The position numbers and the translations under genes are program-made. DNA of 42,743 nt from an uncultured Clostridia bacterium. Lineage in GTDB: Bacteria; Acidobacteriota; Blastocatellia; UBA7656. Under the pieces are notes generated by a model. That model was not told the origin of the DNA, searched no databases, and was given only the letters and a program-made list of their open reading frames with translations. This document shows, in pieces, positions 1-42,743 of the stretch. Where the stretch lies: positions 1-42,743 of the forward strand of contig CAZPQE010000001.1 in NCBI GenBank assembly GCA_964588615.1, written 5' to 3'. Numbering within the stretch: the first letter of the stretch is position 1; every line of letters starts with the position of its first letter.

Positions 1-1
1 G

Positions 2-883
2 TCAGCCTCAGAGCTTGGCCTTCCAAAAGCCTATGGGTCTTACGAGGAACTGCTGGCCGACCCTGAAATCGAAGCCGTTTACAATCCGCTTCCCAATCAT
101 CTTCATGTCGAGTGGTCGATCAGGGCGGCAGAGTCGGGCAAGCATGTGTTGTGCGAAAAGCCTCTCAGCCTCAGTGTCGAAGAAGCTCGAAGACTGCTCG
201 ACGTTCGAGACCGGACTGGCATGAAGGTGGAAGAGGCTTTCATGGTGCGGACGCATCCGCAGTGGTTGACTGCTGTTGATCTGGTCAGGCAGGGCCGAAT
301 CGGAGACGCGCGCTCTATCGCGGGATGTTTCAGCTACTTCAATCGCGACCCTCGCAACATACGCAACATAAGAGAGTGCGGCGGCGGCGCGCTGATGGAT
401 ATAGGCTGCTATCTCGTAAACATTTCGAGGCTGGTTTTCGATCAGGAGCCGCGACGTGTGGTTGGTCTTGCGGAGACGGACCCGGGGATGAAGATCGATG
501 TTCTGACCTCGGCCATACTCGATTTTCCATCCGGGCAGGCCGTATTCACCTGCGGCACGCAGATGGCTGCTTATCAGCGGGTGAATATCTTCGGCTCAGG
601 CGGTCGCATCGAGATCGAGATACCGTTCAACGCTCCCAATGATCGCCCGTGCCGCATATTCGTCGATGACGGATCGGATTTGTTCGGCGTAGGCATCCAG
701 ACGCTTGAGTTCGAGACCTGCGATCAATACACGATTCAGGGAGACCTGTTTTCAAAAGCGATACGCGAAGGCAGCGAGGCGGCTATCAGGCTGGAGGACT
801 CCATAAAAAACATGGCAGTGATCGAAGCTGTTTTTCGATCCGCCGAGTCAGGCAGGTGGGAGGTTCCTGAGAGCGCGAGATAA
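2..883 (+). CDS. Gfo/Idh/MocA family NAD(P)-dependent oxidoreductase (5' end cut by window edge)
   Basis: Frame 2 is open from position 2 (ELGLPKAYGSYEELLADPEIEAVYNPLPNHLHVEWSIRAAESGKHVLCEKP), so the ORF-track Met at 146 is internal. The EKP motif followed by an alpha/beta C-terminal domain is typical of this family. Confidence 0.85.
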   Translation, partial: SASELGLPKAYGSYEELLADPEIEAVYNPLPNHLHVEWSIRAAESGKHVLCEKPLSLSVEEARRLLDVRDRTGMKVEEAFMVRTHPQWLTAVDLVRQGRIGDARSIAGCFSYFNRDPRNIRNIRECGGGALMDIGCYLVNISRLVFDQEPRRVVGLAETDPGMKIDVLTSAILDFPSGQAVFTCGTQMAAYQRVNIFGSGGRIEIEIPFNAPNDRPCRIFVDDGSDLFGVGIQTLEFETCDQYTIQGDLFSKAIREGSEAAIRLEDSIKNMAVIEAVFRSAESGRWEVPESAR

Positions 884-1127
884 CGGAAGCGTTTCTGCTG
901 CGGGCGGAGAATGAACTGCGAGTCGTTGGCTGAGAAAGCGGGCCGAATCGACAGTCACGTTTTCGAATTGAGCGCATCGACATGGTTGAGGCCCGCGACC
1001 ATCAATTCAGTCATCTGGCCTGCGGGAGCGTGACTTCGACGAGCGACTGATGGCGGCGCTACCTGATAGCCGAAGTCACGAGTTTCTCTCTTTCACCCTG
1101 CAGCATCTCGGCCATAAAAAATTGCGC

Positions 1128-2429
1128 TCATTCATCTCTGTCTCGAAAGATGAAGTAAAGCGCGGCTCCGACGATCATCGCCGCTGCGCCTGCTATCGCC
1201 TGCGTTCGGTCGATCCCCGTCAGCAGCCAGACCGATATGGCAGCCGCAAGCGCGGGAATTGTCGCCCCTCCGCGAAGGCGAAACTCTCCGCGACCTGCGC
1301 GACGACGCAGGACGGGAACGGACAAACACGTTGTCGCGCTGAAAAGCAGTCGGGCCATCGCGCTCATCGCCACAAGCCAGACGAAATCGCTCAATATAGC
1401 CATCGCCCAGACGACGAGCGCGAATGCTATGACCGCCGTATGCGGAGTGCGATAACGCGAATGCACGCGGGCAAGGAGGGAGGGAAGCTGACGGCCCTGA
1501 GCCATAGAGTAGAGAATGCGAGGGCCGACCAGTGAGAGCGCGCTTTCGCTTCCGGTAGTCGAGAGTATCGCGCCCGCCGTGATTGTCGCCGCGCCCGCAG
1601 CGCCGAGAAACCCGCGTCCCGCCGAAGCGAGAGGCGTCGGATCGTCTGCAAGCCCGGTGAGCGTGCCGAGCGCGACGACCTGAATCAAAATGTAAAGCGC
1701 AGTCGTCACCGCTATCGAGACCAGCAGGGCGATGGGCAGATTGCGCCGCGGGTTTTTCACTTCTTCCGCAGGGATCGAAGCGTTTTCGAATCCGCCGAAT
1801 GCGAATATCAACGCGAGACTCGATTGTCGCAAACCTCCCGCCTCGGGTAGAGTGAAAAATTCTATGCGACTGCTATCGATGAAAAACAATCCGACGGAGA
1901 CGAACAACAAAAGAGGGAGGAGCTTGGCAATCGTGAACAGGTTCACCACCCACGTGCCGTAGCGGACGCCCAGCACATTGAGCCACGCAAGCGCGGCAAT
2001 GAGTATCGTGATACAGATGGCCCGACCCATGCCGCTTCCAAGCGGCGTCCAGAAATATCCGAGGTAACGCGCGAATGCGTCGCTGATGGCCGCTCCTGCT
2101 GCAAGTCGCGACAACAAAAACATCCACCCGACTTCGAATCCGAGGAAACGACCGAACGCCTCGCGCGCATAAAGATAAGGCCCGCCCGTCTGCTCGAACC
2201 TGCTGCCCGCTTCGGCGAAGCACAACGCGATGAGGGTTATCGCCAGAGCCGCGATGACATAAGCCGCGGGACTTGCAGGCCCAAGCGTCTTCGCCACCGT
2301 CGCAGGCAGCACGAATATGCCCGACCCTATGACGCCGTTCAAAGAAATGGCTGTGAGACCGAACAGGCCGACGGCCCGCACGAGTTCGGGAGCAGTCGAT
2401 TGAGAGACATTTACTTTGAGATTATTCAC
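1128..2429 (-). CDS. APC-superfamily amino acid permease
   Basis: 433-aa protein, hydrophobic throughout and consistent with multiple TM segments. N-terminal GSGIFVLP motif is typical of APC amino-acid/polyamine transporters. GTG start. Confidence 0.85.
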   Translation of the reverse strand: MNNLKVNVSQSTAPELVRAVGLFGLTAISLNGVIGSGIFVLPATVAKTLGPASPAAYVIAALAITLIALCFAEAGSRFEQTGGPYLYAREAFGRFLGFEVGWMFLLSRLAAGAAISDAFARYLGYFWTPLGSGMGRAICITILIAALAWLNVLGVRYGTWVVNLFTIAKLLPLLLFVSVGLFFIDSSRIEFFTLPEAGGLRQSSLALIFAFGGFENASIPAEEVKNPRRNLPIALLVSIAVTTALYILIQVVALGTLTGLADDPTPLASAGRGFLGAAGAATITAGAILSTTGSESALSLVGPRILYSMAQGRQLPSLLARVHSRYRTPHTAVIAFALVVWAMAILSDFVWLVAMSAMARLLFSATTCLSVPVLRRRAGRGEFRLRGGATIPALAAAISVWLLTGIDRTQAIAGAAAMIVGAALYFIFRDRDE

Positions 2430-2444
2430 CTACTCTATCTCTCG

Positions 2445-2801
2445 GTGTCAGTAGCCCAACCGTGAGGGAATGAGCTTTGAAAAAATAATGCAACCAGTTT
2501 CAGCCCCAACGGGGCAATGCCATTAAGTTAAGCTGTGTGTCAGTAGCCCGATGGTGAGGGAGGGCCAGTAGAATCAAGCCCTTGCTGACGCGCGGGCTAC
2601 TGACACCTTTAAGCCGCCCCCTTAACTTAATGGCATTGCCCTTCGGGGCTTGTCCTCATTGCGACGATTCTCCCCAAGCCGTTGACCTGGGCTGTCATAG
2701 AGTCACTCCTTTGGAGCTTTAGGCAACGCGGAAAATGCCCTGCTGGTTTTATTACTTTTTCAAAGTTTGTCAACCCTTGCTGACGCGCGGGCTACTGACA
2801 C
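2445..2801. repeat. Composite nested palindrome: a split copy of the 70-bp palindromic element enclosing two further inverted-repeat layers and a complete inner copy
   Basis: Left arm 2445-2475 (GTGTCAGTAGCCCaACCGTGAGGGAatGAGC) pairs with right arm 2772-2801 (aACCCTTGCTGACGCGCGGGCTACTGACAC). Layer 2 is 2475-2497 vs 2743-2765. Layer 3 is 2502-2533 vs 2621-2650. The innermost layer is the full copy at 2537-2606. Confidence 0.8.
2537..2606. repeat. REP/MITE-like palindromic element, full copy (orientation B-arm...A-arm)
   Basis: GTGTCAGTAGCCCG...CGGGCTACTGACAC 14-nt terminal inverted repeats. Sub-terminal arms are ATGGTGAGGGAGGGC and GCCCTTGCTGACGCG. Confidence 0.85.
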
Positions 2802-2857
2802 CACTGAGCCGTCGATGACATTGGGCTAAATCGAACCACACAACATTGGCTCAAGGT

Positions 2858-2934
2858 TTGTCGGTAGCCCGACCGTAAGGGAGGGCTGGATACTCATAAG
2901 CTCAAGCCCGCGCTCAAGCTTGGACTACTGACAC
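2858..2934. repeat. REP/MITE-like palindromic element, degenerate copy
   Basis: ttGTCgGTAGCCCGACCGTaAGGGAGGGC ... GCCCgcGCTCAaGCttGGaCTACTGACAC. Same architecture as the other copies, with several mismatches. Confidence 0.7.
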
Positions 2935-2971
2935 CGAGCCACCTGGGTGTACCAATCTCATAAGGTTTGAT

Positions 2972-3955
2972 TTAGACATTATTGAGAATCGAAAGCGCGG
3001 TGAGGCTGAAAATCCTCTGCTTCTCGCGCTCCGGTATACTCAGATTTTCTATAGAAGAAACCGCTCGCTCGATTGAGCCGAGCATGTGCGGATAATCGCT
3101 TCCCATCACCAATCTGTCCGCTCCGACAAGATCGCGCGCCATGCGGAGAGTGTAAGGGCTGAAAGTCACAGTGTCGTAGTACAACTCTTTGAGGTACAGG
3201 CTTGGCAGTTGATCTATCTTCACTCGACACTCGGCAAAATCGCGGTATCCGTTATCGAGTCTCTCCATCAGGTAAGGTATCGCGCCTCCGAGATGGCCGA
3301 TGATCCAGCGAATGTCCGGAAAGTCGCGAAACATTCCATCGAAGCACATGCGCGCGACGGCAAGCGTGGTGTCGAATGGAAAAGCTACCAAAGGCCCAAG
3401 CACATATTCGTTGAAAGCTTCGGTGTTTGCAGGAAGCATCGGATGCAGAAAGATGCAAAGCCGCATTCGATTGGCTTCTTCGAAGAAGGAGCGATAGACG
3501 GGCGAAGTCAAAGCGCGCCCCCTGATGTTGCTCAACAAAATGACCCCGTTCATTTTGAGTTCATCGATTGCGCGATGAAGTTCTGCAATGGCCGCGTCAG
3601 GCGCGTCCTTCGGGATCGAGGCGAATCCCTTGAATCGATCCAGGTGAAGAGAGATCAAGTCGGCGTAAGCGTCGTTTACAGCGCGAGCCACCTCAGGTTG
3701 CCGCGACTCATCAGCGAAAAAGACATTGGGAGTCGAAAGCGACAACACTTCAACATCGATGCCGACGCGATCCATGTCTTCGAGTCGCTTTGCGGGATCG
3801 GTCATCGGCTGTGTGATGCCGAAGAAGCGGGCGTTACGGTGCTTGATGATGGTTCGCCCCGCAGGGTCTTTGTCGAATGAAAATTCGGAAGGGGTGTCTC
3901 GAATCATCTGAAAATAAGATTCGGGGTAGTAGTGCGTGTGCAGATCGAGCTTCAT
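2972..3955 (-). CDS. Amidohydrolase-2 family protein (ACMSD / LigW / resorcylate-decarboxylase-type metal-dependent hydrolase)
   Basis: N-terminal MKLDLHTHYYP (metal-binding HxH) and C-terminal GSDYPH motifs. I prefer the Met at 3955 over the ORF-track start at 4006 because it forms an ATGA stop/start overlap with the upstream small ORF. Confidence 0.8.
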   Translation of the reverse strand: MKLDLHTHYYPESYFQMIRDTPSEFSFDKDPAGRTIIKHRNARFFGITQPMTDPAKRLEDMDRVGIDVEVLSLSTPNVFFADESRQPEVARAVNDAYADLISLHLDRFKGFASIPKDAPDAAIAELHRAIDELKMNGVILLSNIRGRALTSPVYRSFFEEANRMRLCIFLHPMLPANTEAFNEYVLGPLVAFPFDTTLAVARMCFDGMFRDFPDIRWIIGHLGGAIPYLMERLDNGYRDFAECRVKIDQLPSLYLKELYYDTVTFSPYTLRMARDLVGADRLVMGSDYPHMLGSIERAVSSIENLSIPEREKQRIFSLTALSILNNV

Positions 3956-4218
3956 CGATTTTTCCTCGTCGAGAAAATGGCCTCTCCGGTTGCAGAGGCA
4001 ATACAATGCAAGTGCCCCGCGACGCCGCTAATTCCTGATGACATCTGGTAGAGATCGGTAGCGACCTCGAAATCTTCTTTTCTGACCTCCGTCTTCAACG
4101 ATTGCCATTCTTTAGTCGGACGGATCGGTTGCCAGTCCGCTCTGCGACCGACTTTCACAGGCATAGCGAAGTCTTTGATGTGGGCGTTTCCATCGATAGG
4201 GAACGCTGCCGCTTTCAT
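3952..4218 (-). CDS. Hypothetical small protein (88 aa), possibly translationally coupled to the amidohydrolase
   Basis: Its TGA stop overlaps the amidohydrolase ATG as ATGA (plus-strand tcat at 3952-3955). The composition looks coding, but I recognise no family. Confidence 0.3.
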   Translation of the reverse strand: MKAAAFPIDGNAHIKDFAMPVKVGRRADWQPIRPTKEWQSLKTEVRKEDFEVATDLYQMSSGISGVAGHLHCIASATGEAIFSTRKNR

Positions 4219-4612
4219 CGAATCGCAGTTCGAGCGCAGGTATCGCCGCGGAGAATGTCGGCGCGCGAAGGCTGCAGCGGCGCTTGCGCTGCGTTCTTAC
4301 CGGTCAGCGCAAGCAGGAGAGGACACACGAATCGAAGCAAAAATTTTCGCCGCAACGATCAACCTCGCGATAGTGAGAGTGACGCCGGAACGATAAGCCG
4401 CAGGGCGAACATCGCTCATCCCAAAGGCGCGCGCTTCGAACATACCGGACTTCAAAAGCAGAGTTTCTGAAAAGCCCTAAAGCCTCGATCTGCCAGGCAA
4501 ACGCGCAAGGCGCGTGCGCCGTAGGCTTGCGACACAAATTTGAAACTGCGGCTTTGCCGCTTTGATGTGCGGGAAGTCTCAGACTTTCCAGAAGTGTGGT
4601 TCTCCATTCCTT

Positions 4613-4683
4613 GCGGCTGCGCCGCACAGAGGCTCTGCCTCGACAGGTAATCTTGAGGCGCAGCCTCCAGGCGGCGCAGCCGC
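4613..4683. repeat. Perfect 13-bp inverted repeat (GCGGCTGCGCCGC / GCGGCGCAGCCGC) with 45-nt spacer, in a spacer with no credible gene
   Basis: Read directly from the sequence. A further 7-bp hairpin, GTGAGCC-tgc-GGCTCAC, follows at about 4692-4708. Confidence 0.7.
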
Positions 4684-4837
4684 TTGTCTTTCAATCATCC
4701 GGTGAGCCTGCGGCTCACTGCGCATCCGAGCGGCATAGCCCCAACGAGCCATCTCCGCAAAGATGTGTCGCAAGCTGAGGGCGGAATCTCCCGGGTCAGT
4801 CGACTTTTTCCTTGTCAGCCTGCTTTGCCATAGCCTT

Positions 4838-6424
4838 TCACTGGCGCGTTGCCTGCACGACTGCGCCTTCGGGCTTGCTCGCGCTGTTAATGAAGGCCGC
4901 CACATCTTTGTGCAACTGCTCGCGCGATTTCTTTTCGATGTACATCATGTGACCGGCTTCGTAATAAGTGAAGCTGACGTTTTTGCGAATAGCCGGTTCC
5001 AGGCTCATGTGCGCAACGGTGTGTTCGATGCCGTTGAAGGGCGTGGCCACGTCGTAATAGCCGCTCACGACAAGCACTTTCAAACTGCCCTGCTGAGTCA
5101 TCGCCGAGCGCAGGGCTTCGCCCGCCTGACCGGGCTGCCCCTGATCCCACGGCTGAACCCGCCCGCTGAGTGTGTAGTACATATCCGTGTTCCACTTCAA
5201 CTCTTTCCGCACATAATCCTGAAACGTGGCTATGTAGGAGCCGTTGTATGACGCGAGGCTCGCGTCGTATTCGTAACGCTCTCCGGCTGCGTCCGCGTCC
5301 ATCCCTAAAAAGCGCGAATCTATTCGCCCGATAGTCCGTCGCTTATCTCGCATCAGTTCCTTGAACCATCGCTGCGGGCTTATGCGAAGGTTGGTCTGTT
5401 CGATGTACTCAGGCGAAAGCGCGGTCAGGCGGGCGAGGCTGCGAACTATTTTCTGGCGTTCGGCGGCGGGGAGTTGATCGCCCTTTTCGAGAGCCGCCGC
5501 GTATTCTCCGTGAGCGAACTGACGAGCCGTCTCCGCTATTTCGGCGATGCTCATTTTTTGAAGATCGGGCGCGAGCAGCTTGTGATACCACGCCGAGACG
5601 ACGAACGTGGGGAGAAAGAATATCGTGCGATCATCCGCGCCCCAGTTGCCGAAGCCCACGGCGGAGACAAGCACGATGCCGTTGAGATAAATTTGGTGGC
5701 GCTGCTGCAACACGAGTGACAGTTGAGCCGAGCGCGTAGTGCCGTAGCTTTCGCCTATGAGAAATTTCGGCGAGGCCCATCGCTCGTTGCGCGTGAGGTA
5801 TTGATAAATGAAATCGGCGAAGTATGTGGCGTCCTGCACAAGCCCGTAAAACTGCGCGGTGTTTTCGCCCGCCACTGGACGACTGTATCCGGTCGAGATG
5901 GCGTCTACGAAAACCAGATCGGTGGCGTCGAGAAACGAATCGCCGTTTTCCGTGACCGAGTAAGGCGCGGGCATACCCTGCCCGTCGTCGGTCAGCACTA
6001 CGCGCCTGGGGCCAAGCCCCATGTGCGTGTAGGAAGAAGCCGATCCGGGGCCGCCGTTGTAGACGAACGACAATGGGCGTTTCGGGATATCCGAGTCGTC
6101 TTTGGTGTAGGCGACGAAGAAGAAAGTCGCTTTCGGCGCTCCGTCATCGGATTTGATGACGTAAGTGGCGGCGGTGGCGGTGTAATTGATCGGCTGTCCG
6201 CCGATGCGGGCGGTATGGCGGGTTACGGAAGTTTTTTCTTCGGGCGGAGGCAGGCGGCGCGTCTGTCCTTCGGGCTGTTGTGTTTGTTGGGGCGGCTGCG
6301 GTTGTTGTTCGCCGAACCGCCCGCCTCGCTGCGGGTTGGCCTGCCCCAGGGCGATTGATGTCAGCAGCACCGATGCCATCAGCAGCGCGCTGATTCCTCC
6401 TCCTATGATGCGACTGATTCTCAT
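4838..6424 (-). CDS. Peptidase S10 family serine carboxypeptidase, exported
   Basis: NGGPGSAS and GESYG(T) catalytic-serine motifs. N-terminal signal peptide (MRISRIIGGGISALLMASVLLTSIALGQA). AAGGAGA Shine-Dalgarno upstream of the ATG. Confidence 0.85.
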   Translation of the reverse strand: MRISRIIGGGISALLMASVLLTSIALGQANPQRGGRFGEQQPQPPQQTQQPEGQTRRLPPPEEKTSVTRHTARIGGQPINYTATAATYVIKSDDGAPKATFFFVAYTKDDSDIPKRPLSFVYNGGPGSASSYTHMGLGPRRVVLTDDGQGMPAPYSVTENGDSFLDATDLVFVDAISTGYSRPVAGENTAQFYGLVQDATYFADFIYQYLTRNERWASPKFLIGESYGTTRSAQLSLVLQQRHQIYLNGIVLVSAVGFGNWGADDRTIFFLPTFVVSAWYHKLLAPDLQKMSIAEIAETARQFAHGEYAAALEKGDQLPAAERQKIVRSLARLTALSPEYIEQTNLRISPQRWFKELMRDKRRTIGRIDSRFLGMDADAAGERYEYDASLASYNGSYIATFQDYVRKELKWNTDMYYTLSGRVQPWDQGQPGQAGEALRSAMTQQGSLKVLVVSGYYDVATPFNGIEHTVAHMSLEPAIRKNVSFTYYEAGHMMYIEKKSREQLHKDVAAFINSASKPEGAVVQATRQ

Positions 6425-6629
6425 GATGTCTCCTTATTTCCTGTAGCGTGACTGCAAGTGACTTGCAGATAATTCCACTGGATCGTTTTTCGTTCGACCG
6501 CGGCGAGAAGACGGAAGTTTCGAGCGCGCCTCTTTCTACGAATCAAAGTTTTTCACCTCGCGGCGACGATTCGATTGCGCGAGATATACTGCGAACGGTC
6601 ATGGATTGCGGTTTTGATTGAGCGATCCT

Positions 6630-6705
6630 GTGTCAGTAGCCCGCGCGTGAGCAAGGGCTGAGACTGAGCCAACCAAGCCCTCCCTCACGGTCGGGCTACT
6701 GACAC
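6630..6705. repeat. REP/MITE-like palindromic element, full copy (orientation A-arm...B-arm)
   Basis: GTGTCAGTAGCCCGCGCGTGAGCAAGGGC-loop-GCCCTCCCTCACGGTCGGGCTACTGACAC. It is the reverse orientation of the copy at 2537-2606. Confidence 0.85.
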
Positions 6706-6793
6706 GATTTGCTTCGAAAAGCTCAATTTGTGACCGTGCGCAGTATATTATCACAATGCGTTTGAGGATTGAATGACGATGAGGAAGGTCGCT

Positions 6794-7054
6794 TCAGATT
6801 TTATTTTCATAAAGGTCGGCAAGCGGGAAGCAGAGACCATAATCATCCCAGACCAAATCGCCATGCTCCAATCTGAAACCGGCGAACTTCTGCGGGTCGA
6901 GGTATTGGCGAATCAAAGGGTTTCGCGACCCTTTCAGAAAAGGCTCGAAATCTATGATCGTTTCTTTTCCGTCGTTGAAGCGCAGTTTCAGTTTATAGCC
7001 TGACATCTGTTCTGCCAGAACTATATCGATGATGGCATCTTCCGCGAGGATCAT
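6794..7054 (-). CDS. DUF2442 domain protein
   Basis: The sequence YKLKLRFNDGKETIIDFEPFL...GDLVWDDYGLCFPLADLY is typical of DUF2442. I chose the internal Met at 7054 because it makes an ATGA overlap with the DUF4160 stop and has a GAGGA Shine-Dalgarno. Confidence 0.75.
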   Translation of the reverse strand: MILAEDAIIDIVLAEQMSGYKLKLRFNDGKETIIDFEPFLKGSRNPLIRQYLDPQKFAGFRLEHGDLVWDDYGLCFPLADLYENKI

Positions 7055-7356
7055 TTGATCCTCTGAGTGATTTTCTGCGGCTCTATCGGTCTGTGAAGCA
7101 CGAAGTAGTCTATCCATTTTTGCACGATCTCATCGGCATAATGCTCAGTCAAAGTCTGAAAGTTTTTCATCTCTGTTTTGCTCAGAGGCTTTCTTCCTTT
7201 GACCGAAGAATAGATGATTTCAACGACTCTTCCATTCTCAACGATCATTTCAGCCTTGCTTTCTCTGCTCTGGCATTTGCCGTGAACATGAATCGGTTCA
7301 TGCTCGTTGGAGTAGAAAAGCACGATGATTCCGAAATACTCATATAGCTTCGGCAT
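7051..7356 (-). CDS. DUF4160 domain protein
   Basis: The N-terminus MPKLYEYFGIIVLFYSNEHEPIHVHGK is the hallmark of DUF4160, and it sits in the usual pairing with DUF2442. Confidence 0.8.
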   Translation of the reverse strand: MPKLYEYFGIIVLFYSNEHEPIHVHGKCQSRESKAEMIVENGRVVEIIYSSVKGRKPLSKTEMKNFQTLTEHYADEIVQKWIDYFVLHRPIEPQKITQRIK

Positions 7357-7410
7357 CTCGTTGTCATTTTGCCATCGTGAATAATTTCACATCAAGCGAT
7401 TGTGCTGGGA

Positions 7411-8025
7411 TTATTTCCTCAACCTCTGAAGCCGGCGCAACTCTTCATAAACTTCAATGACACGTTTGCGAGTTTCCTCGAAGGTTCCCGATGTGTCTAT
7501 TTCATAATCGGCATATTTGCGCTTTTCATCCGACGACATCTGAGCGCGGATGCGAAGCTCGGCCCCTTCGCGCGACAGGTTGTTTCGCCGCATCAGACGT
7601 TCAAGCTGAGACCGAGCGTCGCAGTAAACGACGATGAGTTTGTCCAGTCGTTTGTATCCGCCCGATTCGATCATCAAAGCCGCGTCTATTATCGCTATCC
7701 CATCAGGCGTTCGCTCTTCTATTTCTGCGAGCAAACGATTCTGTTCCCGGATGACTCGCGGATGGACGATTTCATTGAGCCGCTTTCTTCTTTCCTCGTC
7801 TGCGAAAACCACCGCGCCTAGTTTCCCGCGATCAATCGTTTGGTCGGCAGCAAGAATCTCTTCTCCGAACTCGCTGACCACATCGCTGTAAGCCTCGCGC
7901 CCCGGCTCCATCACCGAGTGAGCTATCTTGTCGGCGTCGAGCGTGGCGCAGCCAAGACAGCGAAAGACCGCAAGCACAGAGCTTTTCCCTACAGCTATGC
8001 TTCCAGTGAGTCCGACTTTGAGCAT
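7411..8025 (-). CDS. coaE: Dephospho-CoA kinase
   Basis: The N-terminal P-loop GLTGSIAVGKS, the length (204 aa) and the overall pattern are typical of CoaE. It starts 3 nt after the stop of the upstream gene. Confidence 0.9.
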   Translation of the reverse strand: MLKVGLTGSIAVGKSSVLAVFRCLGCATLDADKIAHSVMEPGREAYSDVVSEFGEEILAADQTIDRGKLGAVVFADEERRKRLNEIVHPRVIREQNRLLAEIEERTPDGIAIIDAALMIESGGYKRLDKLIVVYCDARSQLERLMRRNNLSREGAELRIRAQMSSDEKRKYADYEIDTSGTFEETRKRVIEVYEELRRLQRLRK

Positions 8026-8028
8026 ATT

Positions 8029-8511
8029 TCATTCCCACATTTCGGGAGGATTCTGAATGGCCATCACCTTTCCGAGGGCGGTCGCGCCGCCGAACGCTTT
8101 GACTATCTGATCGTCCATGCTGTCGGCCACACGAGCTATGGCCGAAACCGACCCGTAAAGCTCTTCTCTGTCCATCGCGTCGGCCAGAATGGTGTGAGTC
8201 AGTATCACCGTGCCCTTGCCGCTTTCGTTTATCGCCAGCCCGAATGCGCCGAGCGTGAGACGCAGATTATAGGTCAGCAGAAAGCGCATCAACTCCGGGG
8301 TCACATCGATATCGATGACGACATAAGAAAAAACTTCTACGCCGGATTTCTTCTCGCCTATCGCGAAGGGGCGCAGGTAGACGAAGGTCGAGCCTTCCTG
8401 AAGTATGAAAGCCTCGTCCATAGTCTTGACGTTGAGTTCGCCGAAAAGCGTGTGAAGATAACCGCGCGTGGTTTCATAAGCCTGTTTGTGAGCATCAGTC
8501 TTGAATTCCAT
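8029..8511 (-). CDS. YbjN-domain (T3SS-chaperone-like fold) protein
   Basis: 160 aa. The pattern VFSYVVIDIDV...LMRFLLTYNLRLTLGAFGL...ILTHTILADAMDREEL...VADSMDDQI...FGG matches my recollection of the YbjN family. Confidence 0.6.
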   Translation of the reverse strand: MEFKTDAHKQAYETTRGYLHTLFGELNVKTMDEAFILQEGSTFVYLRPFAIGEKKSGVEVFSYVVIDIDVTPELMRFLLTYNLRLTLGAFGLAINESGKGTVILTHTILADAMDREELYGSVSAIARVADSMDDQIVKAFGGATALGKVMAIQNPPEMWE

Positions 8512-8580
8512 CGCGCGCTATTTTAGAGCAAATCGGCTCGCGGCTCTAGCTCGCATTTATCAATTCTGTTGCCTGGTCGG

Positions 8581-8955
8581 CTATGTGAAAGGAAGGAAGG
8601 TGATGCGGTCAGCAAATTCATCCTCGCGCGCAGCCAACGCTATGAGGATCAAATCATCAATCGTGCGCGCAAAGCTGAGATCGAGATTGACGATGAATAT
8701 CCCCGGAATATGCCCGCCTGCTCCGAGATGATCTTTGAGATGAACAGGCATCAAACGGCGATTGTTCGTTACGAGCGCGAAACCGCGAGACTCGCACCAG
8801 CGAAGGATTTCAGGATCGAGCGTGCTTCTGGCCGGAGCGTCGGGGTCGCCTATCGCCTATACTTACAGTTCGAGAGATGGCTCGCTTTTCTCCGCCTGTC
8901 GAATCATCTGCGAGCGGTAAGCAAAAGAGATATGCTCATCCAACAGGCACTTCAT
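8581..8955 (-). pseudogene. DUF5615 (Mut7-C/PIN-like) toxin-like gene disrupted by two in-frame stops
   Basis: The minus-strand frame reads MKCLLDEHISFAYRSQMIRQAEKSEPSLEL*V*AIGDPDAPARSTLDPEILRWCESRGFALVTNNRRLMPVHLKDHLGAGGHIPGIFIV.... TAA lies at 8865-8863 and TAG at 8859-8857. There is no frameshift: 375 nt is 125 codons. Confidence 0.65.
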
Positions 8956-9285
8956 TACTTTCAGCGCGTCGGGCTTCGATTGCCGCTCTCACTTCGCGCA
9001 GGCGAACGATGCCTGGCGATGGATTGCGCCCCTGTTCTTGGCGCATCGCTTGTCCCCACTCCAGCCATTGCGCAAGGTGAGCAGACACCGCCTCCCTGTT
9101 GTGAAGGTAGTAAAGGATGGTCGCCTAAACCTGCTCAGGCGTGACTGTGCGAAAACGCTCAACTATTTCTTCGGCGCTGCGGCCGCGATGTATGTGCTCG
9201 TAAAGTATGCTTTCGATGCCAATGCGCGTTCCCTTGAGTCGTTGTCATCGGGGCGTTGAAAGTCGAAGTAGTCTTCAATCTGCAT
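8936..9285 (-). pseudogene. DUF433 antitoxin-like gene disrupted by one frameshift and one in-frame TAG
   Basis: MQIEDYFDFQRPDD, then a frame change near 9240, then LKGTRIGIESILYEHIHRGRSAEEIVERFRTVTPEQV*ATILYYLHNREAV.... The TAG is at 9127-9125. The span is 350 nt, which is not a multiple of 3. It overlaps the DUF5615 start by 20 nt, as intact pairs do. Confidence 0.65.
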
Positions 9286-9331
9286 AGCCGAAATGTAATC
9301 CCTCACTTTTCTGAAGTCAATCACCGCGGCT

Positions 9332-11527
9332 CTACCTGATCTCGACTTTCACCTCGCCGCTTTCGACGCATATCGCAACTTCCGCGCGCGTCCCCGGCTG
9401 ATTATGATGTATGCGCAGGCGTGTGAAAGGTATGACGATGGTCTCCTGCCACAGTCGCTCAAGCTGGGCCAGGCTCTTTCGCTCCGAAGAGAGGCGCTCG
9501 GCGAAGAATCGAGCCAGATCGCAATCAAGATCGATGCGAACCGGCTGCGCCGCTTCGAGCCGCGCTTTGAGCGATTCGAGTCTTTCGGCGATGATTTTTT
9601 CAGTCGCTTCCCTGTCGAGCACCTGGAATTCGACGACCTCATCGATGGTCGCAACCAGCGCGTCGGCCAGTCCCCACCCTGCTCTGGCTTCCCGGCTCAG
9701 TTTGCCCGTAGCCGCGCGTCGCTCTTCTTCATCTTCCGAGCGGGCGGAAAAACCCATCTGCGAGGGTTTGTGATTTTCGCCCGACCGCGAAAGCGACATC
9801 GCAACAGTCGTGTTCGATAGTGAAATCCTGCGGCCCTCGGCGTCGGTGAACCTTCCTAGCTCGAACGCTTCGCCGAGGAACTGTTGGATCACCGGGTGCG
9901 CCAGATCGACGTTGCGGAAATAGAGCACCGCATGAGGATTGTCCTCGGCGGCTTTCGTCAACAACCCGCTGCGGTCACCATAGCCGATATAACCGGGTTC
10001 TGCGCCCACAAGGCGCGACATCGAATGCGCTTCGGTGAACTGGCTCATGTCGAAATCGATCATCTTCTGCGCCGAGCCATAAAGAAACTTCGCAAGAGCG
10101 GTGGCCATCTCATGTTTGCCCACGCCTTCGGGGCCGGCGAAGAGAAACACTCCGTCGGGCTGTTCGGGGCGAAGCTCAAGGCCGAGTTTGGCTATGCGAA
10201 CGACACGGGCGACATCGCGGGCGGCGCGCGCTTGGCCGGGGACAGCCGCTCTCAAAACCTCTTCGAGCCGTTCAAGCCTTTCCGCCGGGTCTTCGTCCAT
10301 GATTTCGAGCGGAAGTCCGGTGGTTTCAGAAAGCGTTTCGGTCACGCACTCGCGGGTCAGGCGATCAAGCCCGGCAAGAGTGGCTTTGGCCGCAGCCTTG
10401 TCCATCAGGTCGTATGCCTTGTCGGGAAAGCTGCGCGAGTGCATGTATCGGTCGGTCATATCGATTATGAGGGTTATCACTTCGTCATCGATCTTCACCG
10501 CGTGATAAGACTCGAAGGCGCTGCGCGATTCCGAAAGTATGCGACGGGTTTCGTCAATCGAAGGCTCTTCGATGGTGATGGTGCTGAAGCGGCGGGCGAG
10601 GGCTTCATCGCGCGCTATGTGCTTGAAGTATTCGGCAAGCGTGGTCGCGCCGATGCAGGTGATCTCGCCGCGCGAAAGAGAAGACTTCAGCAAATTGGCG
10701 ACATCGCCCACTCCTCCCGCGCCCCCCGCGCCGAGAAGCGTGTGTATCTCATCGAAGAACAGAATGATGTCTCCGGCGCGGCGCACTTCTTCGAGCAGGC
10801 TCTTGAGACGCTCTTCGATATCGCCCGAAAACTTCGCGTCAGCCAGCAATCGCAGCCGCGACACTTCCAGAATCCTTCTGCCGCGCAATCGCTGCGGAAC
10901 CTCTCCGCGGCAGAGTCGGACGGCGACGGCTGACACGAGCGCGGTTTTTCCTACTCCGGGCTTGCCTATGAGAAGGGGGTTGTTCTTGAGCTTGCGACAG
11001 AGGGTTTCGAGAACGGCGGTGATTTCTCTCTCACGTCCGATGAACGGGTGAACCGAGGCCGAAAGCGCCTCTTCGGCCATGTCGGAGCAGAAATCCCCCA
11101 GTGCGCCTGCAAGAGGACGGGGTTGCGCCGGTTGAGGCGAAGCAGTCGTCTGCGTCGATTCCTGACTGCTGCCGAGAGATTCTGCAATCAGCCTTTGAGC
11201 CATTGCCGCCTGCAGCAGATGAGAAGGCGAGACGAAGGCCAGCCCTTCTTCCTGCGCGAGCCGGGCTGCCTCGGCAAGCGCCGACTGAGTTTCTTTCGAA
11301 ATGGTGATCGATTGTGCGGGCAGCGGGTAGCGACGAGCGAGAGCCTCTTTTGCCGACTGGAACAATTGGCCGCGCGAGTCCGACAGGTCGGAAGCGATCT
11401 CAAGAACAGAGACCAGCAGATGCAGAGGCGAGAGCACGCCGCCGTTTTGCCGCGCGAGTTGACGGGCGCGGTTGAACGCCAGCAGCGACTGGGAGTCGAG
11501 CAGGTTGAGGAGTTCTTCTTTCTGCAT
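9332..11527 (-). CDS. ClpA/ClpC-family AAA+ protein with intact D1 and degenerate (likely ATPase-dead) D2
   Basis: Two Clp_N repeats. D1 has Walker A GKPGVGKT and Walker B ILFFDEIH. D2 aligns with Clp D2 (GAEPGYIGY, AHP), but Walker A is GPEGVGKH and Walker B is LYFRNVDLAH in place of LLDEIEKAH. There is no ClpB-type long middle domain (731 aa). Confidence 0.85.
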   Translation of the reverse strand: MQKEELLNLLDSQSLLAFNRARQLARQNGGVLSPLHLLVSVLEIASDLSDSRGQLFQSAKEALARRYPLPAQSITISKETQSALAEAARLAQEEGLAFVSPSHLLQAAMAQRLIAESLGSSQESTQTTASPQPAQPRPLAGALGDFCSDMAEEALSASVHPFIGREREITAVLETLCRKLKNNPLLIGKPGVGKTALVSAVAVRLCRGEVPQRLRGRRILEVSRLRLLADAKFSGDIEERLKSLLEEVRRAGDIILFFDEIHTLLGAGGAGGVGDVANLLKSSLSRGEITCIGATTLAEYFKHIARDEALARRFSTITIEEPSIDETRRILSESRSAFESYHAVKIDDEVITLIIDMTDRYMHSRSFPDKAYDLMDKAAAKATLAGLDRLTRECVTETLSETTGLPLEIMDEDPAERLERLEEVLRAAVPGQARAARDVARVVRIAKLGLELRPEQPDGVFLFAGPEGVGKHEMATALAKFLYGSAQKMIDFDMSQFTEAHSMSRLVGAEPGYIGYGDRSGLLTKAAEDNPHAVLYFRNVDLAHPVIQQFLGEAFELGRFTDAEGRRISLSNTTVAMSLSRSGENHKPSQMGFSARSEDEEERRAATGKLSREARAGWGLADALVATIDEVVEFQVLDREATEKIIAERLESLKARLEAAQPVRIDLDCDLARFFAERLSSERKSLAQLERLWQETIVIPFTRLRIHHNQPGTRAEVAICVESGEVKVEIR

Positions 11528-11583
11528 TATCGGCGTATCCGAGTCAAAGCCTATATCGCAGATTGAAGAGGGTCAATAGCTGG

Positions 11584-12012
11584 TCATTGAATCGTTTCCG
11601 AAGAGGCGACCGCCTGCGGCGCGTTGATATCGGAGACAGTGAGCAATTGCTCGGAGAACAGGTTCGAGTTGACCAGAGTCTGGACGAGGTAATTGCCCGC
11701 AGCGGGGAAAGAAATGTTGGCGAATATGGTCACGTTGTCGGCAAATCCGTTGGCCGGTATCTGGAACGGAGAGGGAGGCGAGACGGCGACCGGATGAGCG
11801 CGGTCAGGGGTCAGTATGCGAACTTCCGAAAGGTACTGACCCTGGCCCGACCAGTGATTGAGCACCACGAACTTGAGCATCGTCACCGGCAGTTGCGGAA
11901 CCTGTATCGAATAAAACACTCCCATCAGACTGAGCTTGTGATCGATTTCGAGACGAATGTCTTCGCAAAGTATCGTGTAATGAAGTCGCAGATTCGATGG
12001 TTGAGATGACAT
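11584..12012 (-). CDS. Hypothetical 142-aa protein, upstream partner of the Clp-like gene
   Basis: Clean ORF 56 nt upstream of the Clp-like gene on the same strand, with a GAGG Shine-Dalgarno. The beta-rich pattern (CEDIRLEIDHKLSLMGVF...) resembles a DUF family I cannot name with confidence. It does not resemble ClpS. Confidence 0.6.
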   Translation of the reverse strand: MSSQPSNLRLHYTILCEDIRLEIDHKLSLMGVFYSIQVPQLPVTMLKFVVLNHWSGQGQYLSEVRILTPDRAHPVAVSPPSPFQIPANGFADNVTIFANISFPAAGNYLVQTLVNSNLFSEQLLTVSDINAPQAVASSETIQ

Positions 12013-12282
12013 CGCCTCAATATCTCACACCGACAGCAGTCGTTCAAGGCAGGCTTTTCGTGTTCTACCAATCAGATTGAGACGATAGGGGCGGATTTGG
12101 GATTCTGAGGGTGTGGAAAACCCAAACCAGAAATACTGGATGACGGGCGGAACCGGGGCCGCGCCTTCGAGGAAAGAAGAATGCCGGTCGAAGAGAAAGC
12201 CGATGATGACCAGCTTGCAGCGGTCGTTTTTCAGGATCGTCTCAGAGCGCCGGTCTGCGCCACGCGCTGTGAACCATCGCTT

Positions 12283-12311
12283 TTGCATTTTCCCGCTTCG
12301 GTCTCTACAAT
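12283..12311 (+). promoter_or_regulatory. Candidate sigma-70-type promoter for the Ubl-E1 fusion gene
   Basis: TTGCAT (12283-12288), a 17-nt spacer, then TACAAT (12306-12311). It lies about 45 nt upstream of the ATG at 12358. Confidence 0.35.
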
Positions 12312-12357
12312 CATCCACAGGCGAGCCCCAAATCCTAAAAACCCGGAGTATTTTTCA

Positions 12358-13797
12358 ATGGCTGTGCATATTTTGATTCCGACTGCCCTGAGGAATCTGA
12401 CAGGCGGGAGCGATCAGATCGAAGTCGCCGCCGAAACTATCGACGGGGCGCTCGACGCTCTCGTCACCGATCATCCTCAACTCAAAAAACACCTCTACAA
12501 CGAGCAGGGCCAGCTTCGCAACTTTGTCAACCTCTACCTCAACGACGAAGACATCCGCTACATCGAGCGCGCAACGCCTCTAAAAGACGGCGACACTTTG
12601 AGCATCGTGCCTTCGATAGCCGGCGGCTCTGCCGACGTGGAAGACCAGGCCGGAGTAGAACTCTCTTCGGACGAAATCCTCAGATACAGCCGCCATCTCA
12701 TCATGCCCGAAGTCGCCCTCGAAGGTCAGAAGAAACTCAAATCGGCGCGCGTCCTGTGCATAGGCGCGGGAGGGCTCGGCTCTCCGCTCGTGATGTACCT
12801 GGCGGCGGCAGGCATAGGCCGTCTCGGACTCGTCGATTTCGACGTAGTTGATTTTACTAATCTTCAAAGACAGATCATTCATTCGACTTCCAGCGTGGGC
12901 CGCCCTAAGCTTGAGTCGGCCCGCGAGCGCATAGCGGAGATCAATCCGTTCGTCGAAGTCGATAGCCACGAAGTCGCTCTCACTTCAGAAAACGCCTTAG
13001 ATTTATTCCGCGATTACGACATCATCGTCGATGGCACAGATAATTTTCCGACCCGCTACCTGGTAAACGATGCCTGCGTGCTTACGGGCAAGCCCAACGT
13101 GTATGGGTCGATCTTCCGCTTCGAGGGGCAGGCGACTGTTTTTTATGCGAAAGAAGGCCCGTGCTATCGATGCCTCTATCCTGAGCCTCCGCCTCCGGGA
13201 CTCGTGCCAAGCTGCGCCGAAGGCGGCGTGCTCGGCGTGCTTCCGGGAGTGATAGGAGTCATTCAGGCCATCGAGACCGTAAAACTCATACTCGGCAATG
13301 GCGACCCGTTGATCGGGCGGCTGGTGCTGTTTGACGCGCTCAAGATGAAGTTCCGCGAACTCAAGCTTCGCAAAAATCCCGCCTGCCCTGTGTGCGGCGA
13401 GAACCCTTCGATCCGGGAACTGATCGATTATGAAGAATTCTGCGGCGTCACTCATCAACCGCAGGTCAGCGTGGGAGCGGATTTCGAAATCACTCCGCTC
13501 GAACTCAAAGCGAAGATCGACAGCCATGACCCGTTCGTCCTGATCGATGTGCGTGAGCCTGAAGAGTACGCCATCTGTCGCATACCCGGATCGAGATTGA
13601 TCCCTCGCGCGACCCTGCCCGAACGAGTGCATGAGCTTTCGAGCGCCGACGAAATAATAGTTCACTGCAAGAGCGGAGTCCGCAGCGGCATGGCCGTAGA
13701 TTTCCTCAAGCAGGCGGGCTATCGCAAAGTGAAGAACCTGGTCGGCGGAATACTTCGCTGGTCGGATGATGTCGACCCGACTGTTCCCAAATATTAG
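12358..13797 (+). CDS. Fusion protein: CysO/MoaD-like ubiquitin-fold sulfur carrier + MoeZ/MoeB-type E1 adenylyltransferase + C-terminal rhodanese
   Basis: The N-terminal 91 aa (MAVHILIPTALRNLTGG...FVNLYLNDEDIRY...SIVPSIAGG) closely resemble CysO/MoaD and end in GG. Next come a linker, then YSRHL...GAGGLGSP...CYRCLYPEPPPP...CAEGGVLG (ThiF/MoeB), then a rhodanese domain with HCKSGVRS. I chose the start at 12358 over the ORF-track start at 12181. Confidence 0.85.
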   Translation: MAVHILIPTALRNLTGGSDQIEVAAETIDGALDALVTDHPQLKKHLYNEQGQLRNFVNLYLNDEDIRYIERATPLKDGDTLSIVPSIAGGSADVEDQAGVELSSDEILRYSRHLIMPEVALEGQKKLKSARVLCIGAGGLGSPLVMYLAAAGIGRLGLVDFDVVDFTNLQRQIIHSTSSVGRPKLESARERIAEINPFVEVDSHEVALTSENALDLFRDYDIIVDGTDNFPTRYLVNDACVLTGKPNVYGSIFRFEGQATVFYAKEGPCYRCLYPEPPPPGLVPSCAEGGVLGVLPGVIGVIQAIETVKLILGNGDPLIGRLVLFDALKMKFRELKLRKNPACPVCGENPSIRELIDYEEFCGVTHQPQVSVGADFEITPLELKAKIDSHDPFVLIDVREPEEYAICRIPGSRLIPRATLPERVHELSSADEIIVHCKSGVRSGMAVDFLKQAGYRKVKNLVGGILRWSDDVDPTVPKY

Positions 13798-13860
13798 TCC
13801 TTTGTCCGTCGTCTGTTGTTAAGCAAGCGGTCGAACCACTGACAACTGACAAAGGACTAA
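13794..13860. repeat. 13-bp inverted repeat TTAGTCCTTTGTC / GACAAAGGACTAA (41-nt spacer) spanning the stop codon of the E1 fusion gene
   Basis: Read directly from the sequence. The left arm contains the TAG stop at 13795-13797. Confidence 0.7.
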
Positions 13861-13879
13861 TGACAAATGATAAATGACA
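13838..13879. repeat. Imperfect heptanucleotide tandem repeat (ACTGACA ACTGACA AAGGACT AATGACA AATGATA AATGACA)
   Basis: Six 7-nt units. The last unit contains the ATG (13874) of the GlcD-like gene. A related tract lies at 35235-35262. Confidence 0.75.
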
Positions 13880-15355
13880 AAACCCGAACAGAGCTTGCCC
13901 GAGGCGGTCGTCGTCGCGCTCAAAGCGGCCATAGGCCAGAGTAACGTGCTGACGACTCGCGATGAGCTTGTGGCTTTCGAGTCTGACGCGCTCACGCTTC
14001 ATAAAAGCATTCCATCGGCTGTCGTCATCCCCCGCAGCGCGGAAGAAGTCGCTTCCATAGTGAAGATTCTCTCTGATGCCGGGATTCCGTTCGCGCCACG
14101 CGGGGCTGGCACTGGCATTTCAGGCGGCGCAGTCTCGCTTCAGGGCGCGGTCATCATCGAGATGGCCCGTCTCAATCGAATACTCGAAATCGATTATGAG
14201 AATCGCCTCGCGGTCGTCGAACCCGGCCTCATCAATGTTCAGTTGTCGCAGGCAACCTCTCCTTCAGGTTTTCATTACGCGCCGGACCCGTCGAGTCAGA
14301 TGGCCTGCACCATCGGAGGCAACGTGGCTGAAAATTCCGGCGGCCCGCACTGCCTCAAATACGGCATGACGACCAATCACGTGCTGGGAGTGGAGGTCGT
14401 TTTGCCGACGGGCGAAATAGTCACGCTCGGCGGAAGCGGAATCGATGCGCCGGGCTACGATCTGCTCGGCTTGTTCGTGGGATCGGAAGGCACTTTCGGC
14501 ATCGTCACTCAAGCGACGCTCAAACTCACCCGCCTTCCGCAGTCAATCAAGACGCTGCTCGCCGAGTTTATGACCGTCCGGGATGCCAGCCGCTCGGTGA
14601 GCGAGATAATCGCCGCAGGCATTCTTCCTGCCGCGCTTGAGATGATCGACCGATTGACTATCGAAGCGATTGAGAATTCCGTCTTCGCCGGAGGGTTCCC
14701 GACCGATGTGGCCGCGTTGTTGATAGTCGAAGTCGACGGGCTTGCCGCAGGAATTGAGCGCGACTCGGAGCGCGCTGTGGAGATATGTTTGCGCAACAAC
14801 GCTCGCGCCGTCCGCGTCGCAAAAGACGAGGCGGAGCGCATGAAACTATGGGCTGCGCGCAAGCGGGCATTCGGGGCGATGGGAAGGATCAAGGCGGATT
14901 TGATGGTGCAGGACGCAGTGATTCCGCGCTCTCGATTGCCTGAAGTGCTCGACGAAATCTACGCCATAGCCGAGCGTCACCAACTTACGGTCGCCAATGT
15001 TTTTCATGCGGGCGACGGGAACCTTCATCCGAACATTAGCTTCGACGGGAGAGACCCGGATCAGGTCGAAAGAGTTGAAGCGGCTTCGAAAGAGATAATG
15101 CAACTGTGTGTGAGCGTGGGAGGCTCGATCACCGGCGAGCACGGGGTGGGGATGGACAAGATAGAATCGATGCGATTGATATTTTCCGAGAATGATCTCG
15201 AAAGAATGCTGAAGGTGAAAGAGGTCTTCAATCCCGCGGGGCTTTGCAATCCGGGCAAGGTCTTGCCGACGACCAAAACCTGCCGCTACTGCGGATTCGG
15301 GATGGAGGATTTCCGGCATAAGAAGATCGGACCGCATGGTATTATCACCGGATGA
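13874..15355 (+). CDS. FAD-linked oxidase (GlcD / D-lactate dehydrogenase family)
   Basis: 493 aa. PCMH-type FAD-binding domain (VVIPRSAEEV...PRGAGTGISGGAV) plus the FAD-oxidase C-terminal domain (GDGNLHPN...GEHGVG). Confidence 0.85.
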   Translation: MTKPEQSLPEAVVVALKAAIGQSNVLTTRDELVAFESDALTLHKSIPSAVVIPRSAEEVASIVKILSDAGIPFAPRGAGTGISGGAVSLQGAVIIEMARLNRILEIDYENRLAVVEPGLINVQLSQATSPSGFHYAPDPSSQMACTIGGNVAENSGGPHCLKYGMTTNHVLGVEVVLPTGEIVTLGGSGIDAPGYDLLGLFVGSEGTFGIVTQATLKLTRLPQSIKTLLAEFMTVRDASRSVSEIIAAGILPAALEMIDRLTIEAIENSVFAGGFPTDVAALLIVEVDGLAAGIERDSERAVEICLRNNARAVRVAKDEAERMKLWAARKRAFGAMGRIKADLMVQDAVIPRSRLPEVLDEIYAIAERHQLTVANVFHAGDGNLHPNISFDGRDPDQVERVEAASKEIMQLCVSVGGSITGEHGVGMDKIESMRLIFSENDLERMLKVKEVFNPAGLCNPGKVLPTTKTCRYCGFGMEDFRHKKIGPHGIITG

Positions 15356-15368
15356 GAAGGAGGCGTTT

Positions 15369-15827
15369 ATGAGCGCGAGAACCGACCTGTCAGGCTATTC
15401 ATCAGACAACAGATTGCTTCTGGCTGTCGAAGTGAAATCGAAACGCGGCGCATCTCCCGAATGGGCTATGCAGTTTCGTGGCAACCTGCTGTCTCACTCT
15501 TTTCTGCCTGACACCCCATACTTTCTGATGGCGACCCCTGACGTATTTTTTTTGTGGAAGAATGCGGCGTCTGCCGCCCCTGACGCGCTGCCCGACTACA
15601 CGCTCGATGCGAAAGAGGCGTTGGGGTCGCTCATCGATAGAGCTTCTCTTTCGCTCGAAACCATCAGCAAGCAGGGGCTTGAGTTTCTGATCGCCACCTG
15701 GTTGCAGGACTTGATACTCTCTGACCTTTCAACAGAAACGGCTCCTCCTCGTTTGCGGTGGCTTTTTGAATCGGGATTGTATGACGCCTTGAAAAACGGG
15801 CTGGTTCTTCTGGGAGAGGCAGCGTGA
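15369..15827 (+). CDS. Hypothetical protein with PD-(D/E)xK (HsdR-N-like) nuclease-fold signature
   Basis: AAGGAGG Shine-Dalgarno 7 nt upstream of the ATG at 15369. The motif SSDNRLLLAVEVKSK...WAMQFRGN...YFLMATPDVFFLWK fits a D...ExK...Q pattern as in restriction-endonuclease-like domains. Confidence 0.55.
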   Translation: MSARTDLSGYSSDNRLLLAVEVKSKRGASPEWAMQFRGNLLSHSFLPDTPYFLMATPDVFFLWKNAASAAPDALPDYTLDAKEALGSLIDRASLSLETISKQGLEFLIATWLQDLILSDLSTETAPPRLRWLFESGLYDALKNGLVLLGEAA

Positions 15828-16426
15828 TCGTATGCGTTGAATCAAACTTCGTTCTTGAGATCGCATTCCTGCGCGAAGAACACGAAGGCTGCCTTGAAAT
15901 TCTGGGCCTCGCAGAAACACAGCATATCAGATTGACGCTCCCGGCTTTCAGTCTGGGAGAGCCTTATGAGGCGCTCGTGCGCAGACAAAAACAAAGGCAG
16001 GAGCTTCGCAACAGACTCACGGCTGAGATCAAGGAACTTTCGCGCTCAAAACCATATCAGGAAATATCCAGGGACTTTGAGGAACTGGCCAATCTGTTGA
16101 CAGGAAGCAATGAGGATGAGAAGCGCAGGCTCGATGAATCGCTGAACAGAATCGTGAACGTCGCCGAGTTGATACCGACAGGGGCAAGCGTGATAAAAAC
16201 CGCGATTGGTTATCAGAGATCTTCCGATCTTTCGCCGCAGGACTCCATCGTTTACGCATCGATCATCGAGCGTCTGTCAGGCGCGGCGGGCGAGCCTGCC
16301 TGCTTCATCACGAAAAACTCTAAAGACTTCGACAACCTCGATATCCAGAACGAACTGGCAAACTACAACTGCAAACTGCTCACGACCTTCAAAAACGGTC
16401 TTGGCTATATCGGCAGCCGTCCATAA
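15824..16426 (+). CDS. PIN-like domain protein with a coiled-coil insertion
   Basis: The GTG start overlaps the upstream stop (GTGA), with a GGGAGAGG Shine-Dalgarno. PIN-like acidic positions are present: VCVESNFVLE, then an ~80-aa charged helical insert, then SPQDSIVYASI and CFITKNSKDFDN. Confidence 0.55.
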   Translation: MIVCVESNFVLEIAFLREEHEGCLEILGLAETQHIRLTLPAFSLGEPYEALVRRQKQRQELRNRLTAEIKELSRSKPYQEISRDFEELANLLTGSNEDEKRRLDESLNRIVNVAELIPTGASVIKTAIGYQRSSDLSPQDSIVYASIIERLSGAAGEPACFITKNSKDFDNLDIQNELANYNCKLLTTFKNGLGYIGSRP

Positions 16427-16434
16427 TAAGGAGA

Positions 16435-17151
16435 ATGATGTCGTTCGATAAAATCGCGCAAGCATGGAAAGAAGCTCTGAAGATGGAATACTCGCCCGTC
16501 GCCATCGCTTTTTCAAACGAGCCGCCCGAAGGAGTTGAAAGAAGCCCGGAGCCGTCGCCCTCAGCCTGCACTTTCTGGCGGCGGGGACAGACGAAAGTTT
16601 TCTACGCCACTTCGGACGATCACAGCAATTGCCCGATAGGTCTGATGACGATGGGGTTTTCGCTCTCGCCGGAAAACAGCGATAAGGCTCGATCGCTCGT
16701 CTCCACGATGGCCTCGCTGCATTATTTCGATCCGTCAGAAGTCGCGCACCTGCCGACTGTCGAAAAATCGCACGAAGTCGTCGTCTACGGCCCGCTCGAT
16801 CAGTTTCCCCTCGATCCCGATCTCGTATTGCTGATGCTCGACGCTTATCAGGGGATGATCGCCGCAGAAGCTATCGGGCAGGTGACGTGGGCTGAGAATC
16901 CTCAACTCGGCTTGTTTGGTCGCCCGGCATGCGCCGCTCTTGCCAGAGCCGAGCGCGGGGGCAATTCAACCATGAGTCTGGTCTGCATCGGGGCGCGAAC
17001 TTACACTGATCTCGGTCAGGAAGATATGCTGCTCGTAGTTCCTTTCTCTCAACTCGCCGAAGCGACCGAACGTCTGGCCGCAGTCGTTGACGCCAACACC
17101 GCGCTGGCCGCTTATCACCGGGAGCAGAGAAGGATCATCGCGGGCGGATGA
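16435..17151 (+). CDS. DUF169 domain protein
   Basis: The pattern PVAIAFSNE...ACTFW...FYATSDDHSNCPIG...LVLLMLDAYQ...RPACAAL...MSLVCIGART is typical of DUF169. AAGGAG Shine-Dalgarno. Confidence 0.8.
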   Translation: MMSFDKIAQAWKEALKMEYSPVAIAFSNEPPEGVERSPEPSPSACTFWRRGQTKVFYATSDDHSNCPIGLMTMGFSLSPENSDKARSLVSTMASLHYFDPSEVAHLPTVEKSHEVVVYGPLDQFPLDPDLVLLMLDAYQGMIAAEAIGQVTWAENPQLGLFGRPACAALARAERGGNSTMSLVCIGARTYTDLGQEDMLLVVPFSQLAEATERLAAVVDANTALAAYHREQRRIIAGG

Positions 17152-17183
17152 ACGCAGAAAGCGGGGATGCGATTCGAGATCGA

Positions 17184-17510
17184 TTACTGGCCATCCCCAT
17201 GCGCGTTCGTATTTGAAATGTGACGCTCGACGATGTTGATAAGGGTGTTGAGTCTTGCGTCAGTCTCTTTGCCCTGCTCGATCAACGCGGCCATCTCTGC
17301 ATCATTCCGGGTCAGCCGGTTTTCATGGCTCTCCACGATGTTTGTGAGGGAGAGCACAGCGTCGGCCAGATTGCGTATATGCTCGGTCGTTTGCCGCTGA
17401 CTCTCTTTAAGCTCGACGATCCCTTCCTTGAGTTCCGCAATCTCGACGGTGAAGTTCGCCTGCTGCTCGACTATGAAATCCATCTGTCGCTGTATAGGGT
17501 CCTCGCTCAT
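17184..17510 (-). CDS. Hypothetical coiled-coil protein (108 aa)
   Basis: Clean ORF with a GAGGAG Shine-Dalgarno. The sequence is rich in heptad-like charged and hydrophobic residues. I recognise no family. Confidence 0.55.
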   Translation of the reverse strand: MSEDPIQRQMDFIVEQQANFTVEIAELKEGIVELKESQRQTTEHIRNLADAVLSLTNIVESHENRLTRNDAEMAALIEQGKETDARLNTLINIVERHISNTNAHGDGQ

Positions 17511-17612
17511 AAACTCCTCGCTTTCGATTTACTCGCGCTGGCCTGCGATTTTATCACAGATGCGCTCATTGCCTGCATCCTTGTAGTCGCAGGAATGAGG
17601 CTCCCACATACG

Positions 17613-19523
17613 TCAGCGCCCGCCCGTGCCATAGAACTTCCAGTTGGATTTGAAGTCGCGCGCGAGTTTCTGACCGGTGAGTATCGCCCGCACCATTTCC
17701 ACAGGGATGCGTCCTTCTTTCAGTATCGCGTCGTGAAATGCCCGGTCGGTCATCTTTCCCGTTTCCACCAACTCGCGGTGCAGAGCGCGAAACTGCATGC
17801 CGCCGAGCAGATACGCCGCCTGATAGAGCGGGCCGTACTGACCGGCGAATGAGCGGCGCACTTCAGCCGTCGCATTGTCCACTTCATGACCGACGCGATT
17901 GACAAGCAACTCGATGCACTGCTGCGGAGTCATCTTCTCCAGATGAAAGCTCAACGAAAAAATGATCCGGGCGCAGCGGTGCATTCGCCAGAAGAGCATG
18001 CCTATTCGATTCTCAGGCGTTTTGGCGAACCCTCTGTCCCAGAGCAGCAACTCCCAGTAGAGCGCCCATCCTTCGCCCCAGAACGGCGTCGAAAACAGAT
18101 TGCGATAAGGCCGGAAGCGGGCCGTCATAAACCCCTGCAGGTGATGGCCGGGTATGAGTTCGTGATGGACGGTGGCGCGCGAAAAGTGGATGTTGTTGCC
18201 TCTCATGCTCATCATCTTCGCTTCGTGCGACATGGTGTTTGTGGGATAAGAGACCTGAATCGTCTCTCCGCCCAGAAAGAACGGGCTGACCAGTTGGCGT
18301 TCGGGCGACAGCATCTCCATCCGCCACGACTCGCGGGCCAGCGGCGGCACGGTCACCAGATCGTTCTTTTCGACGTATTCAATCGCTTCCATAGCAAGCT
18401 CTCGAATCAACTGAGGCTGACGGCCCGGCTCCACATGCAGGGTCTTTACGTGCTCAAGCGCCTTGTGCCAGTCGTCGCCGTAGCCAAGCTCGCGCGATGC
18501 CTTCTTCATTTCCGATTCGCACCAGTCGAGTTCCTTGTTTGCGATGGCGATCAACTCTTCTGGCGTGTAAGGGATCATTTCGTAAGCGAGCTCGGTCATC
18601 AAAGCCTCGCGCCCGATGGGGTCGCCTATGATGTCGCTTGCGTCGCCCGGTCTCGCCGCGCCCCCGGATCGCTGAGGCCCGCCTGCTCCCTGCCCTCCCG
18701 CGCCCTGACCGCCTCCCTGACCTCTCCCGGCTCCGGGCCTGGAATCGGCTCCAGGAGCCTGTTCCGGCCTCAGACCCAGAACTCGTTCATTCAACAATGA
18801 CGCATAAGCTGCGAGCGACTGATCGACTGACTTGTAAGGCTCGTCCGCCCACCAGGTGAATACCGGATCGTAGCCGTTGTAGAATCCGTACCAGCTTCTC
18901 ATCATATTTCTCAGAATGCCGACCGCTCCCACTGCGCGATTGGCTACGGTCTTTTTCACCTTGATGGCCCCCGGTCTCGCTTCAGGTCTGAAACCCGCTT
19001 CGACCGCCCTCTGCGTCTCAGCGATCTGTTTGCTTAGGCGAGTGAGCAGCGCGGCGACGCGCGGAGAATCAATCGGCTCCATTCGCTTGCGCGCTTCTTC
19101 CAACTCGACCAGCGGTCTGGCAAACGGGATGAGAGCTTCCATCTCGGCAGCGCGCCTCTCCTGCTCGTCGAGCTCCCGCAGCGCGTGATCGAGATAGTTT
19201 CTGAAGAGAAGGTAATCGATACGACCGTCGAGGCTCAGAGAATCGAAATCCATTCGGTCGAGCGCGTTCAGCCATTCAGTGTAAAGCCGTTTCATTCGCG
19301 TTTGTCGCGCGCCGGAAAGCTGCGCCGTATGGAAGCGATTGAGGCTCCCCTGATCGACCGCAAATCGCTCGATCACGCCGCGCATCTCGCTTTTTGAAGA
19401 GTCGAGATCAGGCAGGGGAGCTTTTTCATCCCAAGAGAAAGCGCGCGACGCAGAGGCAAACCACCCTCCGACGACAAGCGCGACAATCAGCATTGCGACC
19501 ATCAGATTCAGTCCTCGTCTCAT
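17613..19523 (-). CDS. DUF885 family protein (metallopeptidase-like), exported
   Basis: 636 aa with an N-terminal signal/anchor (LMVAMLIVALVVGGWFASA). Contains the conserved DUF885 block ATVHHELIPGHHLQ. GAGGAGG Shine-Dalgarno. Confidence 0.85.
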   Translation of the reverse strand: MRRGLNLMVAMLIVALVVGGWFASASRAFSWDEKAPLPDLDSSKSEMRGVIERFAVDQGSLNRFHTAQLSGARQTRMKRLYTEWLNALDRMDFDSLSLDGRIDYLLFRNYLDHALRELDEQERRAAEMEALIPFARPLVELEEARKRMEPIDSPRVAALLTRLSKQIAETQRAVEAGFRPEARPGAIKVKKTVANRAVGAVGILRNMMRSWYGFYNGYDPVFTWWADEPYKSVDQSLAAYASLLNERVLGLRPEQAPGADSRPGAGRGQGGGQGAGGQGAGGPQRSGGAARPGDASDIIGDPIGREALMTELAYEMIPYTPEELIAIANKELDWCESEMKKASRELGYGDDWHKALEHVKTLHVEPGRQPQLIRELAMEAIEYVEKNDLVTVPPLARESWRMEMLSPERQLVSPFFLGGETIQVSYPTNTMSHEAKMMSMRGNNIHFSRATVHHELIPGHHLQGFMTARFRPYRNLFSTPFWGEGWALYWELLLWDRGFAKTPENRIGMLFWRMHRCARIIFSLSFHLEKMTPQQCIELLVNRVGHEVDNATAEVRRSFAGQYGPLYQAAYLLGGMQFRALHRELVETGKMTDRAFHDAILKEGRIPVEMVRAILTGQKLARDFKSNWKFYGTGGR

Positions 19524-19558
19524 TTTCGAAACCTCCTCGGGGAAACAGTTTTCAGTTT

Positions 19559-21454
19559 TCAGCGCGGTCGCGCTCTCTCACCGGCTACTTTCCAGTAGAC
19601 CGCATAACGCTCGTCGATGAGTTTGTAAAACGGCACAAGAGTTACATTGCGGCTCTGTCCCGTCGTCTCGAATTCCAACCCGTGGCCGGTCGGCCTGATC
19701 CACGCGCTGAGGTTCTGAGAGTTCGTCTTCAACGATGGAGCCTCGACGGGCCTGCTTCGGTAGCGCGGAATCTGTCGAACGCCGGTCGGCTCGGCGCGCA
19801 GCACGTCGGCTGTCAAACCTTCAGTTCCCAGTTTGCCCGCCATAACGAGCGGCCCATACATCACAGCCTGCAACGTATCATCATCGGGCATCGGGTGAGC
19901 GTGCAGGCTCATGGGAAGTTTCACCTCGACTTTATCGCCGTCCTGGAACAGGCGATCCAGAACGAAGTAGCTCGATGGCGCGGCGAAGCCTTCAAGCGCG
20001 CGCCCGTTGAGTTTCACCGCGCCGCCCTGCGTGGCCCAGTAAGGCACTCGAATGCGAAGCCTGATCGGCGTCGGCTTGTCTGCGCGGATGGTGATCGCCG
20101 TAGTGTCTTCTTCGGGGAACCGGGTGTCCTGAATAACTCGAATGCCTTTTTCCGTCCAGGCGACTTCGGAACTGATGAACAGGTTTACATAAATTCCATC
20201 GTCGTCGTGAAAGTAGATGCTGTCGCCGAGCTTGGCGAATGACTCGATGCCTGAGCCGGTGCAACACCAGAAAGCATGCAGCGGCAATCCGAACAGCTTC
20301 CAGTAACCTGAAGCGAGCGGAACGTAATAAAGCGTCATGCCGTCACGGGGGTGCTGAGTTCCGAGTATGCCGTTGAACATCGCTCGCTCGTAATAATCGG
20401 CGCAGCGCGCGTCGGCGCTCCAACTGAAAAGGTGACGTGTGAGCTTGAGCATGTTGTAAGTGCAGCAGCACTCCTGCGTGTAGCCGCTCAGTTCTCCGGC
20501 GAGTTTTCCGGCGTCTGATCCCCATCGCTCCCCATTGCTCGTTCCCCCTGTGCAATAAGACCGTTTGCCCGTCACCTGACGCCAGAAGTAATCAGCTATC
20601 TCGCGGTATCGCGCCTGGCCGGTTATCTCGTAACGACGAGCCGCGCCGATTATCTTTGGGATGATGGTGTTGACGTGAAGACCTTTCAACTCATCGCGCC
20701 CTTCGGCCAGAGGCGCGAAGACCCTTTCGTGATCGAAGCGATGAGCCAGTTCGCGCCAGAGGCGATTTCCGGTGACGACGTGAAGATTGTAGAGCACATC
20801 GTTCATCCCGCCGTACTCGCGCTCAAGCACGCGCGCAAAGTGAGCCTCGCCCAGCGGGTCGACCCATCGGCGAGTCCATTCGCCGATGCCTTTCAAAACA
20901 TCGAGCGCCTGCTCGTTTGCGCAGTAAGTGTGCATATCGAGCAGCCCGGCCATGATTTTGTGCAGCGTGTAAAAAGGAGCCCAGGCCGGTTTGCCTTCGC
21001 GCAATCGGTCGAAGAGTTCTTCGGGGAACGCGCTCAGATATCCGTTGCCTGTCGCCCTCTGGCACTTCGCCAGTTCAGCGACCAGGAGATTGCCTCTCGT
21101 TTTTGCCGTCTCATCGCCGAGGCTGGCGCTCATAAGCGCGCAGGCTGAAAGGTAATGACCGGTGAAGTGGCCTCGAAGCTCGTTTGCCGGTTGTTCCCAT
21201 CCGCCGAGCGGCTCGGCAGAAGAAGGCAGCCCGGCGGTCAGGCGAAAAGTGTGAAGCAGGCGATCCGCGTCGAGGCTCACCACGTAGCGGCGATTCGTTT
21301 CCGCCGCGTCGAGAAAGATTCCCGGCCTGAGTCGCACACGTTCGAGTGCGAACGGACGCGCTTTGACGGGAGAGTCAGCGACAGTCAATCGCGCAAGCGG
21401 AATGGCTGCGCCCATTGCGGCGACGAAATTCCTCCTTGTTATATGCGCGGGCAT
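19559..21454 (-). CDS. Glycoside hydrolase family 127 (DUF1680) beta-L-arabinofuranosidase-like, Tat-exported
   Basis: Twin-arginine signal MPAHITRRNFVAAMGAA. Contains the E-C-C (YTQECCCTYN) and FWCCTGSG cysteine motifs expected for the Zn/Cys active site of HypBA1-type enzymes. 631 aa. Confidence 0.8.
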   Translation of the reverse strand: MPAHITRRNFVAAMGAAIPLARLTVADSPVKARPFALERVRLRPGIFLDAAETNRRYVVSLDADRLLHTFRLTAGLPSSAEPLGGWEQPANELRGHFTGHYLSACALMSASLGDETAKTRGNLLVAELAKCQRATGNGYLSAFPEELFDRLREGKPAWAPFYTLHKIMAGLLDMHTYCANEQALDVLKGIGEWTRRWVDPLGEAHFARVLEREYGGMNDVLYNLHVVTGNRLWRELAHRFDHERVFAPLAEGRDELKGLHVNTIIPKIIGAARRYEITGQARYREIADYFWRQVTGKRSYCTGGTSNGERWGSDAGKLAGELSGYTQECCCTYNMLKLTRHLFSWSADARCADYYERAMFNGILGTQHPRDGMTLYYVPLASGYWKLFGLPLHAFWCCTGSGIESFAKLGDSIYFHDDDGIYVNLFISSEVAWTEKGIRVIQDTRFPEEDTTAITIRADKPTPIRLRIRVPYWATQGGAVKLNGRALEGFAAPSSYFVLDRLFQDGDKVEVKLPMSLHAHPMPDDDTLQAVMYGPLVMAGKLGTEGLTADVLRAEPTGVRQIPRYRSRPVEAPSLKTNSQNLSAWIRPTGHGLEFETTGQSRNVTLVPFYKLIDERYAVYWKVAGERARPR

Positions 21455-21466
21455 GGGATGCTCCTT

Positions 21467-22933
21467 TCATTTTTTCTGAAGCAGTTCTTTTTCGGAAGCG
21501 ACAGGAAATTTTTGCAGCAAGCCTCCCTGCCCGACCAGACGCTCGATTTCGTCAAGCTCCGAGGGCAGAAAAGAGGTGAAGTTCTCGACTCCTGTTTCAG
21601 TCACCACGACAACATCTTCATAGCGCAGGTAGATTTTTTCTTCAGGGACCCATAGCTGCGGATCGATTGAAAAAACCTGACCCGGTTTGAGCGCGTCCCG
21701 ACTGTAGCCGCCGTCGTCATGAACGGCGAGTCCTACGGGGTGAGAAAAAACGCCTCCGCCAGTCGCCACGAGTTTTCGCGCCGCCTGCTCGTAAATCGGC
21801 TTTGAGAACTTCGTCCGTCGAAACACTTCTTCCATCGCCTCGCGTGCTTCTTCCATGATCGCTCTCGCTGTCACCCCCGGACGAATCCGCTTCATGATCG
21901 CGTTGCGATACTCAAGCACGAACTGTAGAAGCTCTCTCTGCTCGCGGCTGTACCTTCCATTGACTGGCCACACCCGCGCGATGTCGCTTGTGTAGTAGCC
22001 ATAGTCGGGAGCGTAATCCATCAGCACCAGGTCGCCGTCTTTCAACTGCCCGTTGTTTCGATAGTAGTGGATGTTCCAGATGTTTTCCGTCCCCGCAGCG
22101 GTGATCGAGCGATAGCCTTCGAGCCGCGCGCCGCCCGCGAGGAACACATATCGGGCGACCGCGTCGAGTTGATACTCATATACTCCCGCCTTCGTGCTGC
22201 GCATCGCCTCGATCAATCCGAGGCCGGCAAGTTGCGAGGCGCGGCGAATCAGAGCCACCTCGCGAGGGCTCTTCACGCTGCGCATCTCGTCAAGCACTGG
22301 AGTGAGGTCGCGCACATCGACTCGCGGAAACCGCGTGCGCAACAGTCCCGTGAAATGCGTTTCTCTGGACGGCCTCCCGTCCCAGTAATCCGAAGCGATG
22401 GCGGCGTTGGCGGCAAGCAGTTCTCCCCGGCTCTGCGCGCTGCCTTCTGCCGGGGTGAAAAGCGTGTAGACCGCAGTCTGGCCATTGAGCAGATCGCGCA
22501 TCCAGTCGTCAGTCATCGCCCGCGCGCTCAACACCGCATCGACGCCCGTGAGCGAGCGAGCGAGTTCCGCATCGTCGGCTGAAAGTATCTTGCCCTCGGC
22601 TCGCTCAAGGCTCTCGTTGCGCGGAGGCAGCAGAAGCGTCACTCGGCGGCTTCTGCCGTCGAGCAGCAGATAAGAGTGAGGAGTTTCGATCCCGCAGAGG
22701 TAATAAAACTCGTTGGTCTGTCGCGGAAAGATATAACCGTTCGTAAGCGGCATGCCCTGCACGATGGCTACGGCCTTGTCGCCGATGCGATCGAAAAGTT
22801 TCTGCCATCGCGCGCGGAATTCTTCCGGCGGAAAATGCGGCTGGTAATAAGGCGCGCTCTGACCGTAAGTCAGCCCCGCTAAAATCAACAGCAGTAAGAC
22901 CGACCGCCAGCTACATTTCTTAATCATTTTCAT
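21467..22933 (-). CDS. M24B Xaa-Pro aminopeptidase (aminopeptidase P family) with signal peptide
   Basis: AMP_N-like N-terminal domain plus a pita-bread domain (LMDYAPDYGYYTSDIARVWPV, HPVGLAVHD, YLRYED). Cleavable-looking signal MKMIKKCSWRSVLLLLILAGLTYGQS. Confidence 0.85.
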   Translation of the reverse strand: MKMIKKCSWRSVLLLLILAGLTYGQSAPYYQPHFPPEEFRARWQKLFDRIGDKAVAIVQGMPLTNGYIFPRQTNEFYYLCGIETPHSYLLLDGRSRRVTLLLPPRNESLERAEGKILSADDAELARSLTGVDAVLSARAMTDDWMRDLLNGQTAVYTLFTPAEGSAQSRGELLAANAAIASDYWDGRPSRETHFTGLLRTRFPRVDVRDLTPVLDEMRSVKSPREVALIRRASQLAGLGLIEAMRSTKAGVYEYQLDAVARYVFLAGGARLEGYRSITAAGTENIWNIHYYRNNGQLKDGDLVLMDYAPDYGYYTSDIARVWPVNGRYSREQRELLQFVLEYRNAIMKRIRPGVTARAIMEEAREAMEEVFRRTKFSKPIYEQAARKLVATGGGVFSHPVGLAVHDDGGYSRDALKPGQVFSIDPQLWVPEEKIYLRYEDVVVVTETGVENFTSFLPSELDEIERLVGQGGLLQKFPVASEKELLQKK

Positions 22934-22940
22934 CCCTCCC

Positions 22941-24590
22941 TCACTGCCGCTCGATCACCCGGCCCGACGCTTTTACATCCTGCATCGCTTTGTAGACCGG
23001 ATAAACTTTTCCCGTTTCGAGATAAGCGTCCAGAAAATTCCATGCTGCCAGTCCGTCATCGCTTTCGGGTTCGAGCAGGTAAGAAGCCAGAGTCGAAAGC
23101 GGTTGCGCCGAGCGCACAAGAACGGTTCCCGCAGGAAATTCCATCGTCTCTTTTTTATAGCTGCCCTTGAGCCTGACTTCGTTATGCCCCTGAAAAGCCC
23201 GCGCGCTTCGCTTCACCTCTCCAATCACGAAGCTCTCGACCTCAGCCGTGAGCGGCGCGGTCAACTCTTCCACCGTCACGCCATGTGCGAGCAGCTTCTC
23301 GACAACCACTTTCATGCCCGCTTCCGGTCGGAAGAGATAAGCGCGCGGGGCGGCAACCGAGCGGGTTGCGACGAAAGCGCCGTAGTCGAGCATTCTGGTC
23401 GGCGTGAATTTGCCTTCGACCATGACGGTCATATCAGCGCCCGAACGCGGGTTCTTCGCTTTGGTGACTTCTCCCACCAGAATATCGACCGGCTTTGGCA
23501 GCGGCCTCATTTCATATTCGACGCCGAGTTGAAATGAAGTTCGTCGAACGGTGTCCGAATCGACGCGGCTGGTCAGTTGACGGATTTCATCCCCGTGCGA
23601 GGCCGAGTATTTGAATATCTCTTCGACCAGCGCCTCGGTGACTTTCACCCGCCCGCGAAAATCGAGATAACTGTATGCCTCAGAAAGAATGGTCAATCGA
23701 TTGCGGAGTCCTATGTAGTTTTGTCCTATGCGCGGCGCGTGCGTGAATGCCTGCCACGAGCGAGCGTCCTTCTCTCCGGGTCGGGGGCGCGAGAAGTTGC
23801 CATAGAAATAAGTGCGGAACTTGTGCCGGTCGAGCATGGCGCGGGTGATTACGGGAAGCATTTTTTCCCGATGATAGCTGACGATCCTCGGATCGGAGGA
23901 CGGATTGAGCGGCTGCGAGTAAGTCAGATGATAGCCGTGAAACGAGCCGTTGGTGGTGTGCAGATCGACGGTCACATGCGGGTCCCAGCGATTGAACAAT
24001 CGCACCAGCGAACGGGCTTCGGGCGATTCGAGTTTCATGTAATCGCGGTTGAGATCGAGACCTGCCGAGTTTTCGCGCCTGCCGACTCCGCCGACAGGGC
24101 CGTTCTGTTCGGCGCGATTCTGAAGGCTGATTTTTTCGTTGCCGTCGGCGTTGTAGATTGGCGCGATCAGTATGATTATCCGGTCGAGCAGCGGGCGCAG
24201 ATCGCCTGAGACGATGCGCCGGGCAAGGTGCTGCGCCGCCTCTTTGCCTTCGACTTCGCCCGCGTGAATGTTGCCCATTATGAAAACTATGGGCTTGCCT
24301 GAAATCCGAGCGTCGCGCGGTTGAGAGATGGGAGGATCGGCCAGGATCATCAGCGGCAGCGGGCGGCCCTCCTGCGAGTAGCCGAATGTCTCCACGCGCA
24401 ATATGTCAGCGCGCTTTTGCAGTTCGCTGATGAAGCGAGTGACATCATCGTATCGACTGGTCTCTTCGTAGTTGGTGAGTTCGGGGCGCGATTTCAACGC
24501 CTCGTCCTGCGCGTGCGCATCAGCGCGCAGCAAAATAAGCAGCGAGAAGCAGGTGAGAATCAGTTTCAAAAGTCGGAAATCGGTCTGCAT
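22941..24590 (-). CDS. M14 family zinc carboxypeptidase, exported
   Basis: Zinc motif [10 protein letters not shown] (HxxE). Signal peptide [28 protein letters not shown] prefer the ATG at 24590, which has a GGAGA Shine-Dalgarno, over the GTG at 24623. Confidence 0.85.
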
Positions 24591-24678
24591 TTTTATCTCC
24601 GGCAGCAAGGATGAGAAGTCCACTGTCGTATCGGGCTTGAGCGCGACGGATGAAACCGCATAAGCTTGTCGCGCAGAA

Positions 24679-24750
24679 CTGGTTCACCGCAGAGAGGCGC
24701 AAAGACGCAGAGGATCGGATGTATCCCCTACGTGCTCTGCGGTGAACCAG
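24679..24750. repeat. Perfect 16-bp inverted repeat CTGGTTCACCGCAGAG / CTCTGCGGTGAACCAG (40-nt spacer) between the KGSA dehydrogenase and M14 genes
   Basis: Read directly from the sequence. It lies in the only sizeable gap (143 nt) of the minus-strand array. Confidence 0.75.
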
Positions 24751-24766
24751 AAATCAATACTCTGAC

Positions 24767-26353
24767 TCAGCGCGTCAAACGACCGTCCACTGTTCGCCAC
24801 ACGCCGAGAGGGTTTTCGTCTTTGAGTTCATCAGGCAACATCGAATCCGAAAAGCCCTGATAGCACACTGCTCGCGCGAAGCGATTTATCGCCCGCGTTC
24901 CCACAGAAGTGGATTGCCCGTCTGAAGTCGCAGGAAACGGGCCGCCGTGGGTCATCGCCGAACAGACTTCGACTCCGGTTGGAAAACCGTTGATGACGAT
25001 CCGCCCGACTTTGTTTTCAAGCACGGCAATGAGGTCTCCGCACTCCTGCCGGTCTTCTTCCGCAGCCCACACAGTCGCCGTCAACTGGCCTTCCATCGAG
25101 CGCGCGACCGAGAGCATCTCTTCACGACTGCGATGAGCGATCAGAAGAGTCGAAGGGCCGAAGACCTCTTCGCTCAGTTCGGGATTTTCGAGAAAAGTTC
25201 GGGCATTGGTTCTAAACAACGCCGCCGTCGAGCGGCAATCGGGTGAATCCTCTTCGATCTTTTTTTTCGTTATCGTTTCAACTCTGTCGTCGCGGAAGCG
25301 AGCGCGCACGGCGGCGCTGTATGATTGCGAAATCCCCGGCGTGAGCATAGTGAAATGGTCAGCGCCATCGATCAGACCAGCGAGTCTTTCAGTGAAGCTC
25401 TGCGCCGCATCGTCGTCGGCCATCACCACGAGTCCGGGATTGGTGCAGAACTGGCCCGCGCCCAAAGTGACCGAAGTGTGCAACCCGGCGGCTATCTGAT
25501 CGCCCCGCTCGCGCATCGCGCCTGCGAGAATGAAGACAGGATTGATGCTGCTCATCTCGGCATAAAACGGAATGGGGCAGGGCCGCGCGCGAACGGCTTC
25601 CATCAATGCGCGCCCGCCCGCGCGCGAGCCTGTGAAGCCGACCGCCGCAACAAGCGGATGAGTCACCAGAGACAACCCCGTTTGATTGCCTGCGCCAAAA
25701 ATCAGCGAGAAGACTCCTTCGGGAAGTCCGCACTCGCGCGCGGCTTCCTGCGCGGCGAGGCCGACCATCTCAGAAGTTCCGGGATGAGCCGGGTGAGCTT
25801 TGACGATGACCGGGCAGCCTGCGGCTAAGGCGGAAGCGGTGTCGCCGCCTGCGACTGAAAAAGCGAGAGGGAAATTGCTCGCGCCGAAAACGACGACCGG
25901 CCCCAGAGGTCTGAGCATCGATCTGATGTCGGGCTTTGGCGCGGGCTGGCGCGCGGGGTCGGCGCGATCAATCCTTGCATCAACCCATGATCCTTCTTCG
26001 ACGAGATCGGCGAACATTCGAAGCTGATTGCAGGTGCGAGCGGTTTCCATCTGAATGCGAGCCACAGCGAGCGCGGTCTCACGAGCGGCGCGCGAAGTGA
26101 GAGGCTCGCCGATTGATTCGATGTTGTCGGCGATTTTTCTGAGGAAAGCGGCTTTAGTTTTTCCCGACGCGCGGCCATAGACCGCAAACGCGCTGTCAGC
26201 CAGTCGAACCGCCTGATCGATTTCCGACTCAGTAGCCGAGTGATAAGCAGCAGGCAGTTTTTCGCCCGACGCCGGGGCCAGAGCGAAAAAAGTCTCTGCG
26301 CTGTCTGCTCCTCTCTGAAAACCTATGATCGATTTGCCTGTGAGTTCTGCCAC
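24767..26353 (-). CDS. NADP-dependent aldehyde dehydrogenase, alpha-ketoglutaric semialdehyde (2,5-dioxovalerate) dehydrogenase type (LhpG-like)
   Basis: 528-aa ALDH with catalytic-Cys motif GAGQFCTNPG. The N-terminus is typical of the KGSADH subgroup. It sits in the hydroxyproline operon. GTG start. Confidence 0.8.
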   Translation of the reverse strand: MAELTGKSIIGFQRGADSAETFFALAPASGEKLPAAYHSATESEIDQAVRLADSAFAVYGRASGKTKAAFLRKIADNIESIGEPLTSRAARETALAVARIQMETARTCNQLRMFADLVEEGSWVDARIDRADPARQPAPKPDIRSMLRPLGPVVVFGASNFPLAFSVAGGDTASALAAGCPVIVKAHPAHPGTSEMVGLAAQEAARECGLPEGVFSLIFGAGNQTGLSLVTHPLVAAVGFTGSRAGGRALMEAVRARPCPIPFYAEMSSINPVFILAGAMRERGDQIAAGLHTSVTLGAGQFCTNPGLVVMADDDAAQSFTERLAGLIDGADHFTMLTPGISQSYSAAVRARFRDDRVETITKKKIEEDSPDCRSTAALFRTNARTFLENPELSEEVFGPSTLLIAHRSREEMLSVARSMEGQLTATVWAAEEDRQECGDLIAVLENKVGRIVINGFPTGVEVCSAMTHGGPFPATSDGQSTSVGTRAINRFARAVCYQGFSDSMLPDELKDENPLGVWRTVDGRLTR

Positions 26354-26365
26354 TGATTGCCCCTT

Positions 26366-27271
26366 TCAAACCTGAATCGACGGACGGCGCTCCAATGCCG
26401 CGCGAATCGTCGCTCTCGCTTCTTCAAGTTCCGCGCCGACAAGCTCAAGTCGCGGAGGCCGCACCCGCGCGCTGCCCATGCCGATTTCCTGCTGGACTAG
26501 CTTGATGAGTTGAACGAACTTTGGCACAGTGTCCATCCTCAACAACGGCAGGAACCATTGATAAAGTTCGAATGCTTTTTCGTCTTCGCCGCTGATTGCA
26601 TAGTCGAACAAATCTACGGACTCTTTCGGGAAAGCGTTGACCAGCCCCGCTATCCATCCGGTCGCGCCGACGGCTGCGGCTTCGACTATCGCGTCATCTA
26701 CTCCGACAAAGAGCGAGAGGCGATCACCGACGAGAGCTCGGATCGCGGTCACGCGCCTCACATCGGTGCTCGATTCTTTGACCGCTTTCAGATTCTCGTG
26801 CTCGGCGGCAAGCTCCTCAATGTGCTCAGGAAGAAAGTCAGTGCCATAAGCTACAGGATTGTTGTAGAGCATGCACGAAAGAGGAGTCGCGCCGACGACC
26901 GCAGAAATATAAGCCTTCATCTCTCGCCAGTCGCCGCGATAAACATAAGGCGGAAGCACCATCAACCCTTCGCAGCCTGCGGCTTGAGCCGCGCGCGCAA
27001 GCTCTGTGGCTTCGCGTGTGCCGAGCGCCGAGATAGCCGCAACGACCGGCGCTCTGAGGCCAACTGCATCGATGCAGGTTTTCCAGATGGCCTTCTTTTC
27101 TTCGCTCGTCATAGTCGCGCCTTCGCCGAGCGATCCGGGCGTGACTATTCCGGTGCAGCCGCTATCGATGAGCCAGCGGCAATGCTCGGCCACGAAGCTA
27201 TGATCGATTTCGAGAGATTCATCAAAGCAGGTCGTGATAGCAGGCATCACGCCTTTCCATTCCATCGTCAT
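26366..27271 (-). CDS. DapA/DHDPS-family lyase, probable delta1-pyrroline-4-hydroxy-2-carboxylate deaminase (LhpC-like)
   Basis: 301-aa DHDPS fold (GIVTPGSLGE, Schiff-base Lys in KAVKESS). The function is inferred from operon context. Confidence 0.75.
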   Translation of the reverse strand: MTMEWKGVMPAITTCFDESLEIDHSFVAEHCRWLIDSGCTGIVTPGSLGEGATMTSEEKKAIWKTCIDAVGLRAPVVAAISALGTREATELARAAQAAGCEGLMVLPPYVYRGDWREMKAYISAVVGATPLSCMLYNNPVAYGTDFLPEHIEELAAEHENLKAVKESSTDVRRVTAIRALVGDRLSLFVGVDDAIVEAAAVGATGWIAGLVNAFPKESVDLFDYAISGEDEKAFELYQWFLPLLRMDTVPKFVQLIKLVQQEIGMGSARVRPPRLELVGAELEEARATIRAALERRPSIQV

Positions 27272-27291
27272 TCTTCAATCTCCTTGTGTGT

Positions 27292-27360
27292 GTGTCAGTA
27301 GCCCGCGCGCAAGCAACGATCAATCAAAGAGGCCCTCCCTGACGGTCGGGCTACTGACAC
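27292..27360. repeat. REP/MITE-like palindromic element inside the hydroxyproline operon (orientation A-arm...B-arm)
   Basis: GTGTCAGTAGCCCGCGCGCAAGCAACG...GGCCCTCCCTGACGGTCGGGCTACTGACAC. It overlaps the last 13 codons and the stop of the upstream CDS (27320-27360). Confidence 0.85.
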
Positions 27361-28651
27361 ATTGCGCATCCTTACAGTGCGCCTCGTCTACAGACGCGGC
27401 TGACGTTTGAGCGAGGCTTCCCAGCCGCACGGGAAAAACAGGCGGGCGCATGGATTCGACTCTCCAGCCAAAAAGAAACTCGACGGCAGGGCCGCACACC
27501 CTCGCCTGACACGGCCCCATGCCGCAGCGCGTCTGAAGCTTGGCTGCTCTCCACGAGTCATGCTCTTTCAATCGCTCGAAGTTCACATCTTCGCAGCGAC
27601 ACACGATGGTTTGCGCATCAGGCAGCGATTTCAATTCATCGCGCAGCGCGAAAGCGCGGTTGAGCGAATCGGCAAATCGACGATGGCCTTCCCGCTCGAC
27701 GAACAGTTTTCGCGCTTCATCCCTTCTGCCCGCAGCCGCCAGACCCGCGATCCGGCCTTCGATCAGCGACAATTCAAGCCCGCCGATGCCTGTCGCTTCG
27801 CCCGCACAATAAATCCCCTCGACGGAAGTCTCCTGAAATTCATTCACCACTGCGCTCCCATCTCGCAGTTCGCATCCGAGCAGAGAAGCAAGCTCAAGGT
27901 TAGGGACGAGGTGGAATCCGCAGGCGAGATAATCGCACTCGATCCTGCGCGTCCGTCCCTTTTCGCGCAGCGTGACGCTCTGTAATTTCTCATCCCCGTC
28001 GGCGCGCGCTGGCCAGCAGTCGAAAAAATACCGAATGCCTCGCAGTTCTCTTTTCAATCTGACAGCCTGCATCGCTTTGCCCGACTGTCTGATGAGCGAC
28101 CACGCAAAGCGCATCACTCGACTGCGCGGTGTCTGTTCGGCGACAGCCAGCACCTGAGCGCCGCGCTTGCTGAGATAACCCGCTACGGCCAGAAGCAGAG
28201 GCCCGCTTCCGGCGACGACGACTCTCTTGCCGCTTACCGGCAATCCTGATTTGACGAGAGCCTGAAGTCCTCCCGCGCCAAAAACATTAGGAAGCGTCCA
28301 GCCCTCGAAAGGCAGGAATCGCTCACGCGCGCCGGTGGCAAGAATCAAGCTGGAATAGTTCAGTTCATAAACGTCCTCTTCGCTTTCGGCCAGCAGCAGC
28401 CCCGGTCGAATTTGATCGAACACTCTCGCGCCGTGAATGAATCGAACATTCGAGCGTCGAATTTTTTCCAGCCATCGCGCCGCTTCAATCGTGACTGGCT
28501 TCGCATGCTCTCCTCGCCAGATTTGACCTCCCGCTCCGGCATTGTCATCGATGATGGTGACGCGATGAAGGCTTTCGGCCAGAACTGAAGCCGCAGCGAT
28601 CCCGGCAGGGCCGCCGCCCACTATCAGCGCGTCGCTATCGATTTTAATCAT
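27320..28651 (-). CDS. FAD/NAD(P)-binding oxidoreductase, large subunit of heteromeric D-hydroxyproline dehydrogenase (LhpF / opine-oxidase A-like)
   Basis: N-terminal ALIVGGGPAGIAAA dinucleotide motif. 443 aa. An 8-nt overlap with the 2Fe-2S subunit gene. The C-terminal 13 aa are encoded by the repeat element. Confidence 0.75.
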   Translation of the reverse strand: MIKIDSDALIVGGGPAGIAAASVLAESLHRVTIIDDNAGAGGQIWRGEHAKPVTIEAARWLEKIRRSNVRFIHGARVFDQIRPGLLLAESEEDVYELNYSSLILATGARERFLPFEGWTLPNVFGAGGLQALVKSGLPVSGKRVVVAGSGPLLLAVAGYLSKRGAQVLAVAEQTPRSRVMRFAWSLIRQSGKAMQAVRLKRELRGIRYFFDCWPARADGDEKLQSVTLREKGRTRRIECDYLACGFHLVPNLELASLLGCELRDGSAVVNEFQETSVEGIYCAGEATGIGGLELSLIEGRIAGLAAAGRRDEARKLFVEREGHRRFADSLNRAFALRDELKSLPDAQTIVCRCEDVNFERLKEHDSWRAAKLQTRCGMGPCQARVCGPAVEFLFGWRVESMRPPVFPVRLGSLAQTSAASVDEAHCKDAQCVSSPTVREGLFD

Positions 28652-28889
28652 CAGTCCTCACTCGCATTCCATCGCGGCAGAGTATCTGACAACTGCGCGA
28701 GTGCCGCCGTCCGTCAATCGTCACGCGGCATTCGAAGCAGATGCCCATGCCGCAGAGCGGGCCGCGAGGATCTCCACTGATCGACCGTCGAAAAGCGGTC
28801 ACGCCCGCAATCATCACCGCCGCTGAAACCATGCACCCCTCATCGACAGTGATCGCCCGGTCATTGATGAACAGTCTTATCTCAGACAT
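28644..28889 (-). CDS. Small (2Fe-2S)-binding subunit of D-hydroxyproline dehydrogenase (LhpE-like)
   Basis: 81 aa starting [18 protein letters not shown], with Cys cluster CGMGICFEC...SC. I chose the internal Met at 28889. It overlaps both neighbours by 8 nt. Confidence 0.75.
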   Translation of the reverse strand: MSEIRLFINDRAITVDEGCMVSAAVMIAGVTAFRRSISGDPRGPLCGMGICFECRVTIDGRRHSRSCQILCRDGMRVRTDD

Positions 28890-29994
28890 GAGCGACCTCC
28901 TCACGCGCGGGCAGAAAAGGCGCGATCGGGATAGCCGATTCCCGATCAAGCAACTGATCGATGAGCAATCTCGCCGTGCCGAGCGAAGTCGTGATTCCAA
29001 GCCCCTCGTGTCCGGTCGCAAGATAAAGATTCTCCTGCCGGGGGTGAGGGCCTATCAGCGGCAGGTTGTCCGAGGTCGCCGGTCGAAATCCCGTCCACGC
29101 GCGTATGGCGGAAATCTGTTCGAGACCGGGCAGATAGTGACAGGCGCGATCGAGCATTCGACTCAATATGCGCGATTCGACTTTCGTGTCTTCTGCTCCG
29201 TATTGCCGCGACGAGCCGATGAGCATCTGCCCTGTCCGACGCGGCTGGATGTTGAAGGCTATGGAAGCGGCGTCGTGCGAGTGCGCGCTCTTGAGATAGC
29301 CAAGCTCTACGAGTTGATGGCGAACGAATCCCGGATAGCGATCCGTGATTACCAGATGCCCTTTGCGCTTCTGCACGTCCAGCCCTGGCGTGAGCGCCGA
29401 AGACCACGCGCCCGCCGCGTTGATGGTCACGGCGGAACCGATAAAAGAACCATCGGCGAGCCTCGCGCCCTCGTCGGTGATTTCGATGACCGGTCGGCCC
29501 ACCATCAAATCGGCTCCCCGCGCCTGTTTCAGGATGAACCTCGCGGCAGCGGGCGGATAGATCACGCTGTCGCCAGCAATGAGCAGCCCTCCTGCAAGTC
29601 CCGGCCTGAGATTGGGCTCCGTCTCGTAGAGAGATTTTTCATCGAGCATTTCGACCGTGATGCCGCGAGCGCGATAAAACTGTTCCTTGCGCCTGGCTTC
29701 CGTCATGTCTTCCGCGTCAGTCGCTACCCAGATCGTGCCGCATGGATCGTATTCGCCATCGAGAGGCATCTCCAGTTCATCCCACAGAGTTTGCGAATAA
29801 CGGGTGAGCGCGAACTGAGCCGGGGAATCGTCCATCACTGTGATGTGGCCCATGCCTGCGGCAGTCGCGCCGCCCGCGATCATGCTGGCTTCGATGACTG
29901 CGACGCTCAGACCCTCGCGCGCGCATTCGGCTGCGCAGGCCGCGCCGACTATGCCTGCGCCGACTATCGCCACGTCATAAGACTTCCGCGTCAT
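28882..29994 (-). CDS. FAD-dependent oxidoreductase (DadA-like), catalytic subunit of D-hydroxyproline dehydrogenase (LhpB-like)
   Basis: [16 protein letters not shown] Rossmann motif. 370 aa. ATGA overlap with the epimerase gene. Confidence 0.8.
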
Positions 29995-30929
29995 CTGCCA
30001 ATTCCCATGCAGAATGGATCGCGCTCATCGAGTATGAGATCGGCTTCGGCGGTGATGAACGCCATGCCCGTGATGCTCGGATAAATCCTGTCATCGATGA
30101 TCGAAACGCTGCCTTCGAATACGCTGCCGACGATGCTCTCCTGTCGCCACACCTGTCCCTCCGCGAGTTTTCCGTCGGCGTATAGACAGGCCATCTTTGC
30201 GCTCGTGCCGGTTCCGCAGGGCGAGCGGTCGTAAGCCTTGCCTGGACACAGCACGAAGTTTTTGCTGTCGACCTCTTCGATTGCGGAAGGGCCGAATAAT
30301 TCTATGTGATCGATTTCCTGACCGCGCTCTCCGGTGACGCCCTGCGCGGAGAGCGCAAGGCGTATGCGCCAGGCGAATTCGGTCAACTCGTCGAGGTTGG
30401 CCAGCGACAGTTCCAAAGGATGATCCTCGACCAGAAAGAACCAATTGCCGCCCCAGGCGATGTCGCCGCAGACGGTTCCGTATCCCGCTACATCGACGGC
30501 GACGCGCGCAGATGTGCGAAAGCTCGGCACATTTCTGATGGTCACTTTGCCTGACTCGTCGAGGCGCGCTTCGACTGCGCCCGCAGGGGTTTCTATGCGA
30601 TGAGCGCCCGGAGAGATTCGATTCAAATAAGCCAGCGTGACTACGAGGCCGATGGTTCCGTGTCCGCACATTCCGAGATAGCCCACATTATTGAAGAAGA
30701 TCACTCCTGCCGCTGAACTCGAATCGACTGGCTGGCAGAGCAGCGCGCCGACTACGGCGTCCGACCCGCGCGGCTCGCAGGCGACAGCCGCGCGATAATG
30801 GTCGTAATCGTTTTTGAGCCTGTCTAATCGCTCGGCCATCGAGCCGTTGCCCAGTTCAGGGAATCCGCTGACGACCACCCGCGTAGGCTCGCCGCCGGTG
30901 TGAGAATCGATAATGTGAATACGTTTCAT
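29991..30929 (-). CDS. 4-hydroxyproline 2-epimerase (proline racemase family, LhpA-like)
   Basis: [20 protein letters not shown]-terminus. Both catalytic cysteines are present (GMCGHGTIG and [11 protein letters not shown]), which indicates an epimerase/racemase rather than a dehydratase-type member. Confidence 0.85.
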
Positions 30930-31010
30930 CCTGATGCCCGACATCATTCAAAGGCAGAATACTCCTGTCCGTCCATTAGAGCGTGTCTGCCATCTCTGGA
31001 AGCGACGGCT

Positions 31011-31080
31011 GTGTCAGTAGCCCGACCGTCTGGCTTGCTTGCGACACTCAAGCCCTTGCTCACGCGCGGGCTACCGACAC
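31011..31080. repeat. REP/MITE-like palindromic element (orientation B-arm...A-arm) between the AraC gene and the epimerase gene
   Basis: GTGTCAGTAGCCCGACCGTCTGG...GCCCTTGCTCACGCGCGGGCTACcGACAC. It is itself flanked by the 10-bp inverted repeat GCGTGTCTGC (30981-30990) / GCAGACACGC (31093-31102). Confidence 0.85.
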
Positions 31081-31164
31081 GTCCCTCAGTTTGCAGACAC
31101 GCTTTTAGTAAAACACCGGAGCGGCTGGCGTGTATTGAACGAGCGTAAGGTCGCTTGAACGCGA

Positions 31165-31986
31165 TTAGGATTTGCGAAGCAAATCGCGGTATTGAGCCGG
31201 AGGCATGCCTATGTGCTGTTTGAAGGTGCGGGTGAGATGGCTCTGATCCGAAAAGCCGGCTTCGAGCGCGATGCGGCTCAATGGAAGATCGGTTGAGGCG
31301 AGCGACTGGCAGGCAAAATCTATTCGCCGCCGCCGGAGATAAGTTCCGATAGTGCAGTTGTAGTGTTTGTGGAAAACCTGCGAGAGATGCGCGGGATGGA
31401 TGCCGACTTCCTGAGCTATTTCAGCCAGCGTGATGGGTTCGCTGAACCGGTCGTGAAGAAACTCTCTGGCGCGTTCGAGCCACAGCGGGGGCCGCGAGAT
31501 CGAAGGGCAGGCGGCGGAGCGCGAGGTCTCGCCTACCATTTCGAAGATCAGTCCTTCGATCACCAGCGGGGAGATTTCATCCATTTCGAGAAATTCCCGA
31601 TAGAGCCTGCGGGCCAGCACGATGAGAAGGCCGCCGTCGAAATCAGCCGAGGTGCTTATTATCCGCGAGTGCTCGCGCAGACGATCGAGCCACGAATTCT
31701 CTATCTCGACGATGAGCGAGCATCCGCCCGCGCGATTGAAATGCTCCGCGTGCGTCTCGCCTGCGGCGTGGAACAGGAAAGTCGAAGGCTGGCAGGCGCG
31801 AGTCCTGGATCCGTAGGTGGCAGTGTAGCCGCCGCGCACGACATAGCAGAAGAGGGCGTTGTCGTGGGCGTGCCTGGGCGACTGGAAGTTGGCCGCATAT
31901 TGTCGCTCCCACAGGGTGAACGGGCCTGTGCGGTGACTGCGTACTCCCTTGCCGTGCAGGTCGGTGTTTGCCAATGTTACAGACAT
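31165..31986 (-). CDS. AraC family transcriptional regulator (cupin-like sensor + HTH)
   Basis: C-terminal dual HTH (LAEIAQEVGIHPAHLSQVFHK; IALEAGFSDQSHLTRTFK). The start at 31986 has a GGGAGA Shine-Dalgarno. The alternative ATG at 32076 cannot be excluded. Confidence 0.8.
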   Translation of the reverse strand: MSVTLANTDLHGKGVRSHRTGPFTLWERQYAANFQSPRHAHDNALFCYVVRGGYTATYGSRTRACQPSTFLFHAAGETHAEHFNRAGGCSLIVEIENSWLDRLREHSRIISTSADFDGGLLIVLARRLYREFLEMDEISPLVIEGLIFEMVGETSRSAACPSISRPPLWLERAREFLHDRFSEPITLAEIAQEVGIHPAHLSQVFHKHYNCTIGTYLRRRRIDFACQSLASTDLPLSRIALEAGFSDQSHLTRTFKQHIGMPPAQYRDLLRKS

Positions 31987-32094
31987 GACTTGATCTCCCA
32001 CGCGCCCTTCCAATCGCGTGAGACAGATTATATCCGAACGCCCGGTTTTTGAAAGCGCATTCTTGAAGAAATCCATGTCTTCTGAAAGGCCGTC

Positions 32095-33069
32095 TCAGGG
32101 GTTCCTGCTCTCGGGCGGCTTGTCAGTGACCGGCCTGTCGAGCTTTTCTTCGCTCGTGACCTGAAAGCGTTTGAAGCTGGTGTAGGTGTAGGTGAGCCGC
32201 CCGTGGAGCAGCAGTTCGGGCTTACTCTTGTTTTGAAAGTGAGTGAAGAAACTGAACACGAATTTTCTGGGGGCGAGTATGCCGAAATCGCTCGGCCCGT
32301 AGTTCTGTTCGTACCGCACCAGGGTGAGCGGAGACTCTGATTTGGGATGTCGGACGATGATCTCGCGCTCTTCTCGCCATATCTGGAATGTTCGCGCATC
32401 GAGCCAGAGTGTGCCTCGCCATCGAGGCTGCGGGTCTCGAAATTCCGGAGGCAAACTGACCTTGTACGCCTCCGGAGCGCCTGTGGTCTGCTGTTGTCGA
32501 ACGATTATCATTTCGGTTCCATCGACGATCTCTCTGCCTGCGACTTCGAAGCTGTAACGATGGCGATGCTTTTCCTTCAACGCCACTCCCTGATTGAGCG
32601 TGAAGCCTCTCATCCAGAATTGCAGGTCGTAGCGATAGCTCTCGCGGTTGATCCGCTCAAGCTCTTTCTCTACGGACTTGACTTTCGAAAGCCACTCGAA
32701 CAAACCCATCACGCGCTGCTGGCGGTCTTTAATCGCCTTGCCATCGACCTCGCGGATGTTGTGATACTCGAAGGTGTCTTTTTGGTCGAGGCGCGACTCG
32801 TAGACTATGAAATCCGACACGATGACTCGACGCTGTTCGAGCTTGCCCGACGGGCTGAAAATCTCGGTGATTTTGGTCTCCTCAGCGGTGAGGTCTTTGA
32901 ACTTCGCGCTATATTCCTCCGACTGTCGGGCTGCCTGAGTGATTATGTGTTCGGTATCGGGCGAAGATTGCCGCGCCAGCGCCAGGACTGCGATGCAGAA
33001 AATAATCAAAGGCAGCGGGATGAAATGAAACGGCTTTCTCAGTATCGAAAGCTTTGCGGCAAATGTCAT
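32095..33069 (-). CDS. Hypothetical exported/membrane-anchored protein (325 aa)
   Basis: AGGAGG Shine-Dalgarno 7 nt upstream of the ATG at 33069. N-terminal hydrophobic segment (FIPLPLIIFCIAVLALA). I recognise no family; it could have a LolA-like beta fold. Confidence 0.6.
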   Translation of the reverse strand: MTFAAKLSILRKPFHFIPLPLIIFCIAVLALARQSSPDTEHIITQAARQSEEYSAKFKDLTAEETKITEIFSPSGKLEQRRVIVSDFIVYESRLDQKDTFEYHNIREVDGKAIKDRQQRVMGLFEWLSKVKSVEKELERINRESYRYDLQFWMRGFTLNQGVALKEKHRHRYSFEVAGREIVDGTEMIIVRQQQTTGAPEAYKVSLPPEFRDPQPRWRGTLWLDARTFQIWREEREIIVRHPKSESPLTLVRYEQNYGPSDFGILAPRKFVFSFFTHFQNKSKPELLLHGRLTYTYTSFKRFQVTSEEKLDRPVTDKPPESRNP

Positions 33070-33305
33070 AAACACACCTCCTGGGTTGGTGGTCATTTCG
33101 GCATCGGTCGTTTCAAAGAACGAGTATAGCCATTTCCTTTGCGCAAAGGCAGTCGGGCTGCGCGTCAACCACAGCGCCTTGAACTGTCCCCGGCTTTGGG
33201 AGCAGAATTGGCTCGACTATGACAGGATCGCCTTTTGAATTGAAGAGCGACCTCTTATGCTGAATAATGAGCTTGCCGGTGAAAAGATGAGCGAGGGAAT
33301 AACCG

Positions 33306-33590
33306 ATGAGCGATGAGGATAAGACCCTGATATTGCCTGAAAGCGAAGTCCCCGCAGACAAGATAACGAAGCCGGGGGTCGAAGCTATTCTTGATCGAAT
33401 TAACAGTCTCGGCGATGAATTGAGAGTCGAGATTCGACAACTCCGCGAGGAATTGCGTAAGGAGATGAATGAAGGGTTTGACTTGATAAACCGCAAGCTC
33501 AGTATTCTCGCCAGTGAAGACTTGAATCGCAGGGCCGAGATAGAAAAAATTCGGGATAGAATCGCCGACCTGGAGCGCAAGGCTTCTTAG
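33306..33590 (+). CDS. Hypothetical coiled-coil protein (94 aa)
   Basis: GAGGGA Shine-Dalgarno. The sequence is charged and heptad-like (LGDELRVEIRQLREELRKEM...IEKIRDRIADLERK). The overlapping minus-strand ORFs are Ser/Arg/Leu-rich and look like antisense artefacts. Confidence 0.45.
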   Translation: MSDEDKTLILPESEVPADKITKPGVEAILDRINSLGDELRVEIRQLREELRKEMNEGFDLINRKLSILASEDLNRRAEIEKIRDRIADLERKAS

Positions 33591-33663
33591 GAATATCCCC
33601 ATCTGGCCGCGACAAGTTTTGCAAACGACTGTGAATCGCTTGTTGAAGAGCAGGTAGTTTCAT

Positions 33664-35004
33664 CTAAAGCGTCTTCAGATACTCGATCACCCCTCGCTTC
33701 TGTTTCTCCGTCAAATGAAATCCGAAAGAATGCCCGCCGTTGCCCAGCCCCGGAAGAGTCGTATCGATCACCCGACGGCGAGCTTCAGCAGGAAGGTCTT
33801 TCGATGCGGGAGCCGCGAGCGATTCGACTTTCAATCCCAGATCGCGTGTGTCGTAATCCTTGATCCCTGTGCGACGGAAGTATTTCGGTCGAGCCTCACT
33901 TGTCAGCACGCCATAAACAGTCGGAACCGAGCCGTTGTGAAAATACGGAGCCGATGCCCACACCCCGTCGAGCGGCGGAGCGACATATCCCACAGCGTCT
34001 TCTTCGGCGCGGGCGTTTGCCGCAAACCACGTTCTGTTGAAATAGGCGCGAAACTCTCTGGTCAATGCCTTGATCCTCACCGGATCAGTCCCAACCTGTT
34101 CGAGCGGCACGACCCGATTCGGATACTTGCCATCCGGCCCATAAGTCCCGTGACAGGCGGCGCAGTTCTGCTCGAATACTTTTTTGCCTTCCGAGGCGAG
34201 TTTCGCGTCAACAGGCCAGGGATAACGAGGAGGCTCGATGGTTCGAAGATAGGCGAGTATGTCTTTGAAATCCGCTTCCCACGATTTGATTTTTTCGCCG
34301 CTCGGCTCGCCCATCGTGAACTGCATGATCGGGCGCGTGAAATCTCCCTTGATACCGGCATCGACATAAAGCGCGGTCTTCTTTTTCAGATGCCACCAGG
34401 GTATGGGATCGAGGTCGGCGTCCTGATACTGTCCCACAGGCATCGGAGTGGCACGCGTCGAGAGGTCTTCGTTTCGGCGTCGAAGCAGTTCTATGCTGAA
34501 GACGAAAGCGTTCGTCCGTCCTCGACTCATGCCGAAACTCATATTGATTGGCCCCTTGAGTCCGGTCAGCTTAACCACGTCTTCGTAGAGCGTCTGCATG
34601 TCGAGTTCCGAGTTGGGAGTCCCGATGAAACTTTCGCCTGTGCCGGGAAGACGACCGCCGTGACACAGCATGCAGGTCTGCACCCATCCCATCTGAGTGG
34701 AGACGAACTGCATAGGCGCTCCGCCGTTTTCATAAGGCGCTTCCGAAAAACCGTATCGCTCAAGTGTGAGCGCGCGAATGCGGGCCGGGTCTTCAGGGTT
34801 TATTTTCGATTTCCACTCCGGCTCCCATACAGTCCACAGGCGCGAGAACATTTTCTCGTTGAGCAGAGGGAACCCGTAAGGCCGATGGGTGAGGTTGTAT
34901 CGCCCCCGCTCGGCTGCCGTCATCTCCGATGCCCGGTTTCCGTCGGCAAACGCTACGAAAACGAGCGCAGAAAAAAGAAAGACTGCGACGAACAATCGCT
35001 TCAT
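33664..35004 (-). CDS. Exported diheme c-type cytochrome
   Basis: Two CxxCH motifs (CMLCH, CAACH). Signal peptide MKRLFVAVFLFSALVFVAFA. GGGAGGAG Shine-Dalgarno upstream of the ATG at 35004. Confidence 0.7.
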   Translation of the reverse strand: MKRLFVAVFLFSALVFVAFADGNRASEMTAAERGRYNLTHRPYGFPLLNEKMFSRLWTVWEPEWKSKINPEDPARIRALTLERYGFSEAPYENGGAPMQFVSTQMGWVQTCMLCHGGRLPGTGESFIGTPNSELDMQTLYEDVVKLTGLKGPINMSFGMSRGRTNAFVFSIELLRRRNEDLSTRATPMPVGQYQDADLDPIPWWHLKKKTALYVDAGIKGDFTRPIMQFTMGEPSGEKIKSWEADFKDILAYLRTIEPPRYPWPVDAKLASEGKKVFEQNCAACHGTYGPDGKYPNRVVPLEQVGTDPVRIKALTREFRAYFNRTWFAANARAEEDAVGYVAPPLDGVWASAPYFHNGSVPTVYGVLTSEARPKYFRRTGIKDYDTRDLGLKVESLAAPASKDLPAEARRRVIDTTLPGLGNGGHSFGFHLTEKQKRGVIEYLKTL

Positions 35005-35052
35005 CAACATAACTCCTCCCAAAAAGCTATAGACTTCAAGAAAAAGAAGTTG

Positions 35053-35113
35053 GTAGTCCCGCCTTGAGGCGGAAGTATTAGCAGGCGAAACTTCCGCCTC
35101 AAGCCGGTACTAC
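35053..35113. repeat. Imperfect 24-bp inverted repeat (GTAGTCCCGCCTTGAGGCGGAAGT / ACTTCCGCCTCAAGCCGGTACTAC)
   Basis: 22 of 24 positions pair. Each arm contains its own small CCGCC-nnnn-GGCGG palindrome. An 8-bp hairpin, CAACAGGC-tgcca-GCCTGTTG, follows at 35193-35213. Confidence 0.7.
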
Positions 35114-35234
35114 GAACGAAAACATTTTCTTGATCACTATAGAGCAGGCTTGAAACCTGCGGGTTCCCCAAATTTTCATGCCTTCCATGTATCAACAGGC
35201 TGCCAGCCTGTTGTACATCGAATCAATCAAACAA

Positions 35235-35262
35235 CTGACCAGTGACAAAGGACAAATGACAA
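35235..35262. repeat. Heptanucleotide tandem tract (CTGACCA GTGACAA AGGACAA ATGACAA) related to the one at 13838-13879
   Basis: It shares TGACAAAGGAC(T/A)AATGACAA with the other locus. It abuts the stop codon (35264-35266) of the acyl-CoA dehydrogenase gene. Confidence 0.65.
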
Positions 35263-35263
35263 G

Positions 35264-36436
35264 CTACAGCTTCTCCTGCTTGACGATGATCTCCTTCATG
35301 ATCTCAGACGAGCCTGCGCCGATGGTGTGCAGTCGCACGTCGCGCCAGAAGCGACTGATCGGATAGTCGGTCGTGTAGCCGAATCCGCCGAATATCTGCA
35401 AACAGTCGTAGGCCACTTTCTGCGCAAGCTCGCTCGTAAAGAGTTTGGCCATCGTTATCTCGCGCACCGCCGCCTGTCCGTGATTGACAAGATCGAGCGC
35501 GCGATAGGTCAGCCATTTTGCCGCCTCGATGCTCGTCAAATGCTCGGCGAAGCGATGACGCCACACCTGATATTCTCCGACCGGCTTGCCGAAGGCCATG
35601 CGCTCTCTGCCGTATGCAATGGCCCACTCCATGGCCCGCTCCATCGAGCTTACAGCGCCGATGGCCGAAGCCAGTCGCTCGCCCTGGAAGTTGTGCATCG
35701 TGTAATAAAAACCCTTGTTCAGTTCTCCCAGCACGTAGCGCGCCGGTATGCGACAGTTGTCGAAGAAAAGCTCTGCGGTGTCTGATGACAGGTTGCCGAC
35801 TTTCTTCAACTTCTTGCCTACGGAAAAACCTTTCACGTCTGTCGGGAAGAGAACCATCGAGACGCCCTTGTAGCGGTCTTCGGCGGTGCGCACGGCGAGT
35901 ATCATGAAATCAGCGCGCGTGCCGTTGGTGATCCACAGCTTCTGGCCTGAGATGACCAGTTCATCGCCTTCTGTGCGCGCCCGCGTGGTGAGCGCGGCAA
36001 CGTCCGACCCGCCGCCCGGCTCGCTGATTCCGAGCGCGGCTATGCGGTCTCCGGCTATTGCCGGGCGCAAAAACTCTTCCTTCTGCTCATCGGTTCCGAG
36101 CTCGTCGAGCACAGGCAGAGTGATATCGGATTGCACCATCAAGGCCATTCCCACTCCGCCATTGTTTGCGTAGGAGAGACCTTCGAGATATGCGGCAGTC
36201 GCCCACCAGTCGAGTCCGCTGCCTCCGTATCGGGGATCGAGGCGGATGCCGAAGAGTCCGAGTTCGCCCGCTTTTTTGAAAAGGTCTTTCGGAAATATTC
36301 CGGCTTCGTCCCACTCCTCGGCGTGCGGAGTGATTTCATTGAGGCAGAACTGCCTGACCGTATCGCGCAGCATGAAGTGTTCTTCGTTGAAGTAAGGGTA
36401 TTCGGGATTGGTGGCCTTTTTGATTGCCTGTGCCAT
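35264..36436 (-). CDS. Acyl-CoA dehydrogenase, isovaleryl-CoA dehydrogenase-like
   Basis: ACAD fold. The C-terminal IGAGSSEI replaces the Y-E-G catalytic-Glu motif, and a GERL Glu lies mid-protein, as in IVD-type enzymes. GGAGGA Shine-Dalgarno for the ATG at 36436. It is adjacent to the MCC-like carboxylase genes. Confidence 0.8.
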
Positions 36437-36553
36437 AAGGGATTCCTCCAGGGTTATTTTTGCAACAGTGTTTGAAACTCGGTTGAAGAAGCGTCCGGGA
36501 CCGTCGCGCCGACCACTCAACTTTGAAGGAACTGGCTGTCGAACTCAACCCTT

Positions 36554-38539
36554 TTATTCGGCAGCGGCGATCTGCACCAGCGGCTCGCCCGGAGCGACCA
36601 CCTGGCCCACCTTGACCAGTATCGCTTCGATCAGTCCGTCCGAAGCTGCCTTGATGGTCTGCTCCATCTTCATCGCTTCAAGGATTATGAGCGCGTCGCC
36701 CGCCGCGACCCGCTGGCCTTCGGCCACCAGAATCTTCAACACCTGGCCGGGCATCTGCGCGTTGGCCGTCTCATGCTCGGCAGCCGCGTGACGCTGAGGA
36801 TAACGGTCGAGTCTTAGGACTGCTCGCGCCGCATCCATCGAATGAACATAGAAAATATCGCCCGCTTCCACGACGCGGAACTCGCGCTGAATGCCGTCGA
36901 GCGAAAGGCGAATTCGGCCCGGCTCGCATGATAACACCCGCGCTTCGATCTGCCACTCCCCGCAACCGGCCTGATAAACATCGTCGCGGAGGCAGCGATA
37001 TGAAACCTCGAAGGCTTCTTCTCCAATCTGAAATCTGATCGAAGGGTCGCGGTAAGGGTTGTTGCGATAAGCGGTCGGTATGCGCGGAAGCGTTTTGTTT
37101 TCGGCGCGCCAACTCTTTTGCAGATACATCGCAACGATGATGGCCGCCTGCGCGTCGATTGCCTCATCCTTCACGCCGACAAGCGCGCCGAGATGCTCGC
37201 GGATGAATCCGGTGTGTACGTCTCCTCGACGGAAATCTTCCGTCTCAAGAAGTCGAATCAGAAAATCGCGGTTCGTCTGCGCGCCCTGAACCGACAACTG
37301 CTTCAAACCATAAACCAGCCGCCGAATCGCAGCCTCGCGGGTTTCTCCGCGCGCTATCAGCTTTGCAAGCATCGGGTCATAGTGAATCCCTGTCTCAGTC
37401 CCCGTTCCGATTCCCGTATCGACGCGCAACCCGTCATCGAGCGCAGGCAGATGCCAGTCGCAGATTTTCCCCGTAGCAGGCAGGAAATCATTGTCCGGGT
37501 CTTCGGCATAAAGCCGCGCTTCGATTGCGTGACTTCTTGAAATGACATCTTCCTGTTTCACACTGAGCGGTTTTCCTTCGGCGACTTCAATCTGAAGGCG
37601 GACGAGATCGAGCCCCGTAATCATTTCTGTGACGGGGTGCTCGACCTGAAGACGGGTGTTGACCTCGATGAAATAGAACTCGCCTTCGGGCGAGAGTATG
37701 AACTCGACTGTCCCGGCATTCGAGTAACCTATCGCCCGCCCGGCGGCGAGGGCCGCTTCGCCCATTCGCTTGCGGAGATCAGGGGTGAGAGCAGGCGAAG
37801 GACTCTCTTCAATGATCTTCTGATGTCGTCGCTGAATCGAGCAATCGCGCTCGAAGAGGTGAATCAGGTTTCCGTGAGTGTCGCCGAAAATCTGGAATTC
37901 GATGTGACGGGCGCGGTCGATATATTTCTCAAGAAGCAGCGAGCCGTCGCCGAACGCTTTTTCCGACTCGCGCGCTGCTGACCGGATCGCGTCCTCAAGC
38001 TCTCCGGCTTCATTCACGACGCGCATCCCTTTGCCGCCTCCGCCCGCAGAGGCTTTTATCAACACGGGCAATCCGATCTCGATCGCTTTTGCCTTGAGGG
38101 TCTCGACGCTTTGATCCTCTCCGTCATAGCCCGGCACGACTCTCACGCCGGCGCGAGACATCAACTGCCGCGCTGTGCTTTTGAGTCCCATCTGTCGAAT
38201 CGCGTCCGCCGAAGGGCCGATGAAAACGATTCCCGCGTCGGCACACGCTTCAGCAAATTCGGCATTTTCGGCCAGAAATCCATAGCCCGGATGAATCGCA
38301 TCCGCTTTCGTTCGCCGCGACGCTTCGATTATTTTTTCGATGTGAAGATAAGAATCCTTCGCCGCTGCCGGCCCGATGCGAACGGCTTCATCAGCGAACC
38401 GCGCATGCGGGGAATTTGCATCAGCATCCGAATAGACGGCAACCGTAGCGATGCCCATCCTGCGACACGCGCGAATGACGCGGACAGCTATCTCTCCGCG
38501 ATTGGCTATGAGGATTTTGCGAAATGATTTTCCGGTCAT
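36554..38539 (-). CDS. Biotin-dependent acyl-CoA carboxylase alpha subunit (biotin carboxylase + BCCP), methylcrotonyl/geranyl-CoA carboxylase type
   Basis: 661 aa. N-terminal ILIANRGEIAVRVIR, an ATP-grasp domain, and the C-terminal biotinylation motif EAMKME. Confidence 0.85.
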   Translation of the reverse strand: MTGKSFRKILIANRGEIAVRVIRACRRMGIATVAVYSDADANSPHARFADEAVRIGPAAAKDSYLHIEKIIEASRRTKADAIHPGYGFLAENAEFAEACADAGIVFIGPSADAIRQMGLKSTARQLMSRAGVRVVPGYDGEDQSVETLKAKAIEIGLPVLIKASAGGGGKGMRVVNEAGELEDAIRSAARESEKAFGDGSLLLEKYIDRARHIEFQIFGDTHGNLIHLFERDCSIQRRHQKIIEESPSPALTPDLRKRMGEAALAAGRAIGYSNAGTVEFILSPEGEFYFIEVNTRLQVEHPVTEMITGLDLVRLQIEVAEGKPLSVKQEDVISRSHAIEARLYAEDPDNDFLPATGKICDWHLPALDDGLRVDTGIGTGTETGIHYDPMLAKLIARGETREAAIRRLVYGLKQLSVQGAQTNRDFLIRLLETEDFRRGDVHTGFIREHLGALVGVKDEAIDAQAAIIVAMYLQKSWRAENKTLPRIPTAYRNNPYRDPSIRFQIGEEAFEVSYRCLRDDVYQAGCGEWQIEARVLSCEPGRIRLSLDGIQREFRVVEAGDIFYVHSMDAARAVLRLDRYPQRHAAAEHETANAQMPGQVLKILVAEGQRVAAGDALIILEAMKMEQTIKAASDGLIEAILVKVGQVVAPGEPLVQIAAAE

Positions 38540-38576
38540 TTTTCCAAAAGCGATGCGCTCGGCTTTAAGTGTCAGG

Positions 38577-39050
38577 TTAAGAAGCTTTCCGCGGAGAATG
38601 AAAGTTGTAAATCAAGTAACCTGATGCTCTGCCATCTACATCATTGGTCGGCAAAAATCTTGCTCCGCAAATCACCTTGCCAACAGCCTCTCGCAGTATA
38701 ACGGCTCCTGTTTGGATTCTTGCCCACTCAATAACGCCAGTGTTGATATTGATGACTACTTCAGCCTTTACTTCACCAGTTATGCCTTTTCTTTTTGCTT
38801 CGACAGGGTATATCGGTTTAGGCATTTTCATAGCCTTGCCATTGAGAATTCCGAGCCGAAATGTTACATCCGGTTTTGGTTTGTCGTTAGCGAGACAGCC
38901 TGCATCCGCGCTCTCCTTTTGTTCTTGCCTCCGCCCCTCGATGCGATCTGTCTGAGATGCTGCTTGTTCCGTGAAGATTGAGCAACAAACCAGAATGCAA
39001 AATATTATTAAACGGATCATCAAAGGCAAGAAAGTTGTTTTGTTACTCAT
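38577..39050 (-). CDS. TonB C-terminal-domain protein (short, membrane-anchored)
   Basis: N-terminal anchor FLPLMIRLIIFCILVCC. The C-terminal KPIYPVEAKRKGITGEVKAEVVININTGVIEWARI...ARFLP matches the TonB_C pattern. The gene is visibly more AT-rich than its flanks. The start at 39050 is uncertain. Confidence 0.6.
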   Translation of the reverse strand: MSNKTTFLPLMIRLIIFCILVCCSIFTEQAASQTDRIEGRRQEQKESADAGCLANDKPKPDVTFRLGILNGKAMKMPKPIYPVEAKRKGITGEVKAEVVININTGVIEWARIQTGAVILREAVGKVICGARFLPTNDVDGRASGYLIYNFHSPRKAS

Positions 39051-39100
39051 GATTCGTTTGGACACCTTTGGGGGAAAACAGTTCCGCCTGTCCCCCTCTT

Positions 39101-40696
39101 TCAATGCCGAAACACTCCCCATTCCATCGTGCCTTCTACGGGCCGGTTGTAGGCGGCTGAAAGCGAGATTGCCAGAACGGTTCGCGTCTCTCGCGGGTCG
39201 ATTATGCCGTCGTCCCACAGCCTGGCCGTAGCGAAGTAAGAATCAGACTCGCGCGTGATCTGGTCTTCCAACATCTTCCTCATCATAGTCACTTCCATAT
39301 CGTTTACCGGCACGCCCTGTTTTGCGGCGGCATCGCGCTTGATGATTTCCATCACCCCCGACAACTGCTGAGGCCCCATCACTGCTATGCGATGACTGGG
39401 CCAGGTGAACAAAAACCTCGGCTCGTAAGCACGCCCGCACATCGCATAATTTCCCGCCCCGTACGAACCGCCGATCATGATGGTGATTGCCGGAACGGTC
39501 GAGTTCGACACTGCATTGATAAGCTTTGCGCCGTTGCGGATGATTCCCTGTTCTTCATAAGCGCGGCCCACCATGAAACCGGTGATGTTCTGCAAAAAGA
39601 CCAGCGGGATGTCCTGTTGATTGCAAAGCTGTATGAACTGCGCGCCCTTGTTTGCCGATTCCGAAATCAACACGCCGTTGTTGGCCAGTATTCCGACCTG
39701 AAAACCGTGAATGTGAGCGAAGCCCGTAACGAGTGTTGTGCCGTATCTGGCTTTGAACTCATCGAACCGTGACCCATCGACTATGCGGGCGATCACTTCG
39801 CGCGCTTCGAACGGAACGCGAATGTCTGCTGAAGCGATGCCCAGCAATTCATCCATGTCGTAGATCGGCTCTTCGACTGCTTTGAGTCGCGGCCTGGGCG
39901 GAGGATCGGAGTAATGGCTTACGATGTCGCGCGCCTGTCGCAGTCCATCGAGTTCGTCTTCGGCCAGATAATCCGAAAGCCCTGACACGCGCGAGTGCAT
40001 TTCCGCGCCGCCGAGCGATTCTTCATCGACTATTTCGCCCGTTGCCATCTTCACCAGAGGCGGCCCGCCCAGGAAAACCTGAGCCTGCCGCTTGACCATT
40101 ATCACGTAATCAGACATGCCGGGCAGGTACGCCCCGCCTGCCGTCGAGTTGCCGAACACGACCGAGATGCTCGGTATTCGCTCCTTCGAGCGGCGGGTGA
40201 TTTCTCGAAAGCCTCGACCGCCGGGGACGAATATCTTCGCCTGAACCGGAAGGTCTGCGCCTGCCGATTCGACAAGCGATATTGAAGGCAATCGATTCTG
40301 GAATCCGACATCTGAAAGGCGGCGATTTTTCAACTGTCCGATTTCGCTCACCGCCCCGCCTTTGACTGTGGCTTCGTTGGCGACGATGATGCACTCTCGC
40401 CCTGAGACCAGTCCTATGCCTCCGACCGTTCCCGCTCCTGGAAATTCGTTTTCAATGCCTATGCCTGCAAGCGGCGCGATCTCCAGAAAGTAAGACCCCT
40501 CGTCGAGCAGCATCTCTATGCGCTCGCGGGGAAGCAGGCGACCACGCGCGAGATGTCGTTTGACATACTTTTCTCCGCCGCCTGTCGTAGTCGATGCGAG
40601 AGCGGCTCGGAGCTTTTCAACGCTTTCGAGATTTGCGGCGTAGTTGGCCCGGTAGGTGTCGGAGTTTTTGTCCGTGTGCGATTTTATAGGTTGCAT
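39101..40696 (-). CDS. Acyl-CoA carboxylase beta subunit (carboxyltransferase), methylcrotonyl/geranyl-CoA carboxylase type
   Basis: 531 aa with two crotonase-like CT domains ([22 protein letters not shown]...[10 protein letters not shown]...[12 protein letters not shown]). Confidence 0.85.
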
Positions 40697-40772
40697 AGTC
40701 GTTGACGGCTTAAAAAGTTTTTGAGACAGTACTGAACCGAGTTCTGATTGTCAATCCACCGAAGGACGCGCA

Positions 40773-42119
40773 ATGAAAACCATTCGCATCGCCAACGGTC
40801 AGGGCTTCTGGGGCGACTGGCTCGAAGCGCCTGCGCAGTTAGTCGAACGCGGGCCGATAGATTACCTCACGCTCGATTATCTGGCCGAAATCACCATGTC
40901 GATCATGCAGAAACAGAAGTCGCGCGATCCTCGCCTGGGGTTTGCGCTCGACTTCGTTCCTGTGATGGCGCGCGTGCTTCCCCGTTGCGTCGAGGGCAAT
41001 ATCAAAGTCGTGGCAAATGCCGGAGGCGTCAATCCTCATGGCTGCGCTGCGGCTGTCTCCGAGACAGCGCACAAACTTGGCCTTGCGGTGAAGATCGGCG
41101 TTGTCGCGGGCGATGACATAATGGATCGCCTTGATGAGATGATCGCCGAAGGGATCGAATTCAAAAACCTCGACACCGGCGAACCGCTGTCGACGATCAG
41201 AGAAAAAGTGCAGAGCGCCAATGTCTACTTAGGCGCGGCTCCGATTGCCGAAGCTCTTGATCTTGGTGCGCAGATAGTCATCACCGGTCGATGCACTGAC
41301 ACAGGGCTTGCGCTCGGGCCGATGATGCATGAATTCAAATGGGAGGACTGGAATCGGCTTGCTTCGGGAACCATCGCCGGACACATCATCGAATGCGGCG
41401 CGCAGACTACGGGCGGCAACTGTCAGATCGCGTGGGAAGAGATACCTGACCTGTGGGACATCGGCTATCCAATCGTCGAAGCGTGCGAAGACGGGACTTT
41501 CACTGTGACCAAGCACGCGGGCACGGGCGGACGAGTGACAGTTGCCTCGGTCAAAGAGCAGTTGATGTACGAGATGGGCGACCCGCAAGAGTATATCACG
41601 CCCGACTGCATAGCCGATTTCACTACGATCCGACTTGAGCAGACGGGAGATAATCGCGTGCGCGTGTCGGGAGTCGGAGGGAGAGCGGCGACCGAGTTTT
41701 ATAAAGTATCGATCAGCTACTCTGCCGGATATAAAGCTGCAGGCTCGTTGATTTATTCGTGGCCCGATGCATATAAAAAAGCGAAGGCTGCTGATCAGAT
41801 GCTTCGCCGTCGTCTGGAGGCGCTGGGACTCAGATTCGACGCGATGCTCTCGCAATTCATAGGCGTCGATGCGTGTCACGGCGAGATTGCGGGCGAGCCG
41901 TCATCAGATATTGCTGAAGTGTTGTTGCGCGTCGCGGTGCGTTCGGAAAACAAAGCTATGGTCGAGCGGTTCACAAAAGAGCTTGCTCCTTTGGGACTAA
42001 GCGGCCCGCCTGCGGTTTGCGGACTTGGAAGCGGCAGGCCGAAAGTGGAAGAGATAGTAGCCTACTGGCCCGCGCTGATGCCGAAATCTGCAATCGCGCC
42101 GAAGGTGGAAATTCTCTGA
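40773..42119 (+). CDS. AtuA-like acyclic terpene utilisation protein (DUF1446)
   Basis: The N-terminus [16 protein letters not shown]...[15 protein letters not shown] and the block GRCTDTGL...[14 protein letters not shown] are typical of DUF1446/AtuA. Confidence 0.8.
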
Positions 42120-42123
42120 CGAG

Positions 42124-42642
42124 CTAATCCTCTCTGACTATCGCGTAGATGAATTCATCCATTGTCTGATTGTCTTTGGTGACCGCTTTGCGGAGTCGCG
42201 CTTCGAGTTGAAAGCCCGCTTTTTCGAGCACGCGCATCGATGCCGGATTCCATTCAAGCACTCCGGCGTAGAGGCGACACAGATCGAAATTCTCAAACGC
42301 ATAATCGACTATCGCGCGGACGGCTTCCGTCACTATCCCTCGACCCCAGAATTCTTCTCCGAGCCAGTAGCCGATTTCCGCCGAACGACTATAAATATCT
42401 TCTTTCAAAATCATCCCCACCCCGCCCACTGCCGCTCCGTCGACGACGATGGCGAAGTTCGTTATAGAGTCAGGCGGATTGGCTCCCTTTATCCACTCAA
42501 CCGCATCGTCCATCGTGTAAGGGTGAGGGAAGGCGTCGCGCACGTTGAGCCAGATTTTCCGATTGTTGGCGTGATGAATCAGAGACTCTTCATCTCCCTG
42601 CTGCCAGGGGCGAAGCGCGCAACGGCTGAGACGGATTTCCAT
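42124..42642 (-). CDS. GNAT family N-acetyltransferase (RimJ/RimL-like)
   Basis: 172 aa. The pattern LRPWQQGDEESL...IGYWLGEEFWGRGIVTEAVRAIVDYAF...NPASMRVLEKAGF is the canonical GNAT acetyl-CoA-binding pattern. Confidence 0.85.
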   Translation of the reverse strand: MEIRLSRCALRPWQQGDEESLIHHANNRKIWLNVRDAFPHPYTMDDAVEWIKGANPPDSITNFAIVVDGAAVGGVGMILKEDIYSRSAEIGYWLGEEFWGRGIVTEAVRAIVDYAFENFDLCRLYAGVLEWNPASMRVLEKAGFQLEARLRKAVTKDNQTMDEFIYAIVRED

Positions 42643-42743
42643 AAATCATCTCTCTCAAATTCGAGTTTAGACTATCGAGAAAATCTGTGACCAGTGAAGA
42701 CGGCGATAAATGGCTTGCATCTACCGCCGTCAGGCGGTGTTAT

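Follow-up and report, generated by a model that had tools for sequence, protein, structure and literature searches.

A candidate utilisation locus for hydroxyproline-containing (glyco)peptides in a soil acidobacterium

Positions 17613-32076 of the window (the whole 42,743-nt stretch of DNA that was analysed) hold 11 close-packed minus-strand genes in one co-directional array. They encode an AraC-family regulator, a 4-hydroxyproline (Hyp) epimerase, a three-subunit set resembling D-Hyp dehydrogenase, a DHDPS-like protein, an aldehyde dehydrogenase (ALDH), an M14 carboxypeptidase, an M24B peptidase, a DUF1680 glycosidase and a DUF885 protein. We give about even weight to the reading that this array is a utilisation locus for Hyp-containing (glyco)peptides, coupled to Hyp catabolism in a soil acidobacterium, probably of the Blastocatellia. 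On that reading, pieces of hydroxyproline-rich glycoproteins (HRGPs) from plants or algae are the most plausible substrate. Each part of the array is of a known kind; the linkage, the shared regulator site and the implied role of DUF885 were not found described in the searchable literature. The original prediction had likewise known of no linkage between a GH127-type gene and a full Hyp pathway, and none turned up there.

Array layout and the catabolic block

The eleven-gene array, its spacings and the 4-8-nt overlaps between lhp-like genes, all named in the original prediction, were borne out by the open reading frames (Table 1), and the same genes appear in JGI's independent calls on a 100%-identical contig (L165). 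Gaps of 7, 12 and 35 nt separate M14 from M24B, M24B from the glycosidase and the glycosidase from DUF885. In the lhp-like block, HypE and DAO overlap by 4 nt, DAO and Fer2_4 by 8 nt and Fer2_4 and Pyr_redox_2 by 8 nt, the remaining gaps being 48 and 12 nt. Pfam agrees on the domains, with matches to DUF885, PF07944 + PF20736 + DUF4986, AMP_N + Peptidase_M24, Peptidase_M14, Aldedh, DHDPS, Pyr_redox_2, Fer2_4, DAO, Pro_racemase, and an AraC HTH with a ligand domain. Signal-like N-termini, assessed by eye on the N-terminal sequences, are present on all four hydrolases, in keeping with the Sec or Tat signals predicted for them, and on no other array protein.

Table 1 Features of the array and their coordinates in the window
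Feature	Position	Strand	Basis
AraC-family regulator (cupin-type ligand domain + HTH_18)	31165..32076	-	Pfam
Candidate operator, bipartite, TCCTAATCGCG-TTCAAG-N14-TTCAAT-ACACG	31129..31170	-	Pattern and matrix search
4-Hydroxyproline 2-epimerase, LhpA/HypE type	29991..30947	-	NCBIfam NF010577
DAO-family flavoprotein, candidate D-Hyp dehydrogenase beta subunit (LhpB-like)	28882..29994	-	Pfam DAO, 226 bits
2Fe-2S (Fer2_4) small subunit, LhpE-like, 81 aa	28644..28889	-	Pfam; JGI call also 81 aa
Pyr_redox_2 flavoprotein, candidate alpha subunit (LhpF-like)	27320..28651	-	Pfam; orthologue in L076
DHDPS/NAL-family protein, candidate delta1-pyrroline-4-hydroxy-2-carboxylate (Pyr4H2C) deaminase (LhpC-like)	26366..27271	-	Pfam DHDPS
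Aldehyde dehydrogenase, candidate 2-oxoglutarate-semialdehyde dehydrogenase	24767..26353	-	Pfam Aldedh
Strong hairpin, 14-nt perfect arms, no T-tract	24681..24748	-	Within 176-nt ALDH-M14 gap
Half-site TCGCGCTCAAG, like promoter-distal half of operator	24636..24646	-	46 nt upstream of M14 ATG; weak evidence
Exported M14-family zinc carboxypeptidase, 549 aa from ATG	22941..24590	-	Pfam M14; Sec-like signal
Exported aminopeptidase-P-type (M24B) Xaa-Pro peptidase	21467..22933	-	AMP_N + M24
Exported DUF1680 glycosidase, GH146-type, 631-aa short form	19559..21454	-	BT0349 match; Tat motif
Exported DUF885 protein, putative gluzincin-like metallohydrolase	17613..19523	-	Pfam PF05960, 173 bits

The Hyp catabolic operon had been called complete. 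This holds at equivalog level for the epimerase, which scores 452 bits against the NF010577 cut-off of 442 and has the Cys/Cys catalytic pair (MCGH...DRSPCGTG); the remaining steps are candidate assignments from family membership and context. The three D-Hyp-dehydrogenase-type families, encoded by overlapping genes in the window, are kept in an operon of a Paludibaculum MAG (L076), where the DAO protein has a 58% identical orthologue; these are family-level matches, as no specific model exists. The DHDPS-like and ALDH proteins also match at family level, both below equivalog cut-offs, and are assigned by context. The former, whose candidate function as Pyr4H2C deaminase is taken from that context, has a 67% identical orthologue closing the L076 operon and a 73% identical homologue adjoining DUF885 in L097, and the nearest solved relatives of the latter are the NADP-ALDHs 1eyy and 3v4c.

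M14 translation probably begins at the ATG at 24590, which widens the ALDH-M14 gap from 143 to 176 nt. The hairpin in this gap is very stable (-68.9 kcal/mol, z = -4.1, 0 of 200 shuffles equally stable), has arms unique within the window and no Rfam match, and may serve in attenuation, processing or stabilisation. A matrix search found no full operator site in this gap, and a promoter/terminator scan gave chance-level results only. With so stable a hairpin and no full operator, the lhp and hydrolase blocks could therefore be separately expressed.

The exported enzymes

The original prediction counted four hydrolases, of which the exported M14, M24 and glycosidase families were confirmed; DUF885 is a putative hydrolase. 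Pfam matched all four proposed domains, but the glycosidase, assigned there to GH127, is by its sequence GH146-type. It aligns with BT0349 (GH146) over the catalytic (alpha/alpha)6 and beta-sandwich domains at 359 bits (E = 3.9e-106, query 30-627 to BT0349 23-654) and with the GH146 enzyme Bll3HypBA1 at 248 bits, against 35-80 bits for the GH127 structures 3wkw and 4qjy (35 bits for HypBA1), which ruled out GH127 sensu stricto; the Pfam PF07944 'GH127' model matches GH146-type proteins as well. E309, E328-x-C330 and C397-C398 align with BT0349 motifs, and all 89 homologues compared keep them. We take these to be the catalytic Cys nucleophile, the acid/base Glu and the Zn-binding residues, following the roles given in the HypBA1/GH146 literature. 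The twin-arginine motif TRRNFV is kept in 49 of 59 orthologues. With a GH146-type enzyme, the argument from HypBA1 gives way to one from XeHypBA1 and Bll4HypBA1, two characterised GH146 enzymes that act chiefly on Araf-beta1-Hyp (PMC10850190, PMC6085000). BT0349, the nearest solved homologue, acts on arabinan oligosaccharides (PMC10850190), and Ara-Hyp specificity of the window glycosidase is therefore not readable from sequence.

Among the peptidases, the M24B protein and E. coli PepP align over their whole lengths, and the former keeps the PepP ligands D260, D271, H354 and E406 together with His243 and His361; the PepP metal ligand Glu383 is Asp424 in the window protein, where homologues have Glu. 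The M14 site residues by inspection are H109-A-G-E112, N181-R182 (NRD), H211 (DLH) and a candidate catalytic E304. The Pfam M14 match covers the N-terminal half only (profile positions 3-136 of 286); the C-terminal half has diverged. DUF885 belongs to the Pfam clan Peptidase_MA (PMC12572635), and no demonstrated activity for the family was found in the searchable literature. At least 81 of 86 homologues share its motif, H454-E455-x4-H460-H461...E484-G-W-A, which reads HE-x4-HH where the canonical zinc site reads HExxH. Structural matches were 3u24, 3iuk and 3o0y, all uncharacterised proteins; a fold search with a mediocre model (pLDDT 68.7) gave no significant peptidase match, similarity to ACE being non-significant.

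Recurrence of the module and an operator-like element

Neighbours were surveyed in 80 genomes with an orthologous glycosidase (84 loci for neighbour counts). The original prediction called for a test of whether GH127 and lhp genes are neighbours in related genomes. The linkage recurs in L076, but lhp genes lie within 10 kb of a glycosidase orthologue in 1 of the 80 genomes and the closest relatives lack the arrangement. The L076 genes form a tight seven-gene operon (DUF885-GH146-HypE-DAO-Fer2-PyrRedox-DHDPS) in which stop codons overlap start codons, and the genes flanking it are unrelated; its glycosidase gene overlaps both the DUF885 and the epimerase genes, and a DHDPS-like gene is present without an ALDH. 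In the closest relatives the glycosidase (72-75% identical) lies downstream of an aldose-epimerase/GalT/GHMP-kinase/sugar-ABC operon and has a second GH127 and a GH29 in its vicinity, and the commonest neighbour across the survey, at 26 of 84 loci, is a glycosidase-like protein of unassigned kind; taken together, these contexts indicate a general plant-glycan role. Hydrolase/lhp linkage is thus a minority arrangement, absent from the closest relatives and recurring independently.

Parts of the module recur more widely. Three Gemmatimonadaceae loci (L024, L030, L045) have DUF885-M24-GH146 and another locus (L028) M24-GH146 only, one further contig has the order DHDPS-Amidohydro_3-DUF885, an M24 (76% identical) and a DUF885 are annotated as a single 934-aa product, and in L017 and L079 an M14 homologue follows GH146 at a distance of 1-2 kb. 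Directly after DUF885, six loci carry a proline-racemase homologue with the Cys/Thr pair that we take as the hallmark of trans-3-Hyp dehydratase, and hence a further tie to hydroxyproline.

The candidate operator overlaps the stop codon of AraC, with the epimerase ATG 182 nt downstream. Its pattern (42-bp consensus CCTAATC-N3-TTCAAG-N14-TWCAAGAC) has a single occurrence in the window, where 0.02 would be expected, and nine homologous sites were found in seven other loci, each in intergenic DNA ahead of a DUF885, porin or amidohydrolase gene. The matrix search covered both strands of 2.3 Mb; the ten sites, all intergenic, scored 35-43 bits and the next best 17 bits, with no comparable element beyond the ten. 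Each site has the orientation of the gene that follows it at 71-245 nt, that gene being HypE in the window and elsewhere DUF885, a porin or the start of an amidohydrolase-BNR-DUF885 operon, and conservation extends into flanks outside the search pattern. Three of the operator-bearing loci have an adjacent AraC orthologue; full-length orthologues (53-55% identity) adjoin DUF885 operons in L085 and L172. In L085 the AraC gene (53% identical) is divergent from DUF885-GH146(799 aa)-BNR-TonB-type porin, and the DUF885-GH146 pair bears the same operator as the window lhp operon. The element's position upstream of the window lhp operon and of DUF885/GH146 operons elsewhere therefore ties both to one type of regulon, of which DUF885 is the signature gene and for which the AraC-family protein is, in this array, a candidate Hyp-responsive activator.

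On the reading as a (glyco)peptide utilisation locus, the four enzymes would be exported to the periplasm, where the Tat-exported GH146-type cysteine glycosidase would take off beta-L-arabinofuranose, including the residue on Hyp itself, the M24B aminopeptidase P would clip residues preceding Pro/Hyp, the M14 carboxypeptidase would trim the peptide C-terminus and the gluzincin-like DUF885 protein would cut the leftover Pro/Hyp-rich peptides. Free L-Hyp would enter via a transporter encoded elsewhere and pass in the cytoplasm through the epimerase, three-subunit D-Hyp dehydrogenase, DHDPS-like deaminase and ALDH to 2-oxoglutarate. The AraC regulator would bind the operator and activate the array, probably on Hyp or a derivative; all substrates, the effector, AraC-element binding and co-transcription of the hydrolase block are what we infer. 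The earlier idea that these genes deglycosylate, trim and catabolise Hyp-Ara glycopeptides keeps a plausible coupling, the recurring module and the shared operator in its favour but loses its HypBA1 basis and the generality of the linkage. Against it, the array has no GH121/GH43 partner for the outer arabinoses, and the 3-Hyp-dehydratase-like neighbours fit collagen-type substrates equally. As previously noted, the array holds no Hyp or peptide transporter and no arabinose-catabolism genes; a TonB-type receptor is likewise missing.

We offer as speculation, with doubts outweighing confidence, that the DUF885 clade is the missing periplasmic (glyco)peptidase freeing Hyp from Pro/Hyp-rich (glyco)peptides and that it would make up, along with a GH146 Ara-Hyp arabinofuranosidase, BNR proteins and a TonB-type porin, an unrecognised glycopeptide regulon in soil Acidobacteriota, possibly Gemmatimonadota, under an LhpR-like AraC protein and the operator of the above consensus. 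If true, abundant soil phyla would gain a dedicated route to extensin/AGP nitrogen and carbon.

Alternative readings and known systems

Several observations fit generic scavenging of Pro/Hyp-rich peptides (collagen-like, cuticle, microbial or plant), with the glycosidase acting on a separate glycan (arabinan, AGP side chains, RG-II), co-located through plant litter, and not on the Hyp-Ara bond. Glycosidase orthologues occur mainly in sugar-utilisation contexts, the closest solved relative is the arabinan-oligosaccharide enzyme BT0349, an M14 orthologue in another Blastocatellia MAG has two DPP-IV genes and PTR2 peptide transporters beside it and no glycosidase nearby, and the genes after DUF885 resemble 3-Hyp dehydratase, 3-Hyp being a collagen-type residue. 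We nevertheless consider this reading unlikely, given the overlap of the glycosidase with DUF885 and epimerase genes in L076, the DUF885-GH146 pair in at least three lineages and the L085 pair under a window-lhp-type operator.

That an AraC-controlled lhp operon and an exported-hydrolase operon merely stand head to tail, unrelated and without functional coupling, seems improbable: lhp genes, regulator or operator lie beside DUF885/GH146 independently in L076, L085, L172 and the P0124 contig, a window-lhp-type element directly precedes DUF885 orthologues elsewhere, and on a rough estimate chance alone would place a given 7-kb operon no more than 10 kb from a given gene in ~0.4% of genomes. The 176-nt gap with its hairpin and no full operator would suit such a chance arrangement, as would nearest relatives without it and M14 orthologues that frequently stand alone. 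A non-HRGP target for the DUF885/GH146 module, such as a microbial or algal furanoside-decorated peptide, with DUF885 perhaps a binding or other hydrolytic protein, would accord with the uncharacterised family, its HE-x4-HH motif and non-significant ACE similarity, and with DUF1680 enzymes that include an aceric-acid hydrolase (PMC10850190) and GH127 enzymes with a role in carrageenan degradation (PMC8163846), but is highly doubtful in view of recurring functional neighbours that are all Pro/Hyp-related (M24B, Hyp epimerase, 3-Hyp-dehydratase-like, LhpC-like), the Peptidase_MA clan (PMC12572635) and the nearly invariant H/E/H/E positions of DUF885.

The preferred reading, a utilisation locus for Hyp-containing (glyco)peptides, sets the array beside several known systems. 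Pseudomonas lhpA-lhpP with AraC-type LhpR, and the Azospirillum and Sinorhizobium hyp clusters, are reportedly L-Hyp pathway clusters, from work by Watanabe and by White/Finan. Such clusters share with the window an epimerase and an AraC-type regulator, and their D-Hyp dehydrogenase (which also occurs in a three-subunit form), deaminase of the DHDPS type and KGSA dehydrogenase have candidate counterparts here. To our knowledge they contain Hyp transporters and no exported glycosidase/peptidase set, whereas the window array lacks a transporter and has four exported hydrolases appended.

The Xanthomonas euvesicatoria HRGP-arabinooligosaccharide system comprises XeHypAA (GH43), XeHypBA2 (GH121) and XeHypBA1 (XCV2724, now GH146) (PMC6085000, PMC10850190). 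It resembles the array in its signal-peptide-bearing GH146-type enzyme, there mainly acting on Araf-beta-Hyp, in its plant-material context and in a Pro-specific peptidase gene (a prolyl oligopeptidase, pseudogene there) adjoining its glycosidase genes. XeHypBA1 has 791 aa and the window enzyme 631 aa, the two being set side by side by description; the window is without either the GH121 or the GH43 partner, and regulation is by HrpX/PIP box there and AraC here. The published accounts of that cluster mention neither Hyp catabolic genes nor DUF885, M24 or M14 (PMC6085000, PMC10850190).

The Bifidobacterium longum HypBA system has GH127 HypBA1, GH121 HypBA2, GH43 HypAA and an ABC transporter (PMC7263609). 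HypBA1 shares the DUF1680 cysteine glycosidase superfamily and Zn-Cys3-Glu site with the window enzyme but is only distantly related to it, and Bll4HypBA1 (GH146) is described as the last enzyme freeing Hyp of arabinose (PMC10850190). As described, this system harvests arabinose, with no linked Hyp catabolism or peptidases mentioned in PMC10850190 or the abstract of PMC7263609.

Compared with Sus-like PULs, the target here is seemingly a glycopeptide and the end-product pathway serves an amino acid, not a sugar. No SusC/SusD or TonB-dependent transporter was found in the 17.6-32.1 kb region of the window; such porins occur only in related loci. Five of these (L085, L172, L099, L100, L107) resemble TonB-type glycan utilisation loci in that their DUF885 module is accompanied by BNR/sortilin-like proteins, a protein of the CarboxypepD_reg + outer-membrane beta-barrel type and a dedicated regulator that has an operator of its own.

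Gene content and enzyme families of the array

The original prediction described an array of eleven consecutive minus-strand genes, and an ORF check bore out both the run and its spacing. The genes encode an AraC regulator, a hydroxyproline (Hyp) epimerase, DAO, Fer2_4, Pyr_redox_2, DHDPS and ALDH proteins (epimerase to ALDH being the catabolic block, or lhp operon), and then four hydrolases, M14, M24, a glycosidase and DUF885. The ORF map of the window has overlaps of 4, 8 and 8 nt along the epimerase, DAO, Fer2_4 and Pyr_redox_2 genes and intergenic gaps of 7, 12 and 35 nt between the hydrolase genes. Pfam confirmed every domain call, and inspection of the N-termini found the expected signal-like sequences on the four hydrolases and, within the array, on these only. 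A JGI contig 100% identical to the window gave the same gene calls; it was reached through the DUF885 protein, an exact look-up of the glycosidase product having returned no record. The best homologues of the glycosidase, DUF885 and M14 proteins were 74–77% identical, the named sources being Blastocatellia MAGs, and the window probably belongs to this class of Acidobacteriota.

The epimerase scored 452 bits against the 442-bit equivalog cut-off of the NCBIfam 4-hydroxyproline epimerase and has the Cys/Cys catalytic pair. The DAO, Fer2_4, Pyr_redox_2, DHDPS and ALDH genes matched Pfam and NCBIfam models at the family level only. The claim of a complete Hyp pathway was thus upheld at equivalog level for the epimerase but only at family level for the remaining steps, and for this reason we regard completeness as a prediction, well founded on gene context.

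The glycosidase matches the Pfam "GH127 catalytic domain" and had been placed in GH127, the family founded on HypBA1. Comparison with solved structures overturned this assignment in favor of a GH146-type enzyme: the protein scored 359 bits against BT0349 (E = 3.9e-106, residues 30–627) and 248 bits against the GH146 enzyme Bll3HypBA1, versus only 35–80 bits against GH127 enzymes including HypBA1. Its acid/base Glu, E-x-C motif and C-C pair were invariant (89/89 homologues), and its twin-arginine motif was kept in 49 of 59 orthologues. The reassignment alters the Ara-Hyp argument without weakening it. The Araf-beta1-Hyp bond is the main target of two GH146 enzymes, XeHypBA1 from Xanthomonas and Bll4HypBA1 from Bifidobacterium (PMC10850190, PMC6085000), and the targets of BT0349, the founding GH146, and Bll3HypBA1 are arabinan or AGP (PMC10850190). 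Specificity varies among GH146 enzymes and is therefore not readable from the sequence of the window enzyme.

Among the peptidases, M24 aligned end to end with E. coli aminopeptidase P and kept four of the five metal ligands, the equivalent of Glu383 being Asp in this genome only. M14 has a divergent C-terminal half but retains HxxE, NR and H motifs together with a candidate catalytic Glu. Pfam places DUF885 in the Peptidase_MA clan (PMC12572635), and an HE-x4-HH...EGWA motif was nearly invariant across its homologues. The predicted DUF885 structure was mediocre, significant PDB fold matches were to uncharacterised DUF885 structures only, and the match to ACE was not significant (E = 0.35); judged on this model, the fold search gives no usable proof of a peptidase fold. 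We found no paper characterising DUF885, a large family with three solved structures, in the searchable literature. In one comparison locus, M24 (76% identical) and a full DUF885 were called as a single 934-aa product, P0183, which belongs to a five-sequence cluster and is either a genuine fusion or a truncated M24 that reads on into DUF885. A low-complexity stretch rich in Gly, Ala and Gln (GAGRGQGGGQGAGGQGAGG...) is inserted in the window DUF885; it is predicted to be disordered (pLDDT < 50), and the Paludibaculum orthologue lacks it.

An element shared by lhp and DUF885 operons

Comparing the intergenic regions of loci with AraC orthologues revealed a bipartite element, CCTAATC-N3-TTCAAG-N14-TWCAAGAC. 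The window has a single copy of its core pattern, against 0.02 expected, and the element lies 182 nt upstream of the epimerase, overlapping the AraC stop codon. Across the 172 comparison loci there were only seven copies of the core pattern, in five loci. All copies of the element were intergenic, upstream of and co-oriented with the next gene, and their flanks outside the search pattern were conserved too. In the other loci the element was followed by DUF885, a porin, or an amidohydrolase-BNR-DUF885 operon. Scanning both strands of 2.3 Mb with a weight matrix returned ten sites at 35–43 bits, none of them inside an ORF, with the next best match at 17 bits; two of the ten were new, both upstream of DUF885. 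One cis-element stands before both the lhp operon of the window and DUF885, GH146 and porin operons elsewhere, which is the strongest new evidence. We infer that this element is a putative AraC binding site, with Hyp as a candidate effector of the regulator. The 11-mer TCGCGYTCAAG was rejected as a regulon motif, being too unspecific across loci and matching within ORFs, and the bipartite element was used instead.

No full operator turned up in the matrix scan upstream of M14, in the Gemmatimonadaceae arrays or in the Paludibaculum MAG locus (L076). Of the operator, the ALDH-M14 gap of 176 nt has a half-site only; it also contains a highly stable hairpin (-68.9 kcal/mol, z = -4.1) that lacks a T-tract and is unique in sequence within the window. 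No Rfam family matched over 17–33.5 kb of the window, the hairpin included, and a scan for sigma-70 promoters and terminators gave matches at chance level. Whereas its orthologues elsewhere have their own operator, the window DUF885 lacks one, which fits but does not prove read-through from the lhp promoter into the hydrolase genes.

Coordinates of features in the window and in comparison loci
Feature	Location	Remarks
Eleven-gene array	window 17613-32076	minus strand
Core pattern of the bipartite element	window 31134-31159	
ALDH-M14 gap hairpin	window 24681-24748	14-nt perfect inverted repeat, extending to ~27-bp interrupted stem
Low-complexity insert of DUF885	window 18630-18770	residues ~252-297
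APC-family amino-acid permease	window 1128-2429	nearest conceivable Hyp importer
S10-like serine carboxypeptidase with TAP-like domain	window 4838-6424	
ThiS-ThiF-rhodanese fusion protein	window 12181-13797	
163-aa ORF, PIN_12 gene and DUF169 gene	window 15336-17151	convergent with array end
Two genes upstream of AraC	window 32095-35022	minus strand
Leucine/acyclic-terpene-type cluster	window 35264-42119	
~600-aa Tat-exported neighbour	L007, L013, L049, L070 (e.g. L070:10261-12072) and 22 other loci	absent from window
GH146 orthologue behind sugar operon	L003, L004, L082, L083, L084 (e.g. L083:1527-9793)	
Cys/Thr-pair racemase homologue	L086:2371-3444, L088, L090, L091, L093, L105	
P0183, M24 with DUF885	L168:10001-12805	

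Distribution of the linkage among relatives

We mapped the window proteins onto 80 genome loci anchored on the orthologous glycosidase (56–74% identity; Blastocatellia, Thermoanaerobaculia, Bryobacterales, Gemmatimonadales and Steroidobacteraceae) and 80 metagenome loci anchored on the DUF885 orthologue, and clustered all neighbour genes. These genes were called by codon log-odds, with the caller checked on the window and L076; longest-ORF calling was dropped because it chose antisense ORFs in GC-rich loci.

The linkage of hydrolase and lhp genes is not general among these loci: it is sporadic, and a minority pattern recurs with different gene orders in different phyla. In L076 a seven-gene operon, DUF885-GH146-HypE-DAO-Fer2-PyrRedox-DHDPS, has genes that overlap where they join, and the genes around it are unrelated. 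Among the Gemmatimonadaceae, L024, L030 and L045 share the order DUF885-M24-GH146, and L028 shows M24-GH146. L085 pairs DUF885-GH146(799 aa)-BNR-TonB-type porin with a divergently oriented AraC gene (53% identical, full length), and L172 combines amidohydrolase-BNR-DUF885 with AraC (55% identical) and a porin. One contig carries DHDPS-amidohydrolase-DUF885. Two genomes have M14 homologues 1–2 kb downstream of the glycosidase gene, and in another Blastocatellia MAG PTR2 transporters and DPP-IV genes accompany the M14 orthologue; two of the three M14 neighbourhoods examined had no relevant linkage.

The closest relatives within Blastocatellia carry the GH146 orthologue behind a sugar operon that comprises aldose 1-epimerase, GalT, an inositol-phosphatase-like gene, a GHMP kinase of unusual length (487 aa) and a monosaccharide ABC transporter, with a second GH127 (815 aa) and a GH29 fucosidase nearby. 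This operon may serve Leloir-like salvage of the released sugar. Proline-racemase homologues recurred in two forms, one with a Cys/Thr pair, which we take as the hallmark of trans-3-hydroxyproline dehydratase, directly after DUF885 in six metagenome loci, and a Ser/Cys variant that four Gemmatimonadaceae genomes (L011, L013, L018, L022) carry close to the GH146 orthologue, on the other strand. Both scored best, below cut-offs, to trans-3-Hyp dehydratase models. The commonest glycosidase neighbour, present in 26 of 84 loci, was the Tat-exported ~600-aa protein, which is unassigned to any family and whose gene adjoins the GH146 orthologue in the same direction. Profile searches of PDB and Pfam gave it only sub-threshold matches, to GH66, DUF6259, DUF5696 and PelA-like glycosidase folds, and it may represent a new glycoside-hydrolase family partnering GH146.

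Implications and flanking genes

Hydroxyproline-rich glycoproteins (HRGPs) are abundant and protease-resistant, and Acidobacteriota and Gemmatimonadota are dominant, poorly cultured soil phyla. In line with what the original prediction supposed for GH127, no paper in the searchable literature ties GH127 or GH146 to Hyp catabolic genes, nor is a route described there for coupled release and use of HRGP hydroxyproline by soil bacteria. The closest parallel is in Xanthomonas, where a prolyl-oligopeptidase pseudogene neighbours the HRGP arabinofuranosidase genes (PMC6085000). The array is a putative nutrient-utilisation locus joining known modules. Its proposed role in using Hyp glycopeptides is partly supported, by gene context and the evidence on regulation, but not by the enzyme family first named or by a general linkage. 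Together with its relatives, the locus suggests how Ara-Hyp glycopeptide could be turned into 2-oxoglutarate, gives rise to a functional hypothesis for DUF885, defines a candidate operator/regulator pair, and could make DUF885 plus operator a genomic marker for such loci in Acidobacteriota and Gemmatimonadota. If instead the genes serve generic Pro/Hyp peptide scavenging, form two uncoupled operons or act on a non-HRGP target, the locus would be an unremarkable mix of genes for peptide and glycan degradation next to an amino-acid pathway that is already known.

The permease, an Amidohydro_2 protein and the S10-like carboxypeptidase lie 11–16 kb from the array. Beyond the array end, the 163-aa ORF overlaps the PIN_12-domain gene, and the two could be a toxin-antitoxin-like pair; the DUF169 gene follows. 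Upstream of AraC are a 357-aa protein that matches no Pfam model and has a hydrophobic segment at its N-terminus, and a 452-aa RoxA-like multihaem cytochrome c; no link of either to the array was seen. The leucine/acyclic-terpene-type cluster comprises an acyl-CoA dehydrogenase, a biotin carboxylase with an MCC BT domain, a carboxyltransferase and a divergent AtuA, and the carboxyltransferase gene overlaps at its start with a 213-aa ORF that weakly matches TonB_C.
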